Below the pieces are notes generated by a model, which saw only the letters and a list, made by a program, of their open reading frames with translations, searched no databases and was not told the origin of the DNA. A program made the position numbers and the translations under genes. Positions 1 to 64,000 of a DNA stretch of 64,000 nucleotides are shown one piece after another; the first letter of the stretch is position 1, and each line of letters begins with the position of its first letter. This DNA comes from a plasmid. The DNA lies in the sequence record NZ_CP018188.1; one strand, written 5' to 3'.

Positions 1-1
1 A

Positions 2-499
2 GAGTCTGAGAGCCACCTCTATGAAAGTGATTTTACTGAAGAAGAATGGCAAGCAATCATGGATGTCAAAGTGCCAAATGTTAATAGTAATGTAAATGAT
101 ACGGTTGGCAAAAAGGATGATTCCCCATCAGTTAAAAGAACAATCCTAGTCAACGAAAGTATGACAGAACATAGAGAAAACACTTCAATTAGAGAAGAGG
201 CAACAGAGGGTACTGAGCAAATAGAGGAGAACAATATCTCTGAAATCCCTACAGTTGTTGAAGAAAAACAAACTGTAAATAACAATAATGATATCGTTGA
301 ATTGAAGGACGAAGAAATAACTCAAAGAGTGATCCTAGCTCCATCATCTACACCCGAAACAGTTGATACTCAAAATATTCAAGCACCTAATCAAGAGTTT
401 GAATTACCTCAAGAGCTATCTCGTGTAGCACGTGAGAAAGCACCTAAAACTTTAAAAAGTAATGTAGAACAAATGGCTATTGATGAAGAAGGTTTTTAG
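2..499 (+). CDS. 5'-truncated acidic hypothetical protein; the ORF runs in from upstream of the window
   Basis: Frame is open from base 2 with no stop until 497-499. Product is Glu/Asn/Thr-rich. Confidence 0.5.
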   Translation, partial: ESESHLYESDFTEEEWQAIMDVKVPNVNSNVNDTVGKKDDSPSVKRTILVNESMTEHRENTSIREEATEGTEQIEENNISEIPTVVEEKQTVNNNNDIVELKDEEITQRVILAPSSTPETVDTQNIQAPNQEFELPQELSRVAREKAPKTLKSNVEQMAIDEEGF

Positions 500-508
500 A
501 TAACGTAA

Positions 509-536
509 AAAGCAACGGATTTCCGTTGCTTTTGTT
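509..536. terminator. Bidirectional rho-independent terminator between converging genes
   Basis: Hairpin agcaacgg-attt-ccgttgct followed by a T run. Confidence 0.6.
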
Positions 537-863
537 CTAATTTTGAGAGTCATTATATGTTTCTTTGTTAGTCTTCTGAGCCTCCTTTCTTGCTTTTTCT
601 TCTGCTTTTTTACTCTTAATTTCTTTCTTTACCCCTTTAACCTTATTTTGTGTTTCAACAACTAAATCATCAATAGATAAATCTGGATTTTCTAGTTTTT
701 TCAATTCGAAATAGAGCTGACCTAGTTTATCAGTTTGTGATTTTTGATAGGCTTTAAGTTGCTCTGTAGCTTCTCTTTTTTGTTGTTCTAACGCTTCAAG
801 TTCCTTAATAAAATCTGATTCAGTTTTTTTGTTTTTTCCTGCCATAATTTGCTCCTCATTCAT
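537..863 (-). CDS. Lys/Glu-rich coiled-coil hypothetical protein
   Basis: 108-aa ORF with a heptad-like charged composition. Confidence 0.5.
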   Translation of the reverse strand: MNEEQIMAGKNKKTESDFIKELEALEQQKREATEQLKAYQKSQTDKLGQLYFELKKLENPDLSIDDLVVETQNKVKGVKKEIKSKKAEEKARKEAQKTNKETYNDSQN

Positions 864-1384
864 TAGTTATATCTAATAGTATAGAGTGAAAACATTAAAA
901 GTCAACCCATGTCACTCCCTTGAAAATAATCTATTCTTGGGTATACTGAACACTATAGCGACCTATTATAAATGAATCCTAGTTGTAGCCTTTAAGTGCT
1001 TAAAACCCCATAAAACTGGTTGTTGTAAGTATTATGTCATACCCAGATTTTATGAATGAAAGTATACAGTGAACAATAGTCTAAGAGTTTACTGTATTTA
1101 TAGGGATGATGACTAATATTAGAAACACGTAAAGTATAAATGAGTAAATGTCGAGTATTACATAGCTAGAATAAACTATGTTTTAGAGGGTTATCGTTAT
1201 AACAGCATACTACGATTATATGAATGAGAGGAGATGAAAGTATCAATCAGCATTTTACGGGTATAAGAGAATACTTGTGTAGGGCAATAGTAAAGGCATA
1301 ACACGACTTTAAAAGTAATAGCTGCACTCTTCGAAAAAAGACTAGACTATATACCCTATTGATTGACTATTTTAGAACTACAAA

Positions 1385-2653
1385 ATGCAAGATATAAAAA
1401 ATAGAGATTTTACCTCACTTATTTCAAATAAAAAAAATAAAATTCATTACACTCAGAGAAATAAAATAGCTACTTATTTTGTTTCCAAAAATCAAAATAT
1501 CTCACTGTCATTTTCAGAAGAGGAGCTTATCATCTTTTATCATTTACTAAGGTTTGGTTATTTTGATAAGGAAATAGTAGACCTCATTTATACAGCAGTA
1601 ACCCGAAAATTCAAAACGCCTAATTCATGGTTTTATCGTCTTGTTGGAAAGGTTAATCATCCTATTTCAGCATGTTCGGATGCTAGAAGCGGTAAGAGAA
1701 AGCTGTATTATCTGAACAAAGGTTTTAGTACCTGGTTGCTTACTATGATTAAGGGGATTGAGAAAATTCGGTTGCTAACGACAACGACAGAATATGATAG
1801 GTCAGTATATAGCATTGTCACTAATAATCTATTAGGAGGGAAACCTCAAACCGTAAATATTCATGATCTAGAGACCAGACGATTAGTTGCTAAAATCTTA
1901 AACAAGCTTTTTGTAAAAAATAAAGACAAGTCAGTTTATGACCTAAACATCCAAGTCGTATTTCCGATTAGTCGTGTTAACCTTCTAATGGTTCCTGATG
2001 CTGTCATCTTCGTAAACGATAACCCTTTTTTTATTGAGTATGACCGAGCAACAGAACGCCAAACAATTCTACTTTCTAAAATATTTGGTTACGCAGAAGA
2101 ACCAGCATTCGAAAATTCTAGTTTATTTTTCGTTTTCGAGAGTAGTCGTAAAGATAATACGCAAGTATCTAAACGTTTAATGAACTTTTTGGAATATGTA
2201 AATGAGGTCGAGGTTGAAGGTGTGACTGGATATGACATGTTAAAGCTTAAAAATATTTCTTTATTCAGTCAAACAACAACAAATGCTTCTGACGTTATTG
2301 TCGAAATCATTCAAGAAAAGATGTTTTCAAATCATAAAGATTGGTGTGATTGCGAGGCTTATGATTTTTCTGAACTACATAAAATAGATTATCTTGTAAA
2401 GGAGATATCAGAACCTTTAGATGATGATAAATTCCAGTTATCAGCTATTGTTGAAACAGACTCCTGGGAATTGAAAGAGTACCCTATGATACCTATGGCA
2501 TATATCAAAAGTGACTTGATTCCACATTTAACTAGTCTATATGAAGAATTCTCAATAGAGTATGAACATATGATCATTGTATTCCCAAAAGAAGTCTTGC
2601 CAGAAAAAATCAAACTCCCTTTTGATGATTATTTCTTTATTGTTTATAGATAG
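1385..2653 (+). CDS. Hypothetical protein (422 aa)
   Basis: Long ORF with no family motif I can name confidently. A replication-relaxation-type function is conceivable but unsupported. Confidence 0.5.
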   Translation: MQDIKNRDFTSLISNKKNKIHYTQRNKIATYFVSKNQNISLSFSEEELIIFYHLLRFGYFDKEIVDLIYTAVTRKFKTPNSWFYRLVGKVNHPISACSDARSGKRKLYYLNKGFSTWLLTMIKGIEKIRLLTTTTEYDRSVYSIVTNNLLGGKPQTVNIHDLETRRLVAKILNKLFVKNKDKSVYDLNIQVVFPISRVNLLMVPDAVIFVNDNPFFIEYDRATERQTILLSKIFGYAEEPAFENSSLFFVFESSRKDNTQVSKRLMNFLEYVNEVEVEGVTGYDMLKLKNISLFSQTTTNASDVIVEIIQEKMFSNHKDWCDCEAYDFSELHKIDYLVKEISEPLDDDKFQLSAIVETDSWELKEYPMIPMAYIKSDLIPHLTSLYEEFSIEYEHMIIVFPKEVLPEKIKLPFDDYFFIVYR

Positions 2654-2670
2654 AGTAAAGGAGTTTGTGA

Positions 2671-3033
2671 ATGGATTATTTGGAATACTTAGGAAGAAGA
2701 CTTGTATGGTTAGTTGTTTCGCTTGTAGTTGTAATCGTAGTAAAAAGACCAAGACTTTTGAAAGGATTGGCCCTAGTAAGTGATGAAGTTATCGGTAAAA
2801 TCAACTACTTTATTTTCTTAACGATTGCTTGGCTAGTTCTTGTTACATATTTTATTTTGTACTTGTTTACGGTAGTTACTTTTTTCCTATCATGGCATTC
2901 GCTAACCGTGAATAATGTGCTGGAAATGATTTTACAAACCGTATTAATCATCCCAACACTCTATACGTTATTTGTTCCGCACAACGAGGTTATCAAGAAG
3001 GTTGATGACTTCTTATCAGCGAAAAAAGAATAA
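2671..3033 (+). CDS. Small integral membrane protein
   Basis: 120 aa with 3-4 hydrophobic helices. Confidence 0.5.
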   Translation: MDYLEYLGRRLVWLVVSLVVVIVVKRPRLLKGLALVSDEVIGKINYFIFLTIAWLVLVTYFILYLFTVVTFFLSWHSLTVNNVLEMILQTVLIIPTLYTLFVPHNEVIKKVDDFLSAKKE

Positions 3034-3173
3034 GTCACGCGTAGCAACTGCAACATATAATCATTATCTCAACTATTTAAAAATATGTAAGAAAGTCACA
3101 TGATTGTTTGAATTTGTTGTAAGTATCAGGTGTTGTTTTAAAGATAAAAAAGATTGAAAGGTAACGGTAATTA

Positions 3174-3971
3174 ATGAAAATAAAAATTGAATCTGCTTGG
3201 AAAACCCTTTGTGATGCATTCCCCAAGTTAAAGGATAATCCTCTTTACAAGGGTTGGTATATTAGCTATGCGATCCTTGTGACGTTATCTATTTTGACGG
3301 TGGTTGTAGTGAACCATAGGGTTGTCTATGCATTTCCGTTTGATTGGTTTGGTTTGCTTTTTGGAATTATCTTACCTTGGGTTCTTACGACCTTTTATAT
3401 CGTATATCAAGGTGTGGACCATGCCCACCAGTTTACATCGACTAAAGTTGTTCTTGGGTTATTTATGTTACCTGTAATTCTGATTGGTTTTACCTCTAGT
3501 TATAAGAATGAATACAGTTATAGTAATCGTATGGTTACGACGGTTTTTGATCAGGAACTCACGCAACAAAGTTTCCACGCAACAAAGATTACATCAAACC
3601 AGCTTGATTATTTTAAAGAAGATAATATCATTTTTCCTTATAAGAAGAATACAGATTCAGAGATATATGTGTTCTTTCGACCTGATTGCCCTTACTGTCA
3701 AAAATCAATTCCAGTACTCAATAAGAGCTTAACTGAAAAAGAACGAAACAAGATTATCTATGTTAATGTTCTTGACGAAAGTGGTAAGGATTTAGCTAAA
3801 GCTATGGGAGTAGAGAAAGCAGCAACAGCAGTTATCTATCATAAGGATATGACTTCTGGTGGATGGTCCAAACGAATTGAACGAATGGCAGGAGGGAAAC
3901 ATGAAGCACCTCGTCTTGATGAGGATGCTATCCATGATATTGTGTCAGTTGCAAAGGAGGAAACAAAATAA
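3174..3971 (+). CDS. Membrane-anchored thioredoxin-like thiol-disulfide oxidoreductase
   Basis: N-terminal TM helices, then FFRPDCPYCQK (CxxC in a thioredoxin-fold context). Confidence 0.6.
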   Translation: MKIKIESAWKTLCDAFPKLKDNPLYKGWYISYAILVTLSILTVVVVNHRVVYAFPFDWFGLLFGIILPWVLTTFYIVYQGVDHAHQFTSTKVVLGLFMLPVILIGFTSSYKNEYSYSNRMVTTVFDQELTQQSFHATKITSNQLDYFKEDNIIFPYKKNTDSEIYVFFRPDCPYCQKSIPVLNKSLTEKERNKIIYVNVLDESGKDLAKAMGVEKAATAVIYHKDMTSGGWSKRIERMAGGKHEAPRLDEDAIHDIVSVAKEETK

Positions 3972-4603
3972 TGTATTTATCAAAAAAAGATATTTCAGAA
4001 TGGATTGCTAGCCTAAAAGTAGGTGACGAGGTTGCTATCCAAATAACACGAATGGATGGTGTCATAGTTTCTAGTGAGCGTGGCATTGTCGACAAGTGGT
4101 TAGGAAAGAGACTTATAGTTGTTAACGGAAAGCATTTTGTTCCTAGCACTGGTTTGAGACAAAGTAATGCTTTTGTCCCTGGTCAAAAAACAATCGTGGA
4201 ACAACTTTTTCCATTGGATGCTTTGCTTTTAGATGAGGAAGAACTTGCCAAAAGAGACACCATTATTCAAAAGTTGAAAGAGTCTGCAGAACTTCTAGAG
4301 CACGCGCAGACTTATTCTTCATTAGTCGTTTCTAGGGTTCTTCGTAAGCTATCAGTCCTAGACGTTGGTGATGTATATGATCTAAATGAACTACGTTCCT
4401 CTAGTAACACAGAAGACTTAGAAGATAGTGCTTTATTGGATAGACGGAAACTCTCAGAGAAGAAACGTTGTCTAAAGACTCTGGATCGTATGCTTGCCAA
4501 TTTAAGTCAAGATAATACCTTGGGTGCTTTTAAGTTAATCTCTCTTTTGGGAGATGTAGCTTCTGAATTTACTGATGCTGAAAATGAGGTAAGTGAATGT
4601 TAG
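3971..4603 (+). CDS. Hypothetical protein
   Basis: 210-aa ORF. Its start overlaps the upstream stop (ATAATG). Confidence 0.5.
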   Translation: MYLSKKDISEWIASLKVGDEVAIQITRMDGVIVSSERGIVDKWLGKRLIVVNGKHFVPSTGLRQSNAFVPGQKTIVEQLFPLDALLLDEEELAKRDTIIQKLKESAELLEHAQTYSSLVVSRVLRKLSVLDVGDVYDLNELRSSSNTEDLEDSALLDRRKLSEKKRCLKTLDRMLANLSQDNTLGAFKLISLLGDVASEFTDAENEVSEC

Positions 4604-5289
4604 CCTATGTTATTATGTTTGTAGTTATGTTTGCCATCAAGTGTGTTACTCTTACCTTTGTGAAGAATAAAGAGTCTACAGTAGTCAGTACTTTTCTGAG
4701 TGGCACGAATCAGATTTTTCTTAATACGATTGTCTGGTTTTTACGACTAACAGCCATGTTCCAGTTTTATCTTTTGGTGGTAGACAATAACCTAACTGTT
4801 ACCCCTATAATTGTTGGTTTCATTCTACCTAATGTCTTGTTCTTGTTTAAGGGAATCAAAGCTTCTTTATCGGATTTGCTTGTACGTTGGTTAAAATCAT
4901 TTATTGGTCATAAGTATAGAACATGCCCATTTTGTCATGAATCACATTTATTCTTTCGATACACAGAAGACCGCACAGCTGCTTATTACTATCTCTTGAC
5001 AGAAGAAGATAGTCTTGTGGCCATTGGAGATTTTGATAATAGTGATCATCCTGCACGTTTCTTTTTAAGTAACGATGAATCACATTTTGATGAGCTGGTT
5101 GATACCATGCTACCTTATATGTTGCCTGGAATGGAAGAGGTGGTCTATGTAGGTGGGCGACAACAGCGATTGGCTAGAGAATTGTATTGTGTCGATTGCC
5201 AGGAACGAGTCAGTGAAGATAGTGGGGTACAATTTGGTGAAGTACTTTTAAGTGAGCATAGGCATGAAGATCATAAAGCTCTTGTTTAA
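4597..5289 (+). CDS. Membrane protein with two CxxC motifs (possible Zn ribbon)
   Basis: TM N-terminus; CPFCHES and CVDCQER motifs. Confidence 0.5.
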   Translation: MLAYVIMFVVMFAIKCVTLTFVKNKESTVVSTFLSGTNQIFLNTIVWFLRLTAMFQFYLLVVDNNLTVTPIIVGFILPNVLFLFKGIKASLSDLLVRWLKSFIGHKYRTCPFCHESHLFFRYTEDRTAAYYYLLTEEDSLVAIGDFDNSDHPARFFLSNDESHFDELVDTMLPYMLPGMEEVVYVGGRQQRLARELYCVDCQERVSEDSGVQFGEVLLSEHRHEDHKALV

Positions 5290-5555
5290 TTTATTACCAA
5301 TACTGTACTCTAGCTATGCTGTGTTCGAAATTACTAAAAAAGAACTTAAATGCGTAGCTCCTGCAAGGTACACTAATTTTCCTACATTTCATGCAAGTTT
5401 TTTAGTTAGTGACTAAAAGTGAGAATGTATATTATCGACAAATTTTGGGGGAAATGAACGTATATTTTATTGACAAAAACTTTGACAAAATGTATATTAA
5501 AATTATATATTCAATTTAATATTTACTTGTTAAAATAAGAAAGTCCCTAATTGTA

Positions 5556-5741
5556 TTGAGGAGAGGAGAAAAAATGAATCTTTGGTTAATATTAATTTTA
5601 CTTGGTGTGGTTGCTGTTATTGGGGGTGGTGTGGCCGCTGCTATTGGCTTTGGAAGACATCAAAAACGTGCTAATGAAAGAGCTATTAGAGAGGCCCTAG
5701 AATTAGCAACTAAAGATAGAACTCAAAGAGAACAAGAATAA
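5556..5741 (+). CDS. Small single-pass membrane protein
   Basis: 61 aa, a good RBS (ggagaggagaaaaaATG) and a hydrophobic core. Confidence 0.45.
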   Translation: MRRGEKMNLWLILILLGVVAVIGGGVAAAIGFGRHQKRANERAIREALELATKDRTQREQE

Positions 5742-6373
5742 GAACGAATACATGTAAACACTAGCTATGCTGGTGTTTTTTTATACCAGTTTAAGTATCA
5801 AGAAATTTCAAGGAATAAAGATTTTTACGAAATTTTTGCATCTTTTTCAGAGAAATGGATTAGCACGCGCGTGAGAAGTGTCTATTGTAACTTTCAAACA
5901 CAAAAAAAACTAGGGCCATCGCCCTAGTTTTAAAGGAGGTTTGTTCACATCTGGGTTTGTAGGAGATTATGATGTGAACTGGATTAGGAGTCTCTATTTC
6001 TATTAGGAGGATTAGAGACTGAACTGAAAGTATTAATTTTCGAGTGTAGTTTCATCGAACTACAAGAAAATTATATCAGTTTATGAGAATGGATACAATG
6101 GAGTTAAGGGGTGTCACACCCCCTATTATTAGAGAATAACTGACTTAAGGTGTAGTGGTATGTTTTATTGTGTGCTATCCTATAATTAGGCTAATAAATA
6201 ATATGACTAACGAAGGAAAAATGATTATGGTTAGAAGTAAAGAACATGCTTTAGATAGAGACAGAGAATTAATGATTATTCCCAAAGTTATCAATTTTTC
6301 AAGTGAAGACGGTCATGAGTAAAAATTTTTACTGGCAGTAGACGCTTGTAATAGATTTGCTACGGCAATCGAT

Positions 6374-6961
6374 ATGAGTAATAGAACGTCACTAGAAGTG
6401 CTAGAACATAGTTACTTGATTGATATTAATGAGTATCCAAATGCGATTGATAAAGTAATTAAGAAGTCACTTATTTTAAAGGAAGCTATGCAATTGTTTC
6501 CAAAGTTGGTAACAGTTTATGAATTTGTAAATAATAGAGCCCTATCTTATGGCTGGAGGTTTGGTTTTCAGAACCAAAAATTTGCAACCTCAGAGATAAA
6601 TTTGGAATTAGTGGGACGTATAAATAAAGAACTAGCTTTACGAAAATCATACCTTAAACGTTTCATATCAAATAGAGAAATTGAGGAAGTAGTGTTTCTT
6701 CAAGATCTTAGAGAGGGCTTAATTGGGGGAACGATTTCTGAAGGAGTTGACCAATTAGGCTTTTATCCATTAGAACCTATTACTTTTGAAGAAGAAATTC
6801 CATTTTATTGGCCAAGATTTATATTATTTGGTCAAAGAGTTCGAAGACTTAAGGCTTATGGTTATCCTCTGATTGAGAATGAGACGACAAACACTTACTT
6901 AGATTTTGTTACTGAAGTACTATCAGTTTATGATGAGGCTACAGGCTCAGACCTTATATAA
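6374..6961 (+). CDS. Hypothetical protein
   Basis: 195-aa ORF. Confidence 0.45.
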   Translation: MSNRTSLEVLEHSYLIDINEYPNAIDKVIKKSLILKEAMQLFPKLVTVYEFVNNRALSYGWRFGFQNQKFATSEINLELVGRINKELALRKSYLKRFISNREIEEVVFLQDLREGLIGGTISEGVDQLGFYPLEPITFEEEIPFYWPRFILFGQRVRRLKAYGYPLIENETTNTYLDFVTEVLSVYDEATGSDLI

Positions 6962-7116
6962 AAGATTTAAAGGGTTTTATTTTTATAGTGAACCTTCCAT
7001 TGTAGAGTGCTATAATATCAATCGAAGAGAATTGTCTTAATGACATAAAGTATCTAACAGCAATACCTCATTATTTTTCTTCACTTTAGTCTTTTGTTAT
7101 TTAAAGAGGTAGAAAT

Positions 7117-8010
7117 ATGAATTTTGTAGCTAGAATTAACTTGAAAACTGACACACCTTATCGTGAAGAATTAATCGATTTTTGTTTAAAAGGAAAACAA
7201 CAGTATTTGGCTATTGGTTGGAGCCGAATATATGGTGAGGGAGAAGCATTAACTTATTCTGAATTTTATGAACGACTTCGTCAAGAGCCTGGTCGATTAA
7301 ATACTGTGTTGAATATCTTTAAGGATACACATGAAGATAATTTGTTTTGGACACGTGATTTAGATGGTAATTATTGGATATGTAGAGCTAAAGGAGAGGT
7401 GCTTACAAGGTGTGACAAAAGATTAGACATAGGAGCACTTTTACCGATAGATGCTTATAAATTCGGTATGCAAGTGCCAGGACAAATCAAGGCAGCATTT
7501 AACAGAGCTAATGCTGGAACGGCTCAAAAAATTTATGATGCTATTATAGTTGAGTACTCAAAAGCAATTTATAATAAACTATCTCAAACGAATCACTACG
7601 ACGTTGCTCGATTAGAAGGTAGTTTATTGGACAACCTGCCTGATTTTGATTTGGAAGAGCTAGTGATTTCCTATATACAGGTAAAACAAGACTATTATGT
7701 TCTTTCGAATTCTATTGCAAGTAAATCGACGACTATAAAAGTCGAATGCGAGTTTTTATCTAGAGATCCTAAACGGGTGAGAAAGGCAGTTGTTCAAGTA
7801 AAAGGTAGAAAAGCAGAAGCACTTGATGCATTACAATTTACTGATTTTACCCAGAATGGTTATGAAGTGTTCCTCTTTGCACCAGAAGTATTGAATGCTG
7901 ATAAGGTGGATAATATTGTCGTTATTACGCCAAATGAATTAATTGACTTTTACGAGAATTACAAAGTAATACTTCCAGACTCAATCACGCAGTGGGAGAA
8001 TTTATACTAA
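7117..8010 (+). CDS. Hypothetical protein
   Basis: 297-aa ORF with an RBS (agaggtagaaatATG). Confidence 0.5.
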   Translation: MNFVARINLKTDTPYREELIDFCLKGKQQYLAIGWSRIYGEGEALTYSEFYERLRQEPGRLNTVLNIFKDTHEDNLFWTRDLDGNYWICRAKGEVLTRCDKRLDIGALLPIDAYKFGMQVPGQIKAAFNRANAGTAQKIYDAIIVEYSKAIYNKLSQTNHYDVARLEGSLLDNLPDFDLEELVISYIQVKQDYYVLSNSIASKSTTIKVECEFLSRDPKRVRKAVVQVKGRKAEALDALQFTDFTQNGYEVFLFAPEVLNADKVDNIVVITPNELIDFYENYKVILPDSITQWENLY

Positions 8011-8081
8011 TTTTACTATTTGTAAATCATCAATTATGAGTAATACTTGAACTCATTTTCTTTGACACATATGGCACTATT

Positions 8082-8262
8082 AGGTACTTGATGTTAGTAT
8101 GATTTGATAGACATGTTCTGGAAGAATAATATCTAACCAAAGGAGATGTCTAAATGTCACAAAAATACACTAAATAATTCAAAGAAACTATTGCTCAATT
8201 GCATGAGTCAGGAAATTCAGTCTCAGAGCTTGTTAAGGATGGGATTGAATAATAGCAAGCTC
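8082..8262 (+). mobile_element. IS3-family remnant: left end plus a degraded orfA
   Basis: About 70 bp (tgatgttagtatgattt...ccaaaggagatgtc) and a stop-interrupted MSQKYTK*FKETIAQLHESG match the orfA region at 48076-48200. Confidence 0.55.
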
Positions 8263-8316
8263 TTTCCTAGGGACGAAGCAACTTGTCTCTAATGATTTAC
8301 AAGGTAAGGAGAACAA

Positions 8317-9045
8317 TTGGAAATAATCAAAGATAACTTGAAGCGTTGTGATGCATTTTATAAAAGTGATTTTTACCAATTTCTAGAGAATCATCACCCA
8401 AACTATATTCCGTATCTATTTGACCACTTATGTGGGGATCCAGATGCTAGAGATGTTAGTTTATACCAAGATTTAAGTAAAAAATTTCAATTATCTGCTA
8501 GAAAAGATCATTTGATAGATTTGGTTGAAGGACGGAAGATTCGACTTGCAGCCGATATAATTTGTGGTAGAAAGCAAATTGCCGATTTTCATAACAATGA
8601 TTATGAAAAGTGGAGAAAAGATTATGAGCTTGTTCGTTCTAATTTAAACCTTCATTTTTTGTGGCCTAAACATAAGGCTCCAACGATCAATACTTATCGC
8701 TACACTAAATATTTAGATAGGATTGATTGTTTACTTTTTGATTTAAAATCTTATTTTAGAGGACAAGAGACTCCGATGATGGCTGCCTATCAAAGTGAAG
8801 AAACATACATTTGGTTAAGGCAGTTTAATAGAGATTTCAAGTACTTTATTGATAAGATGAAGTTACAGGCTTTTGTTAATGACAACTATGATGTTTTAGA
8901 TATCAGTACAGGTCAAACTGAGATTATACGGGATATCATTTCTAGAAAAGAGATATCAGAAACACTAAATCTTTACATGGAAAGTTTGTTAAAGTTAAAT
9001 AGGCAAAATGTCTTTAATAAAGAGTGTCCCCCAATCCAAGATTAA
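8317..9045 (+). CDS. Hypothetical protein
   Basis: 242-aa ORF. Its last ~48 bp are duplicated at 33685-33730. Confidence 0.5.
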   Translation: MEIIKDNLKRCDAFYKSDFYQFLENHHPNYIPYLFDHLCGDPDARDVSLYQDLSKKFQLSARKDHLIDLVEGRKIRLAADIICGRKQIADFHNNDYEKWRKDYELVRSNLNLHFLWPKHKAPTINTYRYTKYLDRIDCLLFDLKSYFRGQETPMMAAYQSEETYIWLRQFNRDFKYFIDKMKLQAFVNDNYDVLDISTGQTEIIRDIISRKEISETLNLYMESLLKLNRQNVFNKECPPIQD

Positions 9046-9369
9046 TTTGATAATTCAAGAGACAAAAATTTTGCAAATATTGCCGAATTAGAAGATTGAT
9101 AGTTGAGAGGTGGTACTTAAGTGAGGTTACATAAATACTTTAGGTTCTTATTATTAGTAGGAAATGTTTTGTCATGGGTGGTCATCTTGATGATAGTATC
9201 GAATAACTCCATCGAAACAAGCAAATTGTCTTTATCCGTGTGTGTGATACTTGTTACTTACTTAATTGGATTGAAAATGAAACAGTATAATGACATACTA
9301 TGATATATTAGGGACTAGGTCTATATAGCAAAATAGCCAGGATAATTTCTTAGAGAAAGGAGTAGGAGA

Positions 9370-10662
9370 GTGTATACTTTAGAGATCCCTTTGAATACCA
9401 AAGGTTATGATGATTTTCTAGCCAAACGTTTTAAATATGGCTACAAGTTAAAACGAGCCGTAACAAATTGGATCAACTGTCAAGAACATCGTCGTGTTAG
9501 TTCAGAGGAATATAAGTCTTTGTCTATACGTACTAAACAGCTAGCAGAGTTAAAGGAAGCCATATCTAAAGAGAAAGACAAGACAAAAAAACTCTCTATG
9601 AAGGAAACTCATAAGGAGCTTTCAGCGACACTTAAAGCTGATTGGATAGCCTTAAATGATAGATTTGGCCTTAATAGTGGTAAATTCATCCGATATAAAG
9701 AATTAGGCCAAGCAACTGCCATGTATAAAAGGTATGCAGAAGAAGGAATAATCCACTGGTCTACTATGGAAATTATTGCTCAGACAGTTAAAGGAGCATA
9801 TCTTCAGCGTCGTAAACAAGGAGAAAGTAGCAACCATGTATCAATTGGTCGCTTAACGAATTTTACGACTTTATGGTACCGTAAATGCAATAACAACGTG
9901 ACTGATGAAGGGGTATTCTTTGAGACTGGGAAAGGCAGAAACGACAAGCTGTTTATCCCTTTTGCTTTTCGCCGAGAACAAGAGATTAAGGTTGCCTATG
10001 CACTAGAATTCCCAAAATTAGCGTTATATGCTATTAAGCGAACTCTTGTTAAGGGAAATATTTGGAAATACAGTATTTTATTAGTTTTTGATGGTGTTCC
10101 TTATGGATTGGACCATGAGCTACCAAATAAAGGAAACGTGGAAATTAAGTTATCTGTTGAGCAGATGGCGATTACAGCTGCGCGTGATAATGAGACTATT
10201 GTTTATGATCTCTCCAATGATTTTGGGTATAGTAAACGGTTGGCGGACTTGGATAGAGCTATAGAAAGTAAGCGTCAAGCCTTAAACCCAGACAACTACG
10301 ATGAAAATGGTGTTCCGAAAAAAGGGAAGAGAGCATGGGTGCAGGACTCAGCCTATAAGAAACTTCTAGACCAAAAACGTTATATCTGGCATAAGGTAAA
10401 ACAAGCACGAAAGAACCGTTTTGGACGGATTGCTAATCAGATCTTGATGTTGGGTGATACCTTTACTCTTTATCAAGAGGACTTCAAATCCTTGCAATCC
10501 CGTAAGGATTATAACCCAGAAGAGATGTCTTGGTTTGACCATCGAAAACAAAAAGGCTTTGAAATTATGTTTAATGCTCCATATGAATTTGTGGCTATTT
10601 TAGAGAATAAACTCTCTTTCAAAGACCTAAAACTGAACAAGATTAAACATAAGAAAAAGTGA
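9370..10662 (+). CDS. Hypothetical protein (430 aa)
   Basis: Long ORF. No motif recognised. Confidence 0.5.
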   Translation: MYTLEIPLNTKGYDDFLAKRFKYGYKLKRAVTNWINCQEHRRVSSEEYKSLSIRTKQLAELKEAISKEKDKTKKLSMKETHKELSATLKADWIALNDRFGLNSGKFIRYKELGQATAMYKRYAEEGIIHWSTMEIIAQTVKGAYLQRRKQGESSNHVSIGRLTNFTTLWYRKCNNNVTDEGVFFETGKGRNDKLFIPFAFRREQEIKVAYALEFPKLALYAIKRTLVKGNIWKYSILLVFDGVPYGLDHELPNKGNVEIKLSVEQMAITAARDNETIVYDLSNDFGYSKRLADLDRAIESKRQALNPDNYDENGVPKKGKRAWVQDSAYKKLLDQKRYIWHKVKQARKNRFGRIANQILMLGDTFTLYQEDFKSLQSRKDYNPEEMSWFDHRKQKGFEIMFNAPYEFVAILENKLSFKDLKLNKIKHKKK

Positions 10663-10823
10663 TATCGGGTTCATTGCTTGATTTCTTGCCTCAAATGATA
10701 AATATGTTATAATGACTAAAAGGTTTATTTAGGAACCTTCAAGGTAATTATGAATAACCTTGTAAATACCAGATAGCCTAACCGGAAGCTAAGGCAAGAA
10801 GGTCGGGAGCTGGTCCATGTTGA

Positions 10824-10924
10824 GGTTTTGTTACTGTTCTATTTGACATGGTACTAAAACTTAGAGGAAGGTTAACCTTTAAAGTACATGGTTTTGTTAC
10901 TGTTCTATTTGATATGGGACTAAA
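10824..10924. repeat. Two 35-bp direct repeats (ggttttgttactgttctatttga(c/t)atgg(t/g)actaaa) spaced 66 bp apart, inside an ~880-bp non-coding region
   Basis: Copies at 10824-10858 and 10890-10924. The overlapping antisense ORF 10778..10981 is an artefact of the repeats. Confidence 0.6.
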
Positions 10925-11569
10925 GCATAAAATGTATATCATGCACCTTTTAGGTGTTTTTTTTGTTTTACTGTAAGTCACCTTTAATCTAAAGTTGCTA
11001 TTTTTTCATGCGTTTGCTATACTAAAGACATAAATTGTTTAATTTATATCTAATTCACCACCTCTAACGGTGAACCTTTGGTCACGTGACTAAAGAAAAG
11101 AGAAGCATGGAGGAGGAGATGTCATTACTGGTTCTGTCCCAGCAATCGGCATACCATGTTTTATAAGGGGTTAAAAGGGAGCGTACTCGCTTTTAGCTAT
11201 CAGTTAAGCCATCAGATAGAAGAAGAGGCTTAACGCTTATAACAGGTACGAGATATTTGCCTTTACTTACTTTGAAAGGCTACAACAAACGTTATTAGCA
11301 ACTAAGCATAACGAGAAGTTTATCCTATGGTTTGCCATAGGCACGCGCAATCTTGTTTTTTGAGACAAGGCTTGCCGGCTTCTTTGTTATGCTTTTTTTG
11401 TTTTGAGTTTGGGTAGTTGGACAAAAAGAAAGGCGACATCTCGATGATTAGAGGTGAGGAACAGGTGTTCCCAAATCTAAATGGTCGTCATGCGGAGGAA
11501 AGTCTATGAGCAGGTGTTCGAGGCTTTCCAAGGTCACTTTACAACAACAATTTTTAAAGGAGAAAGACA

Positions 11570-11890
11570 ATGAGAAATTCTTTCAAAACAAGCTCTACTT
11601 ATAGAGCAGCAAGAAAACAACAAATGACAGCATCAAAAAATACTTTTTTTGATGCTGACGGCATGGTGATTTCTGCTTCAGATTGGGCTACTTTAGTTCT
11701 ATCTGGGGAGGTAGATCCTAAGACTTCTTGGTCTAATGATAATGTTAAAGGGAAACTTGAGAGAGTTTCCCCACGTAGCCATTGGACTAAGAAAGGCTTC
11801 AGAGAGTACCTTGGTAAATCAAGGTATGTCTCTAAACAAGATACTCAAGCAGAAGTTCTCGAGATGATGGATCTCGAGTTAGTTTTTTAA
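11570..11890 (+). CDS. Small hypothetical protein; paralogue of the next gene
   Basis: Shares SSTYRAARK...[24 protein letters not shown]...SPRSHWTKKGF with 11903..12271. RBS aaaggagaaagacaATG. Confidence 0.55.
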   Translation: MRNSFKTSSTYRAARKQQMTASKNTFFDADGMVISASDWATLVLSGEVDPKTSWSNDNVKGKLERVSPRSHWTKKGFREYLGKSRYVSKQDTQAEVLEMMDLELVF

Positions 11891-11902
11891 AGGAGAAAGA
11901 CA

Positions 11903-12271
11903 ATGAGAAAATCAATGACGAAAAAAATGAGAATGGTTGATACCTATTCTCCAAAACACTTCAGAACAAGCTCTACTTACAGAGCAGCACGAAAAAAACA
12001 GAAAACGGCAACAAGAAAGTCGTTCTTTGATGCAGAGGGCATGATGGTCTCTGCTTCAGAATGGGCTACTTTAGTTCTTTCTGGGGAGGTAAATCCTAAA
12101 AATTCATGGTCTAATGATCATGTTAAGGGGTATATCGATTATTTATCCCCACGTAGCCATTTCACCAAGAAAGGTTACAAAGAATTTTGTGGAAAAAGCC
12201 ATAAGTTTTCTGATGGATTAGATGAAGGGGAAATCGTATTCCTCGACATTGAAGTCGTAGCAGAGGATTAA
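11903..12271 (+). CDS. Small hypothetical protein; tandem paralogue
   Basis: Same RBS. About 60% identity to the preceding ORF. Confidence 0.55.
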
Positions 12272-12285
12272 GAAAGGAGAAAGCA

Positions 12286-12714
12286 ATGATTAATAAAGTA
12301 ATTCTAACAGGACGTCTTGTAGACGCTCCAGAACTACGCTACACACCTTCTAACAAGGCGGTGGCGACGGCTCGAATCGCATGTCCCCGAGATTATAAAA
12401 ATCAAAACGGGGAGCGAGAGACAGACTTTATTTCTCTCGTAATCTGGGACAAAAAAGCAGAGAATTTCTCAAACTGGATCAAGAAAGGATATCTTGTGAC
12501 AGTTGAGGGACGTTTGCAAACTCGTTCTTATGAAAACCAACAAGGTCAGCGTGTATATGTGACCGAGGTTAATGTGTCAAATTTTGACAACTTACAGCCT
12601 CGTGATCATAGTAACACTTCTTCGCAAAGTCCAGATTTTGGACCTGCAGAAGGGGGCTTTCCTGGTGGCGGAGAACCGTTAGATGCTTCTATATTTGAAA
12701 ATATTCCTTTCTAG
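12286..12714 (+). CDS. ssb: Single-stranded DNA-binding protein
   Basis: OB-fold SSB signature and an acidic C-terminal tail ending in IPF. Confidence 0.85.
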
Positions 12715-12787
12715 ATAGCAAGGTCTTTAGAAGAAAATAGAGAGAGTTCAGTCATACTGAGCTCTTTTTGTTTATGAAAGGAGAAAA

Positions 12788-13636
12788 ATGATAGAAGAAG
12801 TAGCAATTCTACCTCCATTGACAGAGGATAATTACTACCAAGATAGGCATTACATGTCTACTTCTCGTTTTAAGGAGTACATCAAATGTCCCTTAAGGCA
12901 GGAAGTTGTTGACTTGGGCTTTTTGCCTGAGAAAACAGAGACAGAAAGCCTACTTGTTGGTAATTATGTTCATTCTTATTTTGAGAATAAAGAAGCTCAT
13001 GAAGCTTTCTTGGAAATGAATCAAGATAAGATCATAAGTCAACGAGGAAAAACCGCTGGCCAAGTAAAAGCCCCTTTCAAACAAGCAGATAAGATGATTG
13101 CTGCTTTAGAAAAAGAGGAGCTATTTAATCGTTTGTATCATGGTACAGATGATGAAATGGTGGAGAAAGAACGGATTATCACTGGTACGTTAGAAGGGAT
13201 TCCCTTCAAGTGCAAAATTGATAGTCTGAATCTTTCAGGCGGTTATTTCATAGACCTGAAAACGATGGAGAGTCTTCAGTCAGAAAAATATTCGACGACA
13301 CTTCATCGTTATACGAAGTCTCTTCTCTATAACATTGTAGAATATCAGTATACGCTACAAATGTACGTATATCAGGAGTTGCTGAAGCAAACCTACGGTT
13401 ATGAGTTTACACCTTATATTATGGCAGTTTCAAAAGAACCTGTTCCAGATAAGGAGTTAATTATGATTGATGATACTATCATTGAAATGGGGAGAGACAT
13501 CTTCTATGGGCATCTTGAAGTACTTAAAGATGCTTTAGCACATAAGTCTGTCGAAGGATGCGGTCACTGTGATTACTGTTTAACGAATAAGTCGTTGGTT
13601 ACAGCAAAAACAGTGGCAGAATTTTTACAACAATAA
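12788..13636 (+). CDS. PD-(D/E)XK-type nuclease with a 4-Cys (Fe-S) arrangement (Cas4/RecB-like exonuclease)
   Basis: One N-terminal Cys (IKCPLRQ) and a C-terminal CGHCDYC. Sits between ssb and ERF. Confidence 0.55.
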   Translation: MIEEVAILPPLTEDNYYQDRHYMSTSRFKEYIKCPLRQEVVDLGFLPEKTETESLLVGNYVHSYFENKEAHEAFLEMNQDKIISQRGKTAGQVKAPFKQADKMIAALEKEELFNRLYHGTDDEMVEKERIITGTLEGIPFKCKIDSLNLSGGYFIDLKTMESLQSEKYSTTLHRYTKSLLYNIVEYQYTLQMYVYQELLKQTYGYEFTPYIMAVSKEPVPDKELIMIDDTIIEMGRDIFYGHLEVLKDALAHKSVEGCGHCDYCLTNKSLVTAKTVAEFLQQ

Positions 13637-13690
13637 TAAATAGGAAATAAAGTGGTCTCTTGATCACTTTTTATAATTAAGGAGAAAACA

Positions 13691-14698
13691 ATGACTGTAA
13701 ATACTGAAACTATGGTAAATGAAATCATCGAGGCAAAGGTGGCTCTAGCTAAGGCTGAAATGCAACTAGAATGGCAAAAGGCTGATCAAGCTAAAAAAGA
13801 CCATTCTAAACAGGAGCCAGAGGTTATGGCTCCGCTGTTTGAAGCTTGGGCCAAGGCTCAAGCTGAGTTTGAGTCGGTAACTGCGACAAGTAGAGTCACG
13901 TTTAAGAACGTTGACTTTAAGTTCGCACCTCTATCAGAGATTTTAGGGGCTGTACGTCCAGCACTCAATAAGCATGGTCTAACTTTGACGCAGCAAACCA
14001 AACATATCCCGTTTGGTAATGCCAATGGACTCAAAGTTGTGACGACACTACTTCACGAAAGTGGTGCCTCTTACGCTATTGAGTCTGTTCCTGTGTTCTA
14101 CAATGTCAATGACATTAAGAACCTGGGAGCTCAGGTGACTTACCTGCGTCGATACGAGGTCAAAACGCTTCTTGGTATTGAGGCTGATAGCGAAGAACTA
14201 GATATGGACAATGTGCCAAATCATTCGCAATCAACACAAGAGACTGGTAATTATGGTAGTAATCATACTTATCAGTCAAATGCCCAGGCGAGAACACCTC
14301 GCAAACCAACGGGTGCTCGTTATGGGAAGTCAGCCAAGTCTGCGTCAGTTGCGTTTTCTTTGAGTAGCAGTGAACAGACATCACTAAGTGAGGTGACATC
14401 AGCTGCTAACAAAGTTGCAAGCGAGAGTGTATCACAGGCAACTAGTGAAGCTGAAGTAGCTACTCAAACGAGTGAAACAGCTACTCTAGAGCCAAAAGGG
14501 ACAAAGGCAAATGTTTGTAACGATGATCAACTGATTCAAATGGTTGCTCGTGGTGAAGAAGCGGCCATGTCTCTTGGAGCCACAGAAAGCCAGCTGCTTG
14601 AGTGGTCGGAACTAGGCGAAAGTAAAGGGTTGACTGTTCAACTCAAAGCTTTATCTGATTTTGTTGCCAAACAACGTCAACAAGCACAACAACAATAG
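13691..14698 (+). CDS. ERF-family single-strand annealing protein
   Basis: FKFAPLSEILGAVRPALNKHGL matches the conserved ERF core. The C-terminal half is low-complexity and Ser/Thr/Gln-rich. Confidence 0.6.
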   Translation: MTVNTETMVNEIIEAKVALAKAEMQLEWQKADQAKKDHSKQEPEVMAPLFEAWAKAQAEFESVTATSRVTFKNVDFKFAPLSEILGAVRPALNKHGLTLTQQTKHIPFGNANGLKVVTTLLHESGASYAIESVPVFYNVNDIKNLGAQVTYLRRYEVKTLLGIEADSEELDMDNVPNHSQSTQETGNYGSNHTYQSNAQARTPRKPTGARYGKSAKSASVAFSLSSSEQTSLSEVTSAANKVASESVSQATSEAEVATQTSETATLEPKGTKANVCNDDQLIQMVARGEEAAMSLGATESQLLEWSELGESKGLTVQLKALSDFVAKQRQQAQQQ

Positions 14699-15236
14699 GT
14701 GTAGAACAAAAAGTGGTCAGGATTTATTACGGCAACAAAATAAGAGAAATGTTCATTAGTGCCATTATCTGATTGGCATTAAGTGAACATTATCCAGAGG
14801 GTGGAACTATCCCTGGGTGAGAAAGAGTATGATATAATAGGATGAGAATTATACAACATGATCTTATAAGAATGAAGGTAGGAATGGATATGCAAAACAT
14901 TAACGATCTTTTTGAAGCATATATCGCAGAAGAGGACTCTATTAAGAAGGAGTCTTTGCTAAATATGTACAACCATGCTTTGCAACAGAAGCAAAAAGAG
15001 GTGATTAGTCGTGACTACTTTGTCAGATAGACAATCACGAGTCTTTTAGATCTTTTCCATTCAAACCGAACTTATGTCGAACAACAAGTTTGGTACACTT
15101 TCTCTAAACAGACACATCCAGAATTGTTATTTATTGGGTTTGTGGCCATTCTAGACTATTTTTTCCTATGTAACTTGCTTCGCAACAAATTGGTTTTTAA
15201 CCTGTAGTTGCCGTAGTATTTCTAATTCTCATTCTT

Positions 15237-15641
15237 TTGATAGAAGGGATTCAACACCTTTTTGTAGTTGGACAAAGGAAGGAGACGTCTATTATTAATA
15301 TACTGTGTTTTTTAGAGGGTGCCCATAAGCCAAAAAAACATAGGCAATGTATGGCTAAAGTGTGTACTTATCTAAAGAACGACGGGCATAAGGTTCGAGT
15401 AGGGTATGTTTCACTAGCAGGTCTTGAAGCTTTGGATAACAGAGGAGTCAATACAATGAGTGAAGCTGTCCCCGGAAAAAGAGTCTGGTTAATCGTTTAT
15501 GATGAAGATCGTCCCTGTAAATCCTATACGAATGAAGATATTCATTACTACAAGGAATTTGTGGATTTGTTTTCGTCACGTCTGAAACGGAGACTTTACT
15601 ACGAAGCCATGCTTAACGAACTGACAGTCCTCAAAACATGA
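15237..15641 (+). CDS. Hypothetical protein; the true start is probably internal
   Basis: The N-terminal ~30 codons overlap a repeated non-coding motif at 15264-15290. The first M is artefactual (alternative start codon in the ORF track). Confidence 0.35.
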   Translation: MIEGIQHLFVVGQRKETSIINILCFLEGAHKPKKHRQCMAKVCTYLKNDGHKVRVGYVSLAGLEALDNRGVNTMSEAVPGKRVWLIVYDEDRPCKSYTNEDIHYYKEFVDLFSSRLKRRLYYEAMLNELTVLKT

Positions 15642-15694
15642 ACAGAAAAATGGTCCTAGGGGCCATTTTTTTATTTTATAAAGGAGAAAAAACA

Positions 15695-16003
15695 ATGACA
15701 AAAAGAGAAAAAGCCTTGTGGTTACAAGAGCACTACAAGAACTACTCCCTTAAATGGTACCTAGAGAATGATGCCAGATTAAATGCGATGTTTAGAAAAG
15801 CTTATCATCGTTATATGACTGACCTGAATGTACGCGCTTCGAAAGCGCAATTGTCTCATATTGAGGACCTGGGCAAACGTATGCGAGAGGTATACGAAGA
15901 TGTCTACGGTACTAATTTTGATAGCGATTGTCGCTTAGACCGTGCAGAAACGAATCGAAAGGTGCAAGCTATCCGCTCTATGTGGGTAGTAGCACCAGCC
16001 TAG
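15695..16003 (+). CDS. Hypothetical protein
   Basis: Start chosen at the ATG preceded by aaaggagaaaaaacaATG. The ORF extends upstream to 15638. Confidence 0.5.
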   Translation: MTKREKALWLQEHYKNYSLKWYLENDARLNAMFRKAYHRYMTDLNVRASKAQLSHIEDLGKRMREVYEDVYGTNFDSDCRLDRAETNRKVQAIRSMWVVAPA

Positions 16004-16211
16004 GAGGAGGTCGTTATGGATAGAATCAGTATTCTGCTAGAAGCACTTCCTCGAAAAAGTACCATTTCGGTTTTGTATAAGGGTAGTACTGCTGTTGTAG
16101 TTGCAAGAGATGATCAAGAGCGTTTGCTTTTTAAAGTAAGCACAACAGTAACTGTCGCTATGCAACTGCAGGAAAAATGGCTTGTGGTTTAACAGGTAAA
16201 GGAGAAAAACA

Positions 16212-16868
16212 ATGACAGAAACAATTACTAGGAGACAAGTTAGACATCCAAAAGACTTTGGTGATAGAGAGCTATTCAAAAGGGCTTTCACTCACTGGAT
16301 TCCTTCAGAAAAGGTTGATGCCTTGTATTCTGAATTGCAAGGAGATTTTAAGAAGGTCTTTAAGAAGGTCTGTGAGTTAAGTATCGAGGAGTTAAAACAT
16401 TATGGATTAACTCAGAGAGATGCTATTGCCTTTCTTTCAATGCTTGAACTTTTCAAACGTTCAGAAGGTGAGGAAGAAAAGCCAACTTGTGTCACTGGGA
16501 CTGGATATTTTGCTCAAAGTATCCAAAAAGCCTATGGACATAAGAAACAAGAGCATCTTGTAGTGTGGTACTTGGATGTGCATTGTAACGTTATCGAGGA
16601 GCGAGTAGTTTTCATCGGTAGCGTTCATCGTAGTATGGCGTGTCCAAGAGAGATTTTTCACTATGCAGTGAAGAATTTAGCTCGCTACGTGCTGGTAGCT
16701 CATAACCATCCTTCTGGGAGTGTGTTTCCTTCCAGTAATGATATTAATGTTACTGAGGCCCTTGAAGATGCTGCAAAGCTCTTTGAAATGGAGGTCTTAG
16801 ACCATGTTATCGTAACGAAGGATAATTACTATTCTTTTAGAGATAACGGAAGAATGCGTTGTTTCTAG
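16212..16868 (+). CDS. radC: RadC-like JAB/MPN-domain protein
   Basis: Motif HNHPSGSVFPSSNDINVT (JAMM HxHPxG...S..D). Confidence 0.8.
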   Translation: MTETITRRQVRHPKDFGDRELFKRAFTHWIPSEKVDALYSELQGDFKKVFKKVCELSIEELKHYGLTQRDAIAFLSMLELFKRSEGEEEKPTCVTGTGYFAQSIQKAYGHKKQEHLVVWYLDVHCNVIEERVVFIGSVHRSMACPREIFHYAVKNLARYVLVAHNHPSGSVFPSSNDINVTEALEDAAKLFEMEVLDHVIVTKDNYYSFRDNGRMRCF

Positions 16869-16883
16869 GAAAGGAGAAAAAGA

Positions 16884-17372
16884 ATGGGAAATATCTCTAA
16901 TGCCTTTGGCAAGGTAACTATTTCCGCACCAACAATGTCAGATATTGAGGTGCTTGTGGCTACTCATAGGGTAATCAATGAAAAAGCTTGGATCCCAACG
17001 ACTCTAAAAGGTCATCCAAGAAAAGCAGATTGTATCACAACTGAAGAAGGACTTGTCTCAGTGACACTTCCTTTTACAGCTTGTGGGAACTGGAATATTC
17101 GAGAGAATATCGATAGCTTTTTGACTAACATCTTAAAGCAAGATACCACTCTTAGCGATATCCCAATGTCTGCCACATTTGATTATGTAGATGCAGAGTC
17201 TGGCGTGAACTTTATTTATAAAGCAACCGTTATGACTCGCAATGTCCCAGGTAAAGGGGTAACCACTGAACTCTTAACAGATGAAGACCTTGGGGATTAC
17301 TCAGAGTCTTATCTAAAAGAGCTAGAGGAAGCCTATGATCAAGAGCTTGCTTTAGGCCGACTGTCTATCTAA
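16884..17372 (+). CDS. Hypothetical protein
   Basis: RBS aaaggagaaaaagaATG. Confidence 0.5.
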   Translation: MGNISNAFGKVTISAPTMSDIEVLVATHRVINEKAWIPTTLKGHPRKADCITTEEGLVSVTLPFTACGNWNIRENIDSFLTNILKQDTTLSDIPMSATFDYVDAESGVNFIYKATVMTRNVPGKGVTTELLTDEDLGDYSESYLKELEEAYDQELALGRLSI

Positions 17373-17424
17373 AAATGGTGTTATAATAGACATAAAGAAA
17401 AACATGTTGGCGAGGAAACAGAGC

Positions 17425-17868
17425 ATGAAAGAGACATTCTTTTGGAACTTTAGTTCAGATGCAATCTCGACCTTATCTGATTTGACGTCAGAAGGTTTTG
17501 AAGTTGATTGGACGGTAAGGAGTTCATCTAATGCTATTACCAGTGGTTTTGTGATTCAAGGGGAGGTTTCTGGAATGATTGAGTTCACTCCAGAGCCAAG
17601 TGATGCATACACCTTTGTTCATAAGTTAGAGGTTCGTATGGACAAGAAAAATCAAGGGATAGCAGGGCTTTTGTTAGCACATGTTGCCCAAGATGCTCTC
17701 AATCGTGGTTTTGAGGGGGTCATGATGTGTCTTTCAAAGACTGCTCTTTTAGACTACTACGTGCGTCGCTATGGATGCAGTCGTATTGCAAACACCAACC
17801 GTGTGATATTTCATACGGCAGCATGCCAGTTGCTTATTGACCGCTTTTTGAAGGAAGGAGTAGACTAA
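17425..17868 (+). CDS. Hypothetical protein
   Basis: Second in-frame ATG with RBS gaggaaa. The ORF opens at 17404. Confidence 0.45.
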   Translation: MKETFFWNFSSDAISTLSDLTSEGFEVDWTVRSSSNAITSGFVIQGEVSGMIEFTPEPSDAYTFVHKLEVRMDKKNQGIAGLLLAHVAQDALNRGFEGVMMCLSKTALLDYYVRRYGCSRIANTNRVIFHTAACQLLIDRFLKEGVD

Positions 17869-17870
17869 CC

Positions 17871-18050
17871 ATGAGGATAGTAGAACAATTTAAGGCCGAT
17901 TGGAAGTCTTTAGGTTTACCAGAAAAACCATACAAGACACCAGAGGAGATTGAAATGATCAAGAACGGTAATCTTGTGTGGGCTGCGCGTGTTGAAGAAA
18001 AATTGGGGCGTAAGTTAAGCCCACGAGAACTTGATGAGATGCAGTGGTAA
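17871..18050 (+). CDS. Small hypothetical protein (59 aa)
   Basis: RBS ggaaggagtagactaaccATG. Below the ORF-track length cut-off. Confidence 0.35.
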   Translation: MRIVEQFKADWKSLGLPEKPYKTPEEIEMIKNGNLVWAARVEEKLGRKLSPRELDEMQW

Positions 18051-18167
18051 TTCACATCTATAAATAGTATATCGTGTAAGATACATCGTATACTGGATAT
18101 ATAAGAGAAAGAGGAAGGTAGTAATTCTAGGTTACACCTCCTCTTTTTTCTATGGAGGAGAAAAACA

Positions 18168-18524
18168 ATGACAAAAAAACATATCTATATTTATAAAAAT
18201 AAAAAAACACAGGAAGTCTTTGCAGATCTTTTTGCTAAAGACCTTCTTGAAGGCGTTACAACATTCCCTCGGATTGATAACGCTCAATCTTATTCATTTT
18301 TGGAACTCTCTTGTCTTTATCTCAAGAGAATTCTAGAAATGAAGGAGCGTAAGGTTCAAACCTTATTCGTTGAGGGAAAACCTGAACCAGCACTTGCTTC
18401 AGCATTGTTACAAGCACGTGTTATGGGACTGAATGTTGTCATCGAATTGATGACAACTGAAAGCAATAGCGAGACACAAGAAGAGTTCAAGGAGCTCGGT
18501 CTTGACGATGTTGTAATGGCGTGA
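18168..18524 (+). CDS. Hypothetical protein
   Basis: RBS ggaggagaaaaacaATG. Confidence 0.5.
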   Translation: MTKKHIYIYKNKKTQEVFADLFAKDLLEGVTTFPRIDNAQSYSFLELSCLYLKRILEMKERKVQTLFVEGKPEPALASALLQARVMGLNVVIELMTTESNSETQEEFKELGLDDVVMA

Positions 18525-18548
18525 TTGGAATCAAGAAGGAGAAAAACA

Positions 18549-19175
18549 ATGACAGGAATCACTCAAGGTCTCTACTATATTGAAAAGGTTCACCAATATA
18601 ATACGAATATTGGTGGCTTTCCGTCAGACTTAATCAATGATCGAATTTCAGCGATTATTGCTAGTAACAAGACGGATATGCAACAAAGTTTGCGATTCAG
18701 ACCCGTTAGAAACGTGGTTTTGAATCGAGAGGGTGTATCTAATCTTCCACCTATTGAAATCCCGTTTGAATCTTCACTTTATTATGAAGTTGAAGAAATA
18801 AATCCGGGGTTATCCAAGCTAGTTGTTACAGCGGAACATGCCGCAGCCTTTCAAGAATCGGATATTCGCATGTTGGAAGCTCGCTTAACTATGTTACAGC
18901 GTGCCAAAGAATGTGGAAATTTTACGACAAGTAATTTTCCGAGTCGTTTTCCAAAGGAAGCAAGAGATGATTTAAGTCAGTTAGATCTTCTAGCTTGGGA
19001 AACAAAAGATATGCCAACATATCTTTTCTGTTTGATGGAATCAGCATTAGATAGTTACCGGGGATTTTATTCCTTGAGAGACCTAATGGAGGATGCTAAC
19101 GGCACCCTTCAGCAAGGTTATGATAAAGCTGTTTACTGGCTCTATAGTGGAGTCAAAGGACAATATGAATATTAG
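18549..19175 (+). CDS. Hypothetical protein; its 3' third is duplicated at 54721
   Basis: RBS aaggagaaaaacaATG. The ORF extends back to 18525 (TTG). Confidence 0.5.
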   Translation: MTGITQGLYYIEKVHQYNTNIGGFPSDLINDRISAIIASNKTDMQQSLRFRPVRNVVLNREGVSNLPPIEIPFESSLYYEVEEINPGLSKLVVTAEHAAAFQESDIRMLEARLTMLQRAKECGNFTTSNFPSRFPKEARDDLSQLDLLAWETKDMPTYLFCLMESALDSYRGFYSLRDLMEDANGTLQQGYDKAVYWLYSGVKGQYEY

Positions 19176-19186
19176 AAGGAGAAAAA

Positions 19187-19348
19187 ATGACTAAACATAG
19201 TTATACAGCAACATTTAAGCGTAAAGATGAAACCGTCTTTACGAAAACGTTTCTAGCTTCAGATTTGTTTGAAGCTGATGACCACGCATTGCAGTTTGCT
19301 ACTAAGCGAGATATTCTCTATCTCGACTTAGGGCCTGCAGTTCAGTAA
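19187..19348 (+). CDS. Small conserved protein (53 aa) at the element terminus
   Basis: RBS gaaggagaaaaaATG. Paralogue at 54953..55111 and a fragment at 34860-34935. Confidence 0.5.
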   Translation: MTKHSYTATFKRKDETVFTKTFLASDLFEADDHALQFATKRDILYLDLGPAVQ

Positions 19349-19349
19349 A

Positions 19350-19386
19350 AAGTTAAGCTACGTATTTTATACGTGGCTTTTTTAAA
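19350..19386 (+). terminator. Rho-independent terminator
   Basis: Stem aagctacgta/tacgtggctt followed by a T run. The same hairpin recurs at 34936-34972. Confidence 0.6.
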
Positions 19387-19550
19387 AGGGTTAAACGATC
19401 TACTGGTTTTTATCGCTTGCCAAAAACTCGTGCTTTGGTGGCATCCTTATTGAAGAAATTAAACCCGAAATAGTTGATAAAAAAGAAATAAAATGCTAAC
19501 ATTTAATAAAAGTGTTAGCATTTTATTTCTTACGAAAGGATAGTGCTATT

Positions 19551-20141
19551 ATGAATAATATTGAAATGATTATGGCTTCTTTTCAACAACATCAAGGATT
19601 TTTGACCTTTCAACAAGTACTTGAAGAGAAATTACCTTACAAAATGTTGCTGAGAATGATTGATGAGGGACAAGTAGAGGTTGAAGGAAAGGGGTTATAT
19701 CGCCTCCCTGATACTTATCTGGACGAATGGTTCGTGGCGCAGCAACGTTTTTCAAAAGGAATTTTTTCTTTAGAAACAGCTCTTTGGTTACATGGATTAT
19801 CACTAACAGTTCCCTTTGAGATGACCATGAGCTTCCCTTATGGAACCAATACAAAAAATGTTAAATCAGAAGGTATACGTCCGATAGTTCTTCGTTCTTA
19901 TTACGATGAAGGAATTATTGAGCTTGAGCGACAAGTGGGTCAGAAGATTAAGGTGTACGAGCCGGAGAGGGTTTTAGCAGAGTGTTTAAGACCAGTTTAT
20001 CATGTTGATGTTCAAGTTATAGCTCCTGCATTTAAGATGTATTTTCAAAATCACAAAGTTAACTATTCAAAACTGTTTCACTATGCACAGTTATTCAAGG
20101 TGACTAACAAGTTGCAATCTTACATGGAGGTATTAACCTAA
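19551..20141 (+). CDS. abiEi: AbiEi-like antitoxin or transcriptional regulator
   Basis: About 200 aa, immediately upstream of and overlapping the DUF1814 gene, the typical AbiEi position. Confidence 0.55.
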   Translation: MNNIEMIMASFQQHQGFLTFQQVLEEKLPYKMLLRMIDEGQVEVEGKGLYRLPDTYLDEWFVAQQRFSKGIFSLETALWLHGLSLTVPFEMTMSFPYGTNTKNVKSEGIRPIVLRSYYDEGIIELERQVGQKIKVYEPERVLAECLRPVYHVDVQVIAPAFKMYFQNHKVNYSKLFHYAQLFKVTNKLQSYMEVLT

Positions 20142-20977
20142 TGTTTTCCAATGCAAATAGCTTTAAGGCAAAGATTAAGAATATGGCTAAGGATAGAGGT
20201 ATTCCTGCCCAGCAGCTTCAGCAAAACTTCCTGATTGAACAGGTATTGAAATTGATTGCTAAAAGTTCCTATAAGGACTCTTTCATTGTTAAAGGTGGCT
20301 ATCTAATAGGACAGTTGATAGGACTAGATAAGCGAACGACAATGGATTTAGATGTGACGCTTAAAGGGACTACACTTAGCCAAGAAAATCTGATTGCCAT
20401 CTTCGAAGAGATTCTTTCGGATTCGGATGATGTCTTTTCATTTGAAGTAGATAAACTAGAGCCGATTCGCCAAGATGACGAATACGGGGGATTTTCTCTA
20501 AAACTCAATGCTACATTTGATACTTTAAGAGAGGTTGTTTTCATCGACATTACAACGGGTGATAAGATTACACCTAGAGAAATTACTTATTCGATGCCAT
20601 CTCTGTTTGCAAATGAAACCATTGAGGTTTGGACTTATAATTTGGAAACTGTCCTAGCTGAAAAATTGGAAACGATCATTAGCCGAGGAGTAGCATCAAC
20701 ACGTCCTCGTGATCGTTATGACCTTTTTACCTTGTATCATATCAGAAAAGATGAGATAAATTTCGATGTGTTGCGTGAAGCCCTGGCCAATACTGTAGAA
20801 AAACGAGGAAGTAAAGAGGCTATTGATATTTGGGAAAGTCAGCTAAATAGTATTGAGACTGATGAGTATCAAAAGCAACTTTGGACACGTTATCAAAGAC
20901 AATTCAAATATGCACAAGATATTTCTTTTGAGAAATCAGTTCAGATTGTTAGAGAACTCATGACAACTATTATGTAA
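20141..20977 (+). CDS. abiEii: AbiEii/AbiGii-family nucleotidyltransferase toxin (DUF1814)
   Basis: N-terminal KAKIKNMAKDRGI...FIVKGGYLI...RTTMDLDV is typical of DUF1814. Confidence 0.65.
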   Translation: MFSNANSFKAKIKNMAKDRGIPAQQLQQNFLIEQVLKLIAKSSYKDSFIVKGGYLIGQLIGLDKRTTMDLDVTLKGTTLSQENLIAIFEEILSDSDDVFSFEVDKLEPIRQDDEYGGFSLKLNATFDTLREVVFIDITTGDKITPREITYSMPSLFANETIEVWTYNLETVLAEKLETIISRGVASTRPRDRYDLFTLYHIRKDEINFDVLREALANTVEKRGSKEAIDIWESQLNSIETDEYQKQLWTRYQRQFKYAQDISFEKSVQIVRELMTTIM

Positions 20978-31716: not shown

Positions 31717-32966
31717 TTGATTTGTTTAAAACAATTGGAATCCTCTCTCTTTTTTTATTTCAAAGCTTTGTTATTTGGATTTATTTACTACATTTTTTTG
31801 TTGTCAGAATACCTAAAATGAGATTTTATTGTTTTATTTTTTGTATTTATTTTGTTGGTAGAACATCAATAACAGTGGATCAGACCACGTTTATTGATTT
31901 AAAAATTTTTTCTTTATTTTGTACTTTCTTGATTCTTTTCTTCTTTTTATCTGGGGAGGTAATGAAAAAAGTATTTCATTTCTTATTTCTGACTTTTTGG
32001 TTCTTGATTCAAGAGGATATTGCAGGTTTATTATTTAATCATACGCCAGAAACTAAAGTATTTGTTATTCTTTTCGTTCAATTTTTATTGATGTTGTTGA
32101 CTCTTTTCTTCATATTGGGATTGAAGCGTTTCAAAGTAGATAATTTAATAGGTCTGAATAAAATGGAATATGGCATTCTTTCAGTTACTCCATTTTTTTC
32201 TATTATTCTGCTGTTACATAAGGTAGCGCTGCCTCTAGTAAAGGTTCTTGCATTTGATAGTTATTTGTGGTTAATAAATATTGTTATAATCGTGCTTTAC
32301 AATTACTTAAGTGAAAAAAACTACAATATTATCAAAAACAAAGTAGCTTTTGATGAAAATAGTATGACTAGTGAAATTATAAAGCAAGAAAAGGAGCTAG
32401 CCGTTCTTAGACATGATTTGAAAAATATTGTTTCTTCAATAGATTTTTATGCTGATAATAGTGATTATGAAAATATTAAAGTAATAACTCGAAAGATACT
32501 GGGACAGGAAGTATTTAATCGTAAGATTACAGGTTGTATACCTATTGATGCTGTGTTAAATCAAAAAATATCTAAGATGAAAAAAGATGGTATTCTACAT
32601 AATTTAGATTTACAGGTTCCATATAATTTAGACTTAAGTACTATTGCGATTGATTCATGTGCCATTCTTGGGAATCTTCTTGATAATGCTATAGAAGAAA
32701 TTGAACGTAATAGCTTAGAAGAACCGATTGAAATAGCTCTGCGTTTTAAAAATAATAAATTAGTTTTCAAAGTTGCTAATCCCATCAGAACTTCTAATGT
32801 AGATGTTAATTATGATGGAATGAAGTCTATTAAATCTCCTAACAGACAAGGTATAGGAATAAAAAGTAGTTATGATAGAGTCATGAAATTAAAGGGGCAC
32901 CTAAACATTACTGTTCAGTCAAATCAATTTATTGTACTAGTTGTGATTCCGTTAAGGATGAAATGA
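31713..32966 (+). CDS. Multi-TM sensor histidine kinase (AgrC/BlpH-like, GHKL ATPase)
   Basis: About six N-terminal TM helices, HDLKN H-box and [12 protein letters not shown]-box. Overlaps the RR stop (ATGA). Confidence 0.7.
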
Positions 32967-33782
32967 GTTTTTATCAAATCTATATTTAAACTCTGCTAAT
33001 AGGCAGAGTTCTTTATTTAAGATCTATCGTACTATCAATTCTCAACAGAAAGTAAATATCTTGCTTTTGGGCTAGGAAGTTAGTAGTTATGTGGTAAACT
33101 GAGTCATAGGAATAAATCTCTTTCTAGTAATATTTCGCAACTCTACTATAACGGATTTATTCCTTTTTGTGTTTACCCAACTTATTTTACACTACCAAGA
33201 AATAGACCTTTGCAGTGAATATTAGGAGAAATATTAATCAAAAATGCCTCACTGATTAAGTGAAGCATTTTTGATTACATAGAAGATACTGTATTGTCTA
33301 TTTTGGGACTTATTGAAATGATTTCAGGTTATTTTAGTTTAGTTTTTGGAATCAAGAACGGCTTTAAATCAATATTTCTGACGTTAACAAGACTTAAAAA
33401 ATCATGAAACAAGTCGTAAAGAGATATAATATGGATTGAGCTCCCTTTATCTATAACAGAAATTGGTAGTGAAAATTAAGTTGTGTAAACACAAAATAAT
33501 TGACAGTATCTTGTTGGTTGAAAAGTCTTTACAAATTTGGTAAAATTGCTATAGAAACGATAATATTGTTATTCATGGGGATATCTCACCATGATAATGG
33601 AACGTCGTGGAATATCAACATGACGTTTTAACGCAAGGGGGGAAAACTCTTGCGTTTTTTGTTTTGAAAGTCTGTTATAGTTAAATAGACAAAATGTCTT
33701 TAATAAAGAGTCCCCCCAACCCAAGATAAATGTATGATGATAGGTATGGTAAAAAAATAAATGAAGCTAGGAAGTTAAGAAT

Positions 33783-34280
33783 ATGGAAATCAAAGATCAC
33801 TTTGGTGTATACGGAGTCTGTCTTCAAGACGGGGAACTGCTCTGCATTGAGAAAACGAGAGGACCTTATCGGCATCGTTTTGATTTACCGGGTGGTAGTC
33901 AAGAACTAGGTGAGGGACTGACAGAAACTCTCAAGAGAGAAGTTCTGGAAGAGACGGGCTATATGCTTAGCGATTATTCAAACCCTAGAATCTATGATGT
34001 GCTGGTTCAAGAAGATGGGCAAGACTTTGTCGTACACCATATCATGGCCTTTTATGATATAGTACTTGACTTGGAATACTCTCAAAAATCCCTTCCTCAT
34101 GAAGTTCTTGATGGAAGCAATGATTCAGCAAATGCCATTTGGCTTCCGATCGAGCAGATTACCGAAGAAACTGCCTCACCCATAGTATTGAAGGTGAAGG
34201 CAGAGTTACTAGGATTTCCAGAATTAGAACTGACAAGCTATAGAAATTGGAAGGTAAAAGAAAAGAAGGAGCAATCATGA
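33783..34280 (+). CDS. NUDIX hydrolase
   Basis: Nudix box GGSQELGEGLTETLKREVLEETG. Confidence 0.8.
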   Translation: MEIKDHFGVYGVCLQDGELLCIEKTRGPYRHRFDLPGGSQELGEGLTETLKREVLEETGYMLSDYSNPRIYDVLVQEDGQDFVVHHIMAFYDIVLDLEYSQKSLPHEVLDGSNDSANAIWLPIEQITEETASPIVLKVKAELLGFPELELTSYRNWKVKEKKEQS

Positions 34281-34717
34281 CACCGCAAGAAATGTGGAAT
34301 GCCTACAAGCAAATCAACCCCTCTATTGGAGATGAGATAGACGCCTGGGCTTTTGGTGTGGAACCAGACCTTTTAGCGGATTTGGTGTTTACAGGTGAAA
34401 AAACAGCAACTGCCTCAGCCTGCGACCTCTATGCAGTAGGGGACGAACCCCTTCCACAAGAAGGAACCTTTGATGTGATTTTAGACAGCCAACATCAAGC
34501 TATCTGCATTGTCGAAATCACCAAGGTTTCTGTTCAGCCTTTCAATCAAGTGTCAGACGACCATGCCTTTAAGGAAGGGGAAGGAGATAAGTCCCTTGCC
34601 TATTGGCGGCAGGTTCACGAGGAATTCTTCACGAAGTGGCTGGAGAAAGCGGGCCTGACTTTTACACCTGACAGCAAGGTTGTATTAGAAGAATTTCGTA
34701 AGGTTTATCCATTATAG
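34277..34717 (+). CDS. ASCH-domain protein
   Basis: RBS aaggagcaatcATG. A partial paralogue lies at 56296-56559. Confidence 0.5.
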   Translation: MTPQEMWNAYKQINPSIGDEIDAWAFGVEPDLLADLVFTGEKTATASACDLYAVGDEPLPQEGTFDVILDSQHQAICIVEITKVSVQPFNQVSDDHAFKEGEGDKSLAYWRQVHEEFFTKWLEKAGLTFTPDSKVVLEEFRKVYPL

Positions 34718-34850
34718 AACACACTCTCCTTCTTGGAGAGTTTTTTGATCTGGATCTTATTTTCCAAAAGGGTTAAAAAATGATGTAAGCGATATTATAC
34801 AGAAGCACAGGAGCAGTACGACCGCAGGGCTAAACAAAAAGGTCGGAATT

Positions 34851-34972
34851 CTTGTTTGAAGTTGATGAATACGCCTTGGAGTATGATACTAAGCGAGATA
34901 TTTTCTATCTCGTCTTAGGGCCTGAGGTTCAGTAGAAAGTTAAGCTACGTATTTAATACGTGGCTTTTTTAT
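34851..34972 (+). repeat. Fragment of the element terminus (3' end of the 53-aa gene plus terminator), copy 2 of 3
   Basis: About 88% identical to 19262-19386. Confidence 0.7.
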
Positions 34973-34989
34973 AAAGGAGATAAATTAAT

Positions 34990-35165
34990 GCGGCTTGATT
35001 TAAAAATTGACAGAGATTTGGCTTTTGGACAGGCTCTTTCGATATACCATATCATAAAAAAGAGCTACTTAAGTTTTCGGAAGAACAGTTGTCATCGGCA
35101 CAAGAGACAACTCCAGAAGAGTTGGATGATATAGCATTACATTGGGAATTTATCCAAACCTAAGC
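34990..35165 (+). pseudogene. Degraded paralogue of the 110-aa gene at 56626..56958
   Basis: Nucleotide similarity to 56700-56960 with frame disruptions (..DRDLAFGQAL..SSAQETTPEELDD..). Confidence 0.4.
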
Positions 35166-35277
35166 TAATGCTTACTGATAGTAGAAAACAAATAAGCACT
35201 TAAAATTTTTAAAATTTGATATGATACCTCTTAAGTAGACAAGGTAAATACCTAAAATCTACTTAAGAGGTATTTTT

Positions 35278-35955
35278 ATGTCTAGAAGAGAAAGATTCAC
35301 CCCATACGAGAAAGAACAAGCTTGTCTCGATTATATTAATGGTAATCGTTCCAGATCTGAGATATGTAATTGTCTCCATATTTCCACAAGGACGATTCAA
35401 GATTGGGCTGCCATCTATAAAAAATATGGGATTTTAGGATTCACAAAGAAAACAAAAAACCGTTCCTATTCAAAAGAATTTAAAATGGAACTTGTAGAAA
35501 AATGTATTAGTGGTGAGGCTTCATCTATTGATTTAGGTCATCAGTATGATATTTCTTCAGGTCTTTTAAGAAAGTGGATTAGGATGTATAATGCCAATAT
35601 AGAACTTAAGGATTACAATCCAAAACGGGAGGTCTATATGGCAAAAGCAAGACGTAAAACCACTATTGATGAACGCAAAGAGATTGTCAACTATTGTATT
35701 GAACACAATCGCAATTATAAGGAAACGGCGTCACTTTATGATGTTTCTTATAGCCAAGTATACTCGTGGGTAAAGAAGTATGATAGTGGTGGCGAAAAAG
35801 GTTTAATTGACAAAAGGGGGCATCACAAAATAGATGATGAGCTTGATGAATTAGAGCGTTTACGAAGAGAAAATGTGCGCTTAAAACGTCAGTTAGAAGA
35901 AAAGGATATGGCTGTTGAACTCTTAAAAAAAGTGAAAGAATTCGGAAGGATGTGA
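35278..35955 (+). CDS. IS3-family transposase OrfA (HTH)
   Basis: Helix-turn-helix N-terminus and a leucine-zipper-like C-terminus. Confidence 0.75.
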   Translation: MSRRERFTPYEKEQACLDYINGNRSRSEICNCLHISTRTIQDWAAIYKKYGILGFTKKTKNRSYSKEFKMELVEKCISGEASSIDLGHQYDISSGLLRKWIRMYNANIELKDYNPKREVYMAKARRKTTIDERKEIVNYCIEHNRNYKETASLYDVSYSQVYSWVKKYDSGGEKGLIDKRGHHKIDDELDELERLRRENVRLKRQLEEKDMAVELLKKVKEFGRM

Positions 35956-36917
35956 GGCTAGGCAAACAGCGCCACGAATCAAAATACTTAGCGATCGAAG
36001 ACTTCAACACCAACAAAGGGTGGAGCATTAGCTGGATGTGTCATCAGCTCGGCATTACGAGGTCTGCATTTTATAAATGGAAACATAGAATAGTTCCAGA
36101 ACAAGAACAATTAAACAGCGAAATTGCGGAATTAATTAAAGAATATGACGAACGTTTTTCACACATCTTGGGATACCGAAGAATGACCGATTGGATCAAT
36201 CATTTCAATCATACGAATTACTCAAGAAAGAGAATTCACCGAATTATGAAAGTACTCGATATCCACGCTTTTATCCGTAAGAAAAAGAAAAAATACAAGA
36301 CTGTTAAACCTGAAGAAACTGCAGAAAATAAGTTGGCAAGAAACTTCTATACAACTGCTCCGAACAAAAAATGGGTAACAGATGTTACAGAGTTTAAGAT
36401 TCCTAACTCTCATAAGAAACTCTATCTTAGTGCCATACTTGATTTATATGACCGCTATCCTATTGCTTTTGTCATAAGTGGTCGAAATGACAATCGGCTG
36501 GTCTTCAAAACATTTGACAAAGCCATTGAAAAAAATCCCGCAGCGAAGCCTATATTTCACAGCGATAGAGGGTTTCAATATACCAATAAGAACTTTCAAA
36601 AAAAGCTGAAAGATACTGATATGATTCAATCCATGTCAAGAGTGGGCCATTGTATTGATAACGGACCAATAGAAGGTTTTTGGGGAATTATAAAATCGGA
36701 AATGTATCAGATGTATGAGATTTCAGATGAGGCCTCCCTCCGATATGCCATCAAAGACTATATCCGATTTTACTGTCAAGAGCGTCCACAAAGTAGGTAT
36801 GACTGTAAAACGCCTTTGGCAGTAAGAAACGCTGCCTTATCATCAGAACATCCTTTGTCATACCCAATCGCTAAGAATAACAAAATTGAAAAGTACAAGT
36901 CTAAGTGGTCTGCATAA
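35952..36917 (+). CDS. IS3-family transposase OrfB (DDE/rve integrase core)
   Basis: WVTDVTEF, HSDRGFQYT and E in GPIEGFWGIIKSE. Lies in the -1 frame relative to orfA. Confidence 0.8.
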   Translation: MRLGKQRHESKYLAIEDFNTNKGWSISWMCHQLGITRSAFYKWKHRIVPEQEQLNSEIAELIKEYDERFSHILGYRRMTDWINHFNHTNYSRKRIHRIMKVLDIHAFIRKKKKKYKTVKPEETAENKLARNFYTTAPNKKWVTDVTEFKIPNSHKKLYLSAILDLYDRYPIAFVISGRNDNRLVFKTFDKAIEKNPAAKPIFHSDRGFQYTNKNFQKKLKDTDMIQSMSRVGHCIDNGPIEGFWGIIKSEMYQMYEISDEASLRYAIKDYIRFYCQERPQSRYDCKTPLAVRNAALSSEHPLSYPIAKNNKIEKYKSKWSA

Positions 36918-37046
36918 AAAAACAGCCGTACATTTATTATGTACGACTGACCTTCAAAAACAGACACTTTTTTAGATATTTAACCTGTCTACTTGACAGG
37001 GGGCATATCAATTTGAGTGCTTTTTTTGTTACTTTTTGGTATCTTT

Positions 37047-37054
37047 TACGAATA
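37047..37054 (+). promoter_or_regulatory. cin-box (ComX/SigX -10 element TACGAATA) with an upstream T tract
   Basis: ttttTACGAATAga lies 32 nt upstream of the ATG at 37086. An identical arrangement occurs at 57030. Confidence 0.5.
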
Positions 37055-37085
37055 GATATATTGTAGAAAATAGGAGGTATATAAA

Positions 37086-37271
37086 ATGATGACTTATGAT
37101 GAAGTAATGGAAGCGATAGAAAGAGGGTTTATCAAGGGAGATAAAATCAGCATTATTCGACGAAATGGCAAGATCCATGATTATGTTTTACCAGGAGAGA
37201 AAGTAGAACCTGGAGAAATAGTGGAAAAAGAGGACTTAGATGTTGTTCTTGAAGAGTTGAAGGAGTTCTAA
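37086..37271 (+). CDS. 61-aa hypothetical protein, putative late-competence (ComX-dependent) gene
   Basis: RBS aggaggtatataaaATG. Paralogue at 57070..57252. Confidence 0.55.
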   Translation: MMTYDEVMEAIERGFIKGDKISIIRRNGKIHDYVLPGEKVEPGEIVEKEDLDVVLEELKEF

Positions 37272-37370
37272 AATGATGCAGCTTTTAAGTAAGATGATTC
37301 TTATGGTCTCGCAAAAGGGATACAAGAGTGATAAAATAGCCTCAATTATTTAAAATGGAATGACTGCGTA

Positions 37371-38735
37371 CTATAAGGTAGGTGACTCAATAGGAAGGAT
37401 AATTTCTGTTTGAAAATATTCTCCTTGTTCACTTGTGATTATCATACTACCTCCATGTAAATCAACAATTTGGTTAGAAATTTTTAGTCCCATACCACTT
37501 CTGCGAACTCCAGAAATATCAAAATTAAATTCCTCAATTTTATTAATATTTTTAAGTCTATCTGTAGAAGTTCCAATTCCATTATCACGTATAATAACTG
37601 AAAATTTATTACGGGAAATATAGTTAAGGACAATCTGAATATTACAACCAGAAGGGTTATGCAATACAGAATTATAAATGAGATTGTGAATAACTCTAGA
37701 CATCAAAGATTTTTCAATGTACATTTTTTTACCCAACAATTTATTATCAGGAATAAACTCAAAATTAAAATCATTCCAAATCTCTTGATTAATAATTTGT
37801 ATGATTATTTCCTTAAAGAAGGGTATAATGTCTGTTATTTCTTGATTTAATTTTAAATTACCGTTTGTTAGTCTAGCGAATATGTTGAGATCGTTTAGCA
37901 AATTTTGAATATAGTGACTCTCAATCAGCGTAGGTTTCAAATTTTTTAATAGGTCATCATTGTCTGTTTTTTCAATAGCTAATGATGCATTAGCCACGAT
38001 AACTGAGAGTGGGGTTTTGATGTCATGAGCTATTCCAGAAATCCAATTCTCTTTGAATTCTTCATTTTTACGTAGTTTTTTGTTAGCAGAGTTAACCGCT
38101 AAAGTTAATCTATCTAATTCTTGAACAGAATTTACCTGTTTGTTTAAACCGACAGGTAATTTACCTATTGCGTTAATAATTGGCTGGATGTTGCGATTTA
38201 AGAAAGTAACACTATAAAGGTATAGGAATAGGCAAAATAGGCAGTTAACAAATATGATAACTAAAATTAAAATCGGAAAAATTTGAATTCTCTTTAGATC
38301 AAAGAAATTATTTCCGTATCTAATGATACTTTCTTTTGGAAATGCAATTATATAAATATCTTTTTGTTCTTTTTTTATTTGAGTGAATATTGGATAGTCA
38401 TCTAAATAATAACGTGAAAACTTAATGACATCGGCATAATCAAATTGTGTTTTTATATTTTTAGGTTTTTTGATATTAAACTTTTCATTTCCACTTTTTT
38501 GATCAAGAATCATGACCCATAAGTTGTGCTTTTTAATCAGTTTTTTTGCAGTTTGATTAACTTTATATGTTCCATTTGATGGGGTGATGTTCGAAGATAC
38601 ACCTTGTATGATATCTATAGGAGATTGTTGGCTACGGATAAAGTTGGTTGTAGCTACTAATAGAACAAAATCGATAAATATTATGGTAAGAAAGGCGAGA
38701 ATAAATTTTAATATACCTTTTTTGAAAATATTCAT
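37371..38735 (-). CDS. lanK: Sensor histidine kinase (LanK-like)
   Basis: Two TM helices, H-box IAHDIKTP and a HATPase domain (GMGLKI). Divergent from the lanthipeptide genes. Confidence 0.75.
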   Translation of the reverse strand: MNIFKKGILKFILAFLTIIFIDFVLLVATTNFIRSQQSPIDIIQGVSSNITPSNGTYKVNQTAKKLIKKHNLWVMILDQKSGNEKFNIKKPKNIKTQFDYADVIKFSRYYLDDYPIFTQIKKEQKDIYIIAFPKESIIRYGNNFFDLKRIQIFPILILVIIFVNCLFCLFLYLYSVTFLNRNIQPIINAIGKLPVGLNKQVNSVQELDRLTLAVNSANKKLRKNEEFKENWISGIAHDIKTPLSVIVANASLAIEKTDNDDLLKNLKPTLIESHYIQNLLNDLNIFARLTNGNLKLNQEITDIIPFFKEIIIQIINQEIWNDFNFEFIPDNKLLGKKMYIEKSLMSRVIHNLIYNSVLHNPSGCNIQIVLNYISRNKFSVIIRDNGIGTSTDRLKNINKIEEFNFDISGVRRSGMGLKISNQIVDLHGGSMIITSEQGEYFQTEIILPIESPTL

Positions 38736-38751
38736 AGAGGACTCCGTAAAT

Positions 38752-39450
38752 TCAGATAACTAACTTATAACCCAGCCCTTTGACTGTAATGAGGTGACGT
38801 GGTTTTGATGGGGATAATTCTATCTTCTCTCTTATATTACGAATATGTACCATTAAGGATTTTTCATATCCGAAACTATCTATTCCCCAAATAGTATCGC
38901 AGATTGCTTCTGTTGACACAATATAGTTTTTATTGGTATATAGTTTTCTTAGAATCTGTATTTCAGTTGGAGTTAGCGATAAATGCTGTTCCTCTTTTTT
39001 TACACTAGCATTATTTAAATCAATGATACAAGAAGTTAAAGTTATTAATTCTGATTCTCCTTTATATGCTCTCCTCAGTAAAGCAATTATACGATAGATT
39101 AAAGTTTTTGGAAGAAATGGTTTTGTGACAAAGTCATCACCACCTGAATCTAATCCTTTAACTTCATCATCTGGATTATTTTTGGCTGTTAAAAATAAAA
39201 TTGGTATATCAGAAGTTTTTCTGATGTACTGAGCAAGTAGATAACCTTCTCCATCCGGCAACATTACATCTAGGATAATGAGATCTATTTTAGAAATAGA
39301 AAAAATATCTATTCCTTCGCTAATACTGTAAGCATTACTAATATTTTTAAATCCCCTGCTCACCAAAACTTCTTTAATAGATTTACTAAGTGAAACATCA
39401 TCGTCTACTATTAATATCCGTTTGTTTAATAGCTGCGCTTCGAAATTCAT
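38752..39450 (-). CDS. lanR: OmpR-family response regulator (LanR-like)
   Basis: Receiver domain (ILIVDDD) plus a winged-helix C-terminus. Start set at MNFEAQ, which has a GGGAGG RBS. The ORF extends back to 39495. Confidence 0.75.
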   Translation of the reverse strand: MNFEAQLLNKRILIVDDDVSLSKSIKEVLVSRGFKNISNAYSISEGIDIFSISKIDLIILDVMLPDGEGYLLAQYIRKTSDIPILFLTAKNNPDDEVKGLDSGGDDFVTKPFLPKTLIYRIIALLRRAYKGESELITLTSCIIDLNNASVKKEEQHLSLTPTEIQILRKLYTNKNYIVSTEAICDTIWGIDSFGYEKSLMVHIRNIREKIELSPSKPRHLITVKGLGYKLVI

Positions 39451-39707
39451 ATACGCGCCTCCCATAAAATTTATTTTAATTATACCATAAACCATCTTAC
39501 TTTAATAAACTGTAGGCAGATAGGAAATTTAAATTCTTAAAAATAATTTTAAGATTTCTTTACTCTGTCTTAACCTAGTCTTCGTAAAATTTACTTGTAA
39601 CAAAGATACTTAGTCTCAAAATAATAACGGATTATCAATAGCTTTGAATAGTCATGTGCTAGAGGTAACTTAGCAGATTATTCTTAAATCTTAGAAAGAG
39701 GAAAAAT

Positions 39708-39857
39708 ATGAAAAAAGATGTAGTTATCGAATCAATTAAAGAAGTAAGTCTTGAAGAGCTTGATCAAATTATTGGAGCTGGGAACGGTGTGTTTAAAACT
39801 ATCTCACATGAGTGTCATCTTAATACCTGGGCATTTCTTGCTACATGTTGCTCATAA
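39708..39857 (+). CDS. lanA: Class II lanthipeptide precursor (lacticin-481 group, SA-FF22/macedocin-like)
   Basis: 49 aa: leader ...EVSLEELDQIIGA(G) and core NGVFKTISHECHLNTWAFLATCCS. Confidence 0.85.
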   Translation: MKKDVVIESIKEVSLEELDQIIGAGNGVFKTISHECHLNTWAFLATCCS

Positions 39858-39885
39858 TAATTATTAATTTAGAGAGAGGAAAATT

Positions 39886-40035
39886 ATGAAAAAAGATGCA
39901 ATTATCGAATCAATTAAAGAAGTAAGTCTTGAAGAACTTGACCAAATTATTGGAGCTGGGAACGGTGTGTTTAAAACCATTTCACATGAGTGTCACTTGA
40001 ATACTTGGGCATTTCTTGCTACATGTTGCTCATAA
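39886..40035 (+). CDS. lanA: Second, near-identical lanthipeptide precursor
   Basis: Differs from copy 1 only in leader residues 5-6 (DA for VV). Core is identical. Confidence 0.85.
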   Translation: MKKDAIIESIKEVSLEELDQIIGAGNGVFKTISHECHLNTWAFLATCCS

Positions 40036-40281
40036 TTTTTGATGACTAAGTATCTACATTGTTATATAAAGAAGAGGGAAACCTCTTTTTTTTATATGAT
40101 GAATTTTGTTTATTTATTCATTCATGTAGTTCATATAATTTATGACTATATATTAAATTAGAAATTTATCTTGACTTTACTTTGCCTTAAACTTGTCTTT
40201 ATGTTGCAATTTTAGAATCAATTTATAAAGAAAAATAATTTCGAGCCAGACTCGACATGAAATTTAATGAGGTTATAGACT

Positions 40282-40440
40282 ATGAAAAATAATAAAATTC
40301 ATCTAGAAGCTTTGGAAGCGTTACAAGAACTAAAAATGGAAGAAATAGATAATCTTTTGGGCGGAGCTGGTCATGGAGTAAATACTATTTCTGCTGAATG
40401 TCGTTGGAATAGCTTACAAGCTATCTTTACCTGTTGTTAA
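40282..40440 (+). CDS. lanA: Third, divergent lacticin-481-group lanthipeptide precursor
   Basis: 52 aa: leader ...EIDNLLGGAG and core HGVNTISAECRWNSLQAIFTCC. Confidence 0.75.
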   Translation: MKNNKIHLEALEALQELKMEEIDNLLGGAGHGVNTISAECRWNSLQAIFTCC

Positions 40441-40459
40441 TTTTTAGAAAGGTAAGACA

Positions 40460-43240
40460 ATGAATCATCAAGAACAATTATATAGTCAGTTTAATAAATT
40501 TCCTAAAGTTTTTATTGAAAAGAAAATACCTGAAGTTCTTAATGAGGATGTTAAGGTACTAAAACAGGTTGAGAAAAATATATCAGACTATTATCGATCT
40601 ACATTAATTTATTTGATTAACGAAAAACGTATTGAAGGGAAGTTAATTGGCGATACAGCTGAGCTACGATATGATTATTTTAATAATGTATTATGTAAAA
40701 ATGGTGATATTTTAGAAGAAATAGAGGAAAGATTTCCGACTATTAGTCAACGTGTCATCATCAGTATAGAGCAGTACCTTGATTTGCTTAAATGCGTAAA
40801 AAAACATTTTTCAATAGACTTTTCAATATTGAAAAAAATAAAATTTATTTGCTCAGATGATGAATATCCTAATTTAAACAATCTTGATATTAAAGTAACA
40901 GGTGATATTCATAATGGAAGTGGAGTTTGTATTTTATCTTATGAGGGACAAAAATTAGTTTATAAGAAAAAATCGTCAAAACCAAATCATCTTTTAAAAA
41001 AATTGGATAATCAAGTTAGCAAGTATTTAAAAAAAGAGATTCAGTTTGTACCTGACTTTTTAGATAGGGAAGGTTACTTTTGGGAAACTTTTATAGACAG
41101 TAAACCAGTTTGTTCGATTGATGAAGCGAAAGAGTTTTATAAAAGAATGGGTTATCTTGTAGCATATGCTTACATTTTAAATATTTCTGACTTGCATTTC
41201 GAAAATCTTATTTCACATAATGTTCAGCCTATCCTAGTAGATGCTGAGACAGTATTTTCTGTAAGTCCGTATGAAACAGTAGCGGATAATAATGCTACTT
41301 TAGAGATAATTCGGGATAGCAGAAATTCAGTACTATCTACAGGATTGTTACCTGTGTCTGAAGCCGATAAAATTTTTGGAGGAGATACTAGTGGAGTTTT
41401 AGGGGGCACTCTTATTGGTGAAGCAAGAGTGCTGATAAACCAGAATAGAGATGATATACATGTTGAAAAACAAAAATATAAAACAGAAAATCAAGCTCAC
41501 TTACCTTATCGAGTAGGACAAACGGGATTAAGGAATTATTTAAATGCAGAAGATTACATTGATTCCATAAAAATGGGCTACCTAGAGTTAGGTCATTTTA
41601 TTATTGATAATAAAGAATTTCTAAAACAACTTTATTTAAGTTTTAGTGATTTAAAAACAAGAGTTTTATTTAGAAATACTAGAGATTACAGTTTAGTCCG
41701 TCAATTGTTGACTTCACCAATTTATTGTAATCAGTCAAATGTTTTATTTGAAAAGATGTCTGATAAATTATCAAATTTTGAAAGTTTGAATTTATGTGAA
41801 TCTGAAGAAAAACAATTACTTAATATGAATATTCCATATTTTTATTCTCGTATTAGTGATGTCGACATTAAAGATAATGAGACTATAGTATGGAAATTAA
41901 AAGAATCTGCTTTAACCGAGGCATTAAAAAAATTGGAAAGATTTGACTTGAGCATAATGAAGGAACAAGTCGATTTAATTGAATTTTCTATTAAAACACC
42001 AAATGCTTTGTATAGTACCGAGCTTCAAGAGTCGTACAAAAAATTTAATAATTTAAATTCAGATAAAGAGGTTTTGTTTGCTGGTATCAATACGCTAGTT
42101 GATACCATTTTGAATAATGAGAAATGCTCTAAATTAGATGGAAGTACAAATTGGTTAACGCTTAAAGTTACAGATTATGATGCATTTAAACTTGAACCTA
42201 TGGATCTATCTATTTATGAGGGAATTTCTGGATTATCAATTGCATTATGTGAAGTCTACGATTTAGTGAATAGTGAAAGACAGGAGAAAATTTATAATTG
42301 TATACATAGAATTTTTCTAACTCTCTCAAACTCTTACGATAGTGTGCAAAATCAATCGTACTACGTTGGAAAATTAGGTATTCTTTCTGCATTGAAAAGA
42401 ATACAGTTGATTACGGGACAAAAAATCTCAAAGTCAATTTTAGATAGAAATAAGGATTACAGTTTAGATTTGAATGTTTCGAGTGCAGATTTTCTTTCAA
42501 GTTTTCCTAATGAGATTGTTGCTCTGTATAGAAGTGATTTGTCAATTAAAAATCTTCGACAAGCCTTAGATAAATTAATTGATTTAAAGGTTAATTATGA
42601 GAATTATATTGCTTGGGATAATTTGGAATCAAATAATGTTAGTTTAGCACATGGAAATCTAGGAATAGAATTGGCATTACACTATATTGCTGGAATTTTG
42701 GATAATTCTAAAGCCCTAGAGATGTTATTTCAAGCGAATAACTTTGATAATCGCCAAAAAATATCTCAAGGTTGGATAGATAAAAGAAATAATTCAACCA
42801 GTGCTAATTGGTGTCATGGCTCAACAGGAGTTCTTGTTGCAAGATTAGCTCAACTAGAATTGGATAAAAAATTTCAGCTAATTCCTAGTGCTAGAAGAAA
42901 AGAGTTAGAAGCTGATATTAGACATGCAGTATCTCAAATAATTGAAGTTGGATTCAATATGACCAATTTTTCTATTTGTCATGGAACTAGTGGAAATTTG
43001 TTAGCACTTAACTATTATCGTTCATATCTTAAAGGACACGAAGCACAAGAGTTGGAAAAAATTTTGGAAATTGAGTATAGGAAGTTGCATTCATTTGGTT
43101 TAGAAAATGGGTGGATGTGCAGTTTTAATACTAAATATAATGTTTATGGGATTATGAATGGTTTGTCAGGGATATTATATTCTACAGCCAAGTATCTAAA
43201 AAGAGATAATTCTCTAGACCTTCTAATCCCTACTCTATAA
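40460..43240 (+). CDS. lanM: Class II lanthipeptide synthetase (dehydratase plus LanC-like cyclase)
   Basis: 926 aa. The C-terminal cyclase has the conserved motifs (NWCHGSTG, CHGTSG). Confidence 0.85.
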   Translation: MNHQEQLYSQFNKFPKVFIEKKIPEVLNEDVKVLKQVEKNISDYYRSTLIYLINEKRIEGKLIGDTAELRYDYFNNVLCKNGDILEEIEERFPTISQRVIISIEQYLDLLKCVKKHFSIDFSILKKIKFICSDDEYPNLNNLDIKVTGDIHNGSGVCILSYEGQKLVYKKKSSKPNHLLKKLDNQVSKYLKKEIQFVPDFLDREGYFWETFIDSKPVCSIDEAKEFYKRMGYLVAYAYILNISDLHFENLISHNVQPILVDAETVFSVSPYETVADNNATLEIIRDSRNSVLSTGLLPVSEADKIFGGDTSGVLGGTLIGEARVLINQNRDDIHVEKQKYKTENQAHLPYRVGQTGLRNYLNAEDYIDSIKMGYLELGHFIIDNKEFLKQLYLSFSDLKTRVLFRNTRDYSLVRQLLTSPIYCNQSNVLFEKMSDKLSNFESLNLCESEEKQLLNMNIPYFYSRISDVDIKDNETIVWKLKESALTEALKKLERFDLSIMKEQVDLIEFSIKTPNALYSTELQESYKKFNNLNSDKEVLFAGINTLVDTILNNEKCSKLDGSTNWLTLKVTDYDAFKLEPMDLSIYEGISGLSIALCEVYDLVNSERQEKIYNCIHRIFLTLSNSYDSVQNQSYYVGKLGILSALKRIQLITGQKISKSILDRNKDYSLDLNVSSADFLSSFPNEIVALYRSDLSIKNLRQALDKLIDLKVNYENYIAWDNLESNNVSLAHGNLGIELALHYIAGILDNSKALEMLFQANNFDNRQKISQGWIDKRNNSTSANWCHGSTGVLVARLAQLELDKKFQLIPSARRKELEADIRHAVSQIIEVGFNMTNFSICHGTSGNLLALNYYRSYLKGHEAQELEKILEIEYRKLHSFGLENGWMCSFNTKYNVYGIMNGLSGILYSTAKYLKRDNSLDLLIPTL

Positions 43241-43266
43241 TCAGCGATAGGAAGGAAACTTTATAC

Positions 43267-45339
43267 ATGAAGATTGTTTTGCAAAATAACGAGGAGGATT
43301 GCTTATTAGCATGTTATACAATGCTATTAAATGATCTGGGGCACAAAGTCCCTTTATATGAGGTATATAATAAAGATACCCTACCAGCGGATGGTCTGAA
43401 TGTATCGTACTTACTATCTCTTAACGAGAGGTTTGGAGTAACCTTGAATGCATACCATGCTACATATGAGGATATATGTAAAATCTATAAGGAACAGAAA
43501 CAAAGGATGATTCTCCACTGGAATAATGATCATTTTGTTGTTCTAGAAAAGATTACTGCAACCCAAGTTATGATAGTAGATCCAGCAATTGGTCGAGTAA
43601 AATATAGTTATGAAGAATTTATAAAACACTACTCTAAAACAATAGTGTTGATAAGTAAAAGTAAGAATTTTCAAAAGCAAAAATATAACCAAATTTTTTG
43701 GAAATATTTTATACAAACTTTGAAAACAAAAACAATTATTTTATTTTTAGTTTCATTAGTGTTAATCCAGATCAGCGTTTTAATATTTTCGGTAGTATTA
43801 AGATACATGTTAGCGGAAAAATTTAAATTCTGGGCCAGTATCATTCTTCTAGCGGGGGTAGTTTTATTCCAACTATTTGGATATTTTATTAAAAATAATG
43901 CACTGGATGAATATAATTTAGATTTTGATAATAATTATAGCAGAATACTTTTTGAAAAATTATTGAAAAAGCCACTTTTATATTTTAGAAATCATTTAAG
44001 CGGTGGAATTTCAGAAAAGATTAATTTCAAATCTACCTTAAGGGATAATGTTACTTTAAAAATTATTCCGTCATGTGTTAGTTTTATTTCAGCAATTGTT
44101 ATTTTTATATATCTGATGACTATTTCAGTCAAATTAACAGTGATTCTAGTTACGATGATTTCAGCGTATAGTATTATTTCAATATTTCTTTATCGCAAAC
44201 AAAACGAATATAATCAAACCTATTTGCAGTATCTAATTGATTTTAATTCGGAATTGCAAATGGATTTAGACGATATTGACTATATCAAAATTATGAGGCG
44301 GGAAGGTTTGACCTTTAGTTCATGGATGGATATTAATAAAAAAGTTACTGAAAAGTATTCACAGATTTTGAAATTTGAAAATCTTACACAGCTGATTGGT
44401 ACGATTTTTAATTATATTAGTCTCTCGGTAATCATCATAGTAGCAGTTTACTATGAAAATTATATACATGTTTCCATTTCAGACCTATTAGTTTATCAGA
44501 CTAGTATTTCGTTATTAGTATCAGCTATTGAGCAAGTTAAGGGGGCTGCTTTTGAAGCTATAAGGTTAGGTGTCTATGCAGAAAAACAAAGTGATTTATT
44601 AAAAGACAGTAAACCAATTTTAGTACAAAGCTCGAGTTCAGACGAGTATTTGATAAAAGCTGAAAAGTTGAATTTTTCTTATGGCATGAAGCCGATTTAT
44701 AATGATATTGATTTAACAATTGGTAAAGGAGAAAAAGTTGCTATCGTAGGGAAATCAGGTAGTGGGAAATCAACGTTATTACTGTTATTAGCAGGTATGT
44801 TACGTTATAATGGCTCATTAAAATATGGTATCGAAAATTTTGAAGAATGTTTGAGTGTTGTTCTTCAGAATATGACCTTAAGAAAGGGAAGTGTATTAGA
44901 AAATTTGGAGTGGGATTCAGATGATTTAACACCCCTATTTCAAGTATTAAAAGATACCTCGGCAGATGAAGTTATTAACCAATTGCCAAATAAAGTTCAT
45001 TCAAAATTATTAAAACAAGGGAAAAATTTATCGGGGGGACAAATTCAGAAACTATTAATAGCTAAATCGTTACTTAAAAATGAAGGTATCATTTTTTGGG
45101 ATGAAGCATTCAGTAACCTCGATGAACAAAGTAAAAATAAAATTTACACCAATATTCTAAAAAATAGTAATTATTCAAAAAAGACTATGCTGATGGTTAG
45201 CCATCATCTAGATATTGTTGAATATGTTGATTACATTATCTATATAGACGATGAGACAGGTAAAGTCTATAAAGATACTCATAGTAATCTAATAAAAACC
45301 AATGAAAGTTACTTCAACTTCATTAATTCAAAAGTATAG
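43267..45339 (+). CDS. lanT: Bifunctional lanthipeptide ABC exporter with an N-terminal C39 peptidase domain
   Basis: N-terminal EEDCLLACYTMLL (catalytic Cys), TM domain, Walker A GKSGSGKST, signature LSGGQIQK. Confidence 0.85.
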   Translation: MKIVLQNNEEDCLLACYTMLLNDLGHKVPLYEVYNKDTLPADGLNVSYLLSLNERFGVTLNAYHATYEDICKIYKEQKQRMILHWNNDHFVVLEKITATQVMIVDPAIGRVKYSYEEFIKHYSKTIVLISKSKNFQKQKYNQIFWKYFIQTLKTKTIILFLVSLVLIQISVLIFSVVLRYMLAEKFKFWASIILLAGVVLFQLFGYFIKNNALDEYNLDFDNNYSRILFEKLLKKPLLYFRNHLSGGISEKINFKSTLRDNVTLKIIPSCVSFISAIVIFIYLMTISVKLTVILVTMISAYSIISIFLYRKQNEYNQTYLQYLIDFNSELQMDLDDIDYIKIMRREGLTFSSWMDINKKVTEKYSQILKFENLTQLIGTIFNYISLSVIIIVAVYYENYIHVSISDLLVYQTSISLLVSAIEQVKGAAFEAIRLGVYAEKQSDLLKDSKPILVQSSSSDEYLIKAEKLNFSYGMKPIYNDIDLTIGKGEKVAIVGKSGSGKSTLLLLLAGMLRYNGSLKYGIENFEECLSVVLQNMTLRKGSVLENLEWDSDDLTPLFQVLKDTSADEVINQLPNKVHSKLLKQGKNLSGGQIQKLLIAKSLLKNEGIIFWDEAFSNLDEQSKNKIYTNILKNSNYSKKTMLMVSHHLDIVEYVDYIIYIDDETGKVYKDTHSNLIKTNESYFNFINSKV

Positions 45340-45445
45340 AAAATATCTTGATCTATCTTAATGTTATCTTTAAGATGATAAAGTAGAATTACATTGTAAA
45401 GAAAGGAGTAATCCTGGCTAAAAGGATTACAAGGAAATTAATGAG

Positions 45446-46354
45446 ATGAATAATATTATTGAATTGAAAAATCTTAAAAAGGTCTATAAAGATACTACTA
45501 CAGTGGATCTTAAGAAACTGACAGTCAGAGAAGGGGAAATCTATGGTTTCTTAGGTCCCAACGGCGCAGGGAAAACAACTACGATGAAAATGATCTTATC
45601 TTTGGTGGAGCCTACTTTAGGAGAGATTTTAGTCAATGGTCAAAATATCAAAGAGAATAATGATTACCTAAATCAAATTGGATCGATGATTGAGGAACCA
45701 TCTTATTATCCAAATTTAACGGGATATGAAAACTTATTAGTATTTCAAAAAATGGTAGGTTTTGATGAGGATAATATTTGGCCAACTTTGAAATTAGTTG
45801 GATTGGCGGAGGACAAAAATCGTAAGAAATTAGTGAAAGCCTATTCCCTAGGGATGAAGCAACGTTTAGCCTTAGCTTTTGCTTTAGTTAAAAAGCCCCA
45901 AATTTTATTATTAGATGAACCGACTAATGGTCTTGATCCAGCAGGGATTCATGAAATTCGTGAGTTGATTGTTAAATTAGCAAAAGAAGAAGGCTTAACA
46001 GTCTTTATCTCCAGCCACATCTTATCAGAGATAGAACAAATTGCTGATCGGGTTGGTATTATAAATCATGGTTGTTTAGTTTATGAAGGAGAGATTCGAG
46101 AGATCAAATCAAATACTTGGATTGAGATTGGTGGCGATTTTTCGCAAAATAATATTGTTCAACACTTAGTTGATTTCGGTTCAGTCAGAGTACGGGAAGC
46201 ATCGGCGAGTGAGGTTAAATTAGACGATATGAGTAACGATCGTCTTGCGGATATTATCACCTATATAACCGACCTTGGCTTTAGAATTTTTCGTGTCACT
46301 AGAGAAAGTGAGACATTAGAAGATATTTTTCTGGAACTAACAAAGGAGGTATAA
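45446..46354 (+). CDS. lanF: Lantibiotic immunity ABC ATPase
   Basis: Walker A GPNGAGKTT, signature LGMKQRL, Walker B LLDEPT. Confidence 0.8.
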   Translation: MNNIIELKNLKKVYKDTTTVDLKKLTVREGEIYGFLGPNGAGKTTTMKMILSLVEPTLGEILVNGQNIKENNDYLNQIGSMIEEPSYYPNLTGYENLLVFQKMVGFDEDNIWPTLKLVGLAEDKNRKKLVKAYSLGMKQRLALAFALVKKPQILLLDEPTNGLDPAGIHEIRELIVKLAKEEGLTVFISSHILSEIEQIADRVGIINHGCLVYEGEIREIKSNTWIEIGGDFSQNNIVQHLVDFGSVRVREASASEVKLDDMSNDRLADIITYITDLGFRIFRVTRESETLEDIFLELTKEV

Positions 46355-46355
46355 G

Positions 46356-47099
46356 ATGAGAGGTGTGTACATTGAATGGTTAAAAAGTAGACGAACAAAA
46401 TCTTTTTCAATTGTTACTCTTTTGATGATTGTAGCGACATTGTGGAGTATTGCAATGTTTATGTCTGCTTTTTCGCATCCAGAGTTAAAAAATGTCGGAA
46501 CTTTATTTAGTAATCAGAATGTGAACCTTCTCATGCTTCCTATTGCTGTTTCTGTATTTGTGAGTCGAATTGTGAGTAATGAACGAGAAGGACAGACCTT
46601 TAAATTACAAGCTACAAATGGCTTAGGTTTGATGACGATCTTTAGACATAAATTTTTATTTACAATGGTCTTCTTCTTTGTCATGTCTTTTGCAGAAATT
46701 GTAGCTATCTGTTGCTTTGGAAAACAATCTGGTATCTCAATTCCTATGGACATTGTAGGAGTTCAATTTTTAGGACAATTACTATCTATTTTCGCTCTAG
46801 TTTCTATCTATTTAACGTTAGCAATGGTACTAGAAAAACAAGGCGTATTACTGGCTTTAGGATTGTTAGGAGGTTTTTTAGGAATCGTCTTAAATCCAAG
46901 AAGTTATGGTTTTGCTAGTTTGCTTAATCCGTTGACCGGAGCAGGCAGTTTAGCACCTTATAAGTATCACTTTCTTGGGGATGGGGCATATACCTACCTC
47001 TTGGATCAACAGTTACCTTGGAAACTAGTATTCTTTATGATTTATTGTTTGATGTTATACGGTTTAGCTAATGTTATTTTGAGAAAGAGAGGAAGTTGA
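46356..47099 (+). CDS. lanE: Lantibiotic immunity ABC permease
   Basis: Six-TM protein. Its start overlaps the lanF stop. Confidence 0.7.
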   Translation: MRGVYIEWLKSRRTKSFSIVTLLMIVATLWSIAMFMSAFSHPELKNVGTLFSNQNVNLLMLPIAVSVFVSRIVSNEREGQTFKLQATNGLGLMTIFRHKFLFTMVFFFVMSFAEIVAICCFGKQSGISIPMDIVGVQFLGQLLSIFALVSIYLTLAMVLEKQGVLLALGLLGGFLGIVLNPRSYGFASLLNPLTGAGSLAPYKYHFLGDGAYTYLLDQQLPWKLVFFMIYCLMLYGLANVILRKRGS

Positions 47100-47100
47100 A

Positions 47101-47835
47101 ATGAGACCTTATGTTTTTGCTGAGTGGAAAAAGACTCGCAAATTACAATTGTTCATGATTGGAATGGCATTTTTGGTTTTTTCTAGCTTTATCGGTTTAG
47201 GAGTTTATTTTGCTAATAGGGCTGTCTTAATTGATAAGACACAATCCCTTGTTTTATGGGGACAATTAACATTTTATAACAGTACACTTCTCTATCCTCC
47301 TATGTTAGCCATTATTGTGGGACAGTTACTGATGCCAGAATTTGAGAGAAAAAACATTGAGATGTTAAAAGCTAATCAAGTTTCAATGGATAAATTGTAC
47401 TTTGGAAAACTATTAAGTGGCTTCTTTCTGATTCTTTCCGTCCAACTTTTTTTACTACTTATTTTTGTTGTAGCTGCTAAAGTTGACGGGATTTCGTTTG
47501 ACCTCAGTTTAGCAGTTCATATTAAATGGCTTCTGTTGTCAGTGGTGGCCTCTTTTCCGATAATGACGCTTCAATCCTTCGTAACCGCAAAGACTCGTAA
47601 TTTTAGTAAAGTTGTTGGAGTTGCTACAATTGGTAGCATGTTAAACTTTGTGCTGATTTTTATTAACGAGAATCTTACAAAGTTTTTCCCTTATTCTCAA
47701 CCAATGATTGCCCTACGTAGTCGTTCTTTAACAGATATGTCCTTAATAGATTTGACGATTTTTCTAGTTGTTAATAGTCTATATAGTTTACTTTTCTATA
47801 AATTAACAGTGGCAGCTTTGAAGAAAAACGAATAA
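47101..47835 (+). CDS. lanG: Lantibiotic immunity ABC permease
   Basis: Six-TM protein. Confidence 0.7.
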   Translation: MRPYVFAEWKKTRKLQLFMIGMAFLVFSSFIGLGVYFANRAVLIDKTQSLVLWGQLTFYNSTLLYPPMLAIIVGQLLMPEFERKNIEMLKANQVSMDKLYFGKLLSGFFLILSVQLFLLLIFVVAAKVDGISFDLSLAVHIKWLLLSVVASFPIMTLQSFVTAKTRNFSKVVGVATIGSMLNFVLIFINENLTKFFPYSQPMIALRSRSLTDMSLIDLTIFLVVNSLYSLLFYKLTVAALKKNE

Positions 47836-47984
47836 TGTTTTAAAAATATATCCATTGTTTATGTCAGAATAAGGAAATTTCAATCAAAAATTTGAGTATC
47901 TCTGTATTTTTACAATAAGAGACACCTTGTAATAAACCGAGATACTGTCAATAATTTTGTGTAAACACTCTAGTAGAGTTATGG

Positions 47985-48440
47985 AGTTTTAATCAAATAA
48001 GGATGGCCATACGACAATAGTTGTATAGAGTCATTTCACGAAACGATCAAAAAGGAGCTTATTTATGCCGAAACTGATGTTAGTATGATTTTATGGACAC
48101 GTTTTGGTGGAATAGTATCTAACCAAAGGAGATGTCCAAATGAGCCAAAAATATACCAAAGAGTTCAAGGAAACAATTGTTCAATTGCATGAAGCAGGAC
48201 AGCCTGTTTTAGATCTAGTCAAAGAGTACGGAGTTGCCAACCAAACTATATACAAATGGCTTCAACTATACGGGAAATCTAAAGCTGAAAATGTATCCCT
48301 TCATGAACTCCAACAAATGCGCAAAGAGATGGCACAATTTTTGATAAAATTATATCAAAGTGACGAAGTTGTTGGTTTAGTTGATGTTAAAAACTTTGAG
48401 TTTCACCTTAGTGGGCCATTGTTTAACCATTGATTGTTAC
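47985..48440 (+). mobile_element. Nested IS3-family remnants: the 3' end of one orfB (..ESFHETIKKELIYAE) followed by the left end and orfA of a second IS, with no orfB
   Basis: The orfB-tail peptide is visible in frame at 48010-48060. From 48076 the sequence matches the remnant at 8082. Confidence 0.6.
48140..48433 (+). CDS. IS3-family transposase OrfA (HTH), orphan
   Basis: MSQKYTKEFKETIVQLHEAGQPV... and a terminator hairpin straight after the stop. Confidence 0.7.
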   Translation: MSQKYTKEFKETIVQLHEAGQPVLDLVKEYGVANQTIYKWLQLYGKSKAENVSLHELQQMRKEMAQFLIKLYQSDEVVGLVDVKNFEFHLSGPLFNH

Positions 48441-48502
48441 ATGTGATAAAAAAGCTGATGAATTTATATTTCATCAGCTTTTTTGAGAGCTTAATTTGAC
48501 TA

Positions 48503-48778
48503 TTAGCTTATTTTGATAGTTAGATTTTTATTCAGAGCAGGTGCAATTTTGCTCATTGTTTCAATGCTTGTGTTATGTCCACGTTCAATGCGAGCAATGG
48601 TAGACTGTGGGACATGAGATAGGGAAGCTAGCTCCCTTTGGGTGAGACCTGCTGTTTGTCGTGCGTCAGAAACTGCAATAGCACTTTCCAAAATAGCTTT
48701 TTCAGTTAAAAAGCCTTCTTTAAAATTATTGTCTGCTAGTTCGTTTTCTAAAAAATCATCAAATTTAATTGTGGTCAT
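48503..48778 (-). CDS. higA: XRE-family HTH antitoxin (HigA-like)
   Basis: GLTQRELASLSHVPQSTIARIERGHN, positioned downstream of a Gp49/HigB-like toxin. Confidence 0.65.
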   Translation of the reverse strand: MTTIKFDDFLENELADNNFKEGFLTEKAILESAIAVSDARQTAGLTQRELASLSHVPQSTIARIERGHNTSIETMSKIAPALNKNLTIKIS

Positions 48779-49127
48779 GGTTGTTGTCCTCAAATTCTTC
48801 TTTAAATCCTTAGCGTGTTTTATCTCACTCTGGGGTGTTTTTTGTTTTTTTGGTAAAGCCATGGGTGATGATGTAGCGTTCATTGAGAACATGAAAATAA
48901 AGTGCCCTTTGAATGTTAGAAGCAACCTTTGAGCGGATTTCAAAGATGTCGTCATCTAGCTTTTTCACCCATTCCATACGTTGAGCAACTAAAAGACCAT
49001 GCTCTTGTATAGTGGCGATAGTTGCCAGTAATTTTTATTTGTCTTTAATTGGTATAGTTTGTAAAAATTCTAGGAACTCGGTGTGTCCATTTAACCGAGT
49101 ATAAAACTCAAATTTTGGCTTTTTCAT
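48779..49127 (-). pseudogene. higB: HigB/Gp49-like (DUF891) toxin with two frameshifts
   Basis: MKKPKFEFYTRLNGHTEFLEFL.., then (+1) ..DDDIFEIRSKVASNIQRALYFHVLNERYIITHGFTKKT, then (shift at a poly-A run) QKTPQSEIKHAK, fused in frame with higA. RBS GGAGG. Confidence 0.55.
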
Positions 49128-49537
49128 TGTACCTCCATGATAGCATATATTGTTTTTTCTTCAAGAATAATATATGCTATGCTGCAATCATATAGTAATT
49201 ATGTATTTTTTATTCTTAATCTTAGTTTTGGTTTTGAAAATAGTAGTAAATTTATTCCATCTGTTGACGGTTGAGATAAACTCTAAGTGACATACATGTA
49301 TGCCAAAGGAACACTTTGCGTATTTATTGTAATTTTAGATTAATTTCTATATTAGGATAGTGTTGTATTATGTCACTAAATAAAGGGAAATCATAACTAA
49401 AGTAGAATTGGATTTGGTATAATAGTAATTGAAGTCACTGTACAGTAATTTTATGTATAACTTGAAAATTATTGACAGTATCGAAAATCAAAAGCTGTTA
49501 GAGCAAGGGAATCTTTTAAATCTAGGGGTTATCTTAA

Positions 49538-50431
49538 ATGACTAACATAATATTTTCACAAGTTCAAAAGAGTTTTCACAAGAAGTTGGTGTTAGACATT
49601 CCTGATTTTCAGGCAGATTCAGGTGAAATCATCTCCATTGTTGGTGGCAATGGTGCTGGCAAGTCAACTTTCATCAAACTTCTGGCAGGGATTTTCTTGC
49701 AGGATAAGGGAGAGGTTCGTGTGCATGGCGTTTCTAATCGTTCTAAGAAAATCAATTCGCTGGTCAAGTTTGTCTTGGAGAGCGGGCAGGGTTTGTACAG
49801 TTATTTAACTGCTATGGAAAATCTCCAGTATTTTATAGGCTTAAATGGGATTGCCTTGTCTCATATCAAAGCAGAAGTGGATGCTTTATGTGACCAGCTG
49901 GCTTTTACACCCTACAAAGACACGCTGGTTTCGGAACTGTCCCAGGGCAATCGTCAGAAATTGACCTTAATCTTAGCCTTGGTGCAAAAACCGAAAGTAC
50001 TCTGTTTGGATGAGCCGACCAATGGGTTAGATTTACTGGCAAAAAAGCAGCTGATGACTCTTTTGCAGGATTATGCTCGTCACCATCAAGCTAGTGTTTT
50101 CATCACCAGTCATGACGCTAGTTTTATCAAGAAGATCAGTAATCGGGTGGTGCTGATTCAGGAGGGACGGATCTATCGTGACGGAACCTTCGAGGAGATT
50201 TTTGGGACTGTCCACCAGCATGAAGTCTATCACTTGCTTCTGGCTAAGAGTGCAGAAAGCGTGCTGAGACAAAGCTTTCTTGAGTTGGACTACAAGGTGC
50301 TTGAGGATGGGATTTCGATAGAGACCAGAAATCCAGCCTTTTATCGGCGATTACTAGAAGAAACGGAAGTCTTGCAGTTTAGCCGAGAGCCAGCCTCTTT
50401 GGAAGATTTGCTTTATGAGGTGCTCAAATGA
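49538..50431 (+). CDS. ABC transporter ATP-binding protein
   Basis: Walker A GGNGAGKST, signature LSQGNRQKL, Walker B LDEPT. Confidence 0.8.
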   Translation: MTNIIFSQVQKSFHKKLVLDIPDFQADSGEIISIVGGNGAGKSTFIKLLAGIFLQDKGEVRVHGVSNRSKKINSLVKFVLESGQGLYSYLTAMENLQYFIGLNGIALSHIKAEVDALCDQLAFTPYKDTLVSELSQGNRQKLTLILALVQKPKVLCLDEPTNGLDLLAKKQLMTLLQDYARHHQASVFITSHDASFIKKISNRVVLIQEGRIYRDGTFEEIFGTVHQHEVYHLLLAKSAESVLRQSFLELDYKVLEDGISIETRNPAFYRRLLEETEVLQFSREPASLEDLLYEVLK

Positions 50432-51168
50432 TGCTAGCAGCGATTGGACGGGAGTTTAGCCGCCAACTGAGCGAATACAAACAGTTCAGAGTCAATCTTC
50501 TCTTTGCTAATCTGGGAATTTTCTTTCTTGTCACGGGTTTTCTGACTTATTTTGATAGCCAGCAAGATACTTTTGAGTTATTTATCTTGCTGTTTACTTG
50601 GTATTTTTCTAGCCATAGTATCACCCATCCGACCTATTTTATCGAGGATGAGATTGCAGACCGCACCATTATCAACGTGATTCAGAGTCGGCGGAGCATC
50701 TTTGGCATGCTTTTTATCAAAATTATCGTGCAGATTTTGTTGGACTTGGTCAAGGCCATTCCTTTGTTCTGCTTGGTTGCCTTGGTTCAGCAGATTGCCT
50801 TTCCTACTGACTGGATTGATACAGTTGTTCCCTTTCTTCTGTCCTTTGTGGTCATTGCCTCCCTTTATGGTCTGGGCTTTCTCTTTGCCAGTTTTTCCTT
50901 TGTCTTTACAAAAATTTCCAGTATTACTAGCCTCCTTGCTTACGGGATTCTCTTTTTGGTTGGTTTTCAGGAACCATCGAGTCATTTGATGGTTACTTTA
51001 TCTCGTTGTTTGCCTTTCCATCTCTTGGTGAGTTTTATCCGTCAGCCAAGTTGGTTCCTTTTTTTATTATCACTGGGATACGGTTTGTTTTACTGGCTCT
51101 TGGGCTACTTTTGCTTTCAAACTTGTTTGACCTTTGCCAAAAAGAAGGGAAGTTTGTTCCATGTATAA
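50428..51168 (+). CDS. ABC transporter permease
   Basis: Six-TM protein, translationally coupled (ATGATG). Confidence 0.65.
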   Translation: MMLAAIGREFSRQLSEYKQFRVNLLFANLGIFFLVTGFLTYFDSQQDTFELFILLFTWYFSSHSITHPTYFIEDEIADRTIINVIQSRRSIFGMLFIKIIVQILLDLVKAIPLFCLVALVQQIAFPTDWIDTVVPFLLSFVVIASLYGLGFLFASFSFVFTKISSITSLLAYGILFLVGFQEPSSHLMVTLSRCLPFHLLVSFIRQPSWFLFLLSLGYGLFYWLLGYFCFQTCLTFAKKKGSLFHV

Positions 51169-51739
51169 TGAAGTGAAGCGATTTTATCTCTTTCGCAGGA
51201 GACGCTGGGTGGATACCCTGTTTGACACCCTCTACCACATTATTTTCATTCTTGGTTTTTATAGCCTTTTGAGGGGAAATCCAGACTTTCAGCTGTCTTA
51301 TTTTTATTACTATTTCATCTTGACTCATGTGGTTTCCTTGGGAAATGAGGAGTTGGAGTACGAGATTCGGTCGGGGCAATCTTTTGGCACCCAGTATGCT
51401 CTGCAATCAGTGTATAGAACTTACCTGCAACGAGCAGTGGTTTACTTTGTTTGGTTGTCTTTGATTTTCTGGATTGCCCTACTGTTGATTCGTCAGGATT
51501 TACTACCCCACTTTTCTTTGAAGGTCATCAGTTTCCAGGAACTGCTCGTGGTATTGATTGCTTTCCTGATTTTCCTCGGCTATTACTTTGTCATGATTCG
51601 ACTTACTATCCGCTTTCAACGGATTTCATTCTTGGTAGATTTTCTAAACACCGTGCTCTTATTCTACTCAGGGCTCGTATTTCCAGTGGTGAGTTTTGGG
51701 AATTTGAAGAAATTATTTGATTGGCTTTTAAGAAATTAA
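51161..51739 (+). CDS. Second ABC-associated permease
   Basis: Multi-TM protein. Start set at an internal ATG. The ORF extends back to 51134. Confidence 0.55.
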   Translation: MYNEVKRFYLFRRRRWVDTLFDTLYHIIFILGFYSLLRGNPDFQLSYFYYYFILTHVVSLGNEELEYEIRSGQSFGTQYALQSVYRTYLQRAVVYFVWLSLIFWIALLLIRQDLLPHFSLKVISFQELLVVLIAFLIFLGYYFVMIRLTIRFQRISFLVDFLNTVLLFYSGLVFPVVSFGNLKKLFDWLLRN

Positions 51740-51837
51740 GGATTCTTTTTCAATGCAGAGTCCTTTTTCTATTGTGATACTTTTTTAAAGATTTATCTGT
51801 TATGCTTGACCTAGTTTTTATAGAAAGAAGGTCTAAG

Positions 51838-52479
51838 ATGTTAAATAAAGTCAAAACTAAAGCCTTAATTAGTGTTGGAGCAGTAGCCTCAACTAGCTTT
51901 ATTCTCATGATGGGATATACTGCTGGTCAACATTCTACTGCTAAACAAAGTCGAAAAGAAATCGAGTTGGCTGCAGCTAAACTTGTAGAGGACAAACAAG
52001 TAGAAGATAAAGCAAGTATTTTATCATCAGATACTGTAAAAGAATTTTTGACACAGTACTATACGAAAGAAAAACTAGGGGAAAATAATACACGTATTCA
52101 ACCTTATATGACTGAATCGGCTTATTCTCAAGAATTGACAAGTCAAAATGATGCCATGAACCAAGTCTATAAGGACTATATTTTGGATTATCATTTTGAA
52201 AAAGCTGATATCTTTGTCAATCAGACTACGAATCAAGCTATTGTCATGGTGTCTTATAATGTAACCTATGTATCTGATTTAAAGAATGCTAACCAATCAA
52301 AGACAAACCAAACAGAAACCCGAACGGTTAAATTGTCCTATTCTAAACTACCTGGTAAGTTATTGGTCAATCAAGTACAGGTTTGGAAATCTGGATTAGA
52401 TGATTTAGATAAGGCAACTCCCAAAACCTTAGAAGACTCATCATCAGTTCCATCATTGCCAAATACTACGACAAAATGA
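51838..52479 (+). CDS. Membrane-anchored or secreted hypothetical protein
   Basis: N-terminal signal anchor (KALISVGAVASTSFILMMG). RBS gaaagaagg. Confidence 0.5.
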   Translation: MLNKVKTKALISVGAVASTSFILMMGYTAGQHSTAKQSRKEIELAAAKLVEDKQVEDKASILSSDTVKEFLTQYYTKEKLGENNTRIQPYMTESAYSQELTSQNDAMNQVYKDYILDYHFEKADIFVNQTTNQAIVMVSYNVTYVSDLKNANQSKTNQTETRTVKLSYSKLPGKLLVNQVQVWKSGLDDLDKATPKTLEDSSSVPSLPNTTTK

Positions 52480-52947
52480 TGATATTGCATGGAAATAGAA
52501 GAATGTAAGCAAATTTCAATTCTTGATGTAGCAAGTCGTTTAGGTATCTCCTTTAAACAAGTTTCTAGCAGTGTCTATGAACATCCTGAACACGTTGAGT
52601 GTGTAGCTTTGCTTGTGCGAGCTAATTCATCAGTGAAGTAGATGTTCAGCAAATGCTATAGCTTTCGTAGACTGAGGAGATTACGACGAAATAATACGGT
52701 AATTCCGAACCGCTGAGTGTGTAAGATTGCTTATAAAAGCGTAAAAACCTTGTAATGAATCAATAATGAAAAGCCTTGATTGTAAGGCTTTTCATTATTG
52801 TGATAGAATATAGTTAGTTATAAATAGAGAGCCAATAAGAAGCAGTAAAAATATTATTCATTAAATAATCAAGCTAGCGTAGACGAACTGGATAGGTTAC
52901 TAGTGAAAACTGCAAGATGTGATGTGAAAAGAATCGGAGAGTGCTTG

Positions 52948-53823
52948 ATGGATTTTAGTAGTAAGGTAGCCATAAATAAAGGCTGGTCAGATGATAAAAA
53001 ATATTGTGTGACAGATCAAAATCAGCAAAACTATTTCTTGCGTGTTTCTGATAAGGAGAAGTTAGATTCTAAAAAATTTGAATTTGATATGATGAAGAAA
53101 GTAGCTTCTCTTGGAGTTCCGATGTGTAAACCAATTAGCATTGAACTCTGCGATGACGAAGTACATTCTTTACACGAATGGATAGACGGGAAAGATGCAA
53201 GAGAAACCATTTTAACTGTTTCGAAAGAACAACAATACACTTACGGAGTAGAAGCAGGAAACATACTTCGAAAAATTCATTCACTTCCTGTTACAGAAGA
53301 TCGTGAAGATTGGGAACCCTTTTATAATCGAAAAATTGATGACAAAATCAAAAAATACAAAGAATGTCCCGTTCAATACGAAAATGGTCAGATTTTTATT
53401 GATTATTTAAATGCAAATCGAGAATGGTTAAAAGATAGACCTCAGGTTTTCCAACATGGGGATTATCATATCGGAAATTTCATGATTGGAAAAGATGGTA
53501 AAATTTATGTCATTGACTTTGATCGATTTGATCTTGGAGATCCTTGGGAGGAGTTCAATCGTATTGTGTGGTCCGCTCAAGTATCTCCCTCTTTTGCATC
53601 TGGTATGATAGATGGATATTTTGATGACAAGGTTCCAGATTTATTTTGGAAACTTCTTGCCATTTACATTCTAACTAATATAGTTGGAGCTCTACCCTGG
53701 GCTCTACCTTATGGAAGCGAAGAAATAGCAGTAATGCAAAATCAAGCTAAGGAAATTTTAGAATGGTATGATGATTTGAAGCAAATCATTCCTAGTTGGT
53801 ACTTGAATAAGATGACTGAATAA
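52948..53823 (+). CDS. Aminoglycoside/choline-kinase-family phosphotransferase (APH fold)
   Basis: HGDYHIGNFMIGKDGKIYVIDFDRFDLGDPWEEF (catalytic HGD..N loop plus DFD). Confidence 0.75.
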   Translation: MDFSSKVAINKGWSDDKKYCVTDQNQQNYFLRVSDKEKLDSKKFEFDMMKKVASLGVPMCKPISIELCDDEVHSLHEWIDGKDARETILTVSKEQQYTYGVEAGNILRKIHSLPVTEDREDWEPFYNRKIDDKIKKYKECPVQYENGQIFIDYLNANREWLKDRPQVFQHGDYHIGNFMIGKDGKIYVIDFDRFDLGDPWEEFNRIVWSAQVSPSFASGMIDGYFDDKVPDLFWKLLAIYILTNIVGALPWALPYGSEEIAVMQNQAKEILEWYDDLKQIIPSWYLNKMTE

Positions 53824-53953
53824 TATAAAGGTTGAAATATCAGTTTGAAAAAATGTCAAGATTATTTGCTCATATTATAACGAATTCAATTCTTTATTAA
53901 TACCTATCGAGAATTATCTTGAAACTTGGAATGTTGTTTCGGAGTCAAGTTAC

Positions 53954-54571
53954 ATGAAAGAATATATTTTAAATTTAGAAAAAGAATTCTCTTTGATAGA
54001 AAATGGATTTAAAGAAGAAGAGAAGAGAGCTCTTGCTGACTATCTATCAAACGATAATGCCTATACTAAAGAATTAGCATTTTTAGCCTTTAAATCCAAT
54101 GTATATCAAGTTAGAATGTATAGTGTATTTCTCTTTGGACATTTGTCATCGTATGAAGAAATTTTGAACTTCATGAGAGATGAGGTTTCAAAAGATGAAA
54201 ATTGGAGAGTTCAAGAAGTATTAGCAAAAGCATTTGATGAATTTTGTAAGCAAACAGGTTATGAAAAATCTCTTCCGGTTATTGACGACTGGCTACAAAA
54301 TAATAATCCAAATGTCAGAAGAGCTGTTACAGAAGGTTTGAGAATATGGACGAGTAGACCATATTTCAAGGATAATCCAGATGAAGCTATTAAACGAATC
54401 GCAACATTAAAAGAAGATTCTAGTGAATATGTTAGAAAATCAGTTGGTAATGCTTTGAGGGATATTAGCAAAAAATTTCCAGACTTGATTAAAGAAGAAC
54501 TTGATAGTTGGGACATTAAGAGTAAAGAGATTCAAAAAGTTTACAAGTTAGCAAGTAAATTTATTAAGTGA
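53954..54571 (+). CDS. DNA-alkylation-repair-family protein (HEAT-like repeats, PF08713-like)
   Basis: NVRRAVTEGLRIW....YVRKSVGNALRDISKKFPDL pattern. Confidence 0.6.
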   Translation: MKEYILNLEKEFSLIENGFKEEEKRALADYLSNDNAYTKELAFLAFKSNVYQVRMYSVFLFGHLSSYEEILNFMRDEVSKDENWRVQEVLAKAFDEFCKQTGYEKSLPVIDDWLQNNNPNVRRAVTEGLRIWTSRPYFKDNPDEAIKRIATLKEDSSEYVRKSVGNALRDISKKFPDLIKEELDSWDIKSKEIQKVYKLASKFIK

Positions 54572-54720
54572 CAATTATCAGCTACAAAGTTGGAAAAATG
54601 GTAACTATAAAATATTTTCAATCTAAAGTTTAATTTTAAACAACAACTCTATCTCTTTCGTTCTATAATATAGATGTTGACTAACTCCATACGTGGAGTG
54701 TGTAGCTTTGCTTGTATGAA

Positions 54721-55115
54721 AGGAAGCAAGAGATGATTTAAGTCAGTTAGATCTTCTAGCTTGGGGAACAAAAGATATGCCGACATTTCTTTTCTGTCTG
54801 ATGGAATCGGCATTAGACAATTACCGAGGATTTTATTCCTTGAGAGATTTGATGGAGGATGCTAACGGTACCCTTCAGCAAGGTTACGATAAAGCAGTTT
54901 ACTGGATCTATAGTGGTGTCAAAGGACAATATAAATATTAGAAGGAGAAAAAATGACTAAACATAGCTATGTTACGAAATTTAAGCGTAAAGACGAAACC
55001 GTCTTTACGAAAAGGTTTTTAGCTTCAGATTTATTTGAGGCTGATGAACATGCGCTAGAGTATGCCACTAAGCGAGATATTCTCTATCTCGACTTAGGGC
55101 ATGCAGGATAGTAGT
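54721..55115 (+). repeat. Copy 3 of the element-terminus segment (3' part of the 216-aa gene plus the small gene)
   Basis: About 90% identical to 18961-19350. Confidence 0.75.
54953..55111 (+). CDS. 52-aa paralogue of the small terminus protein
   Basis: MTKHSYVTKFKRKDETVFTKRFLASDLFEADEHALEYATKRDILYLDLGHAG. Same RBS as copy 1. Confidence 0.5.
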   Translation: MTKHSYVTKFKRKDETVFTKRFLASDLFEADEHALEYATKRDILYLDLGHAG

Positions 55116-55184
55116 CAGTAGAAAGTAGAAGCTGGGACAAAAGTCCTAGCTTCTCAATACATTCCTCTTTTAATTAATTTATCT

Positions 55185-56006
55185 CTACAATTCTCTAATA
55201 AGGGCTGCAATTTTTTTCGATTCTGACCACTGTAGATAGTGGTGGCTCCCACCTAGAATGAGTTTTGTATTAGAATTCCAATATTCTGAATCTCTATACT
55301 CTTTTTCTCTGTACGCCTGACAAAATACGAAAACAGGAATATTATCTGCTAAGGACAAACTATCAAAATCTTCAGAAGTAATATTTACAGATATCTGAAA
55401 TCCAGGAACTTGATTTTCCAATTCTAAGCCCTTTTCTTCCATCAATTCCCAAATCAGTCTATCAGTTTCAGGTTCAAATGTTGCTTGAGTTAGTCCCTTA
55501 AAATAATTTTCCGGACCACATTCTTCGATCATTCTCATTTGCTCTTCCATTTTTGGATAAGGATTTTTTGAAAAATCAGCAAACATTACATTTTTTGTTG
55601 TTGGTTCAATTGCTATCAAAGCTTGACACTTAATTGGTTTACTCATTAACTTTAAAGCCAAAACACCACTTAAACTATGAACACAAAGTATATAATTGGA
55701 AATTTCCAATCCTTTCAGGATTTCGTATACCGCTTCAACAAGATTATCCAAATTAATTCCTGTTTGATTATGAATCGGACTCCTACCTGTATTCGGAAAA
55801 TCAATCGTAAGGTAACCTATTGAGGAAGGAAGTTTTTCAAGTATTGGTAGAAAATTTTCATAACTCGGTATCAAACCAGCACCATTTAAACAAACTAGTA
55901 CTTTATTTCGCTTTTTATAAGTAACAGAGAAACAACCAATCTTTGTAGTTACTTCAAATCGGTTCATATCAAAACAACTCTTTCTATACAACAATTCAAT
56001 TAACAA
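55185..56006 (-). CDS. Alpha/beta-fold hydrolase
   Basis: Nucleophile elbow VHSLSG. 273 aa. Confidence 0.65.
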   Translation of the reverse strand: MLIELLYRKSCFDMNRFEVTTKIGCFSVTYKKRNKVLVCLNGAGLIPSYENFLPILEKLPSSIGYLTIDFPNTGRSPIHNQTGINLDNLVEAVYEILKGLEISNYILCVHSLSGVLALKLMSKPIKCQALIAIEPTTKNVMFADFSKNPYPKMEEQMRMIEECGPENYFKGLTQATFEPETDRLIWELMEEKGLELENQVPGFQISVNITSEDFDSLSLADNIPVFVFCQAYREKEYRDSEYWNSNTKLILGGSHHYLQWSESKKIAALIREL

Positions 56007-56059
56007 CCTTACGTTTTATTTTATCACGTTCAGAGGATTTTCTCAAAAGCTCTTTTTTG

Positions 56060-56299
56060 CTAGAAACTGCTCCAAATCCTTTGCAGACTGGTATATGACA
56101 GCTGCTGTTTGATCCTTTTCAAGGTGGGGTCGATATCATTAATAGTAGCGATTAAAACTGTATAGTGAATGATATCAGCCAGTTCTTTGGCCTCTTCCTC
56201 ATTTGAATCCCGAAGCCCCTCTTTTTGTCCAGAATGTCCATTTAAGACCTCAGCTACTTTACCAACCTCTTCGACGAGTTTGATATACAGCCCTTCCAC
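56060..56299 (-). pseudogene. N-terminally truncated MazG-like NTP pyrophosphohydrolase fragment
   Basis: EEVGKVAEVL...EELADIIHYTVLIATINDIDP is a MazG core. The ORF begins abruptly at a homology junction and has no ATG. Confidence 0.45.
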
Positions 56300-56559
56300 A
56301 AGAAGGGACCTTTGATATCATTTTAGATAGCCAAGATCAGGCTGTCTGCATTGTCGAAATAACAAAGGTTTCTGTTCAGCCTTTTCATCAAGTGTCAGCT
56401 GACCATGCCTTCAAGGAAGGGGAAGGTGACAAATCCCTAGCCTATTGGCGTCAGGTTCATGAGGCCTGTTTCTCCGAGTGGCTGAGAGAGGCAGGAATGA
56501 CTTTTACACCTAACAGCAAGGTTGTTTTAGAAGAATTTCGCAAGGTTTATCCATTATAG
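56296..56559 (+). pseudogene. 5'-truncated copy of the ASCH-domain gene
   Basis: Matches the 3' 264 bp of 34277..34717 at about 88% identity. Confidence 0.6.
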
Positions 56560-56625
56560 AACATGAGAGTAGGGCTGTAAAAGCTGATGAAATCAGCGTA
56601 GTAGAGCCCACTCAACCACTGCGTC

Positions 56626-56958
56626 TTGCTCGACAATCCAAAGACAATTGAGAGGCTAGGATTTTGTCCCAGCCTCTTTTTAAAGGGGATATTCGAGATG
56701 CGTTTTATTTCTAAAAGTGACAGAGATTTGGCTTTTGAACAGGCTCTCTTGAGATATGATATCATAAAAAAAGGGCTACTTAAGATTTCGAAAGAAGAGC
56801 TGTCATCGGCACAAGAGACAACTCTAGAAGAGTTAGATGAAATGTCTGGAGTTGTTAAGCAACTAACGTGTGGGGAAGCAGTTGCAGATTTAATTGCCTA
56901 TGCTTTCCTAGATGATATGGAGTTAAATTGGGAATTTTCCCAAGCTAGTGACTCCTAA
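56626..56958 (+). CDS. Hypothetical acidic protein (110 aa)
   Basis: Intact ORF. A degraded copy lies at 34990-35165. Confidence 0.5.
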   Translation: MLDNPKTIERLGFCPSLFLKGIFEMRFISKSDRDLAFEQALLRYDIIKKGLLKISKEELSSAQETTLEELDEMSGVVKQLTCGEAVADLIAYAFLDDMELNWEFSQASDS

Positions 56959-57029
56959 TAGTAGAAATTAAAAAGGCACTTAAAGTTTTTTAACTTTGAG
57001 TGCCTTTTTTTGTTACTTTTTTGTATCTT

Positions 57030-57037
57030 TTACGAAT
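57030..57037 (+). promoter_or_regulatory. cin-box TACGAATA, second copy
   Basis: Same context as 37047 and 33 nt upstream of the ATG at 57070. Confidence 0.5.
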
Positions 57038-57069
57038 AGATATATTGTAGAAAATAGGAGGTATATAAA

Positions 57070-57252
57070 ATGATGACTTATGATGAAGTAATGGAAGCGA
57101 TAGAAAGAGGGTTTATCAAGGGCGATAAGATCAGTATTGTCCGACGAAATGGGAAAATCCATGATTATGTCTTGCCAGGAGAGAAAGTAGAACCTGGAGA
57201 AATGGTGACAGAAGAGGACGTAGAAACTGTACTTGAAGAGTTGAGGGAATAG
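57070..57252 (+). CDS. 60-aa paralogue of the putative ComX-dependent small protein
   Basis: Nearly identical N-terminal 46 aa to 37086..37271. Confidence 0.55.
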   Translation: MMTYDEVMEAIERGFIKGDKISIVRRNGKIHDYVLPGEKVEPGEMVTEEDVETVLEELRE

Positions 57253-57548
57253 GATGAGAGAGAGTTTTTATTTGAGAAATAGATTGATTTATCTTTAGTT
57301 ATAATTCTATACAAAAATTGGTGATATTTTATGGAAGAGGTCAAATTTTATAGTATGTTGGAAAAGAAAGAGGAGAAGTGAGAACATGATATCACCTGAA
57401 TTCAACAGTCAACAAAATTGAGATTGAAGTAGTGACACATTAATTAGTGTCTCTACTTTTTTTAATTATGGAAGTGTTTTCGTGGTATAATATGGAAAAA
57501 GTGTAGTTTCATTATATTGAGACAATTTATAAGAAATGAGAGTTCATC

Positions 57549-59321
57549 ATGCGTAATGATATTCAGCCAAGTCTACAAACAGTAGAACAATATTTTTCTA
57601 AATCTGAATTTTATATTCCTAGCTACCAGAGACCGTATGCGTGGCAGGTGGCACAATGTGATCAGTTAATTGAAGACATCAATCAGCATATGGAAAACTT
57701 CGATAAAGATTCACAGGACAATTACTTCTTTGGAGCAGTACTGATTGCCCAAGAATCTGGTGAGGATCATGATGTTACACTAATTGATGGTCAACAAAGA
57801 ACAACTACCTTTATGTTGTTATTAAAAGCGTTGTTACTTAAAATTGAGAGTGAATTAGCTATCCAACCTCAAGACGATGCAGATGGTAGACGACTTATTA
57901 AGAGACTGAACGGATTAAAAGAACAAATTGCATCATTGCTGTTTAATATGTCTGAGGATGAACTAGATGATTTTGTTGATGGGCTATCATTCCCAACTGT
58001 TGAAATGATAAAGTACATTAATGATTCCATCTCAGAAAAATACGCTTTTGACATGCAGGCAATTCTACTTGGACGCAATTTTGAAGAAATAAAACAGAAT
58101 GTTCATCAAATATACCGTCGCCAAAAAGATAATCGCTATACGAACTTCTACAAAAATTTCCGATATTTCTACAATACTTGCAAAGAATTGAGTGTTATTA
58201 ATTGCATTAATTTTGCTAATCATTTTATAAAAAATTGCCAAGTCATCACCATTACAAGTTTTAATACTGACCAAGCTATTAATATTTTTAACTCTTTAAA
58301 TGGTACTGGTGTACCCTTGACTCCAATTGAAGTCATTGTTTCCAAAACAACTGCTAGTGCTGCAGATAGAAAAACATTTGAAAATAATTGGCAGGAGATA
58401 GTAGAATGGGCTGACAAGTCAAATCTTGATTTGAATACGTTGATGACACATTATATTTTCACTAAGCTATCGCAACAAAATGGTACAGACAGAAGGAATC
58501 CCGGAATACGCGCATTCTTTAATAAGAATAAGGAACTTCTTAATGATGATGTTGTCTTTACAGATGATTTGAAAAAGATACTCCATACTTATTTGCTTAC
58601 ATCAGAAACTTCGATTGGTAGAGTAGTCAGTCAGCTTAATGGTAATTTAAGGCCATTTGTGAGTAGCTATCTATTTTTCCGAGATGATAAGAGATATATT
58701 GAGTACCTGATGCGAATTGGTATCTTAATTGAATTATCAGAGTTATCATACAGTCATGGATTATTCAAAGGCTTTCTTGAGGAAATCAATTTGTTGTATA
58801 GTCAAGTCGATATATTTTCAACAGAGTCATTGATTGATAAGGTTCGAGAGCATATACGTTTGAATTTTGAATATGAAAATGTTAAACAAACACTTTTAGA
58901 GAGTGGAGTCTCAAATGCTCTTATTTATGTGAATGAGTACCTATTTGCAACCGAACATGCTATAAATCTAAAGCTTGACGGAAATATAGACATCGAACAT
59001 ATTATGCCAAAAAGTGGGATTAACAGAGAGCACATCATGCATGATATAGGTGTCGATGATCCGGATGAATTTCGTGAATATGCTGAGAAGTTAGGAAACA
59101 AGATTTTACTTGAAGCAGAAATAAATCGTGGTATTGGAGATGCCTGGTTTAGAACTAAGAAGGAAAATCATATCTCTAAGGGTAATGGATATATTGGTAG
59201 TAAGTTTCCAATAGCTCAGTCTCTCGTAACGTATACCAAAGATACTTGGACTAAAGAGGATATTGATTTAGCTACAGAGAAAGCAGCAAAACGAATAGCA
59301 GACTTTGTTTTTGAGCTATAA
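57549..59321 (+). CDS. GmrSD-family protein (N-terminal DUF262 ParB-like NTPase/nuclease, C-terminal DUF1524 His-Me finger); putative type IV restriction or defence nuclease
   Basis: DGQQRTTT motif at ~aa 80. C-terminal DIEHIMPKS... Confidence 0.7.
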   Translation: MRNDIQPSLQTVEQYFSKSEFYIPSYQRPYAWQVAQCDQLIEDINQHMENFDKDSQDNYFFGAVLIAQESGEDHDVTLIDGQQRTTTFMLLLKALLLKIESELAIQPQDDADGRRLIKRLNGLKEQIASLLFNMSEDELDDFVDGLSFPTVEMIKYINDSISEKYAFDMQAILLGRNFEEIKQNVHQIYRRQKDNRYTNFYKNFRYFYNTCKELSVINCINFANHFIKNCQVITITSFNTDQAINIFNSLNGTGVPLTPIEVIVSKTTASAADRKTFENNWQEIVEWADKSNLDLNTLMTHYIFTKLSQQNGTDRRNPGIRAFFNKNKELLNDDVVFTDDLKKILHTYLLTSETSIGRVVSQLNGNLRPFVSSYLFFRDDKRYIEYLMRIGILIELSELSYSHGLFKGFLEEINLLYSQVDIFSTESLIDKVREHIRLNFEYENVKQTLLESGVSNALIYVNEYLFATEHAINLKLDGNIDIEHIMPKSGINREHIMHDIGVDDPDEFREYAEKLGNKILLEAEINRGIGDAWFRTKKENHISKGNGYIGSKFPIAQSLVTYTKDTWTKEDIDLATEKAAKRIADFVFEL

Positions 59322-59399
59322 TTTTTAGTTCTAGTTATCCGAGAAAAGGATAATATTATTGTGTCAATAAAGTGATTACTTATAGAAAGTAGTAGTAAT

Positions 59400-60251
59400 A
59401 TGAGAATTAATATTGTTGAGAAAAATGAGGTAAAATTCTATGGTATAGAAAATCATGCGTCAGAATCAAGTGACTTTACCTCTTTTTGGAAAAACTATTA
59501 TAAGTATGTCGCTGCTGATTATAACGCACCAGTTGGATATATTTCGGCTCCAGATGAACATGGTGATTTTACATATTATACATGTATTGGTCATGTTCCT
59601 AAAAACTCTGATAGGTTTAAAGAAGTAATCCTTCCAAGTGGCAATTATGCTATCATTGAACTAATAGGCTCTGTCGAAAAAACAATTCCTAAAGCATGGG
59701 AGTTTGCTAAGGAGAATTTTGTAATAAAAAATAGTCCTAGTCTTGAAGTCTATAGTGTTGGGGATAGATTAAACAAGAAGTATCGTATGGAACTCTGGAT
59801 TCCTATTTCGGAAGTGTTACCAAACTTTAAGAAGAACACCAGTAAAATCGGTACTTTGAAAAGGAAGGTATCAGATTCAATTGAAGATACTATTGAATTT
59901 TCAAAGACTGATAATGGGAAAAAATTCCTAAAAGTTGGAGGAGCTATCCTTACGGTAGGTGCAGCAGCATTATTACTAGCTAAACAATTAGGTCATGACG
60001 CAAATAATGAGGAAGTCAGTGACAGTCAAAGTGATGAAAATATTTCCATTTCCGAAGTTACTGACAACGATGGTTCCAATTCTGAAGTTACTGACAACGA
60101 TGATTCTAATTTGGTTGTGACACATGACTATCCAGATGTAAGAAAGTCTCCAATAGTACATACTGTCCATAGAGGGGAAACAACTTTTATTCGTGGTGGC
60201 ACAGATGAAGAGAAACAAAGATTTAGAGAAGAGAATAATTTGGATTTCTAA
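59400..60251 (+). CDS. GyrI-like (AraC effector-binding-type) domain protein with a TM helix and Ser/Asp-rich repeats
   Basis: N-terminal ~150 aa resemble a GyrI-like fold (FWKNYYKYV...YYTCIGHV). Then a TM segment and a tandem SEVTDNDGSN repeat. Confidence 0.45.
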   Translation: MRINIVEKNEVKFYGIENHASESSDFTSFWKNYYKYVAADYNAPVGYISAPDEHGDFTYYTCIGHVPKNSDRFKEVILPSGNYAIIELIGSVEKTIPKAWEFAKENFVIKNSPSLEVYSVGDRLNKKYRMELWIPISEVLPNFKKNTSKIGTLKRKVSDSIEDTIEFSKTDNGKKFLKVGGAILTVGAAALLLAKQLGHDANNEEVSDSQSDENISISEVTDNDGSNSEVTDNDDSNLVVTHDYPDVRKSPIVHTVHRGETTFIRGGTDEEKQRFREENNLDF

Positions 60252-60469
60252 CACAACGGTTCTAGTAAATACGTTGTGTTAGAAATATAGTTTCTTTGAA
60301 TTTTTTTTGGTGTTTTTCTGACATTTGGACATCTTATTTGGTTAGATGATATCCTACACAAAATGTGTCAATGATATCATACTGACATCAAGATAATTAT
60401 AGGAGATTGAAAAGAAATAAAAAAACTGAAATAAAGGGTCCTCTGAGCTTCGCATACAAGACCTGTTAT

Positions 60470-60700
60470 GATATACTTATATCAAGGTTAAGGAATGAGG
60501 TTTCTCCCCTCGCCTTAACCCGACCATTGTTGTTGTAAGGTTAGACGAGATTTCTCCTCTCGCATCTAACATAATCTATTAAGTTCTATTAGTTATGAAT
60601 CAGGGACCTCCCCCAAAGCATAACTATCCTTTCTGTTTTTAGTGTTATGAGGTTTCTCCCCTCGCTGTTAAACTAAAAATAGTCATTGTTTTTCTTCTCC
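60470..60700. repeat. Cluster of four or more imperfect palindromic units sharing a GAGGTTTCTCC(C/T)CTCGC core
   Basis: Units near 60486-60521, 60535-60570, 60595-60630 and 60640-60680 each form a stem-loop with variable outer stems. Confidence 0.55.
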
Positions 60701-61032
60701 AGAGAAATTTCTCTTGGGAAGAGAGGTAGTCCATTAAGGGCTGCCTCTTTTTTGTTGTCAACAGAAACTTATTTTGAATAGAAAAAACCATCGGAACTAC
60801 AGGAAGTCCCAATGGTTACAACAACAATATTTTCAAAAAACAATGACGTTTCAAGAAAAAGAAGATATGGAGAAGAAGGAGAAAAGCAACCTCTCCATAA
60901 AATTCCCCGAAGGGAAAAACAATGACTGTGTTTAGTAGTACTCCTAAACACATTTTTAGTATAGCTTATTGATAGGGTTATTTCAATGCTAGGAAACCAG
61001 AATAAGCTCGAAAGTCAACCTATGTCACTAGG

Positions 61033-62166
61033 TTGCGACACCAATATAAAATAGCCTATCATGGCTTCATGGTAGAATTTAAAGATTATGAAAATACACA
61101 AGGGCTCGAAGAGCTAGAAGGTTGGCGGTATTTTCCGATTAGAGCAGCAAATAGGATTAAGTCCTTCTGGGAGAGCAACAGCGTTCTCTCTTACTTGAGG
61201 CGACATCGGTTAAAACGAACGATGATTATTAGTTATGCATTACTGGGAACAATGGTATGGACAGCTACATCTGCTTATTTCTCTCCAACCCGAGTTACTT
61301 ACTTAGAGTCACAACTGCAGGCAACACAATCATTTGGTAATGGCCTTGGAAGTATCACAGCAACTTCTATGACTTACTCTTCGTCAAATGGATTAGTCGT
61401 TATGGAATTGACAACATCAGATGCTACGAGTGCTATCAAAAAAGGGATTAATACTGAAAATCTTGATTGGCAGGTTTTCTTGCCAAGTAGTGTTAAGAAT
61501 CCTGAAGCAGTGACCTTAGAAGTCATTCCGTTAACCGGAGATAAGGTGTATCTAGTCATGCGTAATGTGCCTTCAGATTATACGCTCATGGTTATTCGTG
61601 CGACAAATAAGACACCGAACTCAAACAGTCTCAAGATTGACGTTCAAGAATACAATGATTACTTATCATCTAGTTCTAATGACGCTTCAGTCTCTAAGCA
61701 GAATAAACAAAAAGATAAGGAAGGGAATAAGAACTATGTTGATTTCTTTGTAACTCCTCAAAATGAACTCTTAAAAAACAAATATGTCAAGAATTTGTCT
61801 CGTGAGAAGTTTGCCCTCAATATTTTTGAAGAGGAGTTGAAATATCAAAAAGATCAACGAAAAGAACTCTTGGCTTCTGCAAAAACACTTGATGACAGTG
61901 TCAAGGAAGATACTAAGACATTGGAGCAGTTGAAGCGTGAGTCAGAATACTTGGTCGGTAACGAGTTAACCGATAAGCAGAGTGATATGGAAGCAATCGA
62001 GAAAAGTATGGACTCTAAAGAGAAGGACGGAGCGAAAGCGCGTGAAAATGCTGCTTATGTTCAGACAATCATTGAACAGATTGAAAAAAATATCAAAGCA
62101 GTTAAGAATGGTACTTACAAGTTTAATTCACCAGTACGCTCAGTAAAACAAGATATTGGGGAATAA
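61033..62166 (+). CDS. Membrane-anchored protein with an extracytoplasmic domain and a C-terminal coiled coil
   Basis: TM helix ~aa 62-84, Ser/Thr-rich region, Lys/Glu-rich coiled coil. Confidence 0.5.
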   Translation: MRHQYKIAYHGFMVEFKDYENTQGLEELEGWRYFPIRAANRIKSFWESNSVLSYLRRHRLKRTMIISYALLGTMVWTATSAYFSPTRVTYLESQLQATQSFGNGLGSITATSMTYSSSNGLVVMELTTSDATSAIKKGINTENLDWQVFLPSSVKNPEAVTLEVIPLTGDKVYLVMRNVPSDYTLMVIRATNKTPNSNSLKIDVQEYNDYLSSSSNDASVSKQNKQKDKEGNKNYVDFFVTPQNELLKNKYVKNLSREKFALNIFEEELKYQKDQRKELLASAKTLDDSVKEDTKTLEQLKRESEYLVGNELTDKQSDMEAIEKSMDSKEKDGAKARENAAYVQTIIEQIEKNIKAVKNGTYKFNSPVRSVKQDIGE

Positions 62167-62201
62167 ATATAAAAAGGAAAGAAAGGACTTTATTAACGAT
62201 T

Positions 62202-62600
62202 ATGACAATTGACGAACAACGCTATTTACTTAACCAGGACTGCCTATTGATGAAATATCAGCGAGGTAACGCTATGAATGAACCCCTTCAAATTTTTAGA
62301 GGGAAATGGGCAGACGGTTTAGAACGCCTACATCAAATCATTGATAAAGAAGTTGGTTGGAAGAACTTTCGTAGTTTTGTCTCAAGTAACGTACATCATG
62401 ACTCTGAAACATCCATTGAGGTAGTTAAGACACACTTAAACCAATGCCGTACTGAATGTACGGACCTTTTGGATATTGATTTTGGAGAGAAAGGTTCTAT
62501 TTGTATTCAGAGGGATCAAGTGGAGCTTTTGACTGAGAAATTCCGTTATTTCCTTTATTTTGAAAGTAATATTCAACCAATGATGGATATTGACTTCTAG
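62202..62600 (+). CDS. Hypothetical protein
   Basis: 132-aa ORF. Confidence 0.45.
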   Translation: MTIDEQRYLLNQDCLLMKYQRGNAMNEPLQIFRGKWADGLERLHQIIDKEVGWKNFRSFVSSNVHHDSETSIEVVKTHLNQCRTECTDLLDIDFGEKGSICIQRDQVELLTEKFRYFLYFESNIQPMMDIDF

Positions 62601-63012
62601 GAGGTACTGGATGAATCAAGAAGAAAACCAACAACAAGAGGGGAACTGGGGACTGCCTCGTGGTCTTTACACGCAGGTAAAGTACTACGGTGTTCCGGTA
62701 ATGAAAGCCTTCATTATAGTAGGGAGTTTTGTTTTTCCGCTACAATTCAGGGATATATTTTTCCCTAGAGGGCAGGAGTTGAAGTTCCTAATCAATTTAC
62801 TCTGTACAATGACTTTAACGATTTATTGGATGATCCCTTCTTCGTCTGGTGGAAATAAGTTCTGGGAATTTATTCATGCTCACCGTCGGACAAAGAAACG
62901 TTATTATCCAATTGATAAGAACTGTTACCCAGAGTTGAGAGATGATGGCTCGAAAAACCGTCGCTACTTAATGGATAAGGCTGCAGAACGTTTAGGAAGG
63001 AAGTATAAATAG
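62590..63012 (+). CDS. Small membrane protein
   Basis: Two TM helices. Confidence 0.45.
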   Translation: MTSRRYWMNQEENQQQEGNWGLPRGLYTQVKYYGVPVMKAFIIVGSFVFPLQFRDIFFPRGQELKFLINLLCTMTLTIYWMIPSSSGGNKFWEFIHAHRRTKKRYYPIDKNCYPELRDDGSKNRRYLMDKAAERLGRKYK

Positions 63013-64000
63013 ATGAAGGAGAGGACTAACCATAATCTTAGTAAGACTCCTTATATTGACAAATACACAACAGACCTTACTGAGAAAATCAGACCCAAGC
63101 GTCAAGATTTTGTGGCTTGGGGTAGACAAGATGAAATCAGACAAGTCTTTATCTCACTGAATCGATTAGAAAAAAACTCTCCTGTACTAATTGGTGAAGC
63201 TGGTGTAGGTAAAACAGCTATTGTAGAAGGAATTTGTGCGGATATTCTTAACAATAAAGCCCACGTCCCAACACGTTTCCAAGGTAAGCAGGTTAAGCAA
63301 CTAGAATTATCTGCTATCCAAGGGAAAGAATTTGACCATACAGGTAAAGAGGTGAACATCATTGCCAAAATGGACGGATTGATTAAAGAGTTTATGGCTC
63401 ATAAAGATGAGTTTATCCTCTTTATTGATGAAGTGCATACCATTATGGGTACTGGGGTTGAGGGAAGTGCTCTTGACGTCGCTAATAGCTTGAAACCAGC
63501 CTTATCTCGTGGGGAAATCTATCTTATTTCAGCCACTACAGCTGATGAGTTTATGATTATCGAACGAGATCCAGCGATGGAACGACGTCTGCAACCAGTT
63601 TACGTTGATGAACTGGACAAAGAGGCATCTATTTTGGTCTTGAAAAAACGTCGTCCCAAGTATAAACGAGAACTTGATATTGAGATTCCTACTGATGCCA
63701 TTAAGGCAGCAGTAGAATTATCTATTCGTTATGTCACGGATAAAATGCTTCCTGATAAAGCTATTGATATTATTGATGAAGCTTCAGCGACTGCAAATAT
63801 TGATGGGAAATCAGAGATTACCTTAAGAGATATTGCGAATGTCATTCACCGTAAAAAAGGTATTCCAATGGAAAGTCTCCTACGCACGTCCTCAACTCCA
63901 GTGGATTTTGCGGAAGGGATGCGTGCTGTTGTTAAGGGGCAAGACCATGTGATTCGAACTATAGCACGCCTTATGTATAAAGGTATCCAGGGTGGGCAGA
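63013..64000 (+). CDS. Clp/Hsp100-family AAA+ ATPase (ClpL/ClpE-like, no long N-domain), 3'-truncated by the window edge
   Basis: First NBD: Walker A GEAGVGKTA, Walker B LFIDEVH, sensor ISATT..EF...ERDPAMERRLQPV, then the start of the middle domain. Confidence 0.75.
   Translation, partial: MKERTNHNLSKTPYIDKYTTDLTEKIRPKRQDFVAWGRQDEIRQVFISLNRLEKNSPVLIGEAGVGKTAIVEGICADILNNKAHVPTRFQGKQVKQLELSAIQGKEFDHTGKEVNIIAKMDGLIKEFMAHKDEFILFIDEVHTIMGTGVEGSALDVANSLKPALSRGEIYLISATTADEFMIIERDPAMERRLQPVYVDELDKEASILVLKKRRPKYKRELDIEIPTDAIKAAVELSIRYVTDKMLPDKAIDIIDEASATANIDGKSEITLRDIANVIHRKKGIPMESLLRTSSTPVDFAEGMRAVVKGQDHVIRTIARLMYKGIQGGQ

What the first reader, a model, noticed from the sequence alone, without database searches (positions are those of the whole stretch)
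18960..19390. Element-terminus segment present three times, consistent with tandem accretion of integrative elements
The 3' part of the 216-aa gene plus the 53-aa gene and terminator (18960-19386) recur at 54721-55115 (~90% identity). The last ~120 bp recur at 34851-34972 (~88%). Homology breaks right after the small-gene stop (consensus cagtaGAAAGTtaAAGCT), as expected for an att-type crossover. The three copies partition the window into successive islands: AbiE plus RiPP, lanthipeptide plus ABC plus APH, and hydrolase plus GmrSD.
Basis: seen in the sequence. Interest (0 to 1): 0.65.

Follow-up and report, generated by a model that had tools for sequence, protein, structure and literature searches.

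The report
Repeated boundary genes in megaplasmid cargo region
The three repeated segments are real, but they are leftover copies of two small backbone genes marking where blocks of cargo genes (bacteriocins, defence, resistance) were stacked by recombination inside a Streptococcus salivarius megaplasmid, not attachment sites of integrated elements.

Summary
The repeat is confirmed. 18953-19340 matches 54719-55106 (90%, E 1e-150) and 19265-19389 matches 34852-34977 (89%, E 8e-40). The att-site, integrative-element reading is not supported.

The whole window is syntenic with eight circular Streptococcus salivarius-type bacteriocin megaplasmids. It contains no integrase or tRNA gene; the only transposases are insertion sequences. 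The three copies have three different right-hand ends, and the left end of copy C is a clean non-homologous join.

In related plasmids the canonical order is g208, g53, terminator, orf86, terminator, CIN-box, paratox (prx), cargo, backbone. Three plasmids have g53 directly next to prx. This window carries about 41 kb of cargo cassettes between g53 and the backbone.

Copy C is closer to the full-length copy of plasmid pSsal-YU10 (95.4%) than to copy A of its own plasmid (90.2%). It was therefore imported from another plasmid lineage, not duplicated in place.

The conserved recombination anchor appears to be a roughly 290-bp prx island with a ComX promoter box. Its 3' allele stays linked to the downstream cargo while upstream contexts reassort, as in the paratox cassette model for S. 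pyogenes prophages.

This is an ordinary mosaic scar. The plasmid-borne tandem array of prx-headed cassettes is modestly new.

The parts
It is the last large gene of the conserved SSB-PDDEXK-ERF-RadC-GNAT block.
   Evidence: ORF list. Called as 208 aa in all related contigs. No Pfam, PHROG or NCBIfam match. There are 81 homologue clusters, all at least 81% identical and only on S. salivarius-type contigs of 193 kb or less.
19187..19348 (+). g53: 53-aa backbone gene, intact, copy A.
   Evidence: the exact protein occurs on 23 read contigs, always after g208.
18953..19389 (+). Repeat copy A: 3' 223 bp of g208, g53 and the terminator hairpin (about 19355-19385). The AbiE cassette starts right after it.
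   Evidence: RNAfold of the hairpin gives -12.8 kcal/mol.
19390..34721 (+). Cargo block 1: AbiEi/AbiEii, DUF6994, CAAX protease, rSAM/SPASM RiPP cluster with ABC transporters, LytTR two-component system, NUDIX, ASCH.
   Evidence: Pfam. Sub-blocks are present or absent in different plasmids. For example, 22218-33415 is absent from pSAL813 and pSsal-NU10.
34852..34977 (+). Repeat copy B: 3' 83 bp of g53 (a pseudogene remnant) plus the terminator. It is followed directly by its natural neighbour orf86.
   Evidence: The same ASCH - psi-g53 - terminator - orf86 - prx arrangement occurs in pSAL813, pSaLI10, pSsal-NU10 and the S. equinus plasmid. Similarity upstream of 34852 is not significant.
34988..35219 (+). 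orf86 short allele, degenerate: one A fewer than copy C in a poly-A run and an internal deletion.
35220..37009 (+). Intact IS3-family insertion sequence (orfA 35278-35955, orfB 35952-36917), inserted into the terminator hairpin just upstream of the prx-1 promoter.
   Evidence: Pfam. It is absent from contig L037, which is otherwise 99.99-100% identical.
37012..37271 (+). prx island 1: remainder of the hairpin, CIN-box TACGAATA (37047-37054) and paratox gene (37086-37271).
   Evidence: Pfam PF24313, E 3e-24. CIN-box. Conservation profile.
37340..54718 (.). Cargo block 2: two-component system (minus strand), lacticin-481-type lantibiotic locus (LanM, LanT, immunity ABC), IS3 orfA remnant, ABC transporter, APH phosphotransferase, DNA-alkylation-repair protein.
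   Evidence: Pfam. 37340-47889 is 99.2% identical to pSsal-YU10. 51764-54719 is 95.8% identical to the FDAARGOS_192 plasmid, and that homology ends exactly at 54719.
54719..55126 (+). Repeat copy C: truncated 3' 223 bp of g208 (54719-54941) plus an intact 52-aa g53 allele (54953-55111). Its left edge is an illegitimate junction. At its right edge a different hairpin follows.
   Evidence: It is 100% identical in 8 independent metagenome contigs. It is 95.4% identical to the pSsal-YU10 primary copy but only 90.2% to copy A.
55127..56290 (-). Cargo block 3a: alpha/beta hydrolase (55185-56006) and a 79-aa ORF (56060-56299), which overlaps the junction at 56291.
   Evidence: Pfam. Junction sequences.
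56291..56563 (+). Truncated 3' remnant of the ASCH gene (87% to 34449-34721). Its left edge is an illegitimate junction.
56626..56958 (+). orf86, the '110-aa' gene (110 aa from TTG 56626; called as 86 aa from ATG 56698 in related contigs). Full-length copy.
56970..57252 (+). prx island 2: terminator hairpin (56970-57009), CIN-box (57031-57038) and paratox gene (57070-57252).
   Evidence: Terminator scan. CIN-box. Pfam E 9e-26. Matches GAS Prx 6CKA at E 1e-15 over residues 1-58.
57549..60251 (+). Cargo block 3b: GmrSD restriction enzyme and a GyrI-like protein, linked to prx-2.
   Evidence: Pfam. 56911-60997 is 92% identical to pSsal-NU10.
60407..64000 (+). Conserved backbone resumes here (377-aa, 132-aa and 140-aa genes, leading to the Clp-type ATPase and VirB2 in relatives).
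   Evidence: Homology of at least six relatives begins at 60407-60416. Annotation.

Best explanation
The window is part of a large Streptococcus salivarius-type bacteriocin megaplasmid (pSsal family, 126-236 kb). These plasmids have a hypervariable cargo region between two conserved backbone blocks. The left block is SSB, PD-(D/E)XK nuclease, ERF, RadC, GNAT ... g208, g53. The right block is the 377-aa gene ... Clp-type ATPase, VirB2.

The canonical boundary is g208, g53, terminator, orf86, terminator, CIN-box, paratox (prx), then cargo. The three repeated segments are copies of this boundary, in different states of truncation. They were left behind when cargo blocks from different plasmid lineages were joined end to end.

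- Copy A is the resident boundary. An AbiE cassette is inserted right after its terminator.
- Copy B is an old remnant (3' end of g53 plus terminator). It still sits in front of orf86 and prx-1 and is shared with several other plasmids.
- Copy C is the 3' part of the boundary of a second, YU10-like plasmid lineage. It was joined by non-homologous recombination to the end of the APH/alkylation-repair cassette. It brought its own cargo (hydrolase, prx-2, GmrSD, GyrI-like) and the right backbone.

Shown: the plasmid context, the canonical order, the differing breakpoints, the foreign origin of copy C, and the conservation and reassortment around prx.

Inferred: the events were recombination between co-resident or incoming related plasmids, equivalent to an unequal crossover or a cointegrate followed by deletion. 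Homologous exchange occurred in the roughly 290-bp prx island and illegitimate joins elsewhere. The copies are scars, not functional sites. As direct repeats (47-bp and 100-bp perfect identity runs) they could still mediate deletion or excision of the intervening 35.8 kb or 20.0 kb.
For: Plasmid identity:
- All three parts of the window match the same eight circular Streptococcus plasmids of rep_cluster_199 at 88-97%.

Canonical order and simplest forms:
- pIKMIN-B501, pSsal-YU10 and the ATCC 25975 plasmid have g208-g53 about 110 bp from prx.
- pSAL813, pSaLI10 and the S. equinus plasmid have g53-terminator-orf86.
- Contig L004 goes from DUF6994 to prx to backbone. Relative to it the window has 34.5 kb extra.

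Breakpoints:
- The right-hand breakpoints differ among A, B and C.
- The left junctions of C (54719) and of the ASCH remnant (56291) are clean joins with no homology.

Foreign origin of copy C:
- Copy C is 95.4% identical to the YU10 primary copy but 90.2% to copy A.
- It is 100% identical, with the same neighbours, in 8 independent assemblies.

Multiple copies elsewhere:
- The FDAARGOS_192 plasmid has three prx and two ASCH copies in the same region.
- Contigs L034 and L036 have three prx genes each.

The prx island:
- Mean pairwise identity is 0.83-0.99 from -110 to +170, against 0.2-0.6 in the flanks.
- All 19 unique copies have the CIN-box.
- The prx 3' allele co-varies with the downstream cargo while upstream contexts reassort.
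- The paratox-based cassette recombination model is described for S. pyogenes prophages (PMC6224593, PMC11754733).

No site-specific recombination machinery:
- No integrase or tRNA gene in the window.
Against: - No recombination intermediate or excised circle has been observed; the mechanism is inferred from comparative anatomy only.
- No single independent contig spanning A, B and C was retrieved. A-to-B is covered by L002/L037 and B-side-to-C-to-backbone by L021-L026, so the full three-copy arrangement rests on overlapping evidence plus the window.
- The short motif (C)AGTAGAAA recurs at the g53 stop and just after the orf86 stop. It sits exactly where g53 is fused to the prx terminator in YU10-type plasmids. 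A short-sequence-directed process therefore cannot be fully excluded for that particular junction.
- A site-specific recombinase encoded elsewhere on the plasmid, outside the window, was not searched for.
- The functions of g208, g53 and orf86 are unknown.
Confidence: 0.78

Rival explanations
1. The segment is the terminus (att-type site) of an integrative element. Three related elements integrated one after another by site-specific recombination at the same core, giving a tandem array.
For: - There are three direct copies at cargo-block boundaries.
- A short shared motif CAGTAGAAAGT lies at the g53 stop in B and C, with one mismatch in A.
- Tandem accretion of integrative elements is known in streptococci (own knowledge: the ICESt1/ICESt3/CIME work in S. 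thermophilus).
Against: - The locus is a circular plasmid.
- There is no integrase, relaxase or conjugation module between the copies and no tRNA gene.
- The breakpoints are not shared.
- B continues into its natural neighbour, and C's left edge truncates a gene at a non-homologous join.
- The motif is not enriched in the window.
- The backbone continues past copy C.
- The arrangement is fixed and identical in many samples.
Confidence: 0.04
2. Intramolecular segmental duplication. Copies B and C arose by duplication of copy A within this plasmid (replication slippage or unequal sister exchange) and then diverged.
For: - The copies are direct repeats in the same orientation on one replicon.
- Duplications are common in plasmid variable regions.
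Against: - Copy C is much closer to the primary copy of another plasmid (YU10, 95.4%) than to copy A (90.2%).
- Copy A is 100% identical to L002/L003 and copy C 100% identical to L021-L028, so there is no sign of gradual in situ divergence.
- B-type remnants are shared with pSAL813, NU10 and the S. equinus plasmid, so they predate this plasmid.
Confidence: 0.08
3. IS-mediated assembly. The cargo blocks were brought in as composite transposons or by IS-driven cointegration, which is the mechanism suggested in the literature for these megaplasmids. The g208-g53 copies are passengers.
For: - The literature suggests bacteriocin loci are acquired via transposition of IS elements (PMC3681767).
- The window holds an intact IS3 (35220-37009) and an IS1595 unit (25100-26823).
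- An IS3 orfA remnant lies at 48140-48433.
- An IS-end-like repeat occurs at 8089-8239, 48075-48225 and 60287-60392, the last just before the backbone resumes.
Against: - Neither edge of copies A, B or C abuts an IS end.
- The two intact IS are recent simple insertions, absent from an otherwise identical contig.
- They do not flank blocks as pairs.
- Block boundaries at prx are in conserved homologous sequence.
Confidence: 0.1

Closest known systems
Paratox (prx)-linked cassette exchange at the end of Streptococcus pyogenes prophages (model of Aziz et al. 2005, as described in PMC6224593 and PMC11754733)
   Same: - A roughly 60-aa Prx homologue (PF24313; E 1e-15 to GAS Prx 6CKA) with a CIN-box (TACGAATA) promoter lies immediately next to accessory cargo.
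- prx is a conserved island in otherwise variable DNA.
- The prx 3' allele stays linked to the downstream cargo while the other side reassorts.
   Different: - Here it is on a conjugative-type megaplasmid, not at the attR end of a prophage.
- There are two to three prx copies in tandem, each heading a block.
- The cargo is bacteriocin, defence and resistance genes rather than toxins.
- The CIN-box ends 31 nt before the ATG, versus within 21 nt in GAS.
- The salivarius group was not listed among prx-bearing groups in PMC6224593. RefSeq already labels these genes 'Paratox', and S. salivarius satellite prophages also carry prx.
Streptococcus salivarius bacteriocin megaplasmids (pSsal-K12/M18 family; here pSsal-NU10, pSsal-YU10, pSAL813, pSaLI10, pIKMIN-B501, the ATCC 25975 plasmid and two FDAARGOS plasmids)
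   Same: - 88-99% nucleotide identity and synteny across backbone blocks.
- The same lacticin-481-type locus as pSsal-YU10 (99.2%).
- These plasmids are known as transmissible repositories of varying bacteriocin loci.
   Different: - No listed plasmid has this exact combination of blocks.
- Published explanations invoke IS transposition (PMC3681767), not duplicated boundary genes or prx islands.
- No paper in the searchable library combines salivarius, megaplasmid and paratox.
Tandem accretion of integrative elements (ICE/CIME arrays with attL-attI-attR)
   Same: Direct repeats delimit successive blocks of accessory genes.
   Different: There is no integrase, no shared core, no chromosomal target and no mobility genes in the blocks, and the repeats are truncated genes with unequal ends.
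Integron cassette arrays
   Same: A tandem array of promoter-proximal cargo units is separated by a recurring short conserved element.
   Different: - There is no IntI integrase and no attC-type imperfect inverted repeats.
- The recurring unit is a protein-coding gene with its own promoter.
- The units are multi-gene blocks of 3-20 kb.

Membership tests
att site / terminus of an integrative element (tandem accretion) | A tyrosine or serine site-specific recombinase is encoded next to one of the repeats. | tested here: not met
   Pfam scans of all ORFs of at least 70 aa in the window found only IS3 (rve) and IS1595 (DDE) transposases, and no Phage_integrase, Resolvase or Recombinase domains.
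att site / terminus of an integrative element (tandem accretion) | The same core sequence and the same breakpoint occur at every junction. | tested here: not met
   Right ends: A at 19389 (after the terminator), B none (continues into orf86), C at 55126. Left ends: C at 54719 (mid-g208, illegitimate join), B at nt 79 of g53.
att site / terminus of an integrative element (tandem accretion) | Integration into a chromosomal target (often the 3' end of a tRNA or housekeeping gene), with empty sites in relatives. | tested here: not met
   The whole window is plasmid. There is no tRNA. The 'empty' forms in relatives are plasmids with g53 adjacent to prx.
att site / terminus of an integrative element (tandem accretion) | Excised circular forms carrying a reconstituted att site. 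| not testable with these tools
   This needs PCR or long reads on the strain.
Paratox-linked cassette recombination | A Prx family protein is encoded adjacent to accessory cargo. | tested here: met
   PF24313 at E 3e-24 and 9e-26. Matches 6CKA at E 1e-15. The cargo directly downstream is the lantibiotic locus for one copy and GmrSD for the other.
Paratox-linked cassette recombination | A CIN-box (SigX/ComX) promoter lies just upstream of prx. | tested here: met
   TACGAATA at 37047 and 57031, ending 31 nt before the ATG. It is present in all 19 unique copies from plasmids and contigs. Expression was not tested.
Paratox-linked cassette recombination | prx is a conserved island at a recombination hot spot, and prx and its cargo stay linked. 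| tested here: met
   Conservation profile. Reassortment table. 100-bp perfect identity between prx-1 and prx-2. The sample is 19 unique copies and no formal linkage statistic was computed.
Paratox-linked cassette recombination | Location at the right (attR-proximal) end of a prophage. | tested here: not met
   The context is a plasmid. The g208-g53 segment has no match in 50,697 phage records. The prx region matches phage records only at 73%, at the ends of satellite prophages.
S. salivarius bacteriocin megaplasmid (rep_cluster_199) | Synteny and high identity to complete circular plasmids of the family across backbone blocks. | tested here: met
   and the annotated regions.
S. salivarius bacteriocin megaplasmid (rep_cluster_199) | The family's replication initiator or replicon is present. 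| not tested
   The replicon lies outside the 64-kb window.
Integron | An IntI integrase with attI and attC sites. | tested here: not met
   There is no integrase. The inter-block elements are genes and terminators.

The most novel reading that the evidence does not exclude
The roughly 290-bp prx island (terminator, ComX-box promoter, 5' part of paratox), together with the g53/orf86 boundary genes, acts as a portable homology anchor. This makes the megaplasmid a recombinase-free cassette-capture platform tied to competence. Blocks headed by prx would be swapped, stacked in tandem or looped out by homologous recombination between plasmids, or with transforming DNA. The plasmid's own ERF/SSB/PD-(D/E)XK module, encoded just upstream, might help. 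The ComX-induced Prx would meanwhile damp host competence. That would extend the paratox cassette model from prophage toxins to plasmid-borne bacteriocin, defence and resistance genes.
Probability: 0.3. Interest if true: 0.6.

Novelty: new member of a known kind. Interest (0 to 1): 0.33.

Why it matters
S. salivarius megaplasmids carry the lantibiotic loci that underlie commercial oral probiotics (K12, M18). They are transmissible between strains (PMC3681767).

Their cargo region appears to be built from blocks bounded by a few conserved small genes and a competence-regulated paratox island. Knowing this gives a concrete, testable account of how bacteriocin, phage-defence (AbiE, GmrSD) and resistance genes (APH, an Lnu-like nucleotidyltransferase) are stacked and exchanged. 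It also predicts where deletions will occur: between the direct repeats.

For the scan itself, the value is mainly corrective. This is not a chromosomal array of integrative elements.

Tried and rejected
- Exact look-up of the 216-aa (TTG-start) protein found nothing, and my first corrected coordinates were out of frame. The gene is the 208-aa ORF 18549-19175.
Relatives had to come from PLSDB and from exact-protein look-ups.
- Pfam, PHROGs and NCBIfam gave nothing for g208, g53, orf86 or several neighbouring small genes, so their function stays unknown.
- I tested whether copy B extends to a whole degenerate g53 gene. A global alignment of the 5' half scores no better than 58 of 500 shuffles, so I claim homology only from 34852.
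- I tested whether AGTAGAAA could be a recombination core. There are 5 hits against 5.5 expected. Four of them lie in the homologous copies, so they are not independent. I rejected it as evidence for a site. It is kept only as possible microhomology at the g53|prx-terminator fusion in YU10-type plasmids.
- The simple terminator scan did not call the copy A hairpin. RNAfold gives -12.8 kcal/mol with a T-run.
- CIN-box hits at 18602, 26097 and 38838 are within chance expectation and were not pursued.
- An assembly artefact was considered and rejected. The A-to-B and C-to-backbone arrangements recur in independent assemblies.
- A phage origin of the g208-g53 segment was rejected: no match in the phage collection.
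Full report
**1. Observation**

Self-comparison of the window confirms the reported repeats.
- A (18953-19340) matches C (54719-55106) at 90.2% over 388 bp, E 1.5e-150.
- A (19265-19389) matches B (34852-34977) at 88.9% over 126 bp, E 8e-40.
- B matches C at 78% over about 90 bp.

Copy C has only the 3' 223 bp of g208, without its start, plus an intact 52-aa allele of g53. Copy B has only the last 83 bp of g53 plus the terminator.

- the 3' end of an ASCH gene (34449-34721 ~ 56291-56563);
- a small gene, here called orf86 (the '110-aa' ORF; 34968-35219 ~ 56677-56999);
- a paratox gene with its promoter (37012-37264 ~ 56995-57248, 92%).

**2. What the locus is**

Pfam annotation of the window gives this gene order:
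- a replication-relaxation protein and a TraF/thioredoxin-like protein;
- SSB, a PD-(D/E)XK nuclease, ERF, RadC, GNAT, g208, g53;
- AbiEi/AbiEii, DUF6994, a radical-SAM/SPASM RiPP cluster with ABC transporters and a LytTR two-component system, NUDIX, ASCH;
- copy B, orf86, an IS3 element, paratox;
- a two-component system and a LanM/LanT lantibiotic locus with immunity ABC genes, an IS remnant, an ABC transporter, APH, a DNA-alkylation-repair protein;
- copy C, an alpha/beta hydrolase, an ASCH remnant, orf86, paratox;
- GmrSD, a GyrI-like protein, and further conserved genes.

All three thirds of the window match the same eight complete circular plasmids. These come from S. salivarius, a Streptococcus sp. 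and a strain labelled S. equinus. They are 126-236 kb, belong to rep_cluster_199 and match at 88-97% identity. The window is therefore part of an S. salivarius-type bacteriocin megaplasmid, not a chromosome.

g208 has 81 homologue clusters in 5.8 billion proteins. All are at least 81% identical and lie on contigs no longer than 193 kb. It is a megaplasmid-restricted gene of unknown function, with no Pfam, PHROG or NCBIfam match. There is no tRNA gene. The only recombinases are IS3 and IS1595 transposases.

**3. Comparative anatomy**

In pIKMIN-B501, pSsal-YU10 and the ATCC 25975 plasmid, g208-g53 is followed within about 110 bp by paratox. In pSAL813, pSaLI10 and the S. equinus plasmid, g53 and its terminator are followed directly by orf86.

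The canonical boundary is thus g208, g53, terminator, orf86, terminator, CIN-box, prx, then cargo. The backbone follows, and homology of at least six relatives resumes at window 60407-60416.

The distance between g53 and the backbone ranges from a few kb in pSAL813 and pIKMIN-B501 to 40 kb or more in pSsal-NU10 and the FDAARGOS_192 plasmid. In this window it is 41 kb. Metagenome contig L004 goes from DUF6994 almost directly to prx and the backbone. Relative to it the window has 34.5 kb extra.

Multiple copies of the boundary genes are common:
- pSAL813, pSaLI10 and the S. equinus plasmid have g53-terminator-orf86 twice, flanking DUF6994-NUDIX-ASCH (with AbiE as well in the S. equinus plasmid).
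- The FDAARGOS_192 plasmid has three prx and two ASCH copies.
- Contigs L034 and L036 have three prx genes each.
- In pSsal-NU10, g208 is truncated at nucleotide 566 of 627, and about 40 kb including an NRPS cluster lies between it and the rest of the boundary.

**4. The junctions**

Aligning the g53 ends from 14 copies shows three different right-hand outcomes.
- A (with L004, L011, FDAARGOS_192): homology to the canonical form runs through the terminator and ends at TTTTTTAAAAGGG (19389), where the AbiE cassette starts.
- B: there is no breakpoint, and the sequence continues into the RBS and ATG of orf86 as in the canonical form.
- C: homology ends at ...CAGTAGAAAGT (55126), before the terminator, and a different hairpin follows.

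In YU10-type plasmids the g53 stop is fused at (C)AGTAGAAA to the 3' untranslated tail of orf86. That is a possible 8-bp microhomology deletion.

The motif itself is not enriched in the window (5 hits, 5.5 expected).

The left edge of C is a clean join. The APH/alkylation cassette is 95.8% identical to the FDAARGOS_192 plasmid up to base 54719. From the next base the sequence is g208, with essentially no shared bases at the join. The ASCH remnant at 56291 is likewise abruptly joined.

So there is no common core or common breakpoint.

**5. Origin of the copies**

Over the 388-bp segment, copy C is 95.4% identical to the full-length primary copy of pSsal-YU10. It is only 90.2% identical to copy A of its own plasmid. 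It is 100% identical, with identical neighbours (ABC, APH, alkylation repair | 'g208-g52 | hydrolase ... prx, GmrSD, GyrI-like, backbone), in eight independent metagenome assemblies. Copy A is 100% identical to L002 and L003.

Copy C was therefore imported from another plasmid lineage rather than duplicated in place.

The B-type remnant is shared with four other plasmids, so it is older.

Contig L037 (the same record as L002) is 99.99-100% identical to window 22051-46077, except that it lacks two insertion sequences. The A-to-B arrangement is thus independently confirmed, and the two IS are recent simple insertions.

**6. The paratox island**

Both prx genes (61 and 60 aa) match Pfam Paratox at E 3e-24 and 9e-26. 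The copy tested, prx-2, matches the solved S. pyogenes Prx (6CKA) over its full length at E 1e-15.

A CIN-box TACGAATA, the SigX/ComX promoter element described upstream of prx in S. pyogenes (PMC6224593), ends 31 nt before each ATG. It is present in all 19 unique prx copies collected from plasmids and contigs.

A conservation profile across those copies shows an island from about -110 to +180 with mean pairwise identity 0.83-0.99. The flanks drop to 0.2-0.6.

The variable 3' end of prx co-varies with the downstream cargo:
- ...EKEDLDVVLEELKEF goes with the lantibiotic two-component system;
- ...TEEDVETVLEELRE goes with GmrSD.

Each downstream class, however, is found with two or three different upstream contexts.

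prx-1 and prx-2 share a perfect 100-bp stretch covering the promoter and the first 53 bp of the gene. A and C share 47 bp.

This is the pattern described for S. pyogenes prophages. There prx lies at a recombination hot spot and travels with the adjacent toxin as one cassette (PMC6224593, PMC11754733).

**7. Mechanism proposed**

Shown:
- the plasmid context;
- the canonical order;
- unequal breakpoints;
- the foreign origin of C;
- the prx island with reassorting flanks.

Inferred:
- Cargo blocks from different megaplasmid lineages were joined in series by recombination between co-resident or incoming plasmids.
- This used homologous exchange in conserved anchors (the prx island, g53-terminator-orf86) and occasional illegitimate joins.
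- One illegitimate crossover would give the observed A ... B ... | C ... backbone order in a single step. It would join the end of the alkylation-repair cassette of one plasmid to mid-g208 of a YU10-like plasmid.
- The copies are scars. As direct repeats they predict deletions of 35.8 kb (A x C) and 20.0 kb (prx-1 x prx-2).
- The plasmid's own SSB/PD-(D/E)XK/ERF genes, just upstream, are candidate helpers. This is speculation.

**8. Rivals**

- The att-site reading fails on every defining feature that could be tested (see the membership table).
- In situ duplication is contradicted by the identity pattern.
- IS-mediated assembly is the mechanism suggested in the literature (PMC3681767). It may explain boundaries near 48.1 kb and 60.3 kb, where IS remnants lie. 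None of the g208-g53 copy edges abuts an IS end, and the two intact IS are late insertions.

**9. Known or new**

These are already known:
- mosaic, transmissible S. salivarius megaplasmids carrying varying bacteriocin loci;
- paratox-linked cassette exchange in prophages;
- the 'Paratox' label, which RefSeq already gives these plasmid genes.

I found no paper in the searchable library that combines salivarius, megaplasmid and paratox. PMC6224593 lists the pyogenic, bovis and suis groups but not the salivarius group as prx carriers. S. salivarius satellite prophages in the phage collection do carry an annotated paratox, at 73% identity to the plasmid copy.

The finding as given is an ordinary recombination scar in a plasmid variable region. 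The tandem prx-headed blocks on a plasmid are a modest extension of a known model.

**10. Verdict**

- Observation: confirmed.
- Interpretation: partly supported. Accretion of blocks holds; att sites and integrative elements do not.
- Novelty: new member of a known kind.
- Interest: 0.33.

Noticed in passing
window 25100-26823: A 1.7-kb IS1595-family unit is inserted in the radical-SAM/SPASM RiPP maturase gene, splitting it into 24670-25419 and 26549-27643. The unit carries a 347-aa DDE_Tnp_IS1595 transposase (25699-26742, minus strand) and a 187-aa Aminoglyc_resit/Lnu-like nucleotidyltransferase (25181-25744, minus strand). The maturase gene is intact (409 aa) in contigs L002/L037, which are otherwise 100% identical. 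An 8-bp target duplication is implied. From memory it resembles the lnu(C)-carrying ISSag10/MTnSag1 of S. agalactiae; this was not verified.
   Followed up: partly
window 35220-37009: An intact IS3-family element (orfA/orfB) is inserted into the terminator hairpin between orf86 and the CIN-box of prx-1. It is absent from the otherwise identical contig L037. It may uncouple prx-1 from upstream transcription.
   Followed up: partly
window 37047-37054 and 57031-57038: A CIN-box TACGAATA (ComX/SigX promoter element) ends 31 nt upstream of both paratox start codons. It is conserved in all 19 unique plasmid and contig copies examined. This suggests competence-induced expression of a plasmid-borne ComR inhibitor in a naturally competent species.
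   Followed up: partly
window 33106-33168 (+): The only Rfam hit at gathering threshold is RF02592, S. pyogenes antisense RNA Spy392987 (68.7 bits, E 3e-11). It lies between the LytTR two-component system and the NUDIX gene.
   Followed up: no
window 8089-8239 (+), 48075-48225 (+), 60287-60392 (-): A repeat of about 100-150 bp (77-83% identity) is present three times. The middle copy overlaps the start of an IS3-type orfA remnant (48140-48433). The last copy lies just before the conserved backbone resumes. These are probably IS-end remnants at block boundaries.
   Followed up: no
window 21184-21230, 33464-33510, inverted 33165-33197: A 47-bp sequence (91% identity) recurs upstream of the DUF6994 gene and upstream of the NUDIX gene, with a partial inverted copy nearby. 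It may be a shared promoter or operator, or a cassette boundary. Separately, 8980-9046 ~ 33666-33731 (90%).
   Followed up: no
window 39691-39858 and 39869-40036: A tandem duplication (93%) covers the lantibiotic precursor genes upstream of LanM. pSsal-YU10 annotates three lacticin-481-family precursor genes at the same place.
   Followed up: no
window 11582-11805 and 11960-12183: Adjacent paralogous small genes (106 aa and 122 aa, 81% DNA identity) lie just upstream of the plasmid SSB gene.
   Followed up: no
L033-L036 (positions 189-497) versus window about 8300-9100: Some related plasmids carry a further paratox gene about 0.6 kb upstream of the conserved 430-aa gene, that is, left of the SSB block. 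The window has a DUF6994 gene there. In several plasmids the relaxase block (window 1-5.2 kb) lies 20-27 kb from the SSB block. A second variable region therefore lies on that side.
   Followed up: no
L016/L017 (pSsal-NU10, NZ_MN480762.1): In this plasmid g208 is itself truncated, at nucleotide 566 of 627. About 40 kb, including an NRPS cluster and DUF5945/DUF5965 genes, lies between it and the rest of the boundary (AbiE, DUF6994, ASCH, prx, GmrSD).
   Followed up: partly
phage records MK448524.1, MK448527.1, MK448528.1: Satellite prophages Javan537/540/541 of S. salivarius K12, NU10 and YU10 end with an annotated paratox gene that is 73% identical to the plasmid copy. Strains with these megaplasmids can therefore carry chromosomal prx as well.
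   Followed up: no
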